The notes under the pieces were generated by a model that worked only from the letters and a program-made list of their open reading frames with translations, had not been told where the DNA came from and made no database searches. A program made the position numbers and the translations under genes. From a virus (lineage: Duplodnaviria > Caudoviricetes), in the IMG/VR virus record IMGVR_UViG_3300044611_001070, positions 1 to 64,000 of that record: 64,000 nt of DNA; one strand, 5' to 3'. Of the stretch, positions 1 through 64,000 are shown piece by piece (the first letter of the stretch is position 1; every line of letters begins with the position of its first letter).

Positions 1-2
1 TT

Positions 3-293
3 GGAATTGCCGCACCTGAAAATAAATTCTTGGGTTCCACAAAAATGGATCAACTTGAACCTGGTAATATTACAATGTCGGTTTATTTAAAAACTTTAGA
101 AGATTTAGAAATTGATATTCAGTTTGGTGATTATGTTGGTTATTACGATACGGAAAGTTTTGTGAGGTACTATACTGTTGTTAACGATGGTCGTGTTACT
201 TCAGATATAAAACATACTTATAAAGGATATAAACCTTTTTATAGAACAATAATTGGATCACCTGTCGGACCAAACGAATTTAGAGGATTATGA
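3..293 (+). CDS. 3' part of a probable neck/head-closure protein (5' truncated by the window edge)
   Basis: The frame is open from position 3 (GIAAPENKFLGSTK...), so the TTG at 30 is probably not the real start. Position upstream of the tail completion and sheath genes suggests the function. Confidence 0.45.
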   Translation, partial: GIAAPENKFLGSTKMDQLEPGNITMSVYLKTLEDLEIDIQFGDYVGYYDTESFVRYYTVVNDGRVTSDIKHTYKGYKPFYRTIIGSPVGPNEFRGL

Positions 294-715
294 AAATAAT
301 AGCTGATGAAAAAGAAGGGTTGTTAAAAAATAAAATTAACAATTTAATTGGTAAAAAAGTAATGTGTTATTATGACTTACATAGACACACATTTTCGGTG
401 ACTTATAATGGACTTGTTATGTTAAAGGCAGACTATTTAAAATTAAATGATGTTGAGTTTAGAGTAAGACAAGGTGGAAAACAAAAAGTAAGAGACAAAA
501 AAAGAAAAAATGTTCATGCATTTGTTATCGGTAATTTAGATGATTATTGTGAATTTCCTTGTGGGAATATTCCTGTACCTGAATCAAATGATGTGGTTAC
601 ATACAATCCTTACAAATATGATTCTTTTGTTAATAAAATAACGGAAGAACCAATTTATAAGTCAAATGAAATTGAAATGATTAACATTAAAGATAAAATA
701 TTTTTAATAAACTAA
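290..715 (+). CDS. conserved phage hypothetical protein
   Basis: 141 aa. YYDLHR..FSV and FRVRQGGKQKV...KRKNVHAFV motifs resemble a widespread uncharacterised phage family. ATGA overlap with the upstream gene. Confidence 0.6.
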   Translation: MKIIADEKEGLLKNKINNLIGKKVMCYYDLHRHTFSVTYNGLVMLKADYLKLNDVEFRVRQGGKQKVRDKKRKNVHAFVIGNLDDYCEFPCGNIPVPESNDVVTYNPYKYDSFVNKITEEPIYKSNEIEMINIKDKIFLIN

Positions 716-716
716 T

Positions 717-1754
717 ATGGGGTTACCTAAAAAAATAAAAAAAGACATATCATTAATACCTAAGAAGACACTTCTTCCTAGACGACATGAGATTGCCGAT
801 ATGATTTCGGAAGATGGTACTTATTTACCTAAAAGTTTATTACACGCTGATTTAGATAGAGGGTTTTTAGATTTTGTTAAAGACGGACTTAAAACCGTAG
901 TTGAAGGAAAAACGGTACCAATGGTGGATGTTTTAATAACAACACAAAATTGGGCTCAATTTGTTGAGACATGGGATTTTGAAAATATTGATAAGAATGT
1001 TGAACCGCCATTCATTACGGTGATCAGAACACCTGAAGTTAAATATGGTAATAACCCTGCGGTTATGTATAATATTCCAAACAGAAAATTATATTACTAT
1101 GCTAAAGTACCAACTTGGGATGGACAACGTCATGGAATGGATATTTACAAGATACCACAACCTGTTCCTGTTGATATAAAATACACCGTTGTAATTGTTT
1201 GTAATAGAATGAGGGAGTTAAATAAATTCAATCAAATTGTATTAGAAAAATTTTCATCAAGACAATCATACCAAACTATTAAAGGACATTATATCCCAAT
1301 TATAAATGATGATGTTATTGATGAATCAATTTTGGATTTGGAAAAGAGAAAAGTATACATTCAAAAATATACTTTTACAATGATGGGATTCTTAATTGAT
1401 GAAGATCAATTTGAGGTACAACCCGCAGTTACAAGAATATTCCAAATATACGAAACTGAAAGTAAAATTAAAAAAAGAAAACCTAAAAAAGAAGTTCCTA
1501 TTTCACCCCAAACTGCAACCTTTACATATTCAGATGTTGACACAGAAAAGGAGGAAACTTTTTATTATACCGTGAATATGCGTTTTATGGATAGTAAAAA
1601 TGTGGATTCATATTCTGTTTTCATTAATGGTGATTACTATGGTGATGATGTATTAGTAATATTAGTTAATAATGGGGATGTAATTAAAATAACAATTATT
1701 AAAGATAATCCTTCTGAACAATCTTCAATAGTATTTACTGAAGAGTTACTTTAA
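717..1754 (+). CDS. putative tail completion/sheath terminator (T4 gp15-like)
   Basis: 345 aa. PQPVPVDIKYTV..CNRMRELN segment resembles the gp15-like P-V-P-x-x-I-x-Y motif. Lies just upstream of the sheath gene. Confidence 0.55.
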   Translation: MGLPKKIKKDISLIPKKTLLPRRHEIADMISEDGTYLPKSLLHADLDRGFLDFVKDGLKTVVEGKTVPMVDVLITTQNWAQFVETWDFENIDKNVEPPFITVIRTPEVKYGNNPAVMYNIPNRKLYYYAKVPTWDGQRHGMDIYKIPQPVPVDIKYTVVIVCNRMRELNKFNQIVLEKFSSRQSYQTIKGHYIPIINDDVIDESILDLEKRKVYIQKYTFTMMGFLIDEDQFEVQPAVTRIFQIYETESKIKKRKPKKEVPISPQTATFTYSDVDTEKEETFYYTVNMRFMDSKNVDSYSVFINGDYYGDDVLVILVNNGDVIKITIIKDNPSEQSSIVFTEELL

Positions 1755-1915
1755 TCCTCCCCGTATATATCTTTTTTTTCCTTACATTTTTCAAAAATAA
1801 GGTTTTCCAAAAACCTATACATTTTAATACCACGTTTATCGCAATACTTCTTTAGGGTCTCGTGTGATTCAACCGAAATCTTCAGGTTTTTTATCTTCTT
1901 AGTATCTTTATCCAT
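1751..1915 (-). CDS. ribbon-helix-helix DNA-binding protein, 54 aa (not in the ORF track)
   Basis: Hand translation: MDKDTKKIKNLKISVESHETLKKYCDKRGIKMYRFLENLIFEKCKEKKDIYGED. Alternating strand KNLKI, helix, Gly turn, helix. Fills the intergenic gap and has its own TATTTAT motif upstream on the - strand. Confidence 0.75.
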   Translation of the reverse strand: MDKDTKKIKNLKISVESHETLKKYCDKRGIKMYRFLENLIFEKCKEKKDIYGED

Positions 1916-1952
1916 AGGGCAGAAAAAAGGCAGAATAAAATCTTACCAAAAT

Positions 1953-1959
1953 ATAAATA
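1953..1959 (-). promoter_or_regulatory. TATTTAT putative late promoter for the RHH gene
   Basis: ATAAATA on the + strand, 37 nt upstream of the - strand ATG. Confidence 0.45.
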
Positions 1960-1995
1960 CTTTCTAATAAGTAAAGTTTTTCCTCAAATTATCAA

Positions 1996-2002
1996 TATTT
2001 AT
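1996..2002 (+). promoter_or_regulatory. TATTTAT putative late promoter of the sheath gene
   Basis: The same 7-mer precedes most structural gene starts in the sense orientation. Confidence 0.55.
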
Positions 2003-2039
2003 ATAATAAATAAAATTAAAACCAAAAATAAACTAAATT

Positions 2040-5000
2040 ATGGCAACTAACGGTAAAGTATTCGTATCACCTGGTGTTTATACTTCTGAAGTGGATTTAA
2101 GTTTTGTGGCACAAAGTGTGGGAGTTACCACATTGGGTATTGCAGGTGAAACTTTAAAAGGTCCAGCTTTTGAACCGATATTCATCAAAAACTATGAGGA
2201 ATTTCAAACTTACTTCGGAGGAACATCCGCAGAAAAATTTATAAACACACAAATTCCTAAGTATGAGGCGGCTTACATAGCAAAATCATATTTACAACAA
2301 TCTAATCAATTATTCGTAACGAGAGTTTTAGGACTTTCTGGTTATGATGCAGGACCATCTTGGTCTATTATAACTCAAGCAAATGTTGATCCTACTACGA
2401 TTGACTTTTATTGTGAAGATCCACAAATAGTTGATTGTTTACCTTATTGTGATCCTGCAGATTATAAGGTTACACCTTATGTTGTAGAATTTACGGGGTG
2501 TTCAAACTCACAAGGAACAATTAGTTATATAACTGATTTCCCTGCTGAGATTGAAAATATATTAACTGATCAGTTTGAGCAATTCAATGGAGGTGTGTCA
2601 ACATTAGAAACAGAAATCAATAATATGGTTTTTGATGTACTTAGTGATGCTGACCCAATTAGCGCCCAAACTAATACAATAGCTTATTTCGGAACAATTT
2701 ATGGTCCTACTTATGATATATTATCACCTGAATTCACAAATGAAACTAATGTTTATGGTGTTCCTTCAGTATCAAGTACTGAAACTAATTATGAATCACC
2801 ATTTAACGATCCTTGGTATTATTCATTATTTACAAATAATGGTAATAATAGTTATTCAGGATTCTCATTCTTTGCTTATGTTGATAGTTTAACTCTAATA
2901 CCGGTAACAAATACAACAACAGCATTTCCATTTACACCGACACCAACACCGTCGGCAGTTAATCCATGTGCTACGGCAACGCCAGTATCATCACCAACAC
3001 CTACACCAACTGCAGTTAATGTTAATTGTTATACAGGTACAATTAATGGGTTGATTTATGAATACACAGGTACATCATATGTTAACTTTGATAATTTAGT
3101 TGTTGGTACATTAAGATCAAGAGGTATCGCAACATACGAAGATTCAACAAACCCTGTGTTTGAAGTAACAAATATTAATAATGTAAATTTAAATATGTCA
3201 GGACAATATTCAGGTGTTCTTAAAAACCCATATTTACCATTCGTTGTTAATGTAACAAATGATGACGGAACTGCATTCTCTTTTGAGACATCATTCTCAA
3301 CTTCAGATTCTCAGTACATTTCTAAAGTATTTGGATCAACTAACTTCCAAAAACCAAGAAAGAATGTTCCTTTATTCTTAGAGGAAAGATTCCAAGCTTT
3401 ATTAAATTATGGATGGAACAAAGGATTCATTAGAGGTTTGAGTTCAAACTTAATTGAATTAGATTCCGCACAAAGTGGACAACAAGATAGTATTGGATGG
3501 TACTTAGATAGATACCAATCACCAAGCACCCCTTGGATTGTATCTGAATTAAGAGGTACCAAAGTATTTAACTTGTTCAAGTTCTACTCAATTTCTGATG
3601 GTAACTCAGCAAACTCTGAAATTAAAGTTTCAATTATCAATATGTCATTCTCCAATGGAACGTTTGATGTAATTGTAAGAGATTTCTACGATTCAGATGC
3701 TAACCCTACAGTTTTAGAGAAATTTACAAATTGTAGTATGGATTTAAATCAAAATAATTTCATCGGTAAAAAAATAGGTTCATTAGACGGAGAATATGCG
3801 TTGAACTCTAAATTTATAATGGTTGAAATGAATGAGGATGCACCTGTTGATTCATTACCTTGTGGTTTTGATGGTTATACATTCAGAGAATATGCTGATG
3901 TAACACCTCCATTCCCTGTTTATAAAACTAAATATGATTTCCCTGGTGAAATTATTTATAATCCACCTTTTGGTTTTACAAGTGGTAACGATGATGCAAT
4001 CAGATCAAATGGAGATAACGTTAGAAGAACTTATTTAGGTTTCTCTAATAACATCGGATTTGATACAGACTTTTTCCAATACAAAGGAAAAAGAGCTCCA
4101 ATTGATTTATGTAATGTTGATGGAGTTGAGTGGTCATACCAAACAAAAGGATTCCACATGGATAAAGATGCTAGTGTTATTGTGATAGGACCAGCGTTTA
4201 CAACAAGTGGAACACCTAAATACTATGTTGGTGATGCAACATTCCAACAAGAACCTACAAACGAAACAAGTCCATACTACAGAATTTATTCAAGAAAATT
4301 CACAACAATGTTCTATGGTGGTTTTGACGGATGGGATATCTATAGAGAATACAGAACAAACGGAGACAGATATGTACTTGGTAGAAATGGATTCTTAAAC
4401 GGAGCTTGTCCTTCAGCAAGATATCCATTAGCAACAGGATGGGGAGCATTTAAACAAATCTCAATCGGTGATGGAACACAAAGTTTTGCAAATACTGACT
4501 ACTACGCTTACTTATTAGGAATCCAAACATTCTCTAATCCTGAGGCGGTTAACATCAATGTGTTTGTATCTCCAGGTATTGATTATGTAAACAATAGTGA
4601 CTTAGTTGAGGCTACAATTGATATGATTGAAAACGACAGAGCTGACTCATTGTATATTGCAACAACACCTGACTACAATATGTTCTTACCAACAACTACA
4701 GGTGGTGATGGATTAATCTACCCACAAGAAGCGGTTGACAACTTAGAACAAACAGGAATTGACTCTAACTACACAGCTACTTATTACCCTTGGGTATTAA
4801 CTCGTGATAGTGTGAACAATACTCAAATCTATATCCCAGCAACGGCTGAGGTAACAAGAAACTTGGCATTAACCGACAACATTGCATTCCCTTGGTTCGC
4901 AGCGGCAGGTTACACAAGAGGTATTGTAAACTCAATTAAAGCACGTAAGAAGTTGACTCAAGAAGATAGAGATACTCTTTATCAAGGAAGAATCAACCCA

Positions 5001-5384
5001 ATTGCAACCTTCTCTGATGTTGGTACCGTAATTTGGGGTAACAAAACTCTTCAAGTTAGAGAATCTGCTCTTGATAGAATTAACGTGAGAAGATTATTAT
5101 TACAAGCTCGTAAATTGATATCTGCAGTTTCTGTGAGATTGTTGTTTGATCAAAACGACGAACAAGTAAGACAAGACTTCTTAAATGCGGTTAATCCAAT
5201 CTTAGATGCAATCAGAAGAGATAGAGGTTTATATGACTTTAGAGTTACGGTTTCAAGTGACAGTGAAGACTTAGATAGAAATCAATTGGTAGGTAAAATA
5301 TATATCAAACCAACTCGTTCTTTAGAGTTCATAGATATAACATTCTACATCACTCCAACAGGAGCATCGTTTGACAATATCTAA
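2040..5384 (+). CDS. contractile tail sheath protein (gp18-like) with large insertions
   Basis: N-terminal FVSPGVYTSEVDLS and GETLKGPAFEP. C-terminal PWFAAAGYTRG, LYQGRINPI, IWGNKTLQ, RINVRRLL, IYIKPTRSLEFI. Confidence 0.96.
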   Translation: MATNGKVFVSPGVYTSEVDLSFVAQSVGVTTLGIAGETLKGPAFEPIFIKNYEEFQTYFGGTSAEKFINTQIPKYEAAYIAKSYLQQSNQLFVTRVLGLSGYDAGPSWSIITQANVDPTTIDFYCEDPQIVDCLPYCDPADYKVTPYVVEFTGCSNSQGTISYITDFPAEIENILTDQFEQFNGGVSTLETEINNMVFDVLSDADPISAQTNTIAYFGTIYGPTYDILSPEFTNETNVYGVPSVSSTETNYESPFNDPWYYSLFTNNGNNSYSGFSFFAYVDSLTLIPVTNTTTAFPFTPTPTPSAVNPCATATPVSSPTPTPTAVNVNCYTGTINGLIYEYTGTSYVNFDNLVVGTLRSRGIATYEDSTNPVFEVTNINNVNLNMSGQYSGVLKNPYLPFVVNVTNDDGTAFSFETSFSTSDSQYISKVFGSTNFQKPRKNVPLFLEERFQALLNYGWNKGFIRGLSSNLIELDSAQSGQQDSIGWYLDRYQSPSTPWIVSELRGTKVFNLFKFYSISDGNSANSEIKVSIINMSFSNGTFDVIVRDFYDSDANPTVLEKFTNCSMDLNQNNFIGKKIGSLDGEYALNSKFIMVEMNEDAPVDSLPCGFDGYTFREYADVTPPFPVYKTKYDFPGEIIYNPPFGFTSGNDDAIRSNGDNVRRTYLGFSNNIGFDTDFFQYKGKRAPIDLCNVDGVEWSYQTKGFHMDKDASVIVIGPAFTTSGTPKYYVGDATFQQEPTNETSPYYRIYSRKFTTMFYGGFDGWDIYREYRTNGDRYVLGRNGFLNGACPSARYPLATGWGAFKQISIGDGTQSFANTDYYAYLLGIQTFSNPEAVNINVFVSPGIDYVNNSDLVEATIDMIENDRADSLYIATTPDYNMFLPTTTGGDGLIYPQEAVDNLEQTGIDSNYTATYYPWVLTRDSVNNTQIYIPATAEVTRNLALTDNIAFPWFAAAGYTRGIVNSIKARKKLTQEDRDTLYQGRINPIATFSDVGTVIWGNKTLQVRESALDRINVRRLLLQARKLISAVSVRLLFDQNDEQVRQDFLNAVNPILDAIRRDRGLYDFRVTVSSDSEDLDRNQLVGKIYIKPTRSLEFIDITFYITPTGASFDNI

Positions 5385-5404
5385 TCAAACAAATAATTTA
5401 AAGG

Positions 5405-5431
5405 AAAAGGGGAATTCGTTCCCCTTTTTTT
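5405..5431 (+). terminator. rho-independent terminator with UUCG loop
   Basis: AAAAGGGGAA-TTCG-TTCCCCTTTT followed by a T run, just after the sheath stop. Confidence 0.9.
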
Positions 5432-5454
5432 ATTTTACTAATATTTATTAAGGT

Positions 5455-6294
5455 ATGAAAGATTACCATAAAGTTATTGTTAAAGAAATTATCAACGAAA
5501 TTATTCAGGAAAAACAAACACCCGTAATGAAATATTACGCTTTTGACTGGGATGATAATCTTATGTTTATGCCAACAAAAATACATCTTAAAGATGATAA
5601 AGGTAAAAGTGTTGGAATGTCAACTGAAGATTTTGCGGAATATAGAACTGATATTGGTGAAAAACCTTTTGAATATAAGGGACACACCATAGTATCTTTT
5701 GATGAAGAACCTTTCAGAGATTTCAGGGTATCAGGAGACAAACAATTTATAACGGATGCAATGTCAGCACCAACAGGACCGGCATGGGATGATTTTGTGG
5801 AGGCAATTAATAATGGTTCAATATTTGCTATTGTTACTGCAAGAGGACACACACCTTCTATATTAAAAGAGGGGGTTTATAGATTAATTAAACAGAATAA
5901 ACATGGTTTGGATTCAAATCAGTTGGCAAAAAATCTTTTAAAGTATAGAGATTTAGCGGATGAAGATAAATTATCTAAAGATCAACTAATACGATCTTAC
6001 TTAGATATGTGTCGTTTTCACCCTGTGTCTTTCGGAGATGGTTCTGCAACTAATCCCGAACAAGGAAAAATAGATGCAATGGAAGAATTTGTGGGTTATG
6101 TAAAAAACTTATCACATTCATTACAACAAAAGGCATTTATGAAGAACAAGATTAGTAACTACTTTACACCATTTATTGGTTTTTCAGATGACGATGTAAG
6201 AAATGTAGAAACTATGAAGAAACATTTTGATAAAAAAGAAGATAATATATTAAAGACTTATTTAACTGCAGGAGGACAAAAGAAATTATATTAA
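5455..6294 (+). CDS. HAD-superfamily phosphatase-like protein
   Basis: Motif I YAFDWDDN (DxD), motif II IVTARG, conserved K (QGK), motif IV GFSDDD. Confidence 0.7.
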   Translation: MKDYHKVIVKEIINEIIQEKQTPVMKYYAFDWDDNLMFMPTKIHLKDDKGKSVGMSTEDFAEYRTDIGEKPFEYKGHTIVSFDEEPFRDFRVSGDKQFITDAMSAPTGPAWDDFVEAINNGSIFAIVTARGHTPSILKEGVYRLIKQNKHGLDSNQLAKNLLKYRDLADEDKLSKDQLIRSYLDMCRFHPVSFGDGSATNPEQGKIDAMEEFVGYVKNLSHSLQQKAFMKNKISNYFTPFIGFSDDDVRNVETMKKHFDKKEDNILKTYLTAGGQKKLY

Positions 6295-6415
6295 CTAGTT
6301 TGTCTGGTATAGTATAAGAATATGTTCAAAAAAAATGTAAGTAAATAGAAAAAATTCATTATCGTGATATTTATAATAAAAAACTAAAATAAACTAAAAA
6401 CTAAAATAAAAAATT

Positions 6416-6904
6416 ATGGCTGATTTGTTAATGAAAATGCCAATTCCTTACGAACCAAAAAGAGACAATCGTTGGATTTTAAGGTTTCCATCATCACTTG
6501 GAATTAATGAGTGGTATGTGGAGAGTACTTCGAGACCTAAATTAAAAATCGCTTCAGTTGCGATACCTTTCTTAAATACTGAAACATATGTTGCTGGTAG
6601 GTTTAACTGGGAAGAAATTTCAGTTAAGTTTAGAGATCCAATCGGACCTTCAGCGTCTCAAGCGGTTATGGAATGGATTCGTCTATGTGCGGAGTCTGTA
6701 ACGGGTCGTATGGGTTATGCTGCAGGATACAAGAAAAATGTTGATTTGGAAATGTTAGACCCAACAGGAGTTGTTGTTGAGAAATGGATTTTAGAAGGGG
6801 CTTGGTTAACAGGATATGATGGTGGTACGTTAGATTATTCAAGTGATAAGATTGTTGGAATCACTTCAAGTATTCGTATGGATCGTTGTATATTAGTATA
6901 CTAA
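6416..6904 (+). CDS. tail tube protein (gp19-like)
   Basis: 162 aa. YEPKR.NRW, YVAGRFNWEEISVKFRDPI, V.EW, LEMLDPTGVVVEKW.LEGAW. Follows the sheath gene. Confidence 0.92.
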   Translation: MADLLMKMPIPYEPKRDNRWILRFPSSLGINEWYVESTSRPKLKIASVAIPFLNTETYVAGRFNWEEISVKFRDPIGPSASQAVMEWIRLCAESVTGRMGYAAGYKKNVDLEMLDPTGVVVEKWILEGAWLTGYDGGTLDYSSDKIVGITSSIRMDRCILVY

Positions 6905-6924
6905 AAAAATTTACTTTTAATATT

Positions 6925-6957
6925 AACCGTGTACATTTATGATGTATACGGTTTTTT
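6925..6957 (+). terminator. rho-independent terminator
   Basis: AACCGTGTACAT-TTATG-ATGTATACGGTT (one G-U pair) followed by a T run. Confidence 0.75.
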
Positions 6958-6990
6958 GTGCAATAATAAATTAAAAAAATATAAAAAAAA

Positions 6991-7755
6991 ATGGATCAAG
7001 ACACGGCCGCTAATGGGCAAATGGATTTTAACTTACCACATGACGTGGTAACACTACCTTCAGGTGGTTTATTCTACAAATCAAAAAAGAAAAGCGTTAA
7101 GGTTGGTTACTTAACCGCAAGTGATGAAAATATTTTAGTTAATATTGAATCAAGAAAATCTATTAATGAAGGTGTTGTTTTACCCTTATTAAGAAATAAA
7201 CTTTATGAAAAAGACTTAAGACCTGAAGAATTAATGGAAAGTGATATTGAAGCAATCCTTTTATTTTTACGTAATACATCTTTTGGTCCTGAATATAGAA
7301 TCACAACTGTTGACCCATCAAACGGTCAAACATTTGAAGCATCTATTATGTTGGATGAGTTAAATTTGACAAGACCAAAAGTACAACCTGATGAAGATGG
7401 TACATTTACGGTTAAATTACCAAAATCAAACGCGGATGTTAAACTTAAAATGTTAAGTTTATATGACACCATTGAAATTGCTAAAATAATTGACTCATAC
7501 CCTGTAGGGTATACCGCACCTACGATAACAACAAGATTAAATAAAACTATTTTGGAATTAAATGGTAATCCAGATAGAAATGAAATAAGCGTATTTTGTC
7601 AAAATATGCCAATTGGTGATTCTAAGTTCATAAGAAATTTCCTAAAAGAAAACGAACCGAGATTGGATTTAAGGAAAACAGTTTACGCCCCATCAGGAGA
7701 AAAAGTCGATGTCATCATCAACTTTGGGGTGGAGTTTTTTCGGCCTTTCTTCTAA
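6991..7755 (+). CDS. baseplate hub/tail assembly chaperone (T4 gp26-like)
   Basis: LPSGG.FY, LTASDENIL, D.EAILLFLR..SFG.EY and a C-terminal FF. Sits between the tube and tape measure genes. Confidence 0.75.
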   Translation: MDQDTAANGQMDFNLPHDVVTLPSGGLFYKSKKKSVKVGYLTASDENILVNIESRKSINEGVVLPLLRNKLYEKDLRPEELMESDIEAILLFLRNTSFGPEYRITTVDPSNGQTFEASIMLDELNLTRPKVQPDEDGTFTVKLPKSNADVKLKMLSLYDTIEIAKIIDSYPVGYTAPTITTRLNKTILELNGNPDRNEISVFCQNMPIGDSKFIRNFLKENEPRLDLRKTVYAPSGEKVDVIINFGVEFFRPFF

Positions 7756-7897
7756 TCACTCAAAATTTTTATTAGACGAATTTTATTATTTGGCAAAATT
7801 CTTGAGGATATCGTATAACGATTTCTTAAAACTTCCAACCTACATTAGAAGATATCTCTTAGATAAGATAGTTGAGGAAAATACGCCCAAAACTTAA
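7709..7897 (+). CDS. small gp51-like assembly protein, or frameshift extension of the upstream chaperone
   Basis: DEFYYLAK..ISYNDFLKLP.YIRRY pattern typical of the second chaperone segment. Overlaps the upstream gene by 47 nt in the +1 frame. Confidence 0.6.
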   Translation: MSSSTLGWSFFGLSSNHSKFLLDEFYYLAKFLRISYNDFLKLPTYIRRYLLDKIVEENTPKT

Positions 7898-7926
7898 TAC
7901 TTAAATATTTATTGTAAAAATTAATT

Positions 7927-9879
7927 ATGCCTAGAACATTTGATTTTAAGAATGCAACCAACGAACAGATAGATGCGTATCTTCAAAAACTTGTTGATGC
8001 CGGTTATAACGAAGGTAAATCTGATGGTGAATCGGTTAAAGAAGAAAGAGAATATTTGAAGAGCCGAGGTGATACTGAAAACACAAACACACAATATATA
8101 ACTGATCTTTTTGAAGGTGAAAAGGTAACAAAAGGACTAGAATCTGCTATCGCAGATTATAAGTCCGCTGCAAATCCAGAAAATTTTAAAGGAGCCGATT
8201 ATTTAAGAGAATCCGCTCAAGAAATGGCAAATTCGTTGGGTCTTGGTAAGGCTAGAATGTCTGAAATGAAAACAACAATTGCCGATGCAATACCTGAAAT
8301 GCTCAGACTTGGAATTTCAGAAGGAAATGCATTAGATGCTATGACAGAGATACCAAAAACGTTGGGTATTAACACTTCTTTAGGTAAAGAGGCTCTTGTT
8401 GAGATGACGGTAGCGGCTCATGTAGCGGGGGTAAATGTAGGTAAATTAGCGACAGACTTTAAGGGTGTTGGTATTTCATTATATGATGTTGGTGATAAAA
8501 TGGCCGAAGTTGCAAATTACGCTAAAAGTGTTGGTACAAACGTAAAGGCGGTTTCACAAGAGGTTGTTACTAATTTAAAACAATTAAATTTATATAATTT
8601 TGACAATGGAGTCAAAGGGTTGGCCAAAATGGCGGCACAAGCGTCTATGTTAGGTATTGACATGGCGACCACATTTGAAATAGCGGAGGACCTTATGTCA
8701 CCTGAAAAGGCAATTGATTTAGCTGCATCATTACAACGTTTAGGTGTTTCAAGTAGTGCATTATTAGACCCATTAAAAGCTATGGATTTAGCTCAAAATG
8801 ATCCTGAGGCGTTACAAAAAGAAATAATTAATGTTTCTAAAGAATTTACTAAATTAAAGGCGGATGGTACAGGTTTTGAAATTTTACCTGGCGCAAAACG
8901 TAGGTTAAGAGAAGTTGCGGAAGCGATGGGTATGAGTGCATCTGAATTAGCAAATATGTCAATTAAGAGTGCTGATTTGGACATGAAGATGAGTAAAATT
9001 AAATTCCCAAGTTTAGCGTCATCTGAAGAGGATAAATTGTTAATTGCTAATATGGCCCAAATGAAAGGTGGTGAGGCTGTACTTCAAATTAAAAATGATA
9101 AAACAGGTGAACTGGAGGACATTAATGTTAAAGATTTAACGGCAGATCAAATTACAAAATTAAAAGAACAACAATCAAATGAAAATAAAACAATTGAACA
9201 AATTGCTTTAGATCAATTAACTACATTACAACAAATTAATACCTCTTTAAATGCGGGTAAACAGGCGGTAAATCTTGGTAAGGCATCAACACCAACAATG
9301 GATAGGTTTTATAATGTTATTAATAACGCCGGAGCAATAGCCGCAACAAATTTAACTAAAGATATTACAACTGAAAATGTTAGGGGAGCGGCAACTGAAG
9401 TCCTTACTCCTTTAGAAGAACAAGTAGTTAAATTCTTTCAAGGTAACGCTACTTGGGACTCAGTTACGGCAACTTTAGTTGGAGCTACAGACGCTCTTGT
9501 GAAAATTGGTGGTGATCTTACTAAAGGCGGGGCAAATGTTTTACTTAAAACAAGTACGGAGGTAATTAATATGTTTACTAAAGAATATTCTTCAGCTGGA
9601 GTAAACCCAACTCAAATAACATTTGATCCAAATAATTCAGTTTTAACATCTCTTACATCATTTATGGATCAACTTACAAAAGGTACACCTGTGGAAACAA
9701 AAACACAAGTTAGTGGTGAGGTTAAACATACAGTTGAATTTGGTGGAACTGGAATGAGCGCTCAAGAAGAAGCCGCTTGGAATAAATACATGGACAAGTT
9801 TTTACAAGACCCTAATAAGAAAGCAGCATATGAGAAATGGGTATCAAGTTCAAACGAAGGACTTCTTACAAAAAAATAA
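7927..9879 (+). CDS. tape measure protein
   Basis: 650 aa, Ala/Lys/Met-rich and helical, in the canonical position after the tube and chaperone genes. Confidence 0.7.
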   Translation: MPRTFDFKNATNEQIDAYLQKLVDAGYNEGKSDGESVKEEREYLKSRGDTENTNTQYITDLFEGEKVTKGLESAIADYKSAANPENFKGADYLRESAQEMANSLGLGKARMSEMKTTIADAIPEMLRLGISEGNALDAMTEIPKTLGINTSLGKEALVEMTVAAHVAGVNVGKLATDFKGVGISLYDVGDKMAEVANYAKSVGTNVKAVSQEVVTNLKQLNLYNFDNGVKGLAKMAAQASMLGIDMATTFEIAEDLMSPEKAIDLAASLQRLGVSSSALLDPLKAMDLAQNDPEALQKEIINVSKEFTKLKADGTGFEILPGAKRRLREVAEAMGMSASELANMSIKSADLDMKMSKIKFPSLASSEEDKLLIANMAQMKGGEAVLQIKNDKTGELEDINVKDLTADQITKLKEQQSNENKTIEQIALDQLTTLQQINTSLNAGKQAVNLGKASTPTMDRFYNVINNAGAIAATNLTKDITTENVRGAATEVLTPLEEQVVKFFQGNATWDSVTATLVGATDALVKIGGDLTKGGANVLLKTSTEVINMFTKEYSSAGVNPTQITFDPNNSVLTSLTSFMDQLTKGTPVETKTQVSGEVKHTVEFGGTGMSAQEEAAWNKYMDKFLQDPNKKAAYEKWVSSSNEGLLTKK

Positions 9880-9943
9880 TAGAAAATTCTTAAAATTATG
9901 TTTTCTATAAAAAAATTCTCAAGGTATTTATTAATAAAAAAGT

Positions 9944-12900
9944 ATGTCGGATAGTACATTATCGTTTGCGTCCTCGTCAAATTTTAGGGATATATTATTG
10001 GCCCGTAATTTACAACCATATTCTGTACCAGGGTCTTATTCTCCTAGTAGTAATAGTGTTAATTACGAGACTAATTTATCTGTTGCAAATGTTATTGACT
10101 CACCAAATGGTTTAATTTCTACAAACCAACTTGCAAATAGTTTATATTCACTCAATGAATATGGGCCTGAAGGTGGTTATGATGGAAAATATTCTGTACC
10201 TGGAGCACCACTACCTGTGGAATCAAATTCAGGACCATATGCACCTACTGATACAGTATTAGATTTAGTTAATGAGTTTTATATTGATGCGGCATACGTA
10301 CAAAACATTTATGGACCTGAAGGTGGTTATAAAGATTTAGTTATTATAACCGATGTAGTTGGTAATCCTAAAATGTATACACCATATTGGGATCCCACAA
10401 CATTTGTAACCTCATCCTATTCTCCATACGAGATAATTTTTAGTGATAATCCAAACGGAAGTAATGGTCCGTTATCTCAAGACACTTATTTGGCAAAAAT
10501 TGGTGCGGCACAACTTAAAAGTTTATTTGAAGAGAGAATTGCAAGTGAAATATTACAAGCAAGTGTTGGTAGTGTTAATTTGGACTCATTACAAGATCCG
10601 TTTAGTGCAAGTATGGTTGCCACAGGTCAACAACCATTCTTTACAAAAAATTGGAGAATTACCGTACCTGAAAACCCAATAACCGCAGCGGTTACATTAG
10701 CGAATAGATTAACGGGAACATATTTCCCTGTGTCATTTATTCCTGGTGATTATTTTGATGAATCGTTTATTGATAATCCACAAACTGAATCGGCATTAAA
10801 TGTTGCAAATAATTTAACGGGCGGATTTTTAGGTCCAATATTAAATAAGTTTAAAAATCCTTCTGAAATATTTGTTGCAAACACAGGTTTTGGACAAAGA
10901 TCGGTATTATTTTCAAGTTTAGATTATAATAAATATAGACCGGCTTATAGTAGAGGTATCATACAAGGTGCAACAACTGCAATTGATAGATTATTTGATA
11001 AAGATAAAGCACAAAGTGGTGGATATTATGTTGGTAGTCCAAATTCCGAACCTTCTCAGATTGACTCTCCCGCAAATCAAGTTCCAATTGGGAAAAATGG
11101 TAGACAAGTACAAACTATTGTTTATGGTCCACAAGAACTTGGTATTCTATATGAAGGTAATGAGGCTCAATTACAATTTGGTTTAAAAGGAAAATCATAC
11201 ACCGATGGTGGTGGTATTGATGGACAATTTATTTGGACATCACCAAAATATAAAGACAATGCAGGATTTAAAGTAGGTCCTGGTGGAGCCGTTACAAGAT
11301 TAGATAATGAATTTGAAACAATTAGAAGTGATTATGGTAGATACCAATCAACGGATATTGATTTCAAAGGTGATTCAATTTTAGATAAGACACAAAGACT
11401 TATTAATTCTGCGGATCAAGTACAAGGACAAGCAAGGTTAAAACACGTTGGTAATGCAATTAACCAAGTATCTAAGGTATTCAATGATGGATATAAAGAG
11501 ATGACAAAGGGTTCTATGGTATTATCTTATACTGATCAAGCCGATGGGTCTCAAGCGGGAATAGAGTACTGTAGAGTGTTCCAAAAGGACACACCTTACT
11601 TTACATATGCTGACTTACAAAAGAGCGATGGTATTACAACTGAAGGTAGAAAATTCTCGTATTCAGTTTTAGATAAGACATATAATCTTAACATTGCTCC
11701 ACTTAAGAATCCGGGATCAACAAATATTGTAGATAACAAAGTTAAAAAATATATGTTCTCTATTGAGAATTTAGCGTGGAGAACTTCAGATAGACCTGGA
11801 TTTACTTATGATGATTTACCTGTTTGTGAAAAAGGACCAAATGGGGGTAGAGTCATGTGGTTTCCACCATATGATATTTCATTTAGTGATGATAGTACAC
11901 CTGATTTTGCGCCAACCAATTTCTTGGGTAGACCCGAACCAATATACACTTATAAGAACACTTCAAGAAAAGGTAGTATAAGTTGGAAGATTGTTGTGGA
12001 TCATCCGGCAATCATGAATACTATTATTCAGAAACAATTAGCTGGTGTTGCAAAAGAAAGAGTGGATTCAATTGTTGAATCATTTTTTGCGGGATGTACA
12101 AAATATGATATGTATGAATTGGGCATTAAATTTAATACGATACCAACAAGAGATTTGTTCACATATCAACAAATATTAAATAACCCAAGATTAACCAATG
12201 AAGAGTTGGGTCAGGTTGCGTTTGAAATACCTGTTGATTCTAAGTTAGATACCACAGGTAATGCGGAAAATGCTACCAAACAAGGTGATGGTGTAGGAAG
12301 TACTAGTACGGTAAAAAATGCAACATCTTTAGTTGATGGTAGTGCTGAATTAAAAGAATTTTTAAATTACGCCTTTTATTTTCATAATGATTGTCCTGAG
12401 TGTAAAAGTTCATATGCTGTAACATCATCAAAACCATTTGATAGTTGGTATGAACAATATATTGCATTACAATCTACAAAATATGTGCAAAGAGCACCAA
12501 CAATAGTTTATCTTGGAGACGAGACGTATACAAGTGAAGGAGTACAAACATTTTTTAATAATGTTATTAAACCTAATTTTGAAAAATTAAAAGGTGATTT
12601 CTTAAAAAAATTAAAAGAAATTTTAATAGACAAAGAGGGTTCAGTTGAATTAACATTTGAAGGATCAGCATCCGCACCGGCAACTACAGGATATAATGTT
12701 AATTTATCAAAAAGAAGGGTTGATACCGTATTAAAATGGTTTAAAAATCAAACAATAGGAGACAAAAAACTAAGTGATTTTATTACTAGTAAAAAACTAG
12801 TGATAAATATGGTAACAAAGGGTGAAATTCAAGTTGTAACCGTTGATGCAAAAAATGGTGGTAATGGACTAACAATTAATTGTACTACTAATATAAAATT

Positions 12901-14968
12901 AAAAAAGGGTACAGTTACGGCTGGTGATGATGCTGGCGAAGCTAGCGACTCTTTTGCCCAAGTGTATTCTGTACCTGCAATGGCTTGTAGGAGAGTTTCA
13001 TTATCTGATGTTAAAGTGATGGTTCCACCTGAAAAACCATCTGAAACAACTACCACAACAACAACTAATAAAGGTGGTGGAGGTGACGGAACTAACACAT
13101 TTAAACCTGGTGATCCATCTAAAACAATCAAACCATCACCTAATTTAAGGATTGAACAAAAAATTAAAGAAGGTATATCTAAAAAAATATTAAGATTTTT
13201 ATTCTCAGAATGTGATTACTTTGAGGTTATTAAGGAAAGTGATCCTATGATATATGATAGTATCAAACAAAAGATTAAGTACTTTAATCCTGCGTTCCAC
13301 TCAACAACACCTGAGGGATTAAATGCAAGATTGACATTCTTAAATCAATGTGTGAGACCTGGTCAAACAATTCCTGTAATTGGGCCTGATGGTAGACCAA
13401 AATATAATGACGCATTAAACACATCGTTTGGATCACCTCCGATTTTGATTTTAAGAATGGGTGACTTTTATAATAGTAAGATTGTACCAACTAATTTAGG
13501 TATAGCATATGATCCTATTACATTTGATTTAAACCCTGAAGGTATTGGTGTACAACCAATGATTGCTAAAATAACATTAGGATTTAACTTTATTGGTGGT
13601 CATGGACTTAAGGAACCTGTTGAAGAATTACAAAATGCATTATCGTTTAACTATTATGCAAATACTGAAATATATGACGAAAGAGCAACGGCAACTGAAA
13701 GTACTGAAGCAAGAGACAAATACATGGTTGAAAAGATATTATCTAACCAACCAAAGGTAACAACCGCCAGTGTTGTAAATCAAATACCAAAAAGAGGTGG
13801 AGAAGCAATTGGAACAATATCGGGTGAAACGGATATTGATTACACTAAATTTGTAAATGACTATTGGAATAGTACTAAAGAATATTTTGACGCTTATATC
13901 AATACAAACGCAACAATTGGTAAAAACTATAACATAGGTATAGTTGATTTATTATTTACAGAAAGAAATTACTCTACAGGTACTGCAGAATTTACACCTG
14001 AAATTGAAGTTCCAATTTATGGTAAACCAAGTAATGTTGAAGACAAATTGGATAAATTATTTGATAAAGTTAATGGGGATATTTCAGGTAGAAATGATCC
14101 ATTTATGCAATCAGTTGTTATAGGTGGTCAAACTATTACTAATAGCGATAAAAGAGAAATTGAAAATAAATTAAAAGAGTATGTGTCAGGAATTAAAACG
14201 GATTTTATTACAAATGTTAGTAATAGTGTAAACGATTTAGTTTTATTACAACAGGACTATATTCAATATATAAGAAAGGCAAACTTGGTACTATCAAAAA
14301 CTGACGGAATAATGAATTCAAATAATGAACCTGATGTATATGATATTTCAGGAGATACGTTTACTCAATTACAGACATATTTGAAAAAAATAACGGATAA
14401 ACATAAGGAATTTTATCTTGTAAAGGAAGGAATAGTTGAGGCACAGGAATGTTTATATTTAAATGAGGAACATTATAAAAAATCATCTTCAACTTTTACA
14501 GATGATAGAGGTTGTGATTATTTTAGTTCTTGTAATGAGAAACAAAGTAACTCTCAAGATAATAGAGACTATCTAATGTTTAGTGACCCAAATAATAGAT
14601 TTTATCAAGTGATGGCAAATATATTTAATGATGATAATAGTAAAAACGAATTAAAAACATTTATCTTAAATGGTCAATATAGTAATATATTACTTGTTAC
14701 GGAAGTTGTTGATAAAGCAATTTTAAGTTGTTCAAATAATTTTAACGCATACACTAAACTTAATAAAGATAGTTATGATAAAATAAAGACGACGCCAGTG
14801 TATAAAACTTTAATGATTCCTCCAATAGAAGATACTGTTAAGTTTGGGTTAACGTATACAAAAGTTAGTGGTACATCACAACAAAAAAAGAATATAAAAG
14901 AATTGTATTCAAATGTTAATGTGGATAATAAAGAAAAAACCTTTGATGGTAAAATTAAATTTAATTAA
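9944..14968 (+). CDS. large baseplate/tube-initiator protein with an internal OmpA-like domain
   Basis: FPPYDISFSD..FLGRPEPIYTYKNTSR and PPILILRMGDFY..I..L...YD resemble tube-initiator (gp48/gp54-type) segments. FYF.ND..GSAS...YN.NLSKRR...RRV is OmpA_C-like. Confidence 0.6.
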   Translation: MSDSTLSFASSSNFRDILLARNLQPYSVPGSYSPSSNSVNYETNLSVANVIDSPNGLISTNQLANSLYSLNEYGPEGGYDGKYSVPGAPLPVESNSGPYAPTDTVLDLVNEFYIDAAYVQNIYGPEGGYKDLVIITDVVGNPKMYTPYWDPTTFVTSSYSPYEIIFSDNPNGSNGPLSQDTYLAKIGAAQLKSLFEERIASEILQASVGSVNLDSLQDPFSASMVATGQQPFFTKNWRITVPENPITAAVTLANRLTGTYFPVSFIPGDYFDESFIDNPQTESALNVANNLTGGFLGPILNKFKNPSEIFVANTGFGQRSVLFSSLDYNKYRPAYSRGIIQGATTAIDRLFDKDKAQSGGYYVGSPNSEPSQIDSPANQVPIGKNGRQVQTIVYGPQELGILYEGNEAQLQFGLKGKSYTDGGGIDGQFIWTSPKYKDNAGFKVGPGGAVTRLDNEFETIRSDYGRYQSTDIDFKGDSILDKTQRLINSADQVQGQARLKHVGNAINQVSKVFNDGYKEMTKGSMVLSYTDQADGSQAGIEYCRVFQKDTPYFTYADLQKSDGITTEGRKFSYSVLDKTYNLNIAPLKNPGSTNIVDNKVKKYMFSIENLAWRTSDRPGFTYDDLPVCEKGPNGGRVMWFPPYDISFSDDSTPDFAPTNFLGRPEPIYTYKNTSRKGSISWKIVVDHPAIMNTIIQKQLAGVAKERVDSIVESFFAGCTKYDMYELGIKFNTIPTRDLFTYQQILNNPRLTNEELGQVAFEIPVDSKLDTTGNAENATKQGDGVGSTSTVKNATSLVDGSAELKEFLNYAFYFHNDCPECKSSYAVTSSKPFDSWYEQYIALQSTKYVQRAPTIVYLGDETYTSEGVQTFFNNVIKPNFEKLKGDFLKKLKEILIDKEGSVELTFEGSASAPATTGYNVNLSKRRVDTVLKWFKNQTIGDKKLSDFITSKKLVINMVTKGEIQVVTVDAKNGGNGLTINCTTNIKLKKGTVTAGDDAGEASDSFAQVYSVPAMACRRVSLSDVKVMVPPEKPSETTTTTTTNKGGGGDGTNTFKPGDPSKTIKPSPNLRIEQKIKEGISKKILRFLFSECDYFEVIKESDPMIYDSIKQKIKYFNPAFHSTTPEGLNARLTFLNQCVRPGQTIPVIGPDGRPKYNDALNTSFGSPPILILRMGDFYNSKIVPTNLGIAYDPITFDLNPEGIGVQPMIAKITLGFNFIGGHGLKEPVEELQNALSFNYYANTEIYDERATATESTEARDKYMVEKILSNQPKVTTASVVNQIPKRGGEAIGTISGETDIDYTKFVNDYWNSTKEYFDAYINTNATIGKNYNIGIVDLLFTERNYSTGTAEFTPEIEVPIYGKPSNVEDKLDKLFDKVNGDISGRNDPFMQSVVIGGQTITNSDKREIENKLKEYVSGIKTDFITNVSNSVNDLVLLQQDYIQYIRKANLVLSKTDGIMNSNNEPDVYDISGDTFTQLQTYLKKITDKHKEFYLVKEGIVEAQECLYLNEEHYKKSSSTFTDDRGCDYFSSCNEKQSNSQDNRDYLMFSDPNNRFYQVMANIFNDDNSKNELKTFILNGQYSNILLVTEVVDKAILSCSNNFNAYTKLNKDSYDKIKTTPVYKTLMIPPIEDTVKFGLTYTKVSGTSQQKKNIKELYSNVNVDNKEKTFDGKIKFN

Positions 14969-14970
14969 AA

Positions 14971-15294
14971 ATGAATTTCCAATATTATAACAGATATAAT
15001 GAGTTTTTAATAAATGGACAACAAACCGTTGTACCATACATAAATTTACCTGCAAAAACATCAGATAAAAATTTCATATATAAAGTTGGTCAATCAAGGT
15101 TAGATAAGGTATCATTCCAATTTTATAATACACCATATTTTGGTTGGTTAGTACAAATGGCAAACCCCCAATATAGTGGTATGGAATCAAACATACCCGA
15201 TGGGGCAATTTTAACAATACCATATCCGCTTGTTAAGTCATTACAGGATTATAAAAACGAATTAGAAAATTATTACTTCTATTATGGTAGATAA
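14971..15294 (+). CDS. LysM-like baseplate protein (gp53/tail X-like)
   Basis: RLDKVSFQFYNTPYFGWLVQMANP..IPDGAILTIP. Confidence 0.8.
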   Translation: MNFQYYNRYNEFLINGQQTVVPYINLPAKTSDKNFIYKVGQSRLDKVSFQFYNTPYFGWLVQMANPQYSGMESNIPDGAILTIPYPLVKSLQDYKNELENYYFYYGR

Positions 15295-18200
15295 AGGTGA
15301 AAATATATTAGTGGAATTTGATTACGATAACATTACCTTAATAGACCCAAATAAAATTGTAGATAGTGAAGGTAAAGTTAGTGATAGATTAGTTAAACAT
15401 GAAAACCTTGTGTTTTATGCAAATCTTGAATGTAATGTATTACCAAGAACTAAATTAGCCTTGGGGTCGGCATTGAATGATTCCATTAGAACTGTTTCGG
15501 TGGGTAAGATTAATTTCTTAAATCCTGGAAACAAAACGTTCATGGATAACAGATATACCGATGAGATTACGGGTAAAGGATCCGTACAGGGTCAAGGGGT
15601 AAACCAACCAAAATTAAATGCAGTTCAAAACCCAAACAAATCTGATGATTTTTACCTTACACAGAGTACGTATTCAAACGGAACTCCTGGTGCGGTTGAT
15701 AATGGTTTATTGGGTATTACTGATATACAGGTTGCAATTGACACAAGTTTCTTACCTACCGTAACGGTTTCCTTAGTAGATGTTAAAGGAAGGGCGTTAT
15801 TTGAAGGTGGAAACAATTCACCTTATTCTGCGTTTTTTCAATTACCATACCCAATGTTTTATTTAACATTAAAGGGATATTACGGTAAGGCAGTTAGATT
15901 ACCATTAATGTTACAATCTTTCACGTCAAACTTTGATAATTCATCAGGTAACTTTAAGATTACATTGAAGTTTTTTGGTTATAAGTATACTGTGATGTCT
16001 TATGTGAATTGGGGAGCTATGATGGCGGTACCACATATGTATAATAATTTTGTTTCAACCACACAGGCAAGTACGAATACTACCACAGGATCTAATCTTG
16101 AGGCGGTTACACAAAAACCTATTAGTAGAGGTTATCAAAAAATGAAAGAATTATATTCTGAATATAAATCAAAAGGTTTAATTGATGATGATTTTCCTGA
16201 GATAACAATTACACAATTAAAAGCTCGTTTAGATAGATTTATTAATAATATATTAGAAAAATTCACCAAAGAAAATTTGGGATCAATAACAGAATTAGAT
16301 AATTTTCAAACTCAGTTAACAGAATTTCAGAAAAAAGTATTTTTCTATGGTGATTCATGGTTTGAAACATACATGGATAAAAAAAATTCATATAGTTTAA
16401 AAGACACTAAGGAAGTTGTTTATACGTATAAGAAAGACTATTCGGATCCTAACAAACAAGCTGAGGCTGAAACTAAATTAGCTGGTATTTTTACTGAATA
16501 CCAAAAATTACTTGAAAGTAATAGTGTTGCAGGAAAAAATGGTAGTTATACTGTTGGTGGTAAAATCACAAAAAGTGAAGTACCTGTAAATGCAACTGTA
16601 GAAAAATGTTATGCAAAAATTAATCCACTTACGGATATTGATTTTGCAAAAACATATGAAGAAAGAACAGGTAAACCTTCAAAGACACAAACTGAATTAG
16701 ATACGTTCATTGCGACTAACTCAATTGCACCTGGAACTAAATTCTTTGTATTTGAGGGTACTGATCACTTTATTGATATAACAGAAAAGGCGGCCAAAGA
16801 ATCGTCAAAACTTAGAAGAGAAATTGAAGAAAAAATTACCGATAATCTTAATGAACAATTAAGTAAAGACACTGGTGTTGGGTTTAAACCATCTATTAGA
16901 AACGTATTAGCGGTTTTCTTTGCACAAGGCGAAGCGTTTATTCGTTTAATGGATGATGTCCATTCTAAAGCTTGGGATTTAAGAGAAAATAAATACAGAC
17001 GACAAGCAATTTTTGGTAGTAATAGTAGTGCATTGAGTGTGGATGTTAAATCCTCTACCCAAAATAATGAACCAATTTATCCGTGGCCTCAAGTTATTAA
17101 GGAAACTTTAGGTGATGATAAACAAGAAAAATTTGAAATTGTTTATCCGGGAGACAAATCAATTTCTACTATGACAAAGGCGTATATTCCTGAAATATGG
17201 CCTGAAGTTGAATTTGTTGAAGAATTTATTAAAGGTTATACTGATAGGGTACCTAAAAATCCTGATTATGGTGATGAGTCTAATGTGGTTACAAGACCAA
17301 ATAGATTAAGTTTAAATGCTCTTGATTTCCCTGTGACAAATGAGGTATTTCAGAACAAAGAAGAAATAAAATTCTTTTATGAAATTTATGAAAGAATTAT
17401 GGTTAACACTTATTATTCTAAATTAAATAGACAATCGGGGTATGACGCAAGTATTTTTATGGTTGAGGCGGAAGACGAAAAGATTAATATACTTAAGAGT
17501 TTAGGTGATGATAATCCATTTTTAACTCAAAAACTAAAACGATACTTAATTGATCAAAATAATTTCTTAACATTTTTAAGACACATTTCAAATCAAGGAC
17601 AAGGTGAAAGTTGGCAAAAATTCATAAGAGGAGAATTTACAATAAATTACCTTAAGAATAAAACTAACGTACCTTTTGAATTATTTAATCAACAAATTCT
17701 AACAAATGAAAGATCACAACCAAATGTTTCATTAACTGATGAATCAAAAATAATAGATTACATAGGAAATCAAACTTCTAGTAATGAATTTGATTTTTCT
17801 GATATGTATCCTATTACTAATTTTAATTGGTGTAAGAATTATCTTGCGGATGGGGAAGCACTTCAAAATGTTAATTTAGCATATAATACTAAAGACGTAT
17901 TATCGTACAATACAACACATAAAACAATTTGTAATTTTAATAACGACGATACTAACGATAAGAAAAGACCTATAACTAACTTTAATTATAAGGCCGACGT
18001 ATTTAGTCAAAATATTAATACTTCTAATTTCAAAACATTCTATAATAATAGAAAAATTGAAGAACAGTTTACAACTGAAGGGAATTTAAATTATTCTAAT
18101 TACGACGGGTTCTTAACGGAAACTCAAACCACTTCAATATTGAATACACCTTATTTTATAAATGCAATTCAAAATGGTGTATATAATTTTAGATATAAAC

Positions 18201-21200
18201 CAAATGATTTATCATCGTACAAACAAGCCGCATATCTATTCTTGAATAGTTTACCACTAGCAAGTCTTAGAGAAAAATATAGATCATATAACGAACCTAA
18301 TGATTTAAGTTATATATTATCAACCATTAAAAAATTTGGAGCGGTACATAAATTACCATACGCTTGGGTTGTTAAATATGGTTCCATATGGCATAGATAT
18401 AAAACTTGGAATGATACTGGTGTAGATATATTAGATGAGGTTTGGAAAGATTTTGATTATTTAGGTAATTATGATCCTGTAACCTCGGCATCAACAAAAG
18501 TTTATTCTTTGAATATTGAAGGATTCCAAAACAATATAGTTTTAGAAAATACGGTAAATTCAACACCAAACTTAGTTGCATATAATTCAACAACTATGAA
18601 TACAGGATTTTTTCCTAAGTTGTATGATGATATGAATGTATTCTTACAAGGATTACAATTATTTTCGGGGACAACACAATTAAATGGTACTTGTAGTATT
18701 GTTGGAACAACATTAGACGTTTATACTATTAATGATAATAACTTGGCTCCTGGCGAAGTATTAGCCGGACCAACAATAGATGCTAATACAACTATTGTAT
18801 CCCAAATAAATGGTACAACAGGAGGTGTTGGTAAATATACTGTTGATATATCTCAAAATACATCAATATTAAATGGTACTTGTAATGTTAATTTAACAAC
18901 AATGGACGTTTTAACGTTTAGTGGTGGTACATTATCTGCTGGACAAATTATTTCAGGACCAAATCTTGCTCTTGGAACTAAAATTGTTAGTCAAGTGAGT
19001 GGTACTACAGGAGGTGTTGGACAATATGTTGTTGATATATCTCAAACACTTACAGGAGAAAACTTTACTGTGGTTACACCAAACATTTTTTATGTTACTA
19101 ATTCATCAACAGGTGGATATTCACAAACTGAAATCCAAACATTAATTAATGATGGTAAAATGGTGATGACAACAAACGAAGGTGGTAAAATTATTGAAAC
19201 AAGTGGTTTTGATCCTAACGATAATGATAGATCATTAAAAATAACGCCTTGGTCAACAATTGTTAAAACAACTGAAGGTGATAAATATTTTATAATGCCG
19301 TCTTTTGGTTACACAAAAAATCAAACAAAAGAGGAGTGTTTTAAAAATAACAAAATGAAAATAGAGGCTTCTAGTAATCCTGCGGTCTTTAACGGATCTG
19401 TTAGATTATTTTGGGGATCACCAAACTATGGTTATTTTGATAATACTAAAATTACAAAACCAAATCCTGATTCATATTTGAAAGAAATATTGTCGGATAA
19501 AAAAACACAACAGAATTTTTCATTGAATGGTGATATTACAAAATACGATAAAATATCGGAAATGTTTACAACATTTGATACGGAAATATTAGATTACTTT
19601 GAACAAGAGTTTTTAAATTTTAGTAGATCAATTTACGATTTTAAGACATTGGTTCCAAGTGATAAAGATGTTGAAACTGAATCGGAAAGATCATACAAGA
19701 ACTTTCAATTATTAATGAGAGAATTATTAGTTGTTGAAAAACCATCAACTCTTAATTCTGAGGGGATGATTAATTCTGTTATTGAAAAACAAAAAACAAC
19801 ATTTCAAGGAATACTAACTAATTTTTTAGAATATAATGTTGTATTAAAAATGGGTAATCCATCTATGTTTGATAGAAGAACATTTTTAACATTCTCTACT
19901 AAATTCTTAATTGATCCTGTGTCATATCAAGGGTATAGTCAAGGAACATCAGGAAGTTTACCATCAAACGGTGGAACTATTACATTGGCTCAATCTAAAA
20001 TTGCAAACCCTGAAACATGGAAAACTTTAGAGAAATATGTTGGGTTTTCAGAAATACCTGAGTTAGTTTATTCCGATAATGGATCATATATAACAGATTT
20101 CTTTATTGATTTGAATGTACAATTTACTGAAAAAAATATTAAAGATTTTGCTCCGTTGATTATGTTATATGCAACACAAAAACTTAATAATTTTGAAGTC
20201 CCAACAAATAATGTTTTTATCCCAAATCCCGTTCCGACACCCGCACCAAGTCCTCAAACACCTGGTGATTTATTAATGGTTGTAACACTTAAAGATACTA
20301 AAACAATTTCTGTGTATAAATTTGGACCACAAAAATATGGTGTTTATAAAGATGCTTCAGGAACAATTTTATATACTGGTCCGTCACTTAGTGCGTTTCA
20401 ATATCCATTAAATATTACGGTGGTTAATGAAATTATTATAAGTCAATATTCTACGGGTTTAGCATCAACACCTAATGACCCACAATTTATTATTAGTATT
20501 GTTAATGTAACTCCTTCACAAGTAACAACAACTACCACCACACTTCCTATTGTTCAAAATTTAGGTAATAGTTTAGGTGGTGTTAAGTTTTATGGACTTA
20601 TGGATGAATACCTTGATAAATCTGAAATTTATTTAAAAAATGTTATTTCTAATTTAATGACAGGAGTGAGAGCTGGTTTACCAAATATTACAATAGAGGG
20701 TGATAAAGGTAATAAGTCACAACTTGAGGGAGAACAAACAAGAGTTGAGATATGGGAAACATTCAAAGCGTTTAATGATACTTGGGTTGCCGGTGGTGAT
20801 TTTAAATCAAAAACAATGTTTGAAGATGTTTTATTATTTGATAGGGCAAGTAGAGACGTTGGACAAAAAGTTTATGTTGATATCTTTAAAATTAAAGATT
20901 TAATTGAAGGTTCATTATATAAAAATAATATGTTGGATATTGTATCAACAATTTTAACTCAAAATAATTTTACTTATTTCCCATTACCTGCTTATGCTAA
21001 TTTCTATAACGCACAAGATGCTGAAAAAAATCCTGTACCAAGAAGTGAAGGATCAACTGAATTTGCTAACTCATTTTGGGGTACGTTCTTAAATGTGGAC
21101 TACAGAAACACATCACCTAAGTTTTTATGTTATTACGCAAACAAACCTAGCCAGTATGTGGATATGAAGGATAATGTTGATTATAGATTTAGAGATGACG

Positions 21201-22411
21201 CTTTTGATCTTAGAAGAGCAAGTGATAATCCATTAGTTGAAAATCAATCTAATAAAAAAAATTGGGATAAATCAAATAAAGTTGTTGGGTTTAATATAGA
21301 CATTAGTAATCAAAATCAACAAATATTTAAAAATTTTAGTGTTGGTCAAGATGTTGGTAAACCTACTGCAGAATCTTTGGAGATGTTAAATCAAATGGCA
21401 AACCAAAGTAGAAACAGAAGTACAGGATCTCAAAACGTATCTTTATATAACTTATATAGAAATAGAAGTTACGAATGTTCTGTTGATATGTTAGGTAACG
21501 CTCTTATACAACCCATGATGTACTTTAATGTAAGAAACATACCTATGTTCTCAGGGCCATATATGATTACTTCGGTAACTCATCAGATTAGTGAAGGTGA
21601 ATTTAGTACAACATTTAAAGGTACAAGACAACCTTTTTATAGTTTACCTAAAATTGATAGTTTTATACAATCTTTAAGTTTGGATATAATATCTAAATTA
21701 CAGGAACAAGTAAAAGCAAATGAAGAAAAGAAAAAAAACTCAAGTGAAAATGTGATATTCCAAAAAAATAATGTGGTTTCAAATGTAACCGGTACTGATA
21801 CAATAACTAAAAATCAAGATTGTTCTGATAAAATTAATAGTGGTTATGTTGGGTATACACCATTAGATAGTCCAACATCAACTCAAATATCATATAAGGA
21901 TTTTAAAAAATTACTTGGAGATAGAATTGTCGCAAGTGGGGTACCAAAAGAAACAACAAGTAATAGTGTAACAACTATTAATCCTACTTTTAGAGATTTA
22001 TCTTATTATTTATTCTCATTTATTTATTTAGATTCCGCATCATCAAGTGGAATGAAAACTTATGAGAATAATTATAGTACAATTAATTTAACTGAAACTT
22101 ATGGGGAGGTACTTGCCAAAACAACTAATAAAAAGTTCTATTGTCTTTCAAGAGGCACTAATTTGAACATACCAATTGTATCATTTATATCTGCTGAAAA
22201 ATTTGTAGATTTTGCGATTGCTAGATTCAAAGATAAATTATCTTTAATTAATACAAATCTTACTGCTCAAGAGGATATTGTTAAATTGTATGTTACAAAG
22301 TATCCAATTAATCAACCTGATAATGTTTATACTGAAATGACAGAACAAGATAAAAATACATTACAAAATAAAGTAAAACAGGCAATAGATATATATAACT
22401 CAATAAATTAA
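15284..22411 (+). CDS. giant baseplate hub protein (gp27/gp44/VgrG-like termini, large insertions)
   Basis: N-terminal LGITDI....P.V.V.LVDVKGRALF..FF.LPYP.F.LT.KGYYG. C-terminal CSVDMLGNALIQPMMYF...PMFSGPYMITSVTHQI..F.T.F.G.R. Follows the LysM gene. Confidence 0.65.
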   Translation: MVDKGENILVEFDYDNITLIDPNKIVDSEGKVSDRLVKHENLVFYANLECNVLPRTKLALGSALNDSIRTVSVGKINFLNPGNKTFMDNRYTDEITGKGSVQGQGVNQPKLNAVQNPNKSDDFYLTQSTYSNGTPGAVDNGLLGITDIQVAIDTSFLPTVTVSLVDVKGRALFEGGNNSPYSAFFQLPYPMFYLTLKGYYGKAVRLPLMLQSFTSNFDNSSGNFKITLKFFGYKYTVMSYVNWGAMMAVPHMYNNFVSTTQASTNTTTGSNLEAVTQKPISRGYQKMKELYSEYKSKGLIDDDFPEITITQLKARLDRFINNILEKFTKENLGSITELDNFQTQLTEFQKKVFFYGDSWFETYMDKKNSYSLKDTKEVVYTYKKDYSDPNKQAEAETKLAGIFTEYQKLLESNSVAGKNGSYTVGGKITKSEVPVNATVEKCYAKINPLTDIDFAKTYEERTGKPSKTQTELDTFIATNSIAPGTKFFVFEGTDHFIDITEKAAKESSKLRREIEEKITDNLNEQLSKDTGVGFKPSIRNVLAVFFAQGEAFIRLMDDVHSKAWDLRENKYRRQAIFGSNSSALSVDVKSSTQNNEPIYPWPQVIKETLGDDKQEKFEIVYPGDKSISTMTKAYIPEIWPEVEFVEEFIKGYTDRVPKNPDYGDESNVVTRPNRLSLNALDFPVTNEVFQNKEEIKFFYEIYERIMVNTYYSKLNRQSGYDASIFMVEAEDEKINILKSLGDDNPFLTQKLKRYLIDQNNFLTFLRHISNQGQGESWQKFIRGEFTINYLKNKTNVPFELFNQQILTNERSQPNVSLTDESKIIDYIGNQTSSNEFDFSDMYPITNFNWCKNYLADGEALQNVNLAYNTKDVLSYNTTHKTICNFNNDDTNDKKRPITNFNYKADVFSQNINTSNFKTFYNNRKIEEQFTTEGNLNYSNYDGFLTETQTTSILNTPYFINAIQNGVYNFRYKPNDLSSYKQAAYLFLNSLPLASLREKYRSYNEPNDLSYILSTIKKFGAVHKLPYAWVVKYGSIWHRYKTWNDTGVDILDEVWKDFDYLGNYDPVTSASTKVYSLNIEGFQNNIVLENTVNSTPNLVAYNSTTMNTGFFPKLYDDMNVFLQGLQLFSGTTQLNGTCSIVGTTLDVYTINDNNLAPGEVLAGPTIDANTTIVSQINGTTGGVGKYTVDISQNTSILNGTCNVNLTTMDVLTFSGGTLSAGQIISGPNLALGTKIVSQVSGTTGGVGQYVVDISQTLTGENFTVVTPNIFYVTNSSTGGYSQTEIQTLINDGKMVMTTNEGGKIIETSGFDPNDNDRSLKITPWSTIVKTTEGDKYFIMPSFGYTKNQTKEECFKNNKMKIEASSNPAVFNGSVRLFWGSPNYGYFDNTKITKPNPDSYLKEILSDKKTQQNFSLNGDITKYDKISEMFTTFDTEILDYFEQEFLNFSRSIYDFKTLVPSDKDVETESERSYKNFQLLMRELLVVEKPSTLNSEGMINSVIEKQKTTFQGILTNFLEYNVVLKMGNPSMFDRRTFLTFSTKFLIDPVSYQGYSQGTSGSLPSNGGTITLAQSKIANPETWKTLEKYVGFSEIPELVYSDNGSYITDFFIDLNVQFTEKNIKDFAPLIMLYATQKLNNFEVPTNNVFIPNPVPTPAPSPQTPGDLLMVVTLKDTKTISVYKFGPQKYGVYKDASGTILYTGPSLSAFQYPLNITVVNEIIISQYSTGLASTPNDPQFIISIVNVTPSQVTTTTTTLPIVQNLGNSLGGVKFYGLMDEYLDKSEIYLKNVISNLMTGVRAGLPNITIEGDKGNKSQLEGEQTRVEIWETFKAFNDTWVAGGDFKSKTMFEDVLLFDRASRDVGQKVYVDIFKIKDLIEGSLYKNNMLDIVSTILTQNNFTYFPLPAYANFYNAQDAEKNPVPRSEGSTEFANSFWGTFLNVDYRNTSPKFLCYYANKPSQYVDMKDNVDYRFRDDAFDLRRASDNPLVENQSNKKNWDKSNKVVGFNIDISNQNQQIFKNFSVGQDVGKPTAESLEMLNQMANQSRNRSTGSQNVSLYNLYRNRSYECSVDMLGNALIQPMMYFNVRNIPMFSGPYMITSVTHQISEGEFSTTFKGTRQPFYSLPKIDSFIQSLSLDIISKLQEQVKANEEKKKNSSENVIFQKNNVVSNVTGTDTITKNQDCSDKINSGYVGYTPLDSPTSTQISYKDFKKLLGDRIVASGVPKETTSNSVTTINPTFRDLSYYLFSFIYLDSASSSGMKTYENNYSTINLTETYGEVLAKTTNKKFYCLSRGTNLNIPIVSFISAEKFVDFAIARFKDKLSLINTNLTAQEDIVKLYVTKYPINQPDNVYTEMTEQDKNTLQNKVKQAIDIYNSIN
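18680..19045 (+). repeat. tandem duplication of a 63-aa beta-rich module (189 nt period) in the hub protein
   Basis: LNGTC...GP....T.IVSQ..GTTGGVG.Y.VDISQ occurs twice, starting at 18680 and 18869. Confidence 0.9.
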
Positions 22412-22450
22412 TTTTATTGAATAACTAGATATTTATAAATAAAAACAATT

Positions 22451-22675
22451 ATGGATACAAAATTAATTTTAGACAACTACTTGGGTAAAAACACAAGAGT
22501 GTCAGAGAAAGATAAAGGTAATGGGTACAAAGAAGTTTGTGACTTAGACACTGGAGATTGTTATACGCTTAGAATAAAAGACGGATTAATTGAAAGAGTT
22601 GATAATACTATGAACACATTCAAAAAAATACAAGTAGAAACTAAAACAGGAATTAAACAATTATTAAACGGATAA
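22451..22675 (+). CDS. hypothetical protein
   Basis: 74 aa with EVCDLDTGDCY. TATTTAT motif upstream at 22430. Confidence 0.6.
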   Translation: MDTKLILDNYLGKNTRVSEKDKGNGYKEVCDLDTGDCYTLRIKDGLIERVDNTMNTFKKIQVETKTGIKQLLNG

Positions 22676-22677
22676 CC

Positions 22678-23370
22678 ATGGCAATAGATAAAAAAATATT
22701 AAAAGAAATAAGTAGATTTAATTCTATTAACAAATACATAACTGAACAAGTTGATCCTGCATTAGACGCTGCGTTGGCACCACCTGCGGATCCTGCATTA
22801 GCGGGCGGAGCTCCACCTGTTGATCCTGCTGCTCCTGCTGCTCCTGCTGCTCCTGTTGATCCTGCGGCTCCTGCGGATCCTAATGCAGTTGCTCCAATTC
22901 CACCGGCAGCACCTATTGATATTGCAACCGATCCTGAGGTAGAAGAACTTGGATCTGAGGGAGAAGAAGAAGAAAACAAAGAAGAATTAGATGTTACAGA
23001 TTTAGTTGCAAGTCAAAAAAATATGGAACAAAAACAAGAAGAATATTTTGATAACTTATTTGCTCAACTAAAAACTCTTGAGGAAAAATTAGGTGAAATG
23101 GATGGTTTGGTAACAACCATAAATAACTTAGAAACTAAGTTTGATAAATTTAGACCAAAAACTCCACAAGAGAAATTAGAACTAAGAAGTTTAGATTCAG
23201 GTCCTTTTAATCAAAAATTATCTGATTTCTTTGAAGACAAAGAACCTGATATGGAAAAATCGGGTAAAAATGAATATGTTTTAACAACTGATGATGCTAA
23301 TAATTACTCTACAAATGATGTTGAAACTTCATTTAATAATTACGACGACGAAGACACAAATATGATGTAA
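22678..23370 (+). CDS. acidic Pro/Ala-rich coiled-coil protein (possibly scaffold or virion-associated)
   Basis: PAADP low-complexity tract, E-rich stretch, then a heptad-like region. Confidence 0.55.
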   Translation: MAIDKKILKEISRFNSINKYITEQVDPALDAALAPPADPALAGGAPPVDPAAPAAPAAPVDPAAPADPNAVAPIPPAAPIDIATDPEVEELGSEGEEEENKEELDVTDLVASQKNMEQKQEEYFDNLFAQLKTLEEKLGEMDGLVTTINNLETKFDKFRPKTPQEKLELRSLDSGPFNQKLSDFFEDKEPDMEKSGKNEYVLTTDDANNYSTNDVETSFNNYDDEDTNMM

Positions 23371-23377
23371 TACTTTA

Positions 23378-23412
23378 GAGAGGGACATCAATGTCCCTCT
23401 CAAGTTTTTTTT
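23378..23412 (+). terminator. rho-independent terminator closing the tail block
   Basis: GAGAGGGACAT-CA-ATGTCCCTCTC, then AAG and a T run. Confidence 0.8.
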
Positions 23413-23422
23413 AAATATTTTA

Positions 23423-23451
23423 TTGACTACCCTACTTTTTATAACTATATT
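23423..23451 (+). promoter_or_regulatory. sigma70-like promoter of the replication block
   Basis: TTGACT-N17-TATATT, 32 nt before the SSB start. Confidence 0.7.
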
Positions 23452-23483
23452 TTCTACGTAAACCTTTAATAAATATATACAAA

Positions 23484-24347
23484 ATGGCGACAAACAATGT
23501 TTTAGATGCAGTTTTGGCTCAGTATGAGAGTTCAAAACAAAGTGGTTCTTCTTCCACTTCAAAATTCACACAAGAAGAAAGAATGAAAAAGTATTTCGCG
23601 GCAATCCTTAAAGATAGCGAAAAACAAGGTCAACGAACAATCCGTATTTTACCTACAACTGATGGATCATCTCCTTTTAAGGAAGTTTGGTTTCACGAAA
23701 TCAATGTTGATGGTAAATGGCAGAAGTTCTATGATCCAGGAAAAAATGACAACGAACGTTCACCTTTGAATGAGGTATATGACGAGTTAATGTCAACAGG
23801 TCGTGAATCCGACAAACAATTAGCTATACAATACAAAGCACGTAAGTTTTATATTGTTAAAGTAATTGACCGTGATCACGAAGAAGATGGTGTTAAATTT
23901 TGGAGATTTAAACACAATTACAAACAAGAAGGAATCCTTGACAAAATTATTCCGATTTGGAAAGCAAAAGGTGATGTTACTGACTCTGATAATGGACGTG
24001 ACTTAATCCTTGAACTTACAAAGGCAAAGACACCAAAAGGTGCAACATATACGGTTATCCAAACCGTTATGTATGACGATCCAACACCAACACATGAAGA
24101 CGCTGAACAAGCATCAACATGGATCAACAATGAGTTGACTTGGGAGGACGTATACTCTAAGAAACCTGTTGAATATCTTGAATCAATTGCAAGAGGTGAA
24201 ACTCCACGTTGGGACACTGACGCAGGAAAATACATCTACTCAAATAATCAAGAAGAAGAGATTTCTATGGGTGGAAGTGTAAAGTCTGAAGTTAAAAAGG
24301 CTGATCCTCAGTCTAATCAAGAAGTTGACGAAGATTTACCATTCTAA
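23484..24347 (+). CDS. single-stranded DNA-binding protein (T4 gp32-like)
   Basis: IRILP...SPF.EVWFH, KFYIVKVIDRD, G.KFW.F, GRDL, and an acidic tail ending DEDLPF. Confidence 0.8.
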   Translation: MATNNVLDAVLAQYESSKQSGSSSTSKFTQEERMKKYFAAILKDSEKQGQRTIRILPTTDGSSPFKEVWFHEINVDGKWQKFYDPGKNDNERSPLNEVYDELMSTGRESDKQLAIQYKARKFYIVKVIDRDHEEDGVKFWRFKHNYKQEGILDKIIPIWKAKGDVTDSDNGRDLILELTKAKTPKGATYTVIQTVMYDDPTPTHEDAEQASTWINNELTWEDVYSKKPVEYLESIARGETPRWDTDAGKYIYSNNQEEEISMGGSVKSEVKKADPQSNQEVDEDLPF

Positions 24348-24359
24348 TTAAACTTTAAC

Positions 24360-24395
24360 ATGGACACTTGGAAATACTGAGTGTCCATATTTTTT
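24360..24395 (+). terminator. rho-independent terminator/attenuating hairpin after SSB
   Basis: ATGGACACT...AGTGTCCAT followed by ATTTTTT. Confidence 0.7.
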
Positions 24396-24408
24396 AAAAT
24401 CAAAAAAA

Positions 24409-24639
24409 ATGAGCAAAATAGCAGAAAAAATGTATGAGGCATTGTCCTTAAAATATCGTAGTGAAATGGCAGAAGCGGAAGCAACATTATTAGTTTATTT
24501 AACTTCGCCTGTTGGTATTGGTGAACATCCACAACATCTTGAAGAAATGGATAAATTGGTTGAAAAATTCGCTAATGCACAAGATAAACTTGAGTCATTG
24601 GAAAAAATTCGTAAATATAATTCAGTAATTACAGAATAA
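24409..24639 (+). CDS. conserved small phage protein
   Basis: 76 aa, helical, with a VGIGEHPQ..EE motif recalled from T4-like phage hypothetical proteins. Confidence 0.65.
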   Translation: MSKIAEKMYEALSLKYRSEMAEAEATLLVYLTSPVGIGEHPQHLEEMDKLVEKFANAQDKLESLEKIRKYNSVITE

Positions 24640-24640
24640 C

Positions 24641-25624
24641 ATGGCAATAAGAAAAAGAGAAATATCTTTAGAGTCAATCAAAGATAAGTACTCAACAAAA
24701 ACAAAATACAAACCAGAAAGTTTTTATAATCTTGGGGAGGCTTTTTTGGGGTCATCTGGATTACCGGGACCTATTATGGGTGGTATAAATATGTTTTTAG
24801 GTCATTCAAATACTTCAAAAACAACGGCAATGATCCTTGCGGCAGCAGATGCTCAGAAAAAAGGACACTTACCTATTCTTATTATTACTGAGAAAAAGTG
24901 GTCTTGGGAACACGCTATTGAATTAGGGTTACAGGCTGAAAAAAATGAACTTGGTGAGTATGACGGTATGTTTATATTTAATGATTCGTTTGATGTAATT
25001 GAACAAGCAACTGAATTTATTAATAATATTCTTGACGCTCAAGAAAAGGGAGAGATTCCTTATAGTTTATTATTTTTGTGGGACAGTATTGGAAGTATAC
25101 CTTGTCAGATGACTTTTGACGGTAAAGGTGGTGGAATGCACAACGCAAAAGTATTGGCGGATAAAATTGGTATGGGAATTCATTCAAGAATATCAAAATC
25201 TAAAAAAGAAGACTACCCATATTACAATACTTTAGTGATCTTAAATCAGCCTTGGGTGTTACTACCTGATAATCCATTTGGACAACCTGAAATTAAGGCT
25301 AAAGGTGGTGAGGCGGTATGGTTGGCATCATCATTAGTGTTCTTATTTGGTAATCAGAAAAAGGCAGGTATTAGTCATATTGATGCGACTAAGAATGGTA
25401 GAAAAGTATCATTTGCAATTAGAACAAAAATTTCTATATTAAAGAATCACGTTAATGGTCTTGGGTATAAAGATGGTAAGATCATCGCAGTACCACAAGG
25501 TTATATTACAGACACAAAAGAATCTTTGGATAACTATAAGAAAGAATATTCTGATTATTGGGAAACAAAATTAGGGTATTCAGATTATTCTTTGGATGAA
25601 TCTGATGATGACTCTGACGAGTAA
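24641..25624 (+). CDS. uvsX: RecA/UvsX-like recombinase
   Basis: Variant Walker A GHSNTSKTT, ITEKK, Walker B LFLWDSIG, ILNQ, KAKGGEA, KNHV. Confidence 0.85.
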   Translation: MAIRKREISLESIKDKYSTKTKYKPESFYNLGEAFLGSSGLPGPIMGGINMFLGHSNTSKTTAMILAAADAQKKGHLPILIITEKKWSWEHAIELGLQAEKNELGEYDGMFIFNDSFDVIEQATEFINNILDAQEKGEIPYSLLFLWDSIGSIPCQMTFDGKGGGMHNAKVLADKIGMGIHSRISKSKKEDYPYYNTLVILNQPWVLLPDNPFGQPEIKAKGGEAVWLASSLVFLFGNQKKAGISHIDATKNGRKVSFAIRTKISILKNHVNGLGYKDGKIIAVPQGYITDTKESLDNYKKEYSDYWETKLGYSDYSLDESDDDSDE

Positions 25625-25654
25625 AAAGTATTTCAAACGACTTAAAAAATTTAA

Positions 25655-26665
25655 ATGGTCAAAACATTAATTGTTGATGGTAACAATTTATTAAAAATAG
25701 GATTTCACGGAGTTAAGGATTTTTATAATAATGGGGAACACATTGGTGGGACTTGGCATTTTCTTAACACAATTCGTAAATTTTTAGAAGAAACCAATTT
25801 TAATAAAGTTATGGTCTTTTGGGATAGTGATACAAACTCATCACAAAGAAAATTAATATATCCAAAATATAAGATGAATCGTAAGTCTTCTCCTAATGAT
25901 GAGGAGAAGACAGATTCATTTAACAAACAAAAAACAAGGGTTAAACAATATCTTGAAGATATGTTTATAAGGCAATTAGAGGTTGAAAATTCGGAAGCGG
26001 ATGATCTTATTGCCTACTATTGTCAAATCTCTTTAGATGAAGAGAAAACGATATTCTCAAGCGATAAAGACTTAACTCAATTAATTTCAGAAAAGGTATT
26101 AATCTATTCACCAAACTTAAAGTCGTATTATAGATTTGGGGACAACATTAAATTTAAAGATTGTTCTATTCCTCATTATAATGTTATGACATTTAAGATC
26201 CTTGCTGGTGATACTTCGGATAATATTGACGGAATAAGTTTAATGGGTGAGAAAACTTTAATTAAATTTTTCCCTGAAATACTTGATTTGAAGACATCTT
26301 TAACCGATATTTTAACAAAGGGTGAGTTATTGTTAAAAGAACAAAAAACAAATGTTGTTTTAGGAAATCTACTCAGTGGAAAAACCAAAGAAGGTATTAT
26401 GGGTGATGATTTTTTTAAAATCAATAAAAAACTTGTAGATCTGTCAGAACCTTTAATTGATGAAAAGGGTAAAGAAATGGTTAGGGAATATTACTCTGAA
26501 TCGATGGATCCCGATGGGAGAGGACATAGAAACCTAATTAGAATGATGATGGACGACGGATTCTTCAAATACCTACCAAAAGGTGATGACTCTTGGGTTA
26601 ATTTTTTAAAACCATTTTTAAAATTATCAAGAAAAGAAAAAACAAAATTTAGAAACAAAAAGTAA
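25655..26665 (+). CDS. 5'-3' exonuclease/flap endonuclease (T4 RNase H, PolI N-terminal-like)
   Basis: LIVDGNNL, YK.NR, EADDLIA, SSDKDL.QL, GD.SDNIDG...GEKT. Confidence 0.92.
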   Translation: MVKTLIVDGNNLLKIGFHGVKDFYNNGEHIGGTWHFLNTIRKFLEETNFNKVMVFWDSDTNSSQRKLIYPKYKMNRKSSPNDEEKTDSFNKQKTRVKQYLEDMFIRQLEVENSEADDLIAYYCQISLDEEKTIFSSDKDLTQLISEKVLIYSPNLKSYYRFGDNIKFKDCSIPHYNVMTFKILAGDTSDNIDGISLMGEKTLIKFFPEILDLKTSLTDILTKGELLLKEQKTNVVLGNLLSGKTKEGIMGDDFFKINKKLVDLSEPLIDEKGKEMVREYYSESMDPDGRGHRNLIRMMMDDGFFKYLPKGDDSWVNFLKPFLKLSRKEKTKFRNKK

Positions 26666-26679
26666 AAACAAAAAAAAAG

Positions 26680-27129
26680 ATGAGAGATCAAGATGTAACA
26701 AAAGTTGAATTCCTATTAATGTGTAATGATAACATTGTAGTACAACGTTTTTTTAATGTTAAAGGGTTTAACAAAACTGCTCACAAATCTGAGGACTTTT
26801 ATGATCATATGAGTATGGTATGTCGTAAATTACAATATGATTTAAAAATGAGATCAGTGGTCTATATGTTAGACAACAAATATGAAATTTCTGAGAACCC
26901 AGAGATTTTAAATACGTCAATTACTGACGGTGATGAAAATTTTAACCTTTATATTAAGGTTGGAGACCTGACAATTTGTCAGAGAAGGTTTGACGCTAAA
27001 GTGTACCCCCCAAAGGTAAGATATACCGTAGACCTACGACCAAAGCTAAAAGGTATACTAAACGACCTGACTGACATTTTTTCAGGCAAAAATTTTAATT
27101 ATTTTTACCCTGAATTTATCCAAAACTAA
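26680..27129 (+). CDS. hypothetical protein
   Basis: 149 aa ORF within the replication block, no recognised motif. Confidence 0.6.
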   Translation: MRDQDVTKVEFLLMCNDNIVVQRFFNVKGFNKTAHKSEDFYDHMSMVCRKLQYDLKMRSVVYMLDNKYEISENPEILNTSITDGDENFNLYIKVGDLTICQRRFDAKVYPPKVRYTVDLRPKLKGILNDLTDIFSGKNFNYFYPEFIQN

Positions 27130-27161
27130 TAGTATTTATCTTTACTGACAGAAGGAGAATT

Positions 27162-28541
27162 ATGGCGACAAACAAAAATTTTGAGTATCTAGGAAACACA
27201 TTCCAATTACAATTACTTAATCAAATTATTTTAGATAAAGATTTTTCACATTCAATTATTGATGTGATTGAAAACAATTATTTTGAAAATAAATACTTTA
27301 AAATAATTACCCAAATGATCAGAGAGTATTATACAAAATATGATCACACACCATCATTTGAGACACTAGAACAGATTACTAAATCTGAATTACAACAAGA
27401 GATTGCATCCAAGATAGTATTGGATACAATTAAAAAAATTAAGGATGCACCTATTGATGGTGTAGCTTTTGTACAGGAAAAGGCGTTAAAGTTCTGTAAA
27501 CAACAGGAACTTCAAAAGGTTATGACCAAAGCTCAAAAAATCATTGATGGTGGTGAATTTGAGAACTATGATGCCCTTGAGGAAATGGTTAGAGGAGCTT
27601 TACAAGTAGGAGCTAAAGACACAAGTTCAATGGATGTCTTCTCCAATATTGATCAGGTCCTTGATGAAGACTACAGACACCCAATTCCAATGGGAATACC
27701 TGGAATTGATAGACTATTGAAAGGTGGTTTAGCTAAAGGTGAGATTGGGGTTATATTAGCACCAACAGGTGTGGGTAAATCTACCGTTTTAACTAAAATT
27801 GCAAACCACGCATTTAACTTAGGAAACAACGTACTTCAAATCTTTTTTGAAGATAATCCAAAGGTAATTCAAAGAAAACACTACACACTTTGGACTAAGA
27901 TTCATCCTGATGAATTATCAGAAAAAAGAGACGAAGTTATCAAAAAGGTTAAAGATATTGAGGAATCTATGTCAAATAAGTTAATTATGACTAAGTTACC
28001 ATCTGATACGGTAACTATGTCACAAATTAAGAATCAAATCAGAAAGATGGTTGCTGATGGTAATAAGATTGATATGGTATTACTTGATTACATTGACTGT
28101 GTTGTTCCTGATAAGAATTTAGGTGATGAATGGAAGAGTGAGGGGTCTGTAATGAGAGCATTTGAAGCAATGTGTCACGAAATGGATTTAGTTGGATGGA
28201 CTGCAACACAAGGTAATAGAAGTTCTATTTCTTCTGAGGTTGTAACAACTGATCAAATGGGTGGATCAATTAAAAAGGCACAAGTTGGTCACGTTATTAT
28301 TACGGTTGCAAAAACACTTCAACAGAAAGAAATGAAATTAGCAACAATAGCAATTACAAAATCAAGGGTTGGTGATGACGGAGTTGTATTTGAGAATTGT
28401 AAATTTGATAATGCAATGTTAGACATTGATACCGAGAGTTCTATGACTTTCTTAGGTTTGGAAGAACAAAAAGAAGAAAGACAAAGATTAAGAGTTAAAG
28501 AGTTGTTAGAAAAAAGACAACAAAGAGAACAAAAAAATTAA
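27162..28541 (+). CDS. replicative DNA helicase (DnaB/gp41-like)
   Basis: Walker A APTGVGKS, Walker B LLDYID, WTATQ.NR, K.R.G. AAGGAG lies upstream. Confidence 0.92.
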   Translation: MATNKNFEYLGNTFQLQLLNQIILDKDFSHSIIDVIENNYFENKYFKIITQMIREYYTKYDHTPSFETLEQITKSELQQEIASKIVLDTIKKIKDAPIDGVAFVQEKALKFCKQQELQKVMTKAQKIIDGGEFENYDALEEMVRGALQVGAKDTSSMDVFSNIDQVLDEDYRHPIPMGIPGIDRLLKGGLAKGEIGVILAPTGVGKSTVLTKIANHAFNLGNNVLQIFFEDNPKVIQRKHYTLWTKIHPDELSEKRDEVIKKVKDIEESMSNKLIMTKLPSDTVTMSQIKNQIRKMVADGNKIDMVLLDYIDCVVPDKNLGDEWKSEGSVMRAFEAMCHEMDLVGWTATQGNRSSISSEVVTTDQMGGSIKKAQVGHVIITVAKTLQQKEMKLATIAITKSRVGDDGVVFENCKFDNAMLDIDTESSMTFLGLEEQKEERQRLRVKELLEKRQQREQKN

Positions 28542-28572
28542 ATAAACAAACAAACAAATAATTAATTAAAAA

Positions 28573-30432
28573 ATGGATATTTCACAAAAAATTTTAAGTG
28601 ATATTACAGTGTATATGAAATATGCTAAATTTATTCCCGAATTAAATAGAAGGGAAACATGGGAAGAATTGGTAACAAGAAATAAGGAGATGCACCAAAA
28701 GAGATACCCCCAAATTAAAGAAGAAATTGAAAACGTATATAAAATGGTATATGGTAAAAAAATTCTTCCATCAATGAGATCATTGCAATTTGGTGGGAAA
28801 CCTATTGAAATTTCACCAAACAGAGTTTACAATTGTGCTTACATGCCGATTGACCATCCAGATGCGTTCTCTGAGACTATGTTCTTACTGTTAGGTGGAA
28901 CAGGTGTTGGATTTTCAGTACAAAAACACCACGTTGATAAATTACCTGAGATTAAAAAACCAAACCCAACAAGAACAAGACGTTACCTTATTGGTGATAG
29001 TATTGAGGGATGGGCAGACGCAATTAAAGTATTAGTTGAATCCTATTTGGGTGTTAAATCATCAACACCTATATTTGATTTCTCCGATATCCGACATAAA
29101 GGAGCATTATTGGTAACTTCAGGAGGTAAAGCCCCTGGACCTCAACCACTTAAAGATTGTGTTCATAATATTACAAAAGTGTTTGAAAACAAAAAAGATG
29201 GTGAAAAATTATCAGCTATTGAAACTCACGATATTGTATGTCATATTGCAGACGCGGTATTAGCAGGTGGAATCAGAAGAGCGGCATTAATTTCATTATT
29301 CTCCGCTGACGATGAGGAAATGATTTCTTGTAAGTCAGGAAATTGGTGGGAACAAAACGCACAAAGAGGTAGAGCTAACAACTCGGCAGTACTTCTTCGT
29401 CACAAAATCACTAAAGAATTTTTCATGGATCTTTGGAAAAGAATTGAGTTATCAGGAGCAGGTGAACCTGGTATCTACTTGTCAAACGACAAAGATTGGG
29501 GAACCAATCCATGTTGTGAGATTGCACTTAGACCTAATCAATTCTGTAACTTATGTGAAGTAAATGCGTCTGACATTGAATCACAAGAAGATTTTGAGGA
29601 AAGAGTTAAAGGGGCAGCGTTCATCGGAACATTACAAGCGGGATACACTGACTTCCATTACTTAAGAGATGTATGGAAAAGAACAACTGAGAAAGACGCA
29701 CTTATTGGTGTTGGAATGACAGGAATTGGTTCAGGTGTTGTTTTAGGTTATGATATGAAATCAGCTGCTGAAATGGTTAAACTTGAAAACGAAAGAGTTG
29801 CAAAACTTATAGGTATTAACAAATCGGCAAGGTCAACAACCGTTAAACCATCAGGAACATCATCATTGGTTTTGGGAACTTCTTCAGGTATCCACGCATG
29901 GCACAATGACTTTTATTTAAGAAGAATTCGTGTTGGTAAAAACGAAGCAATCTATTCTTATTTGGCAATTAACCATCCTGAGTTAGTAGAAGATGAGTTC
30001 TTCCGTCCTCACGATACGGCAGTTATCTCAATTCCACAAAAATCACCATTAGGATCAATCCTTAGACACGAATCCGTATTTCAAATGTTGGAACGTGTTA
30101 AGAAAGTATCACAAGAGTGGGTTAGAAATGGACACAGAACGGGTCAAAACACACATAACGTATCTGCAACGGTTTCGATTAAAGAAGACGAGTGGGACTT
30201 GGTAGGTGATTGGATGTGGAACAATAGAAAATTCTATAATGGTTTATCAGTGTTACCATATAACGGAGGAACTTACACTCAAGCACCATTTGAGGATTGT
30301 ACTGAAGAAGATTTTAACAAATTGTTAAGTGCATTGGAAGATGTGGATCTTACAAAAGTAATTGAATTACAGGACAATACAGACTTAAGAGGTGAAGTTG
30401 CGTGTGGGGCTAATGGATGTGAAATTTCTTAA
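28573..30432 (+). CDS. nrdJ: class II (B12-dependent) ribonucleotide reductase
   Basis: PSMRSL, YNC, GTGVGFSV, GGIRRAALI, TNPCCEI, CNLCE, TVKPSGT, C-terminal ACGANGCEI. No beta-subunit gene adjacent. Confidence 0.92.
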   Translation: MDISQKILSDITVYMKYAKFIPELNRRETWEELVTRNKEMHQKRYPQIKEEIENVYKMVYGKKILPSMRSLQFGGKPIEISPNRVYNCAYMPIDHPDAFSETMFLLLGGTGVGFSVQKHHVDKLPEIKKPNPTRTRRYLIGDSIEGWADAIKVLVESYLGVKSSTPIFDFSDIRHKGALLVTSGGKAPGPQPLKDCVHNITKVFENKKDGEKLSAIETHDIVCHIADAVLAGGIRRAALISLFSADDEEMISCKSGNWWEQNAQRGRANNSAVLLRHKITKEFFMDLWKRIELSGAGEPGIYLSNDKDWGTNPCCEIALRPNQFCNLCEVNASDIESQEDFEERVKGAAFIGTLQAGYTDFHYLRDVWKRTTEKDALIGVGMTGIGSGVVLGYDMKSAAEMVKLENERVAKLIGINKSARSTTVKPSGTSSLVLGTSSGIHAWHNDFYLRRIRVGKNEAIYSYLAINHPELVEDEFFRPHDTAVISIPQKSPLGSILRHESVFQMLERVKKVSQEWVRNGHRTGQNTHNVSATVSIKEDEWDLVGDWMWNNRKFYNGLSVLPYNGGTYTQAPFEDCTEEDFNKLLSALEDVDLTKVIELQDNTDLRGEVACGANGCEIS

Positions 30433-30437
30433 ATAAA

Positions 30438-30668
30438 ATGAACATAGGAGCATCTAAAGATTGGGTACAACAGTTGTATGTTAGAGAATTTGGTCCAAAA
30501 TTACAACCAAACGATTTCTACTATAATAATCAAGGTAGGATTGTTATGACCGAAGACTATCATAAACGTAGGGGTAGTTGTTGCGGAAGCAAATGTTTAC
30601 ATTGTCCATATGAACCCAATTGGGAAAAAGGGAGTAAAACGTTAAAGGAATCACGACTTAGGTCGTGA
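30438..30668 (+). CDS. small Cys-rich protein (DUF5522-like)
   Basis: V.TE.YH..RG.CCG..C.HCPY motif. Confidence 0.75.
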   Translation: MNIGASKDWVQQLYVREFGPKLQPNDFYYNNQGRIVMTEDYHKRRGSCCGSKCLHCPYEPNWEKGSKTLKESRLRS

Positions 30669-30674
30669 TTTTTT
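30649..30674 (+). terminator. rho-independent terminator overlapping the stop codon
   Basis: AATCACGAC-TTAG-GTCGTGATT followed by TTTT. Confidence 0.85.
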
Positions 30675-30722
30675 ATTTTATATGTATTTATTCAAAACAC
30701 ATAGATACTATATTTATAAGAT

Positions 30723-31181
30723 ATGGCAAATGGAATAACATACGGGATAAATTTTCCTTTTAGAGAATCTTACGTTGGTAAATATTTAGATATTTCTGAT
30801 ACAACTGAAGAAGAAGTAAGAAGTAATTTAATTCATTTATTGTTAACTAGAAAAGGGTATAGATATTATCTTCCTGATTTTGGAACAAGATTGTATGAAT
30901 ATATTTTTGAACCTCTTGATGGACCTACATTTAGTGAAATTGAAGGTGAAATTAGGGATTCTGTTGAAAGATATATGCCTGGTGTACAGATAACAAATAT
31001 CTCAATAACCGACGCTTCTTTAGGTGAGGAAAATAAGGGTACTTTTATTAATCCTGATGGAGAAAGAGAATTTAAAGTACAAGGTATAAGCGACAAAGAA
31101 CATACCGCAAAAATTAAAATAGATTATAAAGTCACAAATCAAGCTTTTGAAAGTAGTGATTTTGTTATTATCAATATTTAA
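30723..31181 (+). CDS. baseplate wedge subunit (gp25-like)
   Basis: GINFPF, NL..LLLT.KG.R...PDFGT.L...IFEP. Confidence 0.93.
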   Translation: MANGITYGINFPFRESYVGKYLDISDTTEEEVRSNLIHLLLTRKGYRYYLPDFGTRLYEYIFEPLDGPTFSEIEGEIRDSVERYMPGVQITNISITDASLGEENKGTFINPDGEREFKVQGISDKEHTAKIKIDYKVTNQAFESSDFVIINI

Positions 31182-31187
31182 TAGTAT

Positions 31188-33026
31188 ATGGCTGAGAAAA
31201 AAATATCATACACAACTAGAGATTTCCAAGGAATAAGAACTGAGTTAATTAACTTTACCCGTACTTATTATCCTGATTTAGTACAGAACTTTAACGACGC
31301 TGGTGTTTTCTCAGTAATGTTAGATTTAAATGCTGCCGTTACAGATAACCTACAATTTAATATTGATAGAAGTATTCAAGAAACGGTATTACAATTTGCA
31401 CAACAAAAATCTTCAGTATATAATATCGCTAAGACTTACGGGTTAAAAATTCCGGGTCAAAGACCTTCGGTGGCATTAGTAGATTTCTCAATAACGGTTC
31501 CCGCATTTGGTGATAGAGAAGATTTAAGATATTGTGGTATTCTAAGGAGAGGATCCCAAGTAAGTGGTGCTGGTCAACCATTTGAAACCGTTTACGATAT
31601 TGATTTTGCCTCGGCAATAAATTCTGAAGGAACATTAAATAGATTAAAGATACCTAACTTTGATGCTAATGGTAAAATATTAAATTACAACATTGTAAAA
31701 AGGGAAGTTGTTGTAAACGGGTTTACAAAAGTATTCAAACGAGTTATTACACCAAACGATGTAAAACCATTCTTTGAATTATTCTTACCTGAAAAAAATG
31801 TTTTAGGTATAACAAGTGTCCTTTTAAAAGATGGGACTCAATTTAATACAATTCCAAATCCACAGGACTTTTTAGGGTTAAGCGATAGATGGTATGAAGT
31901 TAAGGCACTTGCTGAAGACAGAGTATTCATTGAAGATCCAACTAAAGTTTCTGATCAACCTGGCACTAAGGTTGGTAAATATATTTTAACTAACACTAAA
32001 TTTACATCTGAGTATACACCTGAAGGTTATTTAAAAATGACATTTGGTGGTGGTAATGTTTCTGCTGAAGAACAACTTAGAGATTTTGCAAGATCAGGTA
32101 AAGGATTTGATTTAAATAAATATTCTAACAATTTAGCTTTAGGTGCGGCTCTTAAGTCAAACTCAACATTGTTTATACAATATAGAGTTGGTGGTGGACA
32201 AGCAACTAATTTAGGTGTTAATGTAATCAATCAAATTGGTACTGTTTCATTCTTTGTTAATGGTCCATCGGAAAGTATTAACAGATCTGTTATTAATACA
32301 TTGAAATGTAATAACGTTACTGCGGCGATTGGAGGGGCAAACGCACCAACACTTGAAGAAGTAAGAAATATGGTATCATATAACTTCTCAGCACAAAACA
32401 GAGCGGTTACAATAAATGATTACGAATCAATTATTAGAACAATGCCATCTCAGTTCGGAGCACCAGCAAAAGTTGCAATTACTGAAGAGAATAATATGAT
32501 AAAGATAAAAATGTTATCTTACGACACAAGTGGTAATTTAACTGATACGGTTTCTAATACATTAAAAACTAATGTTGCAAACTACCTATCAAATTATAGG
32601 ATGATTAATGATTACATTTCAATAGAAAGTGCAAACCCAATTGATTTGGCGGTTAATGTTGATGTTGTGTTAGACGCTAGTCAAAATCAAGGTGCGGTTG
32701 TATCTAAAATCATTGATATTATCACAACATACTTTAGTCCTACAACAAGACAATTAGGTCAAAATGTTGTGGTATCTGAATTAAGAAGATTAATCCAAGC
32801 GGAAAATGGAATAATAAGTATTTCTGATATGGAATTTTTTAATAAAGTTGGGGGGCAATACTCGTCAAATCAAACATCTCAAAAATATTCAGATCCGGCA
32901 ACTAAACAAATTCAATTAATTGCAGATACAATTTTTGCTGAACCTACTCAAATATATCAAATTAGATTTCCTAACAAAGACATCAATGTTAGGGTCATCA
33001 ATTTAAGTACGGTTAATTTTTCCTAA
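31188..33026 (+). CDS. baseplate wedge subunit (gp6/baseplate J-like)
   Basis: RDFQ.IR.EL, D...QE....AQ...S...IA...G, FG.G, Y.VGGG...N, AQNRAVT..DY. Confidence 0.9.
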   Translation: MAEKKISYTTRDFQGIRTELINFTRTYYPDLVQNFNDAGVFSVMLDLNAAVTDNLQFNIDRSIQETVLQFAQQKSSVYNIAKTYGLKIPGQRPSVALVDFSITVPAFGDREDLRYCGILRRGSQVSGAGQPFETVYDIDFASAINSEGTLNRLKIPNFDANGKILNYNIVKREVVVNGFTKVFKRVITPNDVKPFFELFLPEKNVLGITSVLLKDGTQFNTIPNPQDFLGLSDRWYEVKALAEDRVFIEDPTKVSDQPGTKVGKYILTNTKFTSEYTPEGYLKMTFGGGNVSAEEQLRDFARSGKGFDLNKYSNNLALGAALKSNSTLFIQYRVGGGQATNLGVNVINQIGTVSFFVNGPSESINRSVINTLKCNNVTAAIGGANAPTLEEVRNMVSYNFSAQNRAVTINDYESIIRTMPSQFGAPAKVAITEENNMIKIKMLSYDTSGNLTDTVSNTLKTNVANYLSNYRMINDYISIESANPIDLAVNVDVVLDASQNQGAVVSKIIDIITTYFSPTTRQLGQNVVVSELRRLIQAENGIISISDMEFFNKVGGQYSSNQTSQKYSDPATKQIQLIADTIFAEPTQIYQIRFPNKDINVRVINLSTVNFS

Positions 33027-33097
33027 TAATTTATTTTTTTTTAATTAGAACTATTTTTTGAAAATAGGAAATAAACTATTTATCAAAAAAGACTTTA

Positions 33098-36000
33098 ATG
33101 CCAAAATCATATAGAATAAGGACTCAAGTAGGGGTTGACAAATACATCAATGTAAAATTAGACCAAGATTTTGATTTTTTAGAGATCCTATCTTTAAAAA
33201 TAAATCAATCAGATCTTTATACAAAGGTGTGTTCTGACTATGGGGTTGTAGTTGGTAGAGTTCTTGTAAATGGTGGTTTTGGGTTACCAAACGCTAAAGT
33301 TTCTATATTCATACCTCTTGATCCTGAAGATGAATTAAATCCCATAATATCTGAATTATACCCATATAAAACATTATCAGATAATAATGAGTTAGGGTAT
33401 AGATACAATTTATTACCTCATGACCCATCATATAGTGTTCATGCCGCAACAGGGACATTTCCAAATAGGGAAGAAGTTTTAATAGATCAAACATATATTG
33501 AGGTTTATGACAAATATTACAAATATACCGTAAAAACAAATGATAGTGGTGATTATATGATTTTTGGAGTCCCAATTGGGGCTCAAACCGTTTTTATGGA
33601 TGTTGATTTATCGGATATTGGATGTTTTTCATTAACACCACAAGATTTAATTAATGCGGGTCAAGCAACTCAAACACAAGTTAATGGATCAACATTTAAA
33701 TCCTCATCAAATTTAAGTGAATTACCACAGATAAAAACAGTAAATAAAAACGTTGATATATCACCTCTTTGGGGTCAAGAAGACATTTGTCAAATAGGTA
33801 TTACAAGAGTTGATTTTGATTTAACTAATGAAGCAAACGTAACAATTAATCCTACCGCTATTTTTATTGGGTCTCTTATTTCTACAACTAATGAAGATTC
33901 ACTTAAAACAAATTGTAAACCAAAAAATAATACAGGAAATTTATGTGAATTAATTGCAGGACCTGGACAAATATTATCTATAAGACAAACAATATATCCT
34001 GATAAAAATAATTTACCAATTCTTGAACAATATAAATTTGAGCAAGATGGAAAAATTATAGATGGTGACGGATCATTTTTAGCAAATGTACCAATGAATT
34101 TGGATTACATTATTACAAATGAATTTGGAGAACAAGTAATTTCAAATGACCCAACAAAAGGTATCCCAACAAAGGGAAAATATAGATTTAAATTTAAATG
34201 GAATAATGAAGGTGGGATACAAAATGATTTTCAAAGGGCAAATTTTTTAGTTCCAAATATTAAAGAACATGGTTGGAATACGAGTGGTACAGACCCGTTT
34301 GATCCAACCTCCGCAGTTTCGACAATATTTAATACAACTGCTGGTAATATTACAAGTGATCCCTTACCTCCATTTACTGAAGGTGGGTTACTATTTAATG
34401 GGAAGACTAATTCCGATACTTTTACCGTTTATGTTAACGGACTACCATATTATGGAGATACTATGGTTATACCTGTTAATGTTGGTGATCTAATATCAAT
34501 AGATTCAAATCCTGTTGATAATACACAACCACAACAATTTGACTTCACATTCTTTCCACAAGGTTATTTTGATTTATTAAGATCATATAGTTTTAGTTTA
34601 GATTGGGATGATTACGTTGATCCTATATCCGCAATCAATTGTGAGGATACATTCTATGAAATGAACTATAATAAAGTTTATACTACGGCAATGTTCCTTG
34701 ATAGATACAAAAATGGGGTTGGAAGAGCAAAACATTTAGGGATTAAAGAAATTGATAACAGAAGTTGTAAATCAACGGTAAATACATTTCCATCTAACGA
34801 CATTATTAAAAATTTTGACGCCATATTTTTTATTTTTAATGTCTTTATGAGTATTTTGGCATATCCATTAATAGTATTATTATTTGTTGCTCACTTTATA
34901 GCATGGATGTGGCCCGTATTAAAGTACATATTAATCGTTTTGGGAATATATTTCCTTTATGATGCAATATCGGAAATGATTGATTGGATTAACTCAACAT
35001 TAGAGAATTTTGCGTTTTCAGTTCCAGGTGGACCTATAGTTAATATAGGTTTGATTTTAAGAATTGTGGCAAAGTTTGTATCGTTTTTATTTAGAATAGG
35101 TTTATCAATAGCATTTATTGCTTTTACAGTAAAATACCTTCTTAAGATAAAAAATTTCCCAAGAATAGGTTTACCTATGATGTCTTATCCTGAATGTACA
35201 AGTTGTGATTGTGATTGCGGTCCAGCAACTTTAGAGGATGATATTGATCAAAATACAGTTAATGACGCAATTACCTCAGCACAATCAAATACTAACCAAC
35301 AACAACTTGCTCAAAATAAAGGATTTTTAGCTCCGGTTAATATGCCAAGTGCGTATGATGTTCAACATCCTAATGCCCAAAACAATCCTATTGAGGATCA
35401 AGAAGACTCAAATGATGGTCCGTTTTCGGCGGGAGATTGTCTTCCTGGTGCAACCGCCGCATGCATAAATTGTGATTTACCATCGTTAACTACTTCGGCA
35501 ATGAAACAAGATATTACTGCTCAGGTTGCTGCAAGAGGGATTGCCGACTACAATAGACTTTTTTCTGGTTATGATATATTATCATCATCTACAGAACCTA
35601 ATGACGTTAATAAAACAACAATATATAATCCTGAATTTGCGTTGTATCATGCACCACAACCATTTCTATTTGCGGCTTGGGATAATAGTGGTAAAGACCC
35701 AAGAAGTTGGGCGTTTCCTATAACCGCAACTTTTCCTCAAAAATTAAATGAATTTAACACAAGAGATAAATATTTTGATTCTTATGGTGGTGCAAATAGA
35801 ATAAAAAGTTTTGTTAACCCATCTTTAAATGGTAATACTTTTTTTGAAGATCAAATAATAGTTCTTTTAGCTAATCCAGGAACTAAAGATCAAATGCAAG
35901 TTGGTAAACCAATTAGTTTTAATGACCCAACACAATCCAATGGAAATGTTAATATTACGGGAGCTACATTAAATGAATTAGGTAATAACTCAATTACGGG

Positions 36001-38539
36001 TACAACAACAACAGGTCAAACATCAATATCCGTTACTTATGCGAACCCTTTAAATATTAATGATACGTCTGGAAATACAATACCTTTTATAATTACCCAA
36101 ACACCAATTTCAAACATTCCGTCATCAATTAGTGGTGATGAAGTTGTGGATCTTCAATACCCTACCGATGTGGAATATTATCAGATGATAACAGGTATGA
36201 CCGTTTCTGAATTTCAGGCAATCTGTGGTAATAGTAGTAACTCTGGTACATTTCCTACAAGTTCATTTTTAAAACATAGAATCCAATTTATATATTGTTG
36301 TGAGGGTACTTATAATACTTATGATGCGGGACAAGCTTTAGATCAAATGACTAACTATGCTGATTTTGAAATTATAATTTTAAATAGGGGTGTTGATGTT
36401 CATACCGCAACACAAAAAATAAAATACGATTTATCAAGAATATTTGGTAAATCGTATGGTAATGTTATAACACCTGAGGGAGATTATTTTTTAAATGTCC
36501 CCATACAACCAACAGGATTAAAACCTGCTAGTCATAACACCACAACAAACTCAACCACTAATCTTTATTTCCCATCATATAATTTTGATATAGGACCTGC
36601 GGATGGATCTAACCCTAATTATACTGCTTTTACCTCAAACTATCCTTATTATTATTTATCTACGGATGATCTTAGTGTTGCTGATTACCAACCAGTTAGT
36701 GTATGGCAATTTATTGGATCTTCTTCATTAACTAATACTCCAAGAACGATATTACAATCAAGTAACTATACGATACCGGCTTTTTTACCATCGTACATTG
36801 GGGGTGGTACATTTTTAGGGAAAAAAAGTAATGCTGGTTACCTTAGTTGTGGTAGTGAAAGTCAAAATGCAAACACTCCTAATGATGGAAAAGAAGCTAA
36901 GGGTCAATTAGGTGATGTACCATCAAACCAATTATCTGTGTTATATTCACCGGCATATTATAGATATACTACATTATCTGGTGTTAATTTTAATGATAAA
37001 ACTAAAATGGTAATGAGAAGTGACCGATTACCAACATCTACAAAAACTGAAGATGGACTTACCGACTCAAAAACAGGTTATGCGGTACACCAAAATAATA
37101 ATTTTACATTTTATACTTCCGATGGCACTCCAGGCACATCAGGGTCAGGTATGTCACTTGAGATATCGGGAGAACAATATGATAGTCCTACACAAACTTT
37201 TGATTGTGATACTATGGTATCATTACAATGTTATCAGGGATCTGGTAATGATGTGTCTATTATACCTGCAGATCAATGTATTGTTCCAGAAGGTAGAGTT
37301 AAAAATGGGTGTTATTGTCTACTAAATAAAAAATATTTAGTTGAATATGGTGAAGATGTGACATTATTTTTAGAGTGGAAAACAAGATTTACAATTACCT
37401 TTGCCGCTTGTCGTGGTGTATTTGCTCAAACATTTCAAAACAATTGGATAAATGGAGTTTTATATATGTTCTCATTTAATAAAACCACAACATATGCGGC
37501 CTTGTCTACTATACCAACATATAATTTTTGTGATGATGTTATTGTTTTTAATGAATTAACTAATGGTTTCTATTATAGATCTTCACCATGGAAACAAAGT
37601 ACACAAGAATTCATCGGGAAAAACAAACCTTTGGTTAATCCAAACTGGCCATCATCAATAGTTGATGGATATCCTGGATTAGGTTATAATGAAAAACAAA
37701 TTCAATTTCCAACAACAATTGCTGATTTAGGACCTAGAGATGAGTTTATTACTGAGATATGTAATAGTTCAAATTTTAATGGTTATATGGTTGATCAAGT
37801 TAAATCTACTTCTTATCAAGACACATCAGATATAATCCAAATTGGATTTTTATCTAGATTGTTAAATGATACATTTAGACAATCAATCTTACCTATTGCG
37901 GTAGGTGGTGGTAGTACCGAAGGTAAGGGTATTATCCAATTCTTTAATAGCACTAGAGAGGCGGATAGAATAGATGGTGATTTTGCTCAAGCATTATCAA
38001 TAAATTCTGAATGGAAAATTAACCCATTTATTTTTGAAAATTACCCTAATCCAAGCTCAATATATTTTGGTAATGATAACTCAGTGCCACCAAGACCTGT
38101 ATTTGGAATATTCTTTGAAACCCCAACTGATGAATATAAATATAGAAGAAGGTTTACTCCTGGTATTGAAACATATAGTCAATCACCATTAATAGAAGAT
38201 TACTATGGTTTTCCAAAAACACAAGATGTTCCTCATTATAAATGGATGATAAATCCATCACCAAATATATTTGGGTCTGAAAATAATAATTGGAATACGT
38301 ATTCACCTTTCTTTCATAAAGGGTATCAAAATTTAGATTTTAATATTGACCCATATTTTGGATCTTCAACCACTAAATTAGGTATCATAACTAATTTTGA
38401 TAATGGTCAACCATTACCAACACCACAAGTCACAAATAAAGTTTTAGTTGGAGCTCCATTCCATTTTTATTTTGGGTTAAATAATGGTAAAACTGCAATT
38501 GATAAGTTTGTTAAATTATACGTAAATGCCGAAGGATAA
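33098..38539 (+). CDS. giant baseplate-region structural protein with an N-terminal beta-sandwich and an internal hydrophobic segment
   Basis: 1813 aa. VVGRV....G.PNAKVS..TNDSGDY..GVP.G resembles a carboxypeptidase-regulatory/transthyretin-like fold. About 110 aa hydrophobic region, Cys clusters. Confidence 0.55.
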   Translation: MPKSYRIRTQVGVDKYINVKLDQDFDFLEILSLKINQSDLYTKVCSDYGVVVGRVLVNGGFGLPNAKVSIFIPLDPEDELNPIISELYPYKTLSDNNELGYRYNLLPHDPSYSVHAATGTFPNREEVLIDQTYIEVYDKYYKYTVKTNDSGDYMIFGVPIGAQTVFMDVDLSDIGCFSLTPQDLINAGQATQTQVNGSTFKSSSNLSELPQIKTVNKNVDISPLWGQEDICQIGITRVDFDLTNEANVTINPTAIFIGSLISTTNEDSLKTNCKPKNNTGNLCELIAGPGQILSIRQTIYPDKNNLPILEQYKFEQDGKIIDGDGSFLANVPMNLDYIITNEFGEQVISNDPTKGIPTKGKYRFKFKWNNEGGIQNDFQRANFLVPNIKEHGWNTSGTDPFDPTSAVSTIFNTTAGNITSDPLPPFTEGGLLFNGKTNSDTFTVYVNGLPYYGDTMVIPVNVGDLISIDSNPVDNTQPQQFDFTFFPQGYFDLLRSYSFSLDWDDYVDPISAINCEDTFYEMNYNKVYTTAMFLDRYKNGVGRAKHLGIKEIDNRSCKSTVNTFPSNDIIKNFDAIFFIFNVFMSILAYPLIVLLFVAHFIAWMWPVLKYILIVLGIYFLYDAISEMIDWINSTLENFAFSVPGGPIVNIGLILRIVAKFVSFLFRIGLSIAFIAFTVKYLLKIKNFPRIGLPMMSYPECTSCDCDCGPATLEDDIDQNTVNDAITSAQSNTNQQQLAQNKGFLAPVNMPSAYDVQHPNAQNNPIEDQEDSNDGPFSAGDCLPGATAACINCDLPSLTTSAMKQDITAQVAARGIADYNRLFSGYDILSSSTEPNDVNKTTIYNPEFALYHAPQPFLFAAWDNSGKDPRSWAFPITATFPQKLNEFNTRDKYFDSYGGANRIKSFVNPSLNGNTFFEDQIIVLLANPGTKDQMQVGKPISFNDPTQSNGNVNITGATLNELGNNSITGTTTTGQTSISVTYANPLNINDTSGNTIPFIITQTPISNIPSSISGDEVVDLQYPTDVEYYQMITGMTVSEFQAICGNSSNSGTFPTSSFLKHRIQFIYCCEGTYNTYDAGQALDQMTNYADFEIIILNRGVDVHTATQKIKYDLSRIFGKSYGNVITPEGDYFLNVPIQPTGLKPASHNTTTNSTTNLYFPSYNFDIGPADGSNPNYTAFTSNYPYYYLSTDDLSVADYQPVSVWQFIGSSSLTNTPRTILQSSNYTIPAFLPSYIGGGTFLGKKSNAGYLSCGSESQNANTPNDGKEAKGQLGDVPSNQLSVLYSPAYYRYTTLSGVNFNDKTKMVMRSDRLPTSTKTEDGLTDSKTGYAVHQNNNFTFYTSDGTPGTSGSGMSLEISGEQYDSPTQTFDCDTMVSLQCYQGSGNDVSIIPADQCIVPEGRVKNGCYCLLNKKYLVEYGEDVTLFLEWKTRFTITFAACRGVFAQTFQNNWINGVLYMFSFNKTTTYAALSTIPTYNFCDDVIVFNELTNGFYYRSSPWKQSTQEFIGKNKPLVNPNWPSSIVDGYPGLGYNEKQIQFPTTIADLGPRDEFITEICNSSNFNGYMVDQVKSTSYQDTSDIIQIGFLSRLLNDTFRQSILPIAVGGGSTEGKGIIQFFNSTREADRIDGDFAQALSINSEWKINPFIFENYPNPSSIYFGNDNSVPPRPVFGIFFETPTDEYKYRRRFTPGIETYSQSPLIEDYYGFPKTQDVPHYKWMINPSPNIFGSENNNWNTYSPFFHKGYQNLDFNIDPYFGSSTTKLGIITNFDNGQPLPTPQVTNKVLVGAPFHFYFGLNNGKTAIDKFVKLYVNAEG

Positions 38540-40274
38540 AATGATAGACAACCCAACAAATATTGTATTAGGTAGTTTAAGATATAAAGGATCAAGTAAT
38601 ACCAATCTTTTTATTGATCTTCCATTGGAACAAACTGAAAAAGAAATAGTTGAATTTGATAGAAACGTTGATTTAAGTTTACAACAGGTTTTTGATGATG
38701 AAAGACAATCATCAACAATTTTTAGACCTGTAACTAAATACACTTTTATATTTAAAAATGAATACACTGGATCAACAACCTATGTTCCATATAGAGATAA
38801 TTTGTATTACACAAATGCGCTTAATAACGCAATATTTTACGCCACAAATCCTAACACCCCTTGGGAAGGTTACCCCCAATATTCTGAATTTGATTTTATT
38901 AGAGTTGACAATAATGTGGTAGGATATACTCAACCACCAAATAACCATGTAACATTTATAAATAAAAGTGCATCAACTTATAATTGGACTCATTATATGA
39001 GTTATGCGTATGGTAACGATTATACAAAACCATTATTTGCAATTGATAGTGAAACTACCGCATCTTGGTTTTGGGCGGCATCTGATGGAATACCATTTAC
39101 AATAACATCAGGTAGTGATGACAATGCTAATTATATTACATTTAAATGTCCTATGAAACATGGGTTATTAACAGGAGAATTTGTTGAATTGCCATTTAAT
39201 TATAATGGTGAAACTATTTTTCAAGTTAATGGACTTGGTGATGATGGGTTTGGTAGTGAAGAATATATTTTTAAAATTTATAATGTTGGTTTTACTGGTA
39301 CCACGTTCCAAAATGGAACCTCAAGTACATTTAAACGTATAATTAATAAAAGTAATAGTGGAGAAACAATGTCAGAATATTATGTTAGAAAACATAAAAT
39401 TTTAACTAATTCAGAATGTGCTTTATTAATAAAGGCGGGATTTGAACAAAATATATTTGAATCAAAATCAAAATTTGAAAAAGATATTATAACTCCAAAT
39501 AACACAAATAGGGTTTCAGTAAAAGAAGGTAATCAATCATATACTTTATCGTTTAATTGTGATATTGATATTAAACCACTACGTGATAATCAAAATAGAC
39601 CCATATCTGAATTGTATTTCACTACATTATGGAAAGGTTATTTTGGATGGACTAAAGGTATGAAACAAGGGTGGGAGTTTAATCAACCATTAGATAATAG
39701 TTTACCAAATTCTTGGTGGGATCAAGGTAATTTTCTTTCAAATACAAACATAACTCAAGGACAATATGATTCAAATACATTCCCACCTGTTGGCCCGTTT
39801 TATTATAATGAAGATTTAGTGACGGGAGATACAATTGATGGGGATTTTTGTGAATGGAATGATTACGAACAAACGGAGAGGGTAATTTCAAAATATAATC
39901 ATAAAATAATTTTTAATAATTTAAAATTTAATATTGAAACTGACGCTCAACCATCTAATCAATTTGGGTATTATTATTACCCCCATAGTCCAATTGTTAT
40001 AAGTGAATATTCCGACTATATTGAAGAGGCCGACTCTAATTTAATATTAGATATTCCTGATTATGCATTTTATTCTAATTTATCAAATAGTTTCAGATGG
40101 AGAGACTTATATACTTATGGTTATATAGATAGTAATGGTATTGGCGTTAACTATCCATTTATGAATGGTAAACATTATCCATATGTTAATACTATTTTTA
40201 GATTAACACCAGAAGGAATAGGAGTACAAAACATAAACGTTATTGCAGAACCTATAGTTGATGAGTGTGAATAA
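38526..40274 (+). CDS. putative virion structural protein
   Basis: 582 aa, coupled to neighbours in the baseplate operon. ER..S..FRP and WRDLY.YG...YPF.NG.HY motifs. Confidence 0.5.
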   Translation: MPKDKMIDNPTNIVLGSLRYKGSSNTNLFIDLPLEQTEKEIVEFDRNVDLSLQQVFDDERQSSTIFRPVTKYTFIFKNEYTGSTTYVPYRDNLYYTNALNNAIFYATNPNTPWEGYPQYSEFDFIRVDNNVVGYTQPPNNHVTFINKSASTYNWTHYMSYAYGNDYTKPLFAIDSETTASWFWAASDGIPFTITSGSDDNANYITFKCPMKHGLLTGEFVELPFNYNGETIFQVNGLGDDGFGSEEYIFKIYNVGFTGTTFQNGTSSTFKRIINKSNSGETMSEYYVRKHKILTNSECALLIKAGFEQNIFESKSKFEKDIITPNNTNRVSVKEGNQSYTLSFNCDIDIKPLRDNQNRPISELYFTTLWKGYFGWTKGMKQGWEFNQPLDNSLPNSWWDQGNFLSNTNITQGQYDSNTFPPVGPFYYNEDLVTGDTIDGDFCEWNDYEQTERVISKYNHKIIFNNLKFNIETDAQPSNQFGYYYYPHSPIVISEYSDYIEEADSNLILDIPDYAFYSNLSNSFRWRDLYTYGYIDSNGIGVNYPFMNGKHYPYVNTIFRLTPEGIGVQNINVIAEPIVDECE

Positions 40275-41070
40275 AATTAAAATAATAAGACCAACCACAA
40301 ATAATTATGTGGATATTCCCATTGAAATGAAATGGGATTTTGCGGGTCATGATGATAGTATTTTGGAATACCAAAAAGAGATGGTTAAGGAAATTATTGG
40401 ATCACCAAATGACTTTGAGATTAGTCGTTTTTCACATAATTCTGATATTGATAGTAACACAGATATAAATTATGAATTTTATTTTTATGATAATGTATCA
40501 CCAATAACTGCAACTACAGTTAATCAAACAAATTGGGGAATATCTTATATAAATGAAGGTTTTACAAATGAGGAGGTATACTATTATGGTAAACCTTTTA
40601 CTAAATCATTCTTTAAAATGGATTTTTATGATACAACAGATGAAAAAACCCAACAAATTTATTTCACAATAATATTGCCTGTACAACAAGGTGAATTTAT
40701 GAGTGTAAGTTTAAACGCATTATTACCAAACGTAGATATTAGAAAACCTAAATTCAAATTGGATTATATTGGAGATAAAGAAGGGTTTTTTATTTATTGG
40801 TTAAGGGAAAGAAACTTTTACGATATAAATAAATTTTATATGTCATCTAAATTTTTTGATGCAAAATTAGGCGTGTATGTTGTAATGACTAATACACCAC
40901 AACCATTAATAACCCCAAATAAGTTTAATTTTTTACCCCAAGACTATTTTTATTACAAAGTAAACTTAGATTATAATAACAAGACATATGAAGTGTCATC
41001 TACCTCAACAACATTAAGAGTTGGTGAGGCATTGACACCAATAAAATGGTATGAATACGTAAACCCATAA
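40258..41070 (+). CDS. putative virion structural protein
   Basis: 270 aa, overlapping starts and stops within the baseplate operon. Confidence 0.5.
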   Translation: MMSVNKIKIIRPTTNNYVDIPIEMKWDFAGHDDSILEYQKEMVKEIIGSPNDFEISRFSHNSDIDSNTDINYEFYFYDNVSPITATTVNQTNWGISYINEGFTNEEVYYYGKPFTKSFFKMDFYDTTDEKTQQIYFTIILPVQQGEFMSVSLNALLPNVDIRKPKFKLDYIGDKEGFFIYWLRERNFYDINKFYMSSKFFDAKLGVYVVMTNTPQPLITPNKFNFLPQDYFYYKVNLDYNNKTYEVSSTSTTLRVGEALTPIKWYEYVNP

Positions 41071-42248
41071 TGGAAGAACAAAAATATTACTTTAAAATAT
41101 CTCCTGAAAACATTTACGGGGATCTTAGATTGGTTCAGTACACCGGTGGTACCGATGTATATGATACTACAGATCCTTGTTGCCCTATATTAACGGGGGA
41201 AACAAGTGTAACTGGTGTTGATAACATTGGAGTTTATACAGGTATGACTTATGTGTTGTCGGGTGGTACAAACGGTGATTCACTTTTAACGGGATTAACT
41301 ATATCATTATTATTTACTGAAACCGCAGTTGATATGGGGTATTATTCGGTTTTTGATGGTGCGGTTTTACAAAAAGATGTTATTAATAATTTCTTGTTTT
41401 CTGGAACAACAGGTAGTCCTTATACGTATTCTTTTTATAATACTTCGGACACCGAATTTATAAAATTCTTATCGTTAGTAACTTATGTTATTGATTGGGG
41501 TGATGGTTCACCACTAGCAACGATTACAAATACTTTACCAATTTCACATAACTACCCAACTTCAAATAGTGAATATACTGTAACTATGACGGCTAATTCA
41601 CCATGGGGGATTTCAAAAATAACAAAAACAATTACCACACCATTTGATAATGTGACCATCTCAAACCCTAATGGTACTGCAACATTTACACCGGCTGGTG
41701 GTAATTGGACAGGAACATCATTCAATTATGATTACATTTTTAGTGGAGATTCAAATACAGACATAAATGATTTCTTCAGTTACAATTATACAACCATACC
41801 ATTTTTAATATCGGGATATACGGAATCAACTATAAATGATTTAGCTCAATATGGACCAAAGGATAATCTTTATGGTGGTAAATTTAAGTTAGGTATTCAA
41901 ATAACTGGAACTACAGGTAGTGTTGGTACTGTATGGGGGCCTGATCCAAATGGATTATATACCGCATATACAATAAATCAAATTGATTATTTTGATTATG
42001 AAGATTTTACACTTTTTATGGTGTATTCATCGGGATTTACTCAAAATGATTTAATAATGACTGGATTAACTAAAAACGAAGCATTAATAAATGTTATTGA
42101 TCAACCTGAAGTTCAAAGTAATGTTTTTATTGAAAGAGGTAAAAACTCTGCCTTAGAATATATTGAAAGGATAGGTGAGGTTGATAATGTTGGGGACTTA
42201 GAAAAATACGGGTATGGATTTTTTAATGTTAAAAAAGACCTTAGTTAA
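41070..42248 (+). CDS. putative structural protein with a PKD/Ig-like domain
   Basis: IDWGDGS...SHNY....YTVTMTA is the PKD signature. Thr/Gly-rich. Confidence 0.6.
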   Translation: MEEQKYYFKISPENIYGDLRLVQYTGGTDVYDTTDPCCPILTGETSVTGVDNIGVYTGMTYVLSGGTNGDSLLTGLTISLLFTETAVDMGYYSVFDGAVLQKDVINNFLFSGTTGSPYTYSFYNTSDTEFIKFLSLVTYVIDWGDGSPLATITNTLPISHNYPTSNSEYTVTMTANSPWGISKITKTITTPFDNVTISNPNGTATFTPAGGNWTGTSFNYDYIFSGDSNTDINDFFSYNYTTIPFLISGYTESTINDLAQYGPKDNLYGGKFKLGIQITGTTGSVGTVWGPDPNGLYTAYTINQIDYFDYEDFTLFMVYSSGFTQNDLIMTGLTKNEALINVIDQPEVQSNVFIERGKNSALEYIERIGEVDNVGDLEKYGYGFFNVKKDLS

Positions 42249-42295
42249 GTATTTATTAGGTAAGGAAAAATAAACTAAATATAAATTAAATTCTT

Positions 42296-43201
42296 GTGGC
42301 TACAGGTAATTACGGAACAATAAGAAGTGCGGACGTTAGTCCTGATGACGTAGAGATCATCTTGAATTATACGCCATCAAGGGATGAAACAGATAACTTT
42401 GTTTTAACTAAATTAGATGCAAAATCTATTTTAAGACCATATTTTCACAATGCAACAACTGGTGGTAATTCAGGTGTTGAAATTTTAGGTGGTTTATATA
42501 ACTTAAAATTACCAGCTGATCAATTTAATAAATTGGGTATATATACATTGTATATTAGACCGGCAGAAATTAGAACTAAAATAACGGATTGTGGTGTTCT
42601 ATCTTCATTACCTAATGTTAAAGGTATTGTTATTGACTTAAATAATGTTCCATCACAATATAGAAATAAATTTGTTAATCAAGGTTTAATTGGTTTTAGA
42701 GTTGAATACTTAAATTCTGATGGAACTAAAATTCCTAATTTTTTTAGAATTATAACTTCATCATTTTATTGTGAACCTGTTATACAAAATTTAACAAATA
42801 CATCACAAAAGGCTATTAGATATAGATATGTGGAAAGTACATCAAACTTACTTTTCTGTACACTTTCACCATCATCTTCTCCAACTAATAAACCAAGTGC
42901 CACACCATTTATTGGACAACCTGATCAGAATATTATTATAACTAATACATTTTTTAATCCTATAACTACAGAAGTTGAAATCGTAGAACACGATATATCA
43001 ACATTGGCAATTGCCCTTTATGGTAATCAAACCAAATCTATTGATGATGGTATTTACACAATCTATGATAGCGCTAATAACATTTACAAACAATACAACT
43101 TATTTGAGGTACGTGATCAGTTTAATGAATTATTATATGAGGTTAGACAAGATAGAAATAACAATATTGATTTTAGTAAAAGTTTTAACAACATAGTATA
43201 A
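42296..43201 (+). CDS. putative structural protein
   Basis: 301 aa, GTG start, TATTTAT upstream at 42250. Confidence 0.5.
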   Translation: MATGNYGTIRSADVSPDDVEIILNYTPSRDETDNFVLTKLDAKSILRPYFHNATTGGNSGVEILGGLYNLKLPADQFNKLGIYTLYIRPAEIRTKITDCGVLSSLPNVKGIVIDLNNVPSQYRNKFVNQGLIGFRVEYLNSDGTKIPNFFRIITSSFYCEPVIQNLTNTSQKAIRYRYVESTSNLLFCTLSPSSSPTNKPSATPFIGQPDQNIIITNTFFNPITTEVEIVEHDISTLAIALYGNQTKSIDDGIYTIYDSANNIYKQYNLFEVRDQFNELLYEVRQDRNNNIDFSKSFNNIV

Positions 43202-43202
43202 A

Positions 43203-46200
43203 ATGGCGGTAAAAAAATATACGTGTCCACCTCAGTCTCCAAGCGGTCAAGGGACATTTTCTGACAACTTAGTTGGTTTACAACTTGTTGATGGGGGAGG
43301 GTTTACACAAGCAAATTTTGAATTTACCACATCAATTACCGAAAAACAAAATAGAAACTTTTCAATAGGGTCATTTTCAGAACCTATATCTTTAGATACG
43401 TTAAATATTGAAAGTGTTACCGAATCAAGAGTAATACAAGCGAATAACTTTAAAGTTTATCCTAATTTTGATTTATCTCAAGTTACTAACTTTACATTAT
43501 ATGGTTCTTTAGTTAAAAGAATCTCTACTTCTATTTTACATATTATTAATTTCTTTCCTGGTGCATTAGAAATTACATCAGTTTTACCAAATTATAGTAC
43601 AAGTGAAACTGCAACAAACATTCTGTATGATTCGGTTGAGGATGAAACAACATTTGATGTCTATATAAGTTCTTTAAGAAACCCATTTGATATTGATTAT
43701 AGTTCAAATGCCAATAGAAACTTTGAACTACTTGAAATTGAAGTTTCATCTTTAAGGAATTTTACGGTAAATTACCCAAAATATTCATTGTTTATAAATG
43801 GAGGTGAATATCCTTTTATATTCTATAGTCCTTCTAATAATACATCCACTACATTAAGTTTTGTTGTTAAAGGTAACCCATTCTCAGGTAATTCTATATC
43901 TTATGATTCGTTAGTTATTAGACCTAACGATATATACGTCAATAAAACATTCAATGAGGCAATGGATGAGGTTGAACAATTTTTGTTAAACAGGTCTATT
44001 ACTCCGATATATACATCAACATTTACAGTTCCAAAAGAAAATGAAGATGGAACAATTTATTTAACAACCCAAGCAATCACATTTCCTAAAAATGGTCAAT
44101 GGAATTTAGATATATCATCATTAGCGTTTGATAACTATCTTACTACTTTAAATGAATTTGCCGCTAACTTAGATTTATATCGTACTAATTTAATATCACG
44201 TTTTTTAACAACAGGTGCTATTAAAGAATTTGATACTCCTGATCAAAAAATAGAGAAAGTATTACAGATATATGGTAGGAGTTTTGATGAAACAAAAAAG
44301 TTTATATCGGCATTATCAAACATGAATAATGTTAATTACAATATCAAAAATGATATACCGTCTCAGTTGTTAAAAAATTTAGCGATGACATTAGGGTGGG
44401 ATCCAAATATCTCACCAATTACAAATGATCAATTGTTAGATTCTGTATTTAGCCCTGGAAGTAATAATTTTAGTGGTTTGTCGGTTGGTATGACACCTGA
44501 GGAACTTAACTACCAATATTATAGAAACTTAGTTTTAAATTCGGCATACCTTTTTAAATCTAAAGGTACAAGAAAATCTATTGAAATATTATTAAGATTA
44601 ATTGGAGCTCCAGAAGCTTTAATTGAATTTAATGAATATATCTACATTGCGGATCAAAAAATAAATATTGAGGAGTTTAATGGTCAATACGCTCAATTAT
44701 CAGGGGGAACATATACTCAACAATTACCTGTTTTAGATACAACGGATGTATACTCAATACATGGGCAACAATTTACAGGATTTACAACAACAAGTATTAT
44801 AAGTGATGTAAATGTTTACCCTGAAGATTATCCAATAGATGAGTTTGGTTATCCAATGATGCCAACAACAAGTGATTCTTACTACTTCCAAATTGGAGGA
44901 GGTTGGTTTGAATCTACACCACAACATAGGATGCCGGAACAAGTAGATACTACGAATAGTGTTTTTACAGGTGCTAACCCTAATTACCAAACGACATTAT
45001 TACCATTTAACTATGGTGAAGAATATCTACAAAGATATAGAACTTTCCCTTATATGAATTTGGGTTATAAATTACGTAGAATAGTTGATAATAAGAAAAG
45101 TTGGACAGATACTCAAACTGGTTTAAGAACTAATTTTGATGGAAACTTCAACGCATATTATCCTGTTAATAGTGATAAATTAGTTATAAATGTTAAGAAT
45201 GTTGACATATTTATGAATCCGGCTCAAGGGTTGGTTTATGATGTGTGGACTATGTCAAGACAATATAATTACCCAATACCTAATCAAGGGTTAAACTATG
45301 TTGAACCAACACGTTGTAATCCAACACCAAATACTCCATACCCGCAAAGGGGTGGAATTGATTGGACGGTAATCAGCCCAAAACCAAAAGAAAAAACATT
45401 TTTTGAATTTGCTCAAACTTTTTGGCATAATACAATTAATGTTAGAAATAGACAATTTATTACCGATGGTAAGACAGGTGGGTACCCAACCCTTCAATCT
45501 ATCTATTGGAAATACTTAGAATCAGGTCAGGCAATTAATGTCCCTAACGATAATTTTACATATCAAACAATGATTGATTATGTTAATGGTTTGGGTACTT
45601 ATTGGATAAAATTAATTGAACAAATGGTTCCTGCAACCACAATATGGAATACAGGTACCAAATTAGAAAACTCAATTTTCCATAGACAAAAGTTTGTATG
45701 GAGAAGACAAATGGGTTGTCAACTTGTTCTTGTTCCATGTAAACCTTGTTATGCTATCGGACAATTAATACCTGTTGATTGCCCAAGACAAGCTATTGAA
45801 TGTCCTATTTATCCTTGGGGATCTAGTCCAAATGTTAATTCATTTGGGGTTGTTTTAGGGGATGTTTTAACAACATATTTAAATGATAATGGTTATGATT
45901 TAAATAATGATTGTTTAATTAATAGTATAGCATCTGAATGGTATGTTGATGTAAGATTAAATGGTATTCAAATTGTGGATTACAAGTTCTTTGATGGTAA
46001 TGGATATGCCGTTAGTGGAACAAGTTTCCCAACTCAAGTGAATTGGTTAAACGCCCTTTATGATTCACTACCACAAATGATTAATGAAGGTTTATCATAT
46101 AATATTGACGAAACAACAAATATCGTTACTATATATAATAATACTTGTAATACTTGTGAATTATTTAGTAACCAAAGTAATTTGGAATTAAATGTTGGGA

Positions 46201-46229
46201 TAAATTTTCAAATAATATGTAATCAATAA
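43203..46229 (+). CDS. baseplate wedge protein (gp7/P2 tail I-like)
   Basis: LL..LA..LGW and [15 protein letters not shown]...G....I.EY motifs. Confidence 0.7.
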
Positions 46230-49200
46230 TGGGTATTATAAATATAAATCAATTTAATATAACAGGAGATTGTACAAATCAAGGGTTAGGTGTTGTAACT
46301 TTTACTGTAACTGGTGATAGTCCTGATTGGTTAGTTATTGAAAGTCCTACCGCTAACCTTAATTTACCCACATCTGGATTAACAACAACAATAATTGATG
46401 TAGGGCCACCAATAATATATAATAATGTCTATTATTATTCAGGTTTAAGTGCGGGTAGTTATTTTTTACAAGTATATGACTCAACATATAGTAATTATGA
46501 GGTTGTAAATTTTAATATATCACCAGGAACCTGCGTATCAATTGAAACTACAAACACTACTTGTGGTTTTGATAACGGAGGCATAACCGCAACAACAGAA
46601 TATTATTATGGTGGTGGTATGGGATCTACTTTTGCTTTATATGATATTGATAATAATTTTATTTCAAGTGGAAGTTCAACAAATACTGAATATGTTTTTC
46701 CTCCTGTTTCTGCTGGAACTTATTATGTTGTTGCGGATGATGGGGGTGGTTGTACAGGTAAATCCGCGTCTTGTATTGTAACAAACTCAATACCTTTTGA
46801 TTATGGTTATTATGTTGTAAATGATGGAAGTTGTATAAATAATGATGGTAGTGGTAAAATATTTTTAACAGGTTTATCTGATCCAAGTTTATACACAGTT
46901 AATTGGTTAACAAGTGTTAATGGACAAACTGGGACAACGGTAACAGGTTTAACTGCAGGTTTATATAACGTACAAGTCACAAATAATGATGGTTGTACTC
47001 TAAGTAAAATAATAACTGTTACTGGTGTAGACCCATTGGGTATTGGTGGTTTTATGACATATCCACCAAGTTGTTTCACTAATGATGGTGAAATAAACAT
47101 AATTGTAACAGGTGGAACCGCGCCATATTATATTGGATGTTCTAATGGTGATAGCGCAATAATATTTAATAATGAGTATACTTTTACAGGTTTATTTTCG
47201 GGGACATACAATTTTAACATAATAGATGCCGGAGTATGTACTGTATCGGGAACAACGTCTATCAACACGGCTAATAGTTTTCAAGTATTAAGTATTAATA
47301 CCACAAATTCAATTTGTAATAATAATTCGGGATCGGTAAATATTACTTTAATTGGGTCAGGATATTACACATATATTTTAACAGATTCATTAAATGATAC
47401 AACAACTTTTGGACCTACTAATAATATAGTACAAGATTTTGATACATTATCTTCAGGTGATTATGATTTGGTAATAACTGATGGTGTATGTACATATGAA
47501 ACTACAATTACAATTGATAATACTGAACTATTTACAATTTCGGCTATTACTCAAAATACTACTTGTGGGTTAAGTAATGGGTCAATACAATTATTAGCAA
47601 GTAGTGGTGGGACATTACCTTATAGTTATCAGATTACAGGATTTCCACCATCCCCAATGTCAACATTTAATAATCTATCTCCTGGAAATTATACTGCCAC
47701 AGTTACAGATCTTGCAGGTTGTAGTCAGACATTAGATTTATATATTAACGATTCATATGGTGTATTATTTGACTTAGTTGTGACTCAACCAACATGCGGG
47801 AATAATGGTGAAATATCAACCTTAATATATGAGGGCAACCCAACATTTACCTATAATTGGAGTCCAAATGTTAATGGTCAAACTGGAACAACTGTAACAT
47901 CATTAAGTGGTGGAACATATAGTTTGGAAATAATTGATTCAAGTGGATGTACAAGTACTGAAACCGTTGTTTTAAATGGGACTAATGTACAAGTAAGTTA
48001 TCAAACATATAATATATGTAATGATAATTTCCAAAATACAGGAATACTTGGTAAAAGAAGTATACAACAAATGTTTGCTGAAGGTTTTAGTGATTTAACA
48101 TATGATGATACTGGATGTATTATTGTTAGTGCAAATTTTATTGCCGACATTACTGTTGATGGAGAAAATACTCAACAATCATTCTACGTTTCTTCAGGAT
48201 TAACTGATTATCCATCTGACTATGAGTGGGGTCAAGCAATTACTGAAACTTTAGAAAGTTATAGTGGTATAAGTAAAGTTGAAATTAATTACTCACTTAA
48301 TCAAATTAAAATATATAATAAATGTGTTGAAATAGATGGGTGTTTACCTGAAACCATTTATTATCTATCTGATGCAAATATTGTGATCAATTTAAAATTG
48401 GAATATAATATTTCTTGTTATCAATGTATTGTAACACCAACACCAACGCCAACACAAACTACAACACAAACATTAACGCCAACACAAACGCCAACACAAA
48501 CGGTAACACAAACATTAACGCCAACACAAACATTAACGCCAACACAAACATTAACACCAACACCAGGATTATCGCCAACACCAACTCCTACTCAAACATT
48601 AACTCAAACGTTAACACCAACTGAGACTCCAACTAATACACCTACTCAAACACCAACAGAAACTCCTACATTAACACCAACTAATACCCCTACGTTAACT
48701 GTAACTAATACTCCTACTCAAACATTAACTCAAACTTTAACTTCTACGCCAACTGAAACCCCTACTCAAACGCCAACTGAAACCCCTACTTCAACACCTA
48801 CATTAACGCCAACTGAGACCCCTACATTAACGCCAACTGAGACGCCAACTAATACTCCTACATTAACTCAAACATTAACACCGACACCTACTCAAACATT
48901 AACTCAAACTGAGACCCCTACTTCAACACCTACTCAAACGCCAACAGAAACACCTACATTAACGCCAACAGAGACGCCAACTAATACTCCTACATTAACT
49001 CAAACATTAACACCAACTGAAAGTCCAACAAATACTCCTACTCAAACACCAACTCCAACACCAACACCAACACAATTTAGTCAAATTAAATGTAATGAAG
49101 GAACTATACCAAAGGACGTCGTATACTCATATTACTCATGTTGTTACCCTTACGGACAAATAAGTGGAACAACTGGAGGAAGTCCGATAACTGTATGTTA

Positions 49201-49516
49201 TAACTCTTATTCTGCTACTACAAATGTTACCATAGTTTCACCTGAAGTAATATGTGATACATCAGGATTAACTAGTTGTTGTGAAATTCAATTGGGTTAC
49301 AGTCTACTTATTCCATCCCCACCTTGTAATGTAGGTTCTTTAACGACATACTATATAAGTAGCTCTTGTCTTGCAACTAGTTGTGATTTGAGTGGTGCGT
49401 TTGCAATATACACAGATGAATATTGTACTATACTCGCAGATGACGGGACTTATTCAGATAATAGTAACTATGGTTCACAAAATAGTGGAGTTTTTACTTT
49501 TAATGGACCATGTTAA
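46229..49516 (+). CDS. fibre/adhesin-like protein: SprB-like repeats, Thr/Pro stalk, Cys-rich tip
   Basis: Repeated TC...G.I.....GGT.PY.Y......F..L..G.Y...V.D..GC units, a Thr/Pro tract of about 210 aa, and a Cys-rich C-terminus. Confidence 0.75.
48434..49072 (+). repeat. degenerate coding tandem repeat (TPTQ/TLT/TPTE units), mucin-like
   Basis: Units such as ACACAAACATTAACGCCA recur and encode (T-x)n. Confidence 0.95.
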
Positions 49517-49611
49517 AAATATAATTAAATATTTATAATGGAGTAATTTCATTATCAAAACCTTATTAAAATAAAATTCACTTTTATATATTATATAATA
49601 TATTTTAATAT

Positions 49612-50586
49612 ATGGAAAATATTCTTTTTGTAACCGCACAACCTGACGTACCTTATTTTCATTGGCAAGTAAAATTATATACACATAATTTTATTGAGAA
49701 AGGAATTAAACCTTGTCAGATCCATGTTATTTTTGGTTTACAAAAAAAACAACAACCATCAAAAGGAGCATTAGAATTATGTGATTATGGGTATAATGTT
49801 CATTTCTACGATGACGACAGAGATAAAAAATCTTATATACCAAGTATTAAACCATATTTAATTTACCAATGGCTAAAAGAATATCCCGAAAACGGGAAGT
49901 TATTTTTTTTACACGATTCTGATATTATATTCAATAGATTACCTGATTTTGATAAATTATTAAATGATAATATTTCTTATTTATCTGATACAATAGGGTA
50001 TATTGGTTACAACTACATTAAAGATTGTTGTGATAGATATGAGAAACAACACCCATCATCAAACAAAGAACAATTATTTCAAGAAATGGCCGACATAATT
50101 GGAATTGATGTTGATTTAATTAAACAAAACCAAGAAAATTCGGGTGGAGGTCAATACCTAATCAAAAATACGGATCCACTATTATGGGCTAAGATTTATG
50201 ATGATTGTACACCATTATATAACCAAATGTTAGATTATCAAAAAAGATTTCCAATTAACCCTGGTCAAATACAATTTTGGACTGCAGAAATGTGGTCATT
50301 ATTATGGAATATGTGGAATTCTGGATATAAGACAAAAATAACAAATGAATTTGATTTTTCTTGGGCAACTGATGATATTGATATTTATAATGAAAAACCA
50401 ATATTACATATGGCAGGTGTAACTGATAATTTAAAAACTACAAAATTTTATAAGGGAGATTTTATAAACAGGAATCCGATTGAGGATTTAATAAATGATA
50501 ATAATTTCTTTAATTATGTGGATAAAAATAGTTCCACAATTAAATATATTGAAGTAATGAAGTCATTTTTGGAAAAAAATAAATAA
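49612..50586 (+). CDS. GT-A glycosyltransferase resembling plant peptidyl-serine galactosyltransferase / hydroxyproline arabinosyltransferase (GT96/GT95-like)
   Basis: Ordered motifs YFHWQ, YIPSIKP...QWL, FFLHDSDIIF (DxD), GGGQY, WTAEMW, ILHMAG. Confidence 0.75.
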   Translation: MENILFVTAQPDVPYFHWQVKLYTHNFIEKGIKPCQIHVIFGLQKKQQPSKGALELCDYGYNVHFYDDDRDKKSYIPSIKPYLIYQWLKEYPENGKLFFLHDSDIIFNRLPDFDKLLNDNISYLSDTIGYIGYNYIKDCCDRYEKQHPSSNKEQLFQEMADIIGIDVDLIKQNQENSGGGQYLIKNTDPLLWAKIYDDCTPLYNQMLDYQKRFPINPGQIQFWTAEMWSLLWNMWNSGYKTKITNEFDFSWATDDIDIYNEKPILHMAGVTDNLKTTKFYKGDFINRNPIEDLINDNNFFNYVDKNSSTIKYIEVMKSFLEKNK

Positions 50587-50603
50587 CTGATTATTTATTA
50601 GTA

Positions 50604-51923
50604 ATGGCAACTAAACCGATATCAATTAAACCTGCAAATGAATGTGAAGTATTAACTCTATTTCCAATGGTGTTAATATGTAATAATACAAATCCAAGTA
50701 CATTAGAATCGTGTGATGGGTCAATTAGCCTTATGGTTAGTGGTGGTACACCACCATATGAAATTAATTGGGAACAAGGTGGATATGGACAAACAATAGA
50801 TAATCTTACTTATGGTGATTATCCCGTAACTGTGGTTGATTCTTATGGTGATTTTACGGCAACTACAATATGTAGTTTAATTCCTGAGACAACAACAACT
50901 TCTACAAGTACCACAACAACAACTACTTTACCTGCTTATAGTGGTTTATGTATGAATATTATTGATACAATTGGAGCTAATTCTGAAATACATCAATTTT
51001 TATTTAATGGATATTTAAATGGTATGCCTACTTGGATATCTGATGATAATTTATATAACATATATTGGAGTACAGGAACAACAAGCCAATGGTTAGTTGA
51101 TGGATGGACTAATGGTATTATATATAATTCAAATACATCTACACCTCCATTAACGGGATGGCAATTTTTAGGTGGGGATTGTTTAGGGTCATATATAATT
51201 ACTGTATTGGAAGGAGATTGTGTAAATAATGTTATAATAAATTTATCTATAAATGTTAATTCCCCAACCTGTGGTAATAATGGTAGTATTATTGTTACGG
51301 CAAATGGAGGATCACCAGCTTACCAATATTCAATTAATGGTGGAACAACTTATCAGTCTAGTCCAGTATTTACTAATCTATTACAAGGTATATATGTTGT
51401 TAAGGTTAAAGATTCAAATAATATAACAACAACACAAACTGTTACATTATTAGCTCCACCTCCTAATCAAACATATCAATTAAAATTAACTTTAACTGGA
51501 CCTAATTCATTTGATATAACTGTAAACCCAACATTACCTAGTGGAGCTTATATTACTTTTGATTTAAAACATAATAGTGTATTTAAAGTGGCACCTTCAC
51601 CAACCGCCGCTTTATATGATAATATAGTTACTGTTAATGTTAATGGTTCTCCAATAGCAACACCATCGCCTATGTTAAGTACAAGTACTACGTTTAATCC
51701 TTGTAATTCTGGATCAATATATAATAATACAAATGTCACTACTTGGAATACCTTATTATTTAATTCAACAACAATAATAAATGGTAGTTTTACAAATACT
51801 ATAAACCCAATAACACCTTTAGTTACCTGTTATTCAGTTAACGGGACAACTAAATTATTTATGACAAATGTTATATTAAATAATTGTAATTGTTGTAATG
51901 TTACAATTATAAATCCATCATAA
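50604..51923 (+). CDS. SprB-like repeat, Thr-rich, Cys-rich structural/adhesin protein
   Basis: Two C...G.I....GG.P.Y.Y.....L..G.Y.V.V.DS units, a TTTTSTSTTTTTT linker and a CNCC C-terminus. Confidence 0.7.
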   Translation: MATKPISIKPANECEVLTLFPMVLICNNTNPSTLESCDGSISLMVSGGTPPYEINWEQGGYGQTIDNLTYGDYPVTVVDSYGDFTATTICSLIPETTTTSTSTTTTTTLPAYSGLCMNIIDTIGANSEIHQFLFNGYLNGMPTWISDDNLYNIYWSTGTTSQWLVDGWTNGIIYNSNTSTPPLTGWQFLGGDCLGSYIITVLEGDCVNNVIINLSINVNSPTCGNNGSIIVTANGGSPAYQYSINGGTTYQSSPVFTNLLQGIYVVKVKDSNNITTTQTVTLLAPPPNQTYQLKLTLTGPNSFDITVNPTLPSGAYITFDLKHNSVFKVAPSPTAALYDNIVTVNVNGSPIATPSPMLSTSTTFNPCNSGSIYNNTNVTTWNTLLFNSTTIINGSFTNTINPITPLVTCYSVNGTTKLFMTNVILNNCNCCNVTIINPS

Positions 51924-51955
51924 TAAAATTGAGTAATAAACTATTTATTGATTAA

Positions 51956-54469
51956 ATGAGTTATATATTAAAAAATACATCAGGGTTGGTTAGTACTAGA
52001 ATTACTGACACCGGAAGGTTAAAATTATCACAAGGTAATTTTAATATATCCTATTTCCAAATTGGAGATAGTGAAGTGTCATATAATGAATTACCAAACA
52101 CTTATAATCAATCAAATAGTGTTGTTTTAGAACCAAGTTTTAATAGTCAAAATAATGCTGGATCTCCTGAATCAAACAAACAAAATATTAAATACCCATA
52201 TTATGTTGATGACAATAATATTAATACATATGGTATACCATTTATGGATTCTGTTATTGAACCTGTTTATAATAGAGCCCCACTAAGAGGATTTTTCACA
52301 GGTAATACAACTGCATCAACAATTAATTATAGTGCATTTACTGGGTCAAAATATGTTGTCACATCCAATTATATTGTTGATATGTCAACATTAGATGGGT
52401 CAAATCAAATAACAATTATTCAAGACATATGTGACCCAACAAATACCAATAAACCTGGTGTTGGAGATTTTATTACAATATATTATGATGGTTTAGCAAA
52501 GTATGATTGTTCTTGTGTTAATTTACCGACACCAACACCAACGGCAACAATAGGTACTACACCAACATTAACTAATACTCCCACTGTGTCAAATACTAAT
52601 CTTGACCCGTGTGCGTCACCAACACCAACTCCAACTCCATCGGCAACACCTTGTTTGACACCATCAAACAAACCTGTTTGTCCTATACCACCTGATCCAT
52701 CATGTGTTAAACCTGTTCACTCATGTTTTCCTATCTTAACTTATAGAATTATTGATATTTGTGAGAACAATGTGACTTTGGATAGACCAACACCAAATTA
52801 TATTGGTTTAAGTACGTATTGTTTTGGTAGAGTATTGGTATATCCACCGAATATGACAACAATATATGATAGTATCACACCTAGACCACATTGGAATGAT
52901 GATGTTATTAATTTTGAGTCAATTTGTGATATTGATCAGTTTGATGTGAAAGTATGGAATATGAATATTCCGTGGACTGAAAGTCCTGCAGGATTAAGAT
53001 CTACTGAGTATGAAGATTATACGTATTTTGGTTCTATTGATTATATTGGTAGTAAAGAATATTTTGGATATAATTCTACATCAGGACAGACTGATACAAG
53101 TTATGTGTATTATTATAACTCATTTGATGAAATTGTTCAGGTTAAACCTGAGGAACAGAAGGCAATTGCAATTATACATTATACAAATCAAACTATAGAT
53201 TTCTTCTATGGTGAGAAATTTGCGTTAGAACCGTATAACAATTCAAACCCTGATGATACAACAGGACAAGCAAGAAACTTTAAATTACATATGCCAACAT
53301 TAATGTGGCATAAAAATCCTGAGTGTTGTTATGGTCAAACATTTTGGGTTGATCCTCCGGGATTTGATGGAAAAGATTTATTCCAAGTTCAATATATTAA
53401 GTCAACTAAGAATACTGATATGAATCAACCTGGTATTCGTTATTATCACTTGTGGGACACTAATGCAAATGCAGATGGATTACCAAGTAGAGTTGGTAAA
53501 GTATTCCCTGATAGTAAATTAATTATTATTGATGATGAGGAAATTATTGCGGCGTTATCATACAAGTCAAATAGAAACTGGACGTTAACGGCACCACAGG
53601 TGTCTTTAATAACTCCTAACACTTGTGGTTTAACTACCGCAACTACTGAAGGTATTTTAACAGGTAGTAGTGAAACTATGTTTGTTACTTATAGATTAAG
53701 TAATCCTTACAATTTTACTAATTCACTACATTCTAACTATTATTCTAAAATAACTGGTAATAATAATGATTGTAATCCTGACACATCTAAAAATGTGGCG
53801 GTTAGATTTGGTGCCGAGTTTAAATGTTTAACACAACCTGGATATAGTCCGATAACAACAACTACCACATATCCTTTATTAACAACGACTACAACTTATT
53901 TACCATTAACAACTACCACAACAACACATTGTCCAATTACTTGTGATACACCTAATGGATTCTTTGCAACTAACTTCCAAGTAATAGCACAAAAAGTGGT
54001 AACAGGACAAAGACCTGATCCATCTAAATGGAAAGTTATTGACTACACTAGTTCGTTATCAACAACAACAATAAATGGGTATATAACTGAAGAAGGTTTA
54101 ACTGGAACAACATTTGTTATTACTCCTGATCTTTATAATAATGCACCATATTATAATCTTAATAATTTCATTCCATTAACACCACTTGGTACTACCACAC
54201 CTAATCTTAATTTTGGTGATGAGTACTTTTTCTACGGAGCATTTGAAAGTGATATACAGGCAACAATTTATGAGATGAGGTATAAAGTAAATTTAAGTTT
54301 TGCTGAATTTCAAACCACAACAAATCCTACATGGAAAAAAGGATCTAATTCTTATGTCACTGAGATTGCGTTACTTGATAGTAATAAAGATGTTATGGTT
54401 GTTTCTAAGATGCAATCACCTGTGTTAAGACAAGGTATACAACAGTTCGTAGTTAAGTTAGATTTGTAA
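51956..54469 (+). CDS. baseplate/tail-fibre attachment protein with Thr/Pro insertions
   Basis: N-terminal TD.GR.KL..G.F.ISYF..GDSE..Y and C-terminal YVTEIAL.D......V.K...P......F.VKLD, as in tail-collar-type proteins. Confidence 0.6.
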   Translation: MSYILKNTSGLVSTRITDTGRLKLSQGNFNISYFQIGDSEVSYNELPNTYNQSNSVVLEPSFNSQNNAGSPESNKQNIKYPYYVDDNNINTYGIPFMDSVIEPVYNRAPLRGFFTGNTTASTINYSAFTGSKYVVTSNYIVDMSTLDGSNQITIIQDICDPTNTNKPGVGDFITIYYDGLAKYDCSCVNLPTPTPTATIGTTPTLTNTPTVSNTNLDPCASPTPTPTPSATPCLTPSNKPVCPIPPDPSCVKPVHSCFPILTYRIIDICENNVTLDRPTPNYIGLSTYCFGRVLVYPPNMTTIYDSITPRPHWNDDVINFESICDIDQFDVKVWNMNIPWTESPAGLRSTEYEDYTYFGSIDYIGSKEYFGYNSTSGQTDTSYVYYYNSFDEIVQVKPEEQKAIAIIHYTNQTIDFFYGEKFALEPYNNSNPDDTTGQARNFKLHMPTLMWHKNPECCYGQTFWVDPPGFDGKDLFQVQYIKSTKNTDMNQPGIRYYHLWDTNANADGLPSRVGKVFPDSKLIIIDDEEIIAALSYKSNRNWTLTAPQVSLITPNTCGLTTATTEGILTGSSETMFVTYRLSNPYNFTNSLHSNYYSKITGNNNDCNPDTSKNVAVRFGAEFKCLTQPGYSPITTTTTYPLLTTTTTYLPLTTTTTTHCPITCDTPNGFFATNFQVIAQKVVTGQRPDPSKWKVIDYTSSLSTTTINGYITEEGLTGTTFVITPDLYNNAPYYNLNNFIPLTPLGTTTPNLNFGDEYFFYGAFESDIQATIYEMRYKVNLSFAEFQTTTNPTWKKGSNSYVTEIALLDSNKDVMVVSKMQSPVLRQGIQQFVVKLDL

Positions 54470-54521
54470 AAAACTTTAGTTTTAACATCTTACTATTATA
54501 TTATAATAAAACAATCTTTTT

Positions 54522-55130
54522 ATGAGAACACCAATGAAAAACTCACCTAAAGTATTGGGATTAGACATCTCAACTAAAACAATAGGGTGGGCACTTTTTG
54601 ATATTAAAACACAAGATTTATTAGAATTAACTCACGTATCTCCAAGACCTAAAAATAAAGATACTGATGAAAATAAGATGTTAGAATTAATATTAAAATC
54701 TGAAGTATTTAAAACTAAATTAGAGGATTATAAAAAATTAGGGATTGTAAGTGTTATTATTGAAGAACCATTATTAAACTCTAATAATGTTTATACAATC
54801 CAAACTTTATTAAGATTTAATACGTTAATATGTAAAACAATTTATGATGTTTTAGGTATCGTTCCTGAATTTATATCAACTTATAACTCAAGAAAATTTG
54901 CATTCCCTGAATTAGTTCAAGAAAACGATAAAAAGAAACACGTTTTATTTGGCGGACTTCCTAAGGACATTGATAAGAAAATGATCATATGGGAGTTGGT
55001 TGCAAAAAAAGAACCTCAGATCCAATGGCAATACACAAGAAACAATACTTTAAAGAAAGAAAACTTTGACCAAACAGATGCTTATGCTTGTGTGTTAGGT
55101 TATATGAGAAGTAAGGAAATTTGGAATTAA
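54522..55130 (+). CDS. ruvC: RuvC-like Holliday junction resolvase
   Basis: VLGLDIST..IGWA, VIIEEP, D..DAY acidic catalytic set. Confidence 0.8.
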   Translation: MRTPMKNSPKVLGLDISTKTIGWALFDIKTQDLLELTHVSPRPKNKDTDENKMLELILKSEVFKTKLEDYKKLGIVSVIIEEPLLNSNNVYTIQTLLRFNTLICKTIYDVLGIVPEFISTYNSRKFAFPELVQENDKKKHVLFGGLPKDIDKKMIIWELVAKKEPQIQWQYTRNNTLKKENFDQTDAYACVLGYMRSKEIWN

Positions 55131-55156
55131 TATCGTTTAATTTACCGATAATTTAG

Positions 55157-55186
55157 AATATCGTCTTTTTAGACGATATTTTTTTT
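55157..55186 (+). terminator. terminator between convergent genes
   Basis: AATATCGTCT-TTTT-AGACGATATT followed by a T run. A weaker TATCG..CGATA hairpin lies at 55131-55150. Confidence 0.8.
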
Positions 55187-55210
55187 GTCTTATATTTTTA
55201 ACCACAAATA

Positions 55211-56911
55211 CTATCCACTACATGGATATACTGCAATACATGCCGCACAACTATTTGTACCTACAAAAATAACTCCGGCACCAACGGGTGATCCAACAGA
55301 TGTAGAAACTGTAGTCCAACAATTATTATTGTAAACTACTCTTTGACCCGCAATAGTTCCTGAAGGTAATATTAAAATAATATCCGGACTAGCCAAACAA
55401 CAATCAGAAACTAACCATTTATCTCCACCTGTTTGAGTTAATGTTTGGGTAGGAGTAGGAGTTAAAGTTTTTGTTGGGGTTGGTGTTAATGTTTTTGTTG
55501 GGGTTGGTGTTAATGTTTGTGTTAATGTTTGAGTAGGAGTTTGTGTTAATGTTTGTGTTAATGTTTGAGTAGGAGTTTGTGTTAATGTTTGTGTGGGGGT
55601 AGATGTTAATGTTTGAGTAGGGGTAGGAGTTAATGTTTGCGTAGGGGTAGATGTTAATGTTTGTGTTAACGTTGGAGTTGGAGTTAACGTTGGTGTTGGT
55701 GTTGACGTTTTTGTTGGTGTAAGTGTTGGTGTGGACGTTAGTGTTGGTGTAGGAGTTAATGTTTGAGTAGGGGTAAGTGTTGGTGTCGGTGTAGGAATAA
55801 TACATTCAGAACACGAACCTTCTGATTCAAGACCTAAAATATCTGTTAAAACTATAGTAGAAATTCCGGCAATATTATCAACAAAACCATCATAAATTAT
55901 ACAAGTTGATATACCATCAACAAATGATTGGTATACATATCCTTCATCTGGTGTATTACCTAAAGGATCTAAAACAACATCTGTTGTGTAATATAAAAAT
56001 CCTGTGTAACATTCTTTAAATCTTTTACTACCTGAACATTTAATATATTCATCAAATGTGTTAAACACAACAGATCCATCAAAATTACAATTATATTGTG
56101 GTGATATAGTCGGTGTTGGTGTTGGTGTTTTTGTTGGTGTTGGTGTTGGTGTTAAAAAACTTACAACTACTGAAATTCCTACACCTCCACAAATTTCAGT
56201 TGCGGTTGGTGTTGGAGTTGGTGTTGGATCTGGTGTATTTGTAAGTGTTGGAGTAGGAGTTAAAGGTAACTCACAATCAAACGCAACCTCAAAAGATATT
56301 GGTTGACAATATTGTGTTGTTGTTGGTGTTGGAGTGGGACAAGCCCCATAGTTAAAAAAACTATTACATAAATTAGGGCAATGGTCAAAACAAGGAGACG
56401 CTCCAAATAATAAACAATCACCACCTAACGAATTTGATAAACACCAAGAATTTTCCGATGAAGAAAAAAATATGTAATATCCGTTATTTCCTGACCAATA
56501 ATTATTAGAATTATATGTCCCCCCACTATAATAGTTATCATAATATGGTTCAACATCTACACAATAAGATATTGAGCATGATGAAGGTGTCAATGTTGGT
56601 GTTGACGTTAATGTTGGTGTTGGTGTTAATGTTGGAGTTGCCGTTGGTGTACATTCAGGACAATCACAACATACAATTTCCACGATACCACCTTTACTTG
56701 CATCATAATAATAGATATTATTACCATCACTAAAATATATATCCGCTGGAAAAGTGGTACCAGTACAAAATGGATCATAATATAGATCCCCACTTAATAG
56801 GTCTAAACTATCGCCATAAATTGCGGTGGGGTACGGGACAGGATGTGATGGTTCACATATATCATCTATACTATTACTTAACTTAAAAGAACCTAAAAGA
56901 TTACACGCCAT
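55211..56911 (-). CDS. modular Cys-rich protein with five Thr/Pro linkers (putative fibre/decoration protein)
   Basis: 566 aa. Small Cys-rich modules separated by TPTPT tracts, the longest about 120 aa. Confidence 0.75.
   Translation of the reverse strand: MACNLLGSFKLSNSIDDICEPSHPVPYPTAIYGDSLDLLSGDLYYDPFCTGTTFPADIYFSDGNNIYYYDASKGGIVEIVCCDCPECTPTATPTLTPTPTLTSTPTLTPSSCSISYCVDVEPYYDNYYSGGTYNSNNYWSGNNGYYIFFSSSENSWCLSNSLGGDCLLFGASPCFDHCPNLCNSFFNYGACPTPTPTTTQYCQPISFEVAFDCELPLTPTPTLTNTPDPTPTPTPTATEICGGVGISVVVSFLTPTPTPTKTPTPTPTISPQYNCNFDGSVVFNTFDEYIKCSGSKRFKECYTGFLYYTTDVVLDPLGNTPDEGYVYQSFVDGISTCIIYDGFVDNIAGISTIVLTDILGLESEGSCSECIIPTPTPTLTPTQTLTPTPTLTSTPTLTPTKTSTPTPTLTPTPTLTQTLTSTPTQTLTPTPTQTLTSTPTQTLTQTPTQTLTQTLTQTPTQTLTQTLTPTPTKTLTPTPTKTLTPTPTQTLTQTGGDKWLVSDCCLASPDIILILPSGTIAGQRVVYNNNCWTTVSTSVGSPVGAGVIFVGTNSCAACIAVYPCSG
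55430..55797 (-). repeat. coding tandem repeat (TPTQTLT units)
   Basis: GTTAATGTTTG(A/T)GT units recur on the + strand. Confidence 0.95.
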
Positions 56912-57132
56912 TATATATTAATATTTTCTATTATCACACAATCGTTATCATCAATTACTTTAACCACAAAATTTGTTAATGAGGAAAAAATTGATGGAAT
57001 TATAAAAGAATACGGTAAATTACCACTATTGATGGTTGATACATATATACAAGTTGTGTATCCTGTATCACATACGTAAACATCATATGATGGTATTCCG
57101 GTTATTGAAGTAATTGTAATTTGCGTACTCAT
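56911..57132 (-). CDS. small beta-rich protein
   Basis: 73 aa. ITITSITG..YDVYVCD.....C..VKVIDDNDC. 1-nt overlap with the downstream gene. TATTTAT upstream on the - strand (57151-57157). Confidence 0.7.
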   Translation of the reverse strand: MSTQITITSITGIPSYDVYVCDTGYTTCIYVSTINSGNLPYSFIIPSIFSSLTNFVVKVIDDNDCVIIENINI

Positions 57133-57182
57133 ATATTTTTATTCTATTGTATAAATATAGTGGGAATGAAAAACTTGTGAAG

Positions 57183-57211
57183 TTGATTAACCGAATTAAT
57201 TTACCTATATT
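57183..57211 (+). promoter_or_regulatory. sigma70-like promoter of primase
   Basis: TTGATT-N17-TATATT, ending 7 nt before the ATG at 57219. Confidence 0.6.
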
Positions 57212-57218
57212 ACTAAAG

Positions 57219-58118
57219 ATGGAAGAAAATGATGCGATTGTTGAATTATTGGAGGACCTTTTGGGTGACCACGGACTTCACTACCCCAATAAGGGTCAGA
57301 TATCTTTCAATTGCCCTGTCTGTGATGATGATAGGAATAAACATAATTTAGAAATAAATTACGTAAATAATGTGTACAAATGTTGGTCTTGTGGTGATGT
57401 GGATGGAACTCACGGATCTTTGGGAAAACTTTTTGATAAGTACGGAAACAAGAAATTAAAGAAACTATATAATGTCTTAAAACCTGAGACGGTACAACCA
57501 AGACAAAAAAGAACAAAAAAATTAACACTTCCTGAAGGGTTCACGTTATTTACGGAGTCAAGTCCGGTATATCCAGTAAGAAGACAAGCATATAATTATT
57601 TAAAAAGTAGGGGAATAACAGATGAAATCATTAAGAAATATAATATTGGCTTTTGTGATCGTGGTAGTCATACAGGTCGTATTGTTGTACCATCATATGA
57701 TGGTAAAGGAGAGTTAAATTATTATGTTGCCCGTAGTTGGGACACAAAAAGTAAATTTAAATATAAGAACCCTGAGGCAGAGAAAGACATAATAATCTTC
57801 AATGAAAGATTAATAGATTGGGATAAAGACATTTATTTAGTTGAGGGAGTATTTGATGGATTCTTCTTGGATAATTCAATTCCAATGTTAGGTAAACATA
57901 TGTCGGAACTTTTATTTGAAAAAATATATATGAAATCTAAGGGGAATGTGATAATTGCTCTCGACGGTGATGCTTGGGATAACTCAATAAAACTATATCG
58001 TGAACTTAATGGTGGTGAGTTATATGAACGAATTAAGATTGTTCATTTACCTATGGACCAAGATGTATGTGATTTAAGAGGAAATATAAACGAATACTTC
58101 GTAAAATTAAAAGATTAA
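57219..58118 (+). CDS. DNA primase (zinc finger plus TOPRIM), start revised to ATG 57219
   Basis: CPVC..CWSC zinc ribbon, YL..RGI, KYKNP, LVEGVFD, LDGD. Confidence 0.9.
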   Translation: MEENDAIVELLEDLLGDHGLHYPNKGQISFNCPVCDDDRNKHNLEINYVNNVYKCWSCGDVDGTHGSLGKLFDKYGNKKLKKLYNVLKPETVQPRQKRTKKLTLPEGFTLFTESSPVYPVRRQAYNYLKSRGITDEIIKKYNIGFCDRGSHTGRIVVPSYDGKGELNYYVARSWDTKSKFKYKNPEAEKDIIIFNERLIDWDKDIYLVEGVFDGFFLDNSIPMLGKHMSELLFEKIYMKSKGNVIIALDGDAWDNSIKLYRELNGGELYERIKIVHLPMDQDVCDLRGNINEYFVKLKD

Positions 58119-58972
58119 TGGATTTAAAAAAAATATCTGAAGAGATCAGAGAAATCATATCAGAAAAACAAAAAGAGTTTCAATTAACATTTGAAGAGGA
58201 CGCTCATAAATATACCATGTTAGACATAAATGGTAAATTAAGAGATGATTTTCCTTCTGTTTCTAAATTGATGAAATATTTCTATACGGAATTTGATTCT
58301 GAAGGAATTTCATTTAGAAAGGCGAATGGTGATCCTTATGAGCAACAACGATTGTTGGAGGAATGGGCTGCCGCTGGAACATATTCCACAAATATGGGTT
58401 CTCGTGTTCACTTCATATTAGAAAAACATACATTAGAAGAATTTGGTATTGGTAAAGAAGTAAGACAACCAATTTATGAATGTGATGCAGAACAGATAGT
58501 AAAAGGAGATACTATGGTTGTTGCTGGTAAACGATACATTGATTTACTTAAAGAACGTAATTGTATTTTACTTGATACGGAGATGGTTTTAGGTCACCCT
58601 GAATTAGGGTACACAGGACAACCCGATAAGGTATGGTTGATTATTGGTGTTAATGGTGATCTTGGTATTTTGATTACGGATTGGAAGACAAACAAACCTA
58701 AAAACTTTGAAAAGAATAATTACACAAAACCAATGAAAAGACCATTTGAGGATTTACCTGATAACGCTCTTGGTCACTATAACACACAATTACCATTCTA
58801 TGGTAAACTATTATTAAAAATGTTGGAAGGGACAAAATATGAGAACATTAAATTGATGGGATGTATTGTTGTGTTATTAACTGAAGAAAGAGAATTTGTT
58901 GAACATAGAGTTGCAAAGAAAACAATTAACACAATTCTTGAAATGGATATGAAAAAGTATTTGACAAAATAA
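58118..58972 (+). CDS. PD-(D/E)XK exonuclease
   Basis: PSVS, G..VH..LE, E, GQPD, DWKT, QL..Y. Confidence 0.8.
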   Translation: MDLKKISEEIREIISEKQKEFQLTFEEDAHKYTMLDINGKLRDDFPSVSKLMKYFYTEFDSEGISFRKANGDPYEQQRLLEEWAAAGTYSTNMGSRVHFILEKHTLEEFGIGKEVRQPIYECDAEQIVKGDTMVVAGKRYIDLLKERNCILLDTEMVLGHPELGYTGQPDKVWLIIGVNGDLGILITDWKTNKPKNFEKNNYTKPMKRPFEDLPDNALGHYNTQLPFYGKLLLKMLEGTKYENIKLMGCIVVLLTEEREFVEHRVAKKTINTILEMDMKKYLTK

Positions 58973-58989
58973 ATAAATTAAACTATATT
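58961..58989 (+). promoter_or_regulatory. sigma70-like promoter of the small-gene cluster
   Basis: TTGACA-N17-TATATT. Confidence 0.75.
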
Positions 58990-58994
58990 ATAGT

Positions 58995-59084
58995 ATGGAA
59001 TCTACAATAACACCAATTTGGTACACCAACACTAGTTGGGACACCGAAACAATTAAAATAAACGTAAATTATATTATAAAATGA
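58995..59084 (+). CDS. putative 29-aa peptide (not in the ORF track)
   Basis: MESTITPIWYTNTSWDTETIKINVNYIIK. Begins at the predicted transcription start and has an ATGA overlap with the next gene. Confidence 0.45.
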   Translation: MESTITPIWYTNTSWDTETIKINVNYIIK

Positions 59085-59299
59085 TTGATGATAATATCAT
59101 AAGACCCAAGATTAATCTTAGGGAACAACCAACTATCCTTTGCGAGGAGTGTGGATCAAAATTCTTCAAAGAAGTAACTATGTTGAAGAAAGTACCTAAA
59201 TTGTTAACAGGAAGCCCGGAAGATACAATTGTACCATTCCCAACTTATATGTGTAATAGTTGTGGATTTGTGAATGAAGAATTCTTAATTTTTGAATAA
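59081..59299 (+). CDS. zinc-ribbon protein
   Basis: CEECG...CNSCG. Confidence 0.75.
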   Translation: MIDDNIIRPKINLREQPTILCEECGSKFFKEVTMLKKVPKLLTGSPEDTIVPFPTYMCNSCGFVNEEFLIFE

Positions 59300-59445
59300 T
59301 GGATATTGGTAAAATGACAATAACTGAAGCTTACCCACATCTTAATAGTGTGGCATTATCATATGGTTTAAAATTAAACAGAGCAAAAGATTTTAAATTT
59401 GCAAGAATTATTTTAGTAAATCTTTATAATAGAGAATTGATATGA
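59299..59445 (+). CDS. 48-aa hypothetical protein (not in the ORF track)
   Basis: MDIGKMTITEAYPHLNSVALSYGLKLNRAKDFKFARIILVNLYNRELI. TAATG and ATGA overlaps on either side. Confidence 0.65.
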   Translation: MDIGKMTITEAYPHLNSVALSYGLKLNRAKDFKFARIILVNLYNRELI

Positions 59446-59657
59446 CACATAAAGAATTTTATATTTGGTTAGAAGGTTACTTGTATGGTAAACTTGAAAA
59501 TAAACACATAGAAATTACGCCTATTGTAGAAAAAATGGGTCAAGTAAAAGATAATGAATTTAAAAGTAATATGTTACCTTTTCAAAATATACCTATTCCT
59601 GTAAATCCATTCCCAATAGAAGATGATTTGGGATATCCACCAAAAATAGTAATGTAA
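59442..59657 (+). CDS. hypothetical protein
   Basis: 71 aa with an MT..EF..WL.GY N-terminus common in small phage proteins. Confidence 0.6.
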   Translation: MTHKEFYIWLEGYLYGKLENKHIEITPIVEKMGQVKDNEFKSNMLPFQNIPIPVNPFPIEDDLGYPPKIVM

Positions 59658-59659
59658 TT

Positions 59660-59992
59660 ATGATTGAAGATATTAAAGTTATACACCTTAAGAGTAACGC
59701 ACAACAACTTGAAACATGGATTGCCATGTTAAATGGTGAAATTATAGGTCACATATATATGGAACGAGAAGAGAGTAATAAAATAAAATTCTTAGATGCT
59801 TGGGTACATGAGGAACATAGACTAAAAGGTGTTTTTAGAATGTTGTGGGATACTAGGTGGGAATATGTTAAAACTCGTTATAGTGGATATACAGTATATG
59901 CTTGGTGTAAACCAAGTTCATTACCATTATTAATTGAAAAAGGATTCACTGAAGGTGAGACATCAACTTATGTTGAAAAAACAATAACATAA
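59660..59992 (+). CDS. GNAT-family acetyltransferase
   Basis: GEIIG.I, AWVHEEHRLKGVF (acetyl-CoA motif A variant), LL.EKGF. Confidence 0.75.
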   Translation: MIEDIKVIHLKSNAQQLETWIAMLNGEIIGHIYMEREESNKIKFLDAWVHEEHRLKGVFRMLWDTRWEYVKTRYSGYTVYAWCKPSSLPLLIEKGFTEGETSTYVEKTIT

Positions 59993-60005
59993 ATAAATTA
60001 AAACT

Positions 60006-60341
60006 ATGAAAAACTTATTAACCATCATTATTAGTACATCAATTCTTATTGGTATATTTGCATCCATTATTAATAATAGAGCGAATACCAAATTCAGTGG
60101 AGTAATAAAAGATAAAGAAAGAATAATTGACAGTCTTAAAAAAAATCCTCATATAGACACTCTATGGTTATCATTACCTGAAGACTCCATCAAGGTTCAA
60201 ATAGAAAAACAATTAAAAAAAATTCAATCTCAAAGGGATAGAAATCGGGCGTTGAAAGAATATATTATTTTATTAGAAAATGAAAACCAATTTTTAGGTA
60301 GTGTTCTTGCAGAAAAAGAATTAAAAGACGGTATCAAATAA
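60006..60341 (+). CDS. N-terminally membrane-anchored coiled-coil protein
   Basis: Hydrophobic LLTIIISTSILIGIFASII followed by a charged helical region. Confidence 0.55.
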   Translation: MKNLLTIIISTSILIGIFASIINNRANTKFSGVIKDKERIIDSLKKNPHIDTLWLSLPEDSIKVQIEKQLKKIQSQRDRNRALKEYIILLENENQFLGSVLAEKELKDGIK

Positions 60342-60367
60342 TAAATAAATTACTAAAAACATAAAAA

Positions 60368-60583
60368 ATGAAAAGATATCCCGCATTATTCATTAAATGG
60401 TTGGCTAACCGTTTTGGATACAAAATAGGAATGATTAAAATTGATGGTAATAAGAAACGTGGTAAAAGAGAAACTTTCGTACCTCACACAAGAATTGAGG
60501 GTGATTTAGAGATATTGAGATATTTGGATATCTCAGGATACCTCTTTAAAAAAGAACCATTTAATAGAAGTAAAAATGATTGA
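60368..60583 (+). CDS. basic hypothetical protein
   Basis: 71 aa with an A-rich leader. Confidence 0.5.
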   Translation: MKRYPALFIKWLANRFGYKIGMIKIDGNKKRGKRETFVPHTRIEGDLEILRYLDISGYLFKKEPFNRSKND

Positions 60584-60677
60584 TATGTTATATAGATTAA
60601 GATACAAATTATTAAAATATGTGTTGTATAATCAACGTAAGATTAATAAAACAACAAAGATTACCCTAAACGATTAA
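60576..60677 (+). CDS. possible 33-aa basic peptide (not in the ORF track)
   Basis: MIDMLYRLRYKLLKYVLYNQRKINKTTKITLND. Fills the gap before cysK. Confidence 0.35.
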   Translation: MIDMLYRLRYKLLKYVLYNQRKINKTTKITLND

Positions 60678-60689
60678 ACTTAATTTAAA

Positions 60690-61571
60690 TTGGAAAATTA
60701 TTTAGAGGTGGGACAAACACCACTTATCCCTATTGATATTGATGGAGTTATTATTTGGGGTAAGGCAGAATTTATGAACCCATCAGGATCTGTTAAAGAC
60801 AGACCAATCAAAAACATTTTAACACGAGCGGTAGAGAATGGTTTATTATCCAAAGGAGGTACCGTTGTTGAAGCAACTAGTGGAAACGCAGGTATTTCAT
60901 TTGCTATGTATTGTGCCGAAATGGGGTTTAAATGTGTTATTGTAATGCCATCTAACATGAGTGAAGAACGTAAAAAAATGTTACGTCTATATGGTGCGGA
61001 ACTTATTGAAGTTGGACCTGGTGATTTTGATTCTGCAATTAAATTAAGAGATGAGTTGGCAGAAAAAAATGGATGGTTTAATGGAAATCAATTTGCATCG
61101 CCTTGGAATATAGAGGCTCATAAAGAAGGGACAGGTGTTGAACTAATGTATCAGGCAATTAGTAATAAAATTAGACCATCTGCATTTGTATTAGGAACTG
61201 GTACTGGTGGAACACTAATGGGAGCGGGAGAAACACTTAAAAATTTTTATTATGATATGGAAATTGTTGCGGTTGAACCTTCAGAGTCACCAGTAATGAG
61301 TGGAGGAGAATCAGGATTACATGGGATTCAGGGGATCGGAGACGGTTCTAAGTTTATGGTTGATTTAGATTTTGTTGACCACATTATTACAATATCAACA
61401 GAAGAGGCGACTCAAATGAGTCGTAGATTATCTAAAGATTATGGAATTTTTGTTGGAATTTCTGCGGGAGCAAATGTTTTGGCTTCAGTTAAATACGGAC
61501 AAAAGTTTGATAAGACAAACATTTTCACTATACTTTGTGATAGAGGAGACCGATACCTTTCAATATTATGA
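60690..61571 (+). CDS. cysK: cysteine synthase (O-acetylserine sulfhydrylase, CysK/CysM family)
   Basis: G.TPL, K.E..NPSGSVKDR (PLP lysine), EATSGNAG, GTGTGGT, HGIQGIG, GIS.GA, D.GDRYLS. Confidence 0.9.
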   Translation: MENYLEVGQTPLIPIDIDGVIIWGKAEFMNPSGSVKDRPIKNILTRAVENGLLSKGGTVVEATSGNAGISFAMYCAEMGFKCVIVMPSNMSEERKKMLRLYGAELIEVGPGDFDSAIKLRDELAEKNGWFNGNQFASPWNIEAHKEGTGVELMYQAISNKIRPSAFVLGTGTGGTLMGAGETLKNFYYDMEIVAVEPSESPVMSGGESGLHGIQGIGDGSKFMVDLDFVDHIITISTEEATQMSRRLSKDYGIFVGISAGANVLASVKYGQKFDKTNIFTILCDRGDRYLSIL

Positions 61572-62347
61572 TTAAAACTTTAATACACTTTTCTGATTTA
61601 CACATCCGTCTATTTAAAGACCACGATTTATACCGTTCAATATTGGAAACGGCAATTGAACAATGGAAAGAATTGTCTCCTGACCGTATTATATTTACGG
61701 GAGATTTAGTTCACTCTAAAAATCAAATGACACCTGAACTTATTGAATTCGTTGCTTGGATTTTAACTGAATGTTCATTAATTGCTAAAACAATTATTAT
61801 ACCAGGTAACCACGACTTTTTGGTAAACAACACCGAAAGAATGGATGCTCTTACTCCTATCATTAACTCTTTGAATAATGATAATATTGTATACTACAGA
61901 GATAGAGGTGTGTATGAGGATGATAACATTAGTTGGTGTGTTTATTCGCAGTATCAAGGAAATATTCCTCCTGATATTATTGAAGGTAAGGGTAGAAAAA
62001 TTGGGTTATTTCACGGACCTATTTCAGGTTTAAAAACAGATCTTGGATTTGAGTTTGGTGAAGAGGCGTATGATATTGAAAAGTTTGATGGGTTGGAAAC
62101 CGTTTTATGTGGTGACATTCACAAACGAGCTGAGTTCCAAATTAAAGGGGGTAAAGGTTATATGATTGGATCAACCATTCAAAACAACATTGGTGAAAGT
62201 ATAGGTAGACATGGATATGGTATATATGATGTTGAGACAAAGGAGTATAATTATACTGATTTACCTAATCCAAAACCATTTTTGAAGTTCTCCATTAAAT
62301 CATTTGAAGATATTGAGAATGGAACAGAAAGACTCCAAAATATTTAA
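61568..62347 (+). CDS. SbcD/Mre11 (gp47-like) metallophosphoesterase nuclease subunit
   Basis: SDLH, GDL, GNHD, FHG, GDIH motifs. Confidence 0.85.
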   Translation: MIKTLIHFSDLHIRLFKDHDLYRSILETAIEQWKELSPDRIIFTGDLVHSKNQMTPELIEFVAWILTECSLIAKTIIIPGNHDFLVNNTERMDALTPIINSLNNDNIVYYRDRGVYEDDNISWCVYSQYQGNIPPDIIEGKGRKIGLFHGPISGLKTDLGFEFGEEAYDIEKFDGLETVLCGDIHKRAEFQIKGGKGYMIGSTIQNNIGESIGRHGYGIYDVETKEYNYTDLPNPKPFLKFSIKSFEDIENGTERLQNI

Positions 62348-63017
62348 TAAAGAAACTCTCGGCAGCGTCGAGAGTTTTTGTAAACTCAATAATATTGAGG
62401 ATAAGGAAGATTTCATCTACCTTTGTTTTAAACAAGGTTTTGACATTAAGAAGTTTGGTCTTTTGGGAGAAACACTTAATGAAAGTGAAAAACACTTAAA
62501 AACGGGTGGGATTGAAGAAAAACGGGTGGAAATTGAGGTAATCCGAGAAATACGGGTGGAAATACCGGTTGAAGTTATCAAAGAGGTTGAGAAAATAGTT
62601 GAGGTCATTAAAGAAGTGACTGTAGAAAAAGTGGTAATTAAAGAGGTTCCTGTGGATAGAGTGGTTGAGAAAATAATCTATACCACTGACAATATTCAAA
62701 TAAACGAACTTGGCGGAAAAATTGCCAAGTTGGAACAAGAACTTTCCACTAAAACCTCAGAAATGGAAAATATTTTCCAAAATAAAATGTCTAAAAAGGA
62801 TGAAGAGTTAGACGAACTTAGACGAAAATTAGACGACCCTGTAACAAATAATAAGTTAAATATGTTACAAAATACTTTACAGAATTTAAGAAATGACTTA
62901 TCATTGAAGAACGATAAAATAAATGAATTAGAAAAAATAAACCAGGAACTACAAAAAACGGCAAATTTACAAAACGCCACTTATATGAAAGGTTCCAATT
63001 TAAATAGTAGAATATGA
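62319..63017 (+). CDS. hypothetical protein with EVIKEV/VEKIV repeats and a coiled coil (ATG start at 62319 preferred)
   Basis: Low-complexity E/V/K/I repeats followed by a heptad region. Confidence 0.55.
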   Translation: MEQKDSKIFNKETLGSVESFCKLNNIEDKEDFIYLCFKQGFDIKKFGLLGETLNESEKHLKTGGIEEKRVEIEVIREIRVEIPVEVIKEVEKIVEVIKEVTVEKVVIKEVPVDRVVEKIIYTTDNIQINELGGKIAKLEQELSTKTSEMENIFQNKMSKKDEELDELRRKLDDPVTNNKLNMLQNTLQNLRNDLSLKNDKINELEKINQELQKTANLQNATYMKGSNLNSRI

Positions 63018-63367
63018 TACAATTAGTAATGTTTATGATCGCGGCATATGGAATGACGACGATCTTAGTGTATGGATCCATTTTCAATGGATTAAGAGAT
63101 AAAATTAAAATTGCAGGTGGAGATAAAGGTTATTTTTTAACTAGACCTACATTTAAATTTATATCAGATTTGATATCTTGTATATTATGTACGGGTACTT
63201 GGGTTGGATTTGTCTTATCCTTATTTTATTTTTCACCGGCTCATGAATTTATTGGACTTAATAAGTTTTTATCCGTATTTTTTGATGGAATGTTGTCCGC
63301 AGGATCGGTATGGGCAATCAATAGTATAATTGAATGGTTTGAAGAAAATAGACCAAGTAATAAATAA
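63014..63367 (+). CDS. membrane protein with a CxxC motif (DUF1360-like)
   Basis: About three hydrophobic segments, IF..LR and L.SC.LC.G.WVG motifs. Confidence 0.6.
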   Translation: MIQLVMFMIAAYGMTTILVYGSIFNGLRDKIKIAGGDKGYFLTRPTFKFISDLISCILCTGTWVGFVLSLFYFSPAHEFIGLNKFLSVFFDGMLSAGSVWAINSIIEWFEENRPSNK

Positions 63368-63382
63368 AAACAAATATAAAAA

Positions 63383-63721
63383 ATGGGAAAAGCGGCAAAA
63401 ACACACAGAGCAAAAGTGGCAAAAAGAAACAACAAATTGGATCAAAAAAAATCAGGAATGCAAAAAGCGTTTGATAAGTTAATGGAAGAACAAATTCAAA
63501 AATTAAAAACCAACGAAGGTTTAAATGTAGGTTTATCTGGTAGTACACTACCATTTGAAGTATTTGATAAAGATCATTTAGATTCAATTGTGGATTTCAA
63601 AGGAAGACATCCCGAATTAATCATGGGTAATGACGAGGTATTAAGAGAAGAATTCCCACTTAACATTGAAGGAGATGATATGCCTTTAGATGTTGACACA
63701 ACAGAAGAAGAACAAAAATAA
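63383..63721 (+). CDS. hypothetical protein (basic N-terminus, acidic C-terminus)
   Basis: 112 aa with an A-rich leader. Confidence 0.55.
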   Translation: MGKAAKTHRAKVAKRNNKLDQKKSGMQKAFDKLMEEQIQKLKTNEGLNVGLSGSTLPFEVFDKDHLDSIVDFKGRHPELIMGNDEVLREEFPLNIEGDDMPLDVDTTEEEQK

Positions 63722-63724
63722 TGA

Positions 63725-64000
63725 ATGGACTTGTTCAACCCACCAAGATTATTTAATTACAACATAATGATAAAAGATTTAGACTTTTCAAAGTACGAAA
63801 ATCCAACAATACAAGTTGTATGGGAAGACCTACAAGAAAATTTTACACAAGATAAGATTAAGAGTGTTAAACATTATTTCCAAAAGAAGTATAACACTAC
63901 CAATGTGAATGTGTTAACAAAGGTTAAGAACGTTGAGTCAGATACAATGCAAAGTATTGATGTGTCTGTTAATGTAACTGATGTTAATTATCAACTTGAT
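63725..64000 (+). CDS. 5' part of a gene running off the window, possibly the SbcC/gp46-like partner
   Basis: Open frame MDLFNPPRLF...YENPTIQVVWEDLQENFTQDKIKSVKHYF... to the window end. Function inferred only from proximity to SbcD, as no Walker A is visible. Confidence 0.4.
   Translation, partial: MDLFNPPRLFNYNIMIKDLDFSKYENPTIQVVWEDLQENFTQDKIKSVKHYFQKKYNTTNVNVLTKVKNVESDTMQSIDVSVNVTDVNYQLD

Follow-up and report, generated by a model that had tools for sequence, protein, structure and literature searches.

Dense O-glycosylation of disordered Ser/Thr-rich tracts by dedicated enzymes, as in mucin-type and serine-rich-repeat systems, produces stiff, protease-resistant brushes. In plants, HPAT (GT95) and SGT1 (GT96) are O-glycosyltransferases of low-complexity Ser/Hyp-rich peptides. 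PBCV-1, a giant virus of eukaryotes, encodes the GT-A enzyme A64R, which according to its entry title acts in the cytoplasm to glycosylate the major capsid protein of the virus itself; no poly-Thr tag is known to us in this system. Virion glycosylation in bacteriophages has been described for the mycobacteriophages Che8 (gp108–110), Corndog (gp38) and Myrna (Freeman et al. 2023, as cited in PMC12619734, PMC12363180 and PMC13313380), with phage-encoded glycosyltransferases and glycans reported at the C-terminal ends of capsid and tail-tube subunits.

We analyzed a glycosyltransferase gene that lies among Thr-rich proteins in a 64,000-nucleotide stretch of phage DNA (the window). We propose, with a probability of roughly 0.7, that it encodes a cytoplasmic, metal-dependent GT-A enzyme that O-glycosylates Thr runs on virion proteins from a nucleotide sugar. 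The two proteins reported to be glycosylated in the mycobacteriophages also bear the poly-Thr tags of the Firmicutes phages described below. However, hhalign of the enzyme family profile against Che8 gp110, gp109 and gp108 gave probabilities of 0.04%, 0.12% and 1.07%, respectively, i.e., there is no sequence relationship to the Che8 glycosyltransferases. Moreover, these are encoded at the far right genome end, away from their targets, and poly-Thr is absent from the C-termini of the Che8 capsid and tail proteins. PBCV-1 A64R is a fold match to the phage enzyme (Z 11.1), but has 12% identity and a much smaller domain (206 residues). Mucin and serine-rich-repeat systems employ GT27 ppGalNAc-transferases or GtfA/B (GT4), in contrast to the GT8-like phage enzyme, and here it is a virus particle that is tagged, with short Thr homopolymers.

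Fold and conserved residues of the glycosyltransferase

The initial annotation had placed an enzyme gene among Thr/Pro-rich neighbors. These ORFs were confirmed (Table 1), and all five motifs it had quoted were located in the same order in the 324-aa protein, i.e., YFHWQ (residue 15), YIPSIKP (75) with WL (87–88), HDSDI (101), GGG (178) and WTAEM (223). The protein matches phrog_4417 (E 1.6e-70), which is annotated as function unknown and has no Pfam or NCBIfam model; the family comprises 838 clusters at 50% identity. Full-text literature searches returned no characterized member, in agreement with the initial annotation. No match was obtained with the Pfam GT8 model at E ≤ 0.1, nor with the enzyme profile against PDB sequences.

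The AF2 model (pLDDT 97.4, pTM 0.94) has a GT-A fold. Structure comparison related it to GT8-type enzymes, i.e., glycogenin (Z 14.8), LgtC (14.2), Skp1 α-GalT (14.1), UGGT (14.0, compared by its catalytic domain) and GlyE (13.5), over 211–242 aligned residues. WbbM and LARGE1 also scored within Z 13–15, and the best Foldseek matches were WbbM, UGGT, XXYLT1 and LARGE1. Several GT8-type enzymes act in the cytoplasm on proteins or protein-linked glycans; GlyE belongs to the pneumococcal serine-rich-repeat adhesin pathway. Several of the top matches are glycan extenders, not starters.

Among 49 relatives, D102 and D104 of the DxD motif, which follows strand 97–100 in the model, never vary, and neither do their counterparts in 69 fused relatives. 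The 49 relatives also share H266 and G269 without exception, and A268 almost without exception. GT8-type enzymes likewise combine a DxD with a C-terminal H-x-x-G histidine, and H266 is predicted to correspond to their third metal ligand. In contrast, sequence identity to these enzymes is only 7–12%, and the phage family has its own invariant residues, i.e., W18, Y75, Q221-x-W223 and M227. The modeled GT-A fold and the invariant DxD support the initial assignment as a glycosyltransferase. By analogy, the DxD is predicted to bind metal and nucleotide sugar, and the enzyme is probably retaining, as are its GT8-type structural neighbors.

Kinship with plant SGT1/HPAT, which had been suggested initially, fared less well. 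The initial annotation had noted a similar motif order in the plant enzymes, and of the 30 named clusters closest to the phage enzyme in a protein-language-model atlas, 18 fell in the PF23452 (HPAT) set, on 10–58% of their members. PF23452 itself did not match the window enzyme at E ≤ 0.1; one of the 49 relatives was matched at E 0.38, and none of the 69 fused relatives at E ≤ 0.001. A genome-level search for the HPAT/SGT1 link gave no match, with controls likewise silent, and no solved GT95/96 structure was among the fold matches, of which the nearest were GT8-type. We consider the plant kinship only a lead.

The fold matches and domain fusions also bear on the reaction step. Many of the top-scoring folds, i.e., Skp1 α-GalT, XXYLT1, LARGE1, LgtC and GlyE, add to glycans that are already present. 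Fusion of relatives to another glycosyltransferase domain is frequent, which would fit glycans built in several steps: PF11397, PF10250 or Glyco_transf_7C occurred in six of ten fused relatives, and among 69 further ones, at E ≤ 0.001, Glyco_transf_7C was present in five, GT6 in two, GT2 in two and GT25 in one. The enzyme might extend a virion glycan whose first sugar is added to Thr by the host or another phage enzyme. We regard this as unlikely. Glycogenin, the best fold match, itself initiates a glycan on protein, and our enzyme is the sole glycosyltransferase candidate, by annotation or detection, in the 17-kb morphogenesis regions examined in the small siphophages iLp84, phiFL1A, bIL285 and 1706. 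Moreover, the enzyme tracks the bare poly-Thr tag across three host phyla, so every host would have to prime.

Thr-rich proteins near the enzyme gene

Table 1. Positions of the glycosyltransferase, its predicted functional residues and Thr-rich segments in the window.
Feature	Position	Strand	Basis or remark
324-aa GT-A glycosyltransferase, phrog_4417 member	49612..50586	+	Profile match, AF2 model, fold matches
D102-S-D104 (DxD), predicted metal/nucleotide-sugar site	49915..49923	+	Role by analogy with GT-A enzymes in general
H266 in H-x-A-G motif, predicted third metal ligand	50407..50409	+	Invariance; GT8 analogy
1095-aa SprB-repeat protein, (T-x)n/TP stalk aa 729–956 (nt 48413–49096)	46229..49516	+	Unsupported candidate acceptor
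439-aa SprB-repeat protein directly downstream of enzyme	50604..51923	+	SprB repeat E 3.9e-10
13-residue Thr/Ser run, aa 96–108 of 439-aa protein	50889–50927	+	Candidate acceptor
837-aa conserved protein	51956..54469	+	PT linker and poly-Thr insert
PT linker, aa 185–243 of 837-aa protein	52508–52684	+	Independent of enzyme (orthologue alignment)
Poly-Thr insert, aa 632–657 of 837-aa protein, three runs of 5–6 Thr	53849–53926	+	Co-varies with enzyme
566-aa Cys-rich protein; T/P tracts aa 80–115, 211–277, 367–498; no homopolymeric Thr run	55211..56911	-	
Run of 7 Thr in 1674-aa tail protein (9944–14968)	13046..13066	+	Further candidate acceptor
Run of 6 Thr in 2375-aa protein (15284–22411)	20525..20542	+	Further candidate acceptor

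We scanned the 40 ORFs of the window for T/P tracts (20-aa windows, at least 55% T+P) and found them in five, i.e., at 46229, 50604, 51956 and 55211 (complement) and, as a 34-aa tract, in the sheath. The tracts are almost confined to four near neighbors of the enzyme; their clustering, as first noted, is therefore real and not a genome-wide property. That the enzyme gene interrupts structural genes is plausible, given baseplate wedge genes at 30723–33026 and SprB repeats in two of its neighbors, but the tract-bearing proteins have no annotated homologue and their virion membership is putative.

The initial annotation had proposed a 210-aa (T-x)n stalk of the upstream 1095-aa protein, in which the Thr/Pro-rich tract comprises 228 aa, as substrate. 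Similar stalks are present in enzyme-less relatives (e.g., L264 and L234), total linker content in the window clade showed no difference between loci with and without the enzyme (p 0.59), and minus-strand T/P orthologues of the 566-aa protein were found in enzyme-less loci, too. Alignment of orthologues of the 837-aa protein showed the poly-Thr insert, flanked by conserved sequence, to be missing in five of five enzyme-less loci, and the PT linker to be retained in four of five. Both segments have pLDDT below 50 in an overall poor AF2 model (pLDDT 48.7). Three related loci (L269, L272 and L279) have a run of 10–13 Thr in the protein at the position of the 439-aa protein. PT and (T-x)n linkers such as the stalk are kept where the enzyme is missing, whereas homopolymeric poly-Thr tracks it, and we consider poly-Thr the likelier acceptor.

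Co-gain, co-loss and spread of enzyme and poly-Thr

Enzyme and poly-Thr are associated in phage genomes and are gained and lost together. Loci for this comparison were retrieved via the virion protein, not via the enzyme. Three of the families, phiFL1A, iLp84 and VPE25, are Firmicutes tail-protein families. For phiFL1A, the enzyme was present in 12/12 loci with a poly-Thr tail and in 0/15 without; the family tree needed four changes, at least three of them forced by supported branches. For iLp84, 60 of 80 loci were assessable: all 31 enzyme-positive loci had at least two poly-Thr ORFs, and 24 of 29 enzyme-negative loci had none. The five exceptions are near-identical mosaic loci without the enzyme that lost the head-side cassette and kept the distal tail-protein tag. 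In the VPE25 family, the pairing was 4/4 versus 0/3. In the window clade, where 78 of 80 loci could be assessed, a poly-Thr run was found in 72 of 73 loci with the enzyme, the exception being L257, and in none of five without; one enzyme-less genome is 100% complete, the other four of the five contigs 19–49%. The clade tree had four changes, and 4/4 independent contrasts agreed, with p 0.125 for the sign test by itself (four pairs).

Co-travel could also arise by physical linkage in a mobile cassette, with poly-Thr as a mere linker or spacer. The tag is often the 3' end of the gene abutting the enzyme gene, so one recombination event might move both; the distal tag survived loss of the head-side cassette in the five mosaic iLp84-type loci; and T/P linkers are frequent in window-clade phages whether or not the enzyme is present. 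However, tags several conserved genes away still co-vary, i.e., in the iLp84 tail protein, 1.4 kb off across four genes (30/31 versus 5/29). The internal insert of the window clade, 1.8–4.4 kb from the enzyme and with conserved sequence on both sides, does so as well, and bIL285 orf50 and 1706 orf10 are further non-adjacent poly-Thr genes. As non-adjacent genes are also marked by poly-Thr, physical linkage alone does not suffice, and the pairing recurs in 13 unrelated architectures. We hence hold this explanation to be quite improbable.

The breadth of the pairing was surveyed with one representative per group, about 13 groups and 77 phage records. A Thr-rich protein was found within 8 kb of the enzyme homologue in 13/13 representatives, and homologues in phages without Thr-rich proteins, named initially as counter-evidence, were not seen among the representatives. 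In eleven of the 13, homopolymeric poly-Thr lies within this distance, usually at the C-terminus of a major capsid or tail protein. 521B and LP65 have (T-x)n-repeat tails instead, on genes directly upstream of the homologue; for one of these genes, the annotation records a structural protein detected by 2-D gel and MS. The proposed tie of the family to Thr-rich virion proteins thus held in many unrelated phages as well as by co-variation. Siphoviruses and myoviruses alike are represented, and the carriers are Bacillota phages, Bacteroidota-type phages and one Arcanobacterium phage, with hosts from three phyla. A reverse search started from 90 phage stretches that have eight or more Thr in a row; eight of these contained a family member, with abutting genes in 8/8; in 82 (median 9.4 kb) none lay inside the stretch, i.e., poly-Thr does not need this enzyme.

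Substrates other than virion proteins were weighed against these data. Envelope glycosyltransferases from prophages are well known, and many carriers are temperate (iLp84, phiFL1A, bIL285). The enzyme might act on a host envelope glycan (LPS/LOS, teichoic acid or cell-wall polysaccharide), e.g., for superinfection block or release. LgtC (LOS) and WbbM (O-antigen) are near the top of the fold matches, level with protein-directed enzymes; one relative bears a GT25 "LPS biosynthesis" domain; and prophage-encoded envelope enzymes are a known precedent, described in PMC12619734. Nonetheless, this reading is very improbable, as it leaves co-gain and co-loss with poly-Thr tags unexplained, the gene is typically located in late morphogenesis operons and not at lysogeny or moron positions, and the carriers' hosts have widely differing envelopes.

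Glycosylation of phage DNA at hydroxymethyl-pyrimidine bases, directed against restriction or CRISPR, is the classic job of phage glycosyltransferases (PMC12619734), and in Herelleviridae the enzyme gene lies outside the main structural block, close to replication genes (near DNA polymerase, RecA and a sigma factor). Here it has next to no probability: a thymidylate-synthase-family hydroxymethylase was found in 0/5 complete small carrier genomes (the control matched 10/14 reference genomes), and the poly-Thr link would be left unexplained. Of the LPS- and DNA-modifying transferases named initially as adverse structural matches, only the former appeared; no DNA glycosyltransferase was among the fold matches listed.

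A putative two-part module for virion glycosylation

If Thr runs on virion proteins are the substrate, as we prefer, the phage of the window, a jumbo myovirus, would use a nucleotide sugar as donor for its cytoplasmic enzyme. Thr would be the acceptor, and the enzyme would start rather than extend the glycan. The likeliest acceptors would be the Thr/Ser run of the 439-aa protein and, in the 837-aa protein, the poly-Thr insert with its three runs; the short Thr stretches of both giant tail proteins may serve as well. The product would be a mucin-like sugar brush on disordered, exposed tags of the particle. Retaining chemistry, the identity of the sugar and the biological benefit, which may be shielding, solubility or adhesion, are parts of the mechanism that we infer. 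Enzyme and poly-Thr tag would form a two-part module, and the near-constant pairing of this large enzyme family with poly-Thr virion proteins suggests that many phages may sugar-coat their own particles.

Enzyme gene and predicted fold

The open reading frames described in the initial annotation were found at the coordinates it gave, and the five motifs it had quoted for the enzyme were all present, in the stated order, in the 324-aa product of 49612-50586 (+). Its claim that Thr/Pro tracts cluster at the enzyme gene was borne out as well. When the window's 40 larger ORFs were searched in 20-residue segments for at least 55% Thr plus Pro, only five proteins had such tracts, four of which (46229, 50604, 51956 and 55211c) are encoded close to the enzyme; the fifth, the tail sheath, has a 34-residue tract.

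The window is that of a myovirus, i.e., it contains sheath, tube, baseplate hub and baseplate wedge genes, with replication genes interspersed. The whole record (G000) has 95,735 bases and is estimated to be 33% complete. Because its relatives reach 257-318 kb, one of them with inverted terminal repeats and 100% completeness, we assign the window to a jumbo phage. This jumbo myovirus clade is abundant in metagenomes, where the enzyme has more than 1,300 close homologues. The sheath protein (2040-5384) is unusually long with 1114 aa; its family match is confined to residues ~822-1112 and a T/P linker lies at aa 283-316, which together imply extensive insertions, or decoration domains, in its N-terminal part. 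A RuvC-like Holliday junction resolvase gene (54522-55130; phrog_159, E 7e-08) separates the tract-bearing genes from the gene of the minus-strand T/P protein and breaks up the putative fibre block.

The enzyme matched phrog_4417, a phage protein family without assigned function, over nearly its full length (E 1.6e-70, residues 6-318 on profile positions 3-290 of 293). An exhaustive search gave 838 clusters at 50% identity for this family, and at least 595 contigs in IMG/VR carry it. Pfam held no family for the window protein at E<=0.1 and NCBIfam none for six family members; the PDB yielded a single chance match by sequence (E 1.9) and no match by profile.

An AlphaFold2 model calculated from a 49-sequence alignment (pLDDT 97.4, pTM 0.94) predicts a GT-A fold, i.e., a single Rossmann-like alpha/beta/alpha nucleotide-sugar-binding domain, and two independent structure searches concurred in this assignment. 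One gave 103 chains at Z>=8, the top entries among the matches listed being nearly all nucleotide-sugar transferases; Foldseek gave 399 matches at E<=0.001. Nearest were retaining GT8-type enzymes, i.e., glycogenin (Z 14.8), LgtC (14.2), Skp1 alpha-galactosyltransferase (14.1) and the UGGT catalytic domain (14.0), followed by WbbM (13.8), GlyE (13.5), LARGE1 (13.3) and the PBCV-1 capsid-glycosylating A64R (11.1). After two family members, the nearest viral models were GT8 proteins of giant viruses. The GT8 model PF01501 was not among the families matched by the 49 relatives at E<=1, and the GT8 likeness is hence one of fold only.

Thirteen positions are invariant in the 49-sequence alignment, among them D102, D104 and H266. 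The DxD formed by the two aspartates, also invariant in 69 fused relatives, follows strand 97-100 of the model as a predicted metal-binding motif. Towards the C-terminus H266 and G269 are invariant and K281 is nearly so; H266 is a candidate for the third metal ligand, a His that GT8 enzymes have in a C-terminal H-x-x-G-x-x-K-P-W-like motif. Many relatives are fused to extra domains, i.e., PF11397, PF10250 or Glyco_transf_7C in six of ten examined, and the recognisable extra domains of the 69 additional fused relatives were again mainly glycosyltransferases. In some family members, among P0213 and the sequences of alignment A2, the fused domains are not glycosyltransferases, namely Methyltransf_24 and, in one case, radical SAM plus SPASM, which hints at extra modification of the glycan or the peptide. 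A role as an enzyme of glycan synthesis is well supported, while its donor sugar and stereochemistry can only be inferred; the fold by itself does not tell protein-directed from LPS-directed enzymes.

A reading of the family as major capsid protein, suggested by a VPE25 homologue at a possible capsid position and by the label 'major tail protein' of one tblastn match (GQ478085.1 gp49, H4), was rejected because phage iLp84 has a separate annotated capsid gene and because the enzyme has a GT-A fold. The labels that databases give to family members and to neighbouring genes look unreliable; another match (CAJCJZ010000002.1, H37) is listed as 'hypothetical protein with lpxB motif'.

The initial annotation had also proposed kinship with plant SGT1/HPAT enzymes (GT96/GT95). 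This remains a lead and not a finding. Of the 30 named clusters that lie nearest in a protein atlas, 18 belonged to the set of PF23452 (HPAT), with scores of 0.96-0.97, and PF23452 was found on 10% and 58% of the members in the two clusters shown. In Pfam scans it was not significant on the window protein or on any of 118 relatives: it gave no match to the former, matched one of the 49 relatives at E 0.38 and none of the 69 fused relatives at E<=0.001. A PF23452 search of G000 and five phage records found no match but was uninformative, as the controls were equally silent.

Poly-Thr tags beside the enzyme gene in named phages

With tblastn we found the enzyme family in 77 named phage records, from phages of Enterococcus, Lactobacillus, Lacticaseibacillus, Staphylococcus, Lactococcus, Clostridium, Arcanobacterium and Chryseobacterium; no Mycobacterium phage was named among them. 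In siphoviruses the gene is located within the morphogenesis operon, immediately 3' of the major capsid or major tail gene, and in Herelleviridae it lies close to DNA polymerase, RecA and sigma factor genes. We surveyed one representative from each of about 13 phage groups for tagged proteins, i.e., proteins at most 8 kb from the enzyme with a run of at least six Thr/Ser including at least five Thr. Eleven groups had such a protein, and most of the tags formed the C-terminal tail of the major capsid protein, the major tail protein or both.

Some phages encode a small protein made up largely of poly-Thr runs immediately upstream of the enzyme. The three listed in the Table have 88-129 aa with four or five runs each and look like dedicated glycan-carrier decoration proteins; in enzyme-less relatives the small poly-Thr protein is swapped for an unrelated 101-aa protein. 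In two unrelated Lactococcus phage groups the tagged proteins have a common ending, HHD or RHD after nine or ten Thr, which suggests that the tag end is specific to the host or to the enzyme. The 'major tail protein' of PMBT8 (L403:7618-7935), with 16 Thr at its end, is so short at 105 aa that it might represent part of a longer gene or of a frameshifted one.

The two groups without tags, 521B and LP65, have the most divergent enzyme homologues (27% and 24% identity). Short repeats rich in Thr form the ends of the genes directly upstream of these, (TTV[KA]P)n in 521B and TETQTQTQ-type in LP65, and one repeat-tailed LP65 protein is annotated as structural from 2-D gel and mass spectrometry. These tails are a hint that (T-x)n repeats might serve as acceptors, too.

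Glycosylation of DNA is unlikely: PF00303, the thymidylate-synthase-family hydroxymethylase, was found in 0/5 complete small carrier genomes while the control matched in 10/14 reference genomes, and modified DNA would leave the tags unexplained. Modification of the host envelope would account neither for the tags nor for the late-operon position, and we consider it very improbable.

Co-variation of the enzyme with poly-Thr runs

Poly-Thr runs were kept apart from generic PT or (T-x)n linkers and stalks. Loci were retrieved via a virion protein and not via the enzyme, and both characters were scored afterwards. The initial annotation had put forward co-occurrence of homologues with PT-tract genes as a check; in four families or clades it was poly-Thr runs that co-occurred with the enzyme. 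Among 27 loci of the phiFL1A tail protein, the enzyme gene was immediately downstream in 12/12 tailed and 0/15 untailed cases. The core tree of this protein, calculated with the tail removed and without L111, where a contig end cuts the tail protein, needs four changes, at least three of them forced by supported branches. For the iLp84 tail protein 60 of 80 loci were assessable, 20 being left out with less than 4 kb upstream: at least two poly-Thr ORFs were present in 31/31 loci with the enzyme, and without it there were none in 24/29 and one in 5/29 (Fisher p 3e-12, relatedness ignored). The seven loci of the VPE25 tail protein gave 4/4 with and 0/3 without the enzyme, the three negatives being distant (31-37% identity).

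Loci of the window's own clade were collected via the 837-aa neighbour, and 78 of 80 were assessable (L224 and L271 have short upstream regions). At least one run was present in 72/73 enzyme-bearing loci (median 3) and in 0/5 enzyme-less ones (Fisher p 2.8e-7, again ignoring relatedness). The five negatives lack a family member over their entire contigs, and one of these contigs is a genome of 257 kb with 100% completeness. Calculated with masked Thr/Ser runs and without the truncated L210 protein, the tree of the 837-aa protein needs four changes of enzyme state. Poly-Thr moved with the enzyme in 4/4 independent pairs; the sign test alone, with four pairs, gives p 0.125. Near-complete relatives showed 0 genome-wide (ACN)7 matches in the enzyme-less genome versus 1-6 in four enzyme-bearing ones, a count of little weight because the reversed control pattern gave 0-8.

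The five iLp84-family exceptions are near-identical Lacticaseibacillus prophage-like loci (L115, L116, L117, L121 and L122). In each, a head module that lacks both enzyme and tags is joined to a tail module in which the major tail protein retains its poly-Thr tag. The capsid protein ends exactly at the point where its tail would begin, and another protein takes the place of the small poly-Thr protein. These loci look like mosaics with a kept tail module, a clear example of module mosaicism, and they are a natural test of the effect of an unglycosylated tag.

Physical linkage could mimic such co-variation, as the 3' end of the gene next to that of the enzyme often encodes the tag. However, tags on genes that do not adjoin the enzyme co-vary too: the iLp84 tail protein is tagged at 30/31 enzyme-bearing vs 5/29 enzyme-less loci, and further cases are bIL285 orf50, 1706 orf10 and the internal insert of the window clade, 1.8-4.4 kb from the enzyme. 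We also searched in reverse, from 118 phage stretches with an (ACN)10 match, 90 of which have an in-frame run of at least eight Thr. The enzyme family is found in 8/90, every time abutting the poly-Thr ORF, and 82/90 have no family member within the stretch (median 9.4 kb). The enzyme-tag relationship is one-way.

Aligned orthologues of the 837-aa protein have two separate tracts, a Pro-Thr linker (~185-243, window protein residues) and a poly-Thr insert (~632-657). The linker is kept in 4/5 enzyme-less relatives; the insert is missing from 5/5. It is also missing from four enzyme-bearing relatives, three of which have 10-13 Thr in the protein encoded directly 3' of the enzyme, where the window has gene 50604; the fourth, L257, is a true exception with an enzyme and no run. 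The total of T/P linkers per locus is unrelated to enzyme presence (median 194 aa; the five negatives have 106-581 aa; p 0.59), and long (T-x)n stalks occur in enzyme-less relatives. The 210-aa stalk stressed in the initial annotation is hence not what tracks the enzyme, though it may still be modified where the enzyme is present.

In the window, the tract-bearing proteins are candidate virion parts; they have no annotated homologue. The 837-aa protein had no tblastn match in named phages and its predicted model is poor (pLDDT 48.7, pTM 0.40). A 404-aa protein outside the window, which matched no PHROG family, could be a further tagged virion protein.

Poly-Thr runs, small poly-Thr proteins and tagged proteins. 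Coordinates are those of the window unless the record (G000) or a fetched homologous locus (L) is named.
Feature	Coordinates	Context
Thr run	50889-50927	gene of the 439-aa protein
Three Thr runs	53855-53926	gene of the 837-aa protein
Thr run	13046-13066	
Thr run	20525-20542	
Protein with a run of six Thr after a Ser	G000:C1:70126-71340 (L282:6126-7340)	outside the window; ~20 residues from the C-terminus of a 404-aa protein
Small poly-Thr protein	L003:6504-6881	iLp84 gp8; directly upstream of enzyme gene
Small poly-Thr protein	L113:5270-5659	directly upstream of enzyme gene
Small poly-Thr protein	L405:7654-7920	Arcanobacterium phage TPWB06; directly upstream of enzyme gene
HHD/RHD-ended tagged proteins	L407:7229-7969 and 4462-6522	Lactococcus phage 1706
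HHD/RHD-ended tagged protein	L406:10099-10731	bIL285

Proposed glycosylation of virion proteins

This comparative evidence gives strong support to the core of the initial proposal, a phage enzyme that would glycosylate Thr tracts of virion proteins, with the putative acceptor now refined to poly-Thr tags. The enzyme may start a glycan directly on short poly-Thr tags, and tag and enzyme would then form a self-contained, horizontally portable 'mucin module' that could be fitted to proteins of the capsid, tail tube, decoration and fibres. Among the rival readings, the one to be taken most seriously is extension of an existing glycan by the enzyme, with the start made elsewhere. In its full form, i.e., an unrecognised polypeptide Thr O-glycosyltransferase family that primes such tags, forms a portable module in phages of at least three bacterial phyla and is distant kin of GT95/GT96, we put this reading at slightly below even odds (about 0.45).

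Documented cases of phage enzymes that glycosylate virions have so far come from mycobacteriophages, where such glycosylation is reported to shield particles from antibodies (PMC12363180), and theirs is the closest known system among the accounts consulted (PMC12619734, PMC12363180, PMC13313380). Mycobacteriophages are reported to carry glycans on capsid and tail-tube subunits, whereas here we have the genomic correlate only, poly-Thr tags on those subunits. The enzyme family is unrelated to the glycosyltransferases of phage Che8 (hhalign probability 1.07% for gp108, 0.12% for gp109 and 0.04% for gp110), which are encoded at the genome end, and the C-termini of Che8 capsid and tail proteins are not poly-Thr. 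Full-text literature, with most subscription journals outside its coverage, gave no account of the enzyme family; nor did it describe phage capsid or tail proteins with poly-Thr tails, or glycosylated virions in phages of Firmicutes. The phenomenon would be a known one, carried out by a different, large and unnamed enzyme family on an acceptor tag that is distinctive and minimal, across a wide range of hosts.

If our reading is true, the enzymes would be candidates for a new glycosyltransferase family that acts on a minimal peptide acceptor and would merit its own place in CAZy, and tag and enzyme might together be used as a two-part tool to O-glycosylate recombinant proteins at chosen sites in bacteria. 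A simple testable rule would follow, i.e., that a poly-Thr tag beside the enzyme gene marks a glycosylated protein, and the near-identical poly-Thr tails on unrelated capsid and tail proteins would be accounted for. Well-studied phages such as VPE25, phiFL1, Lactococcus 1706 and bIL285, and LP65 would carry unnoticed virion glycans. Given the number of clusters in the family, glycosylated virions would then be widespread, including therapy-type Enterococcus and Staphylococcus phages, dairy Lactococcus and Lactobacillus phages and abundant environmental jumbo phages.
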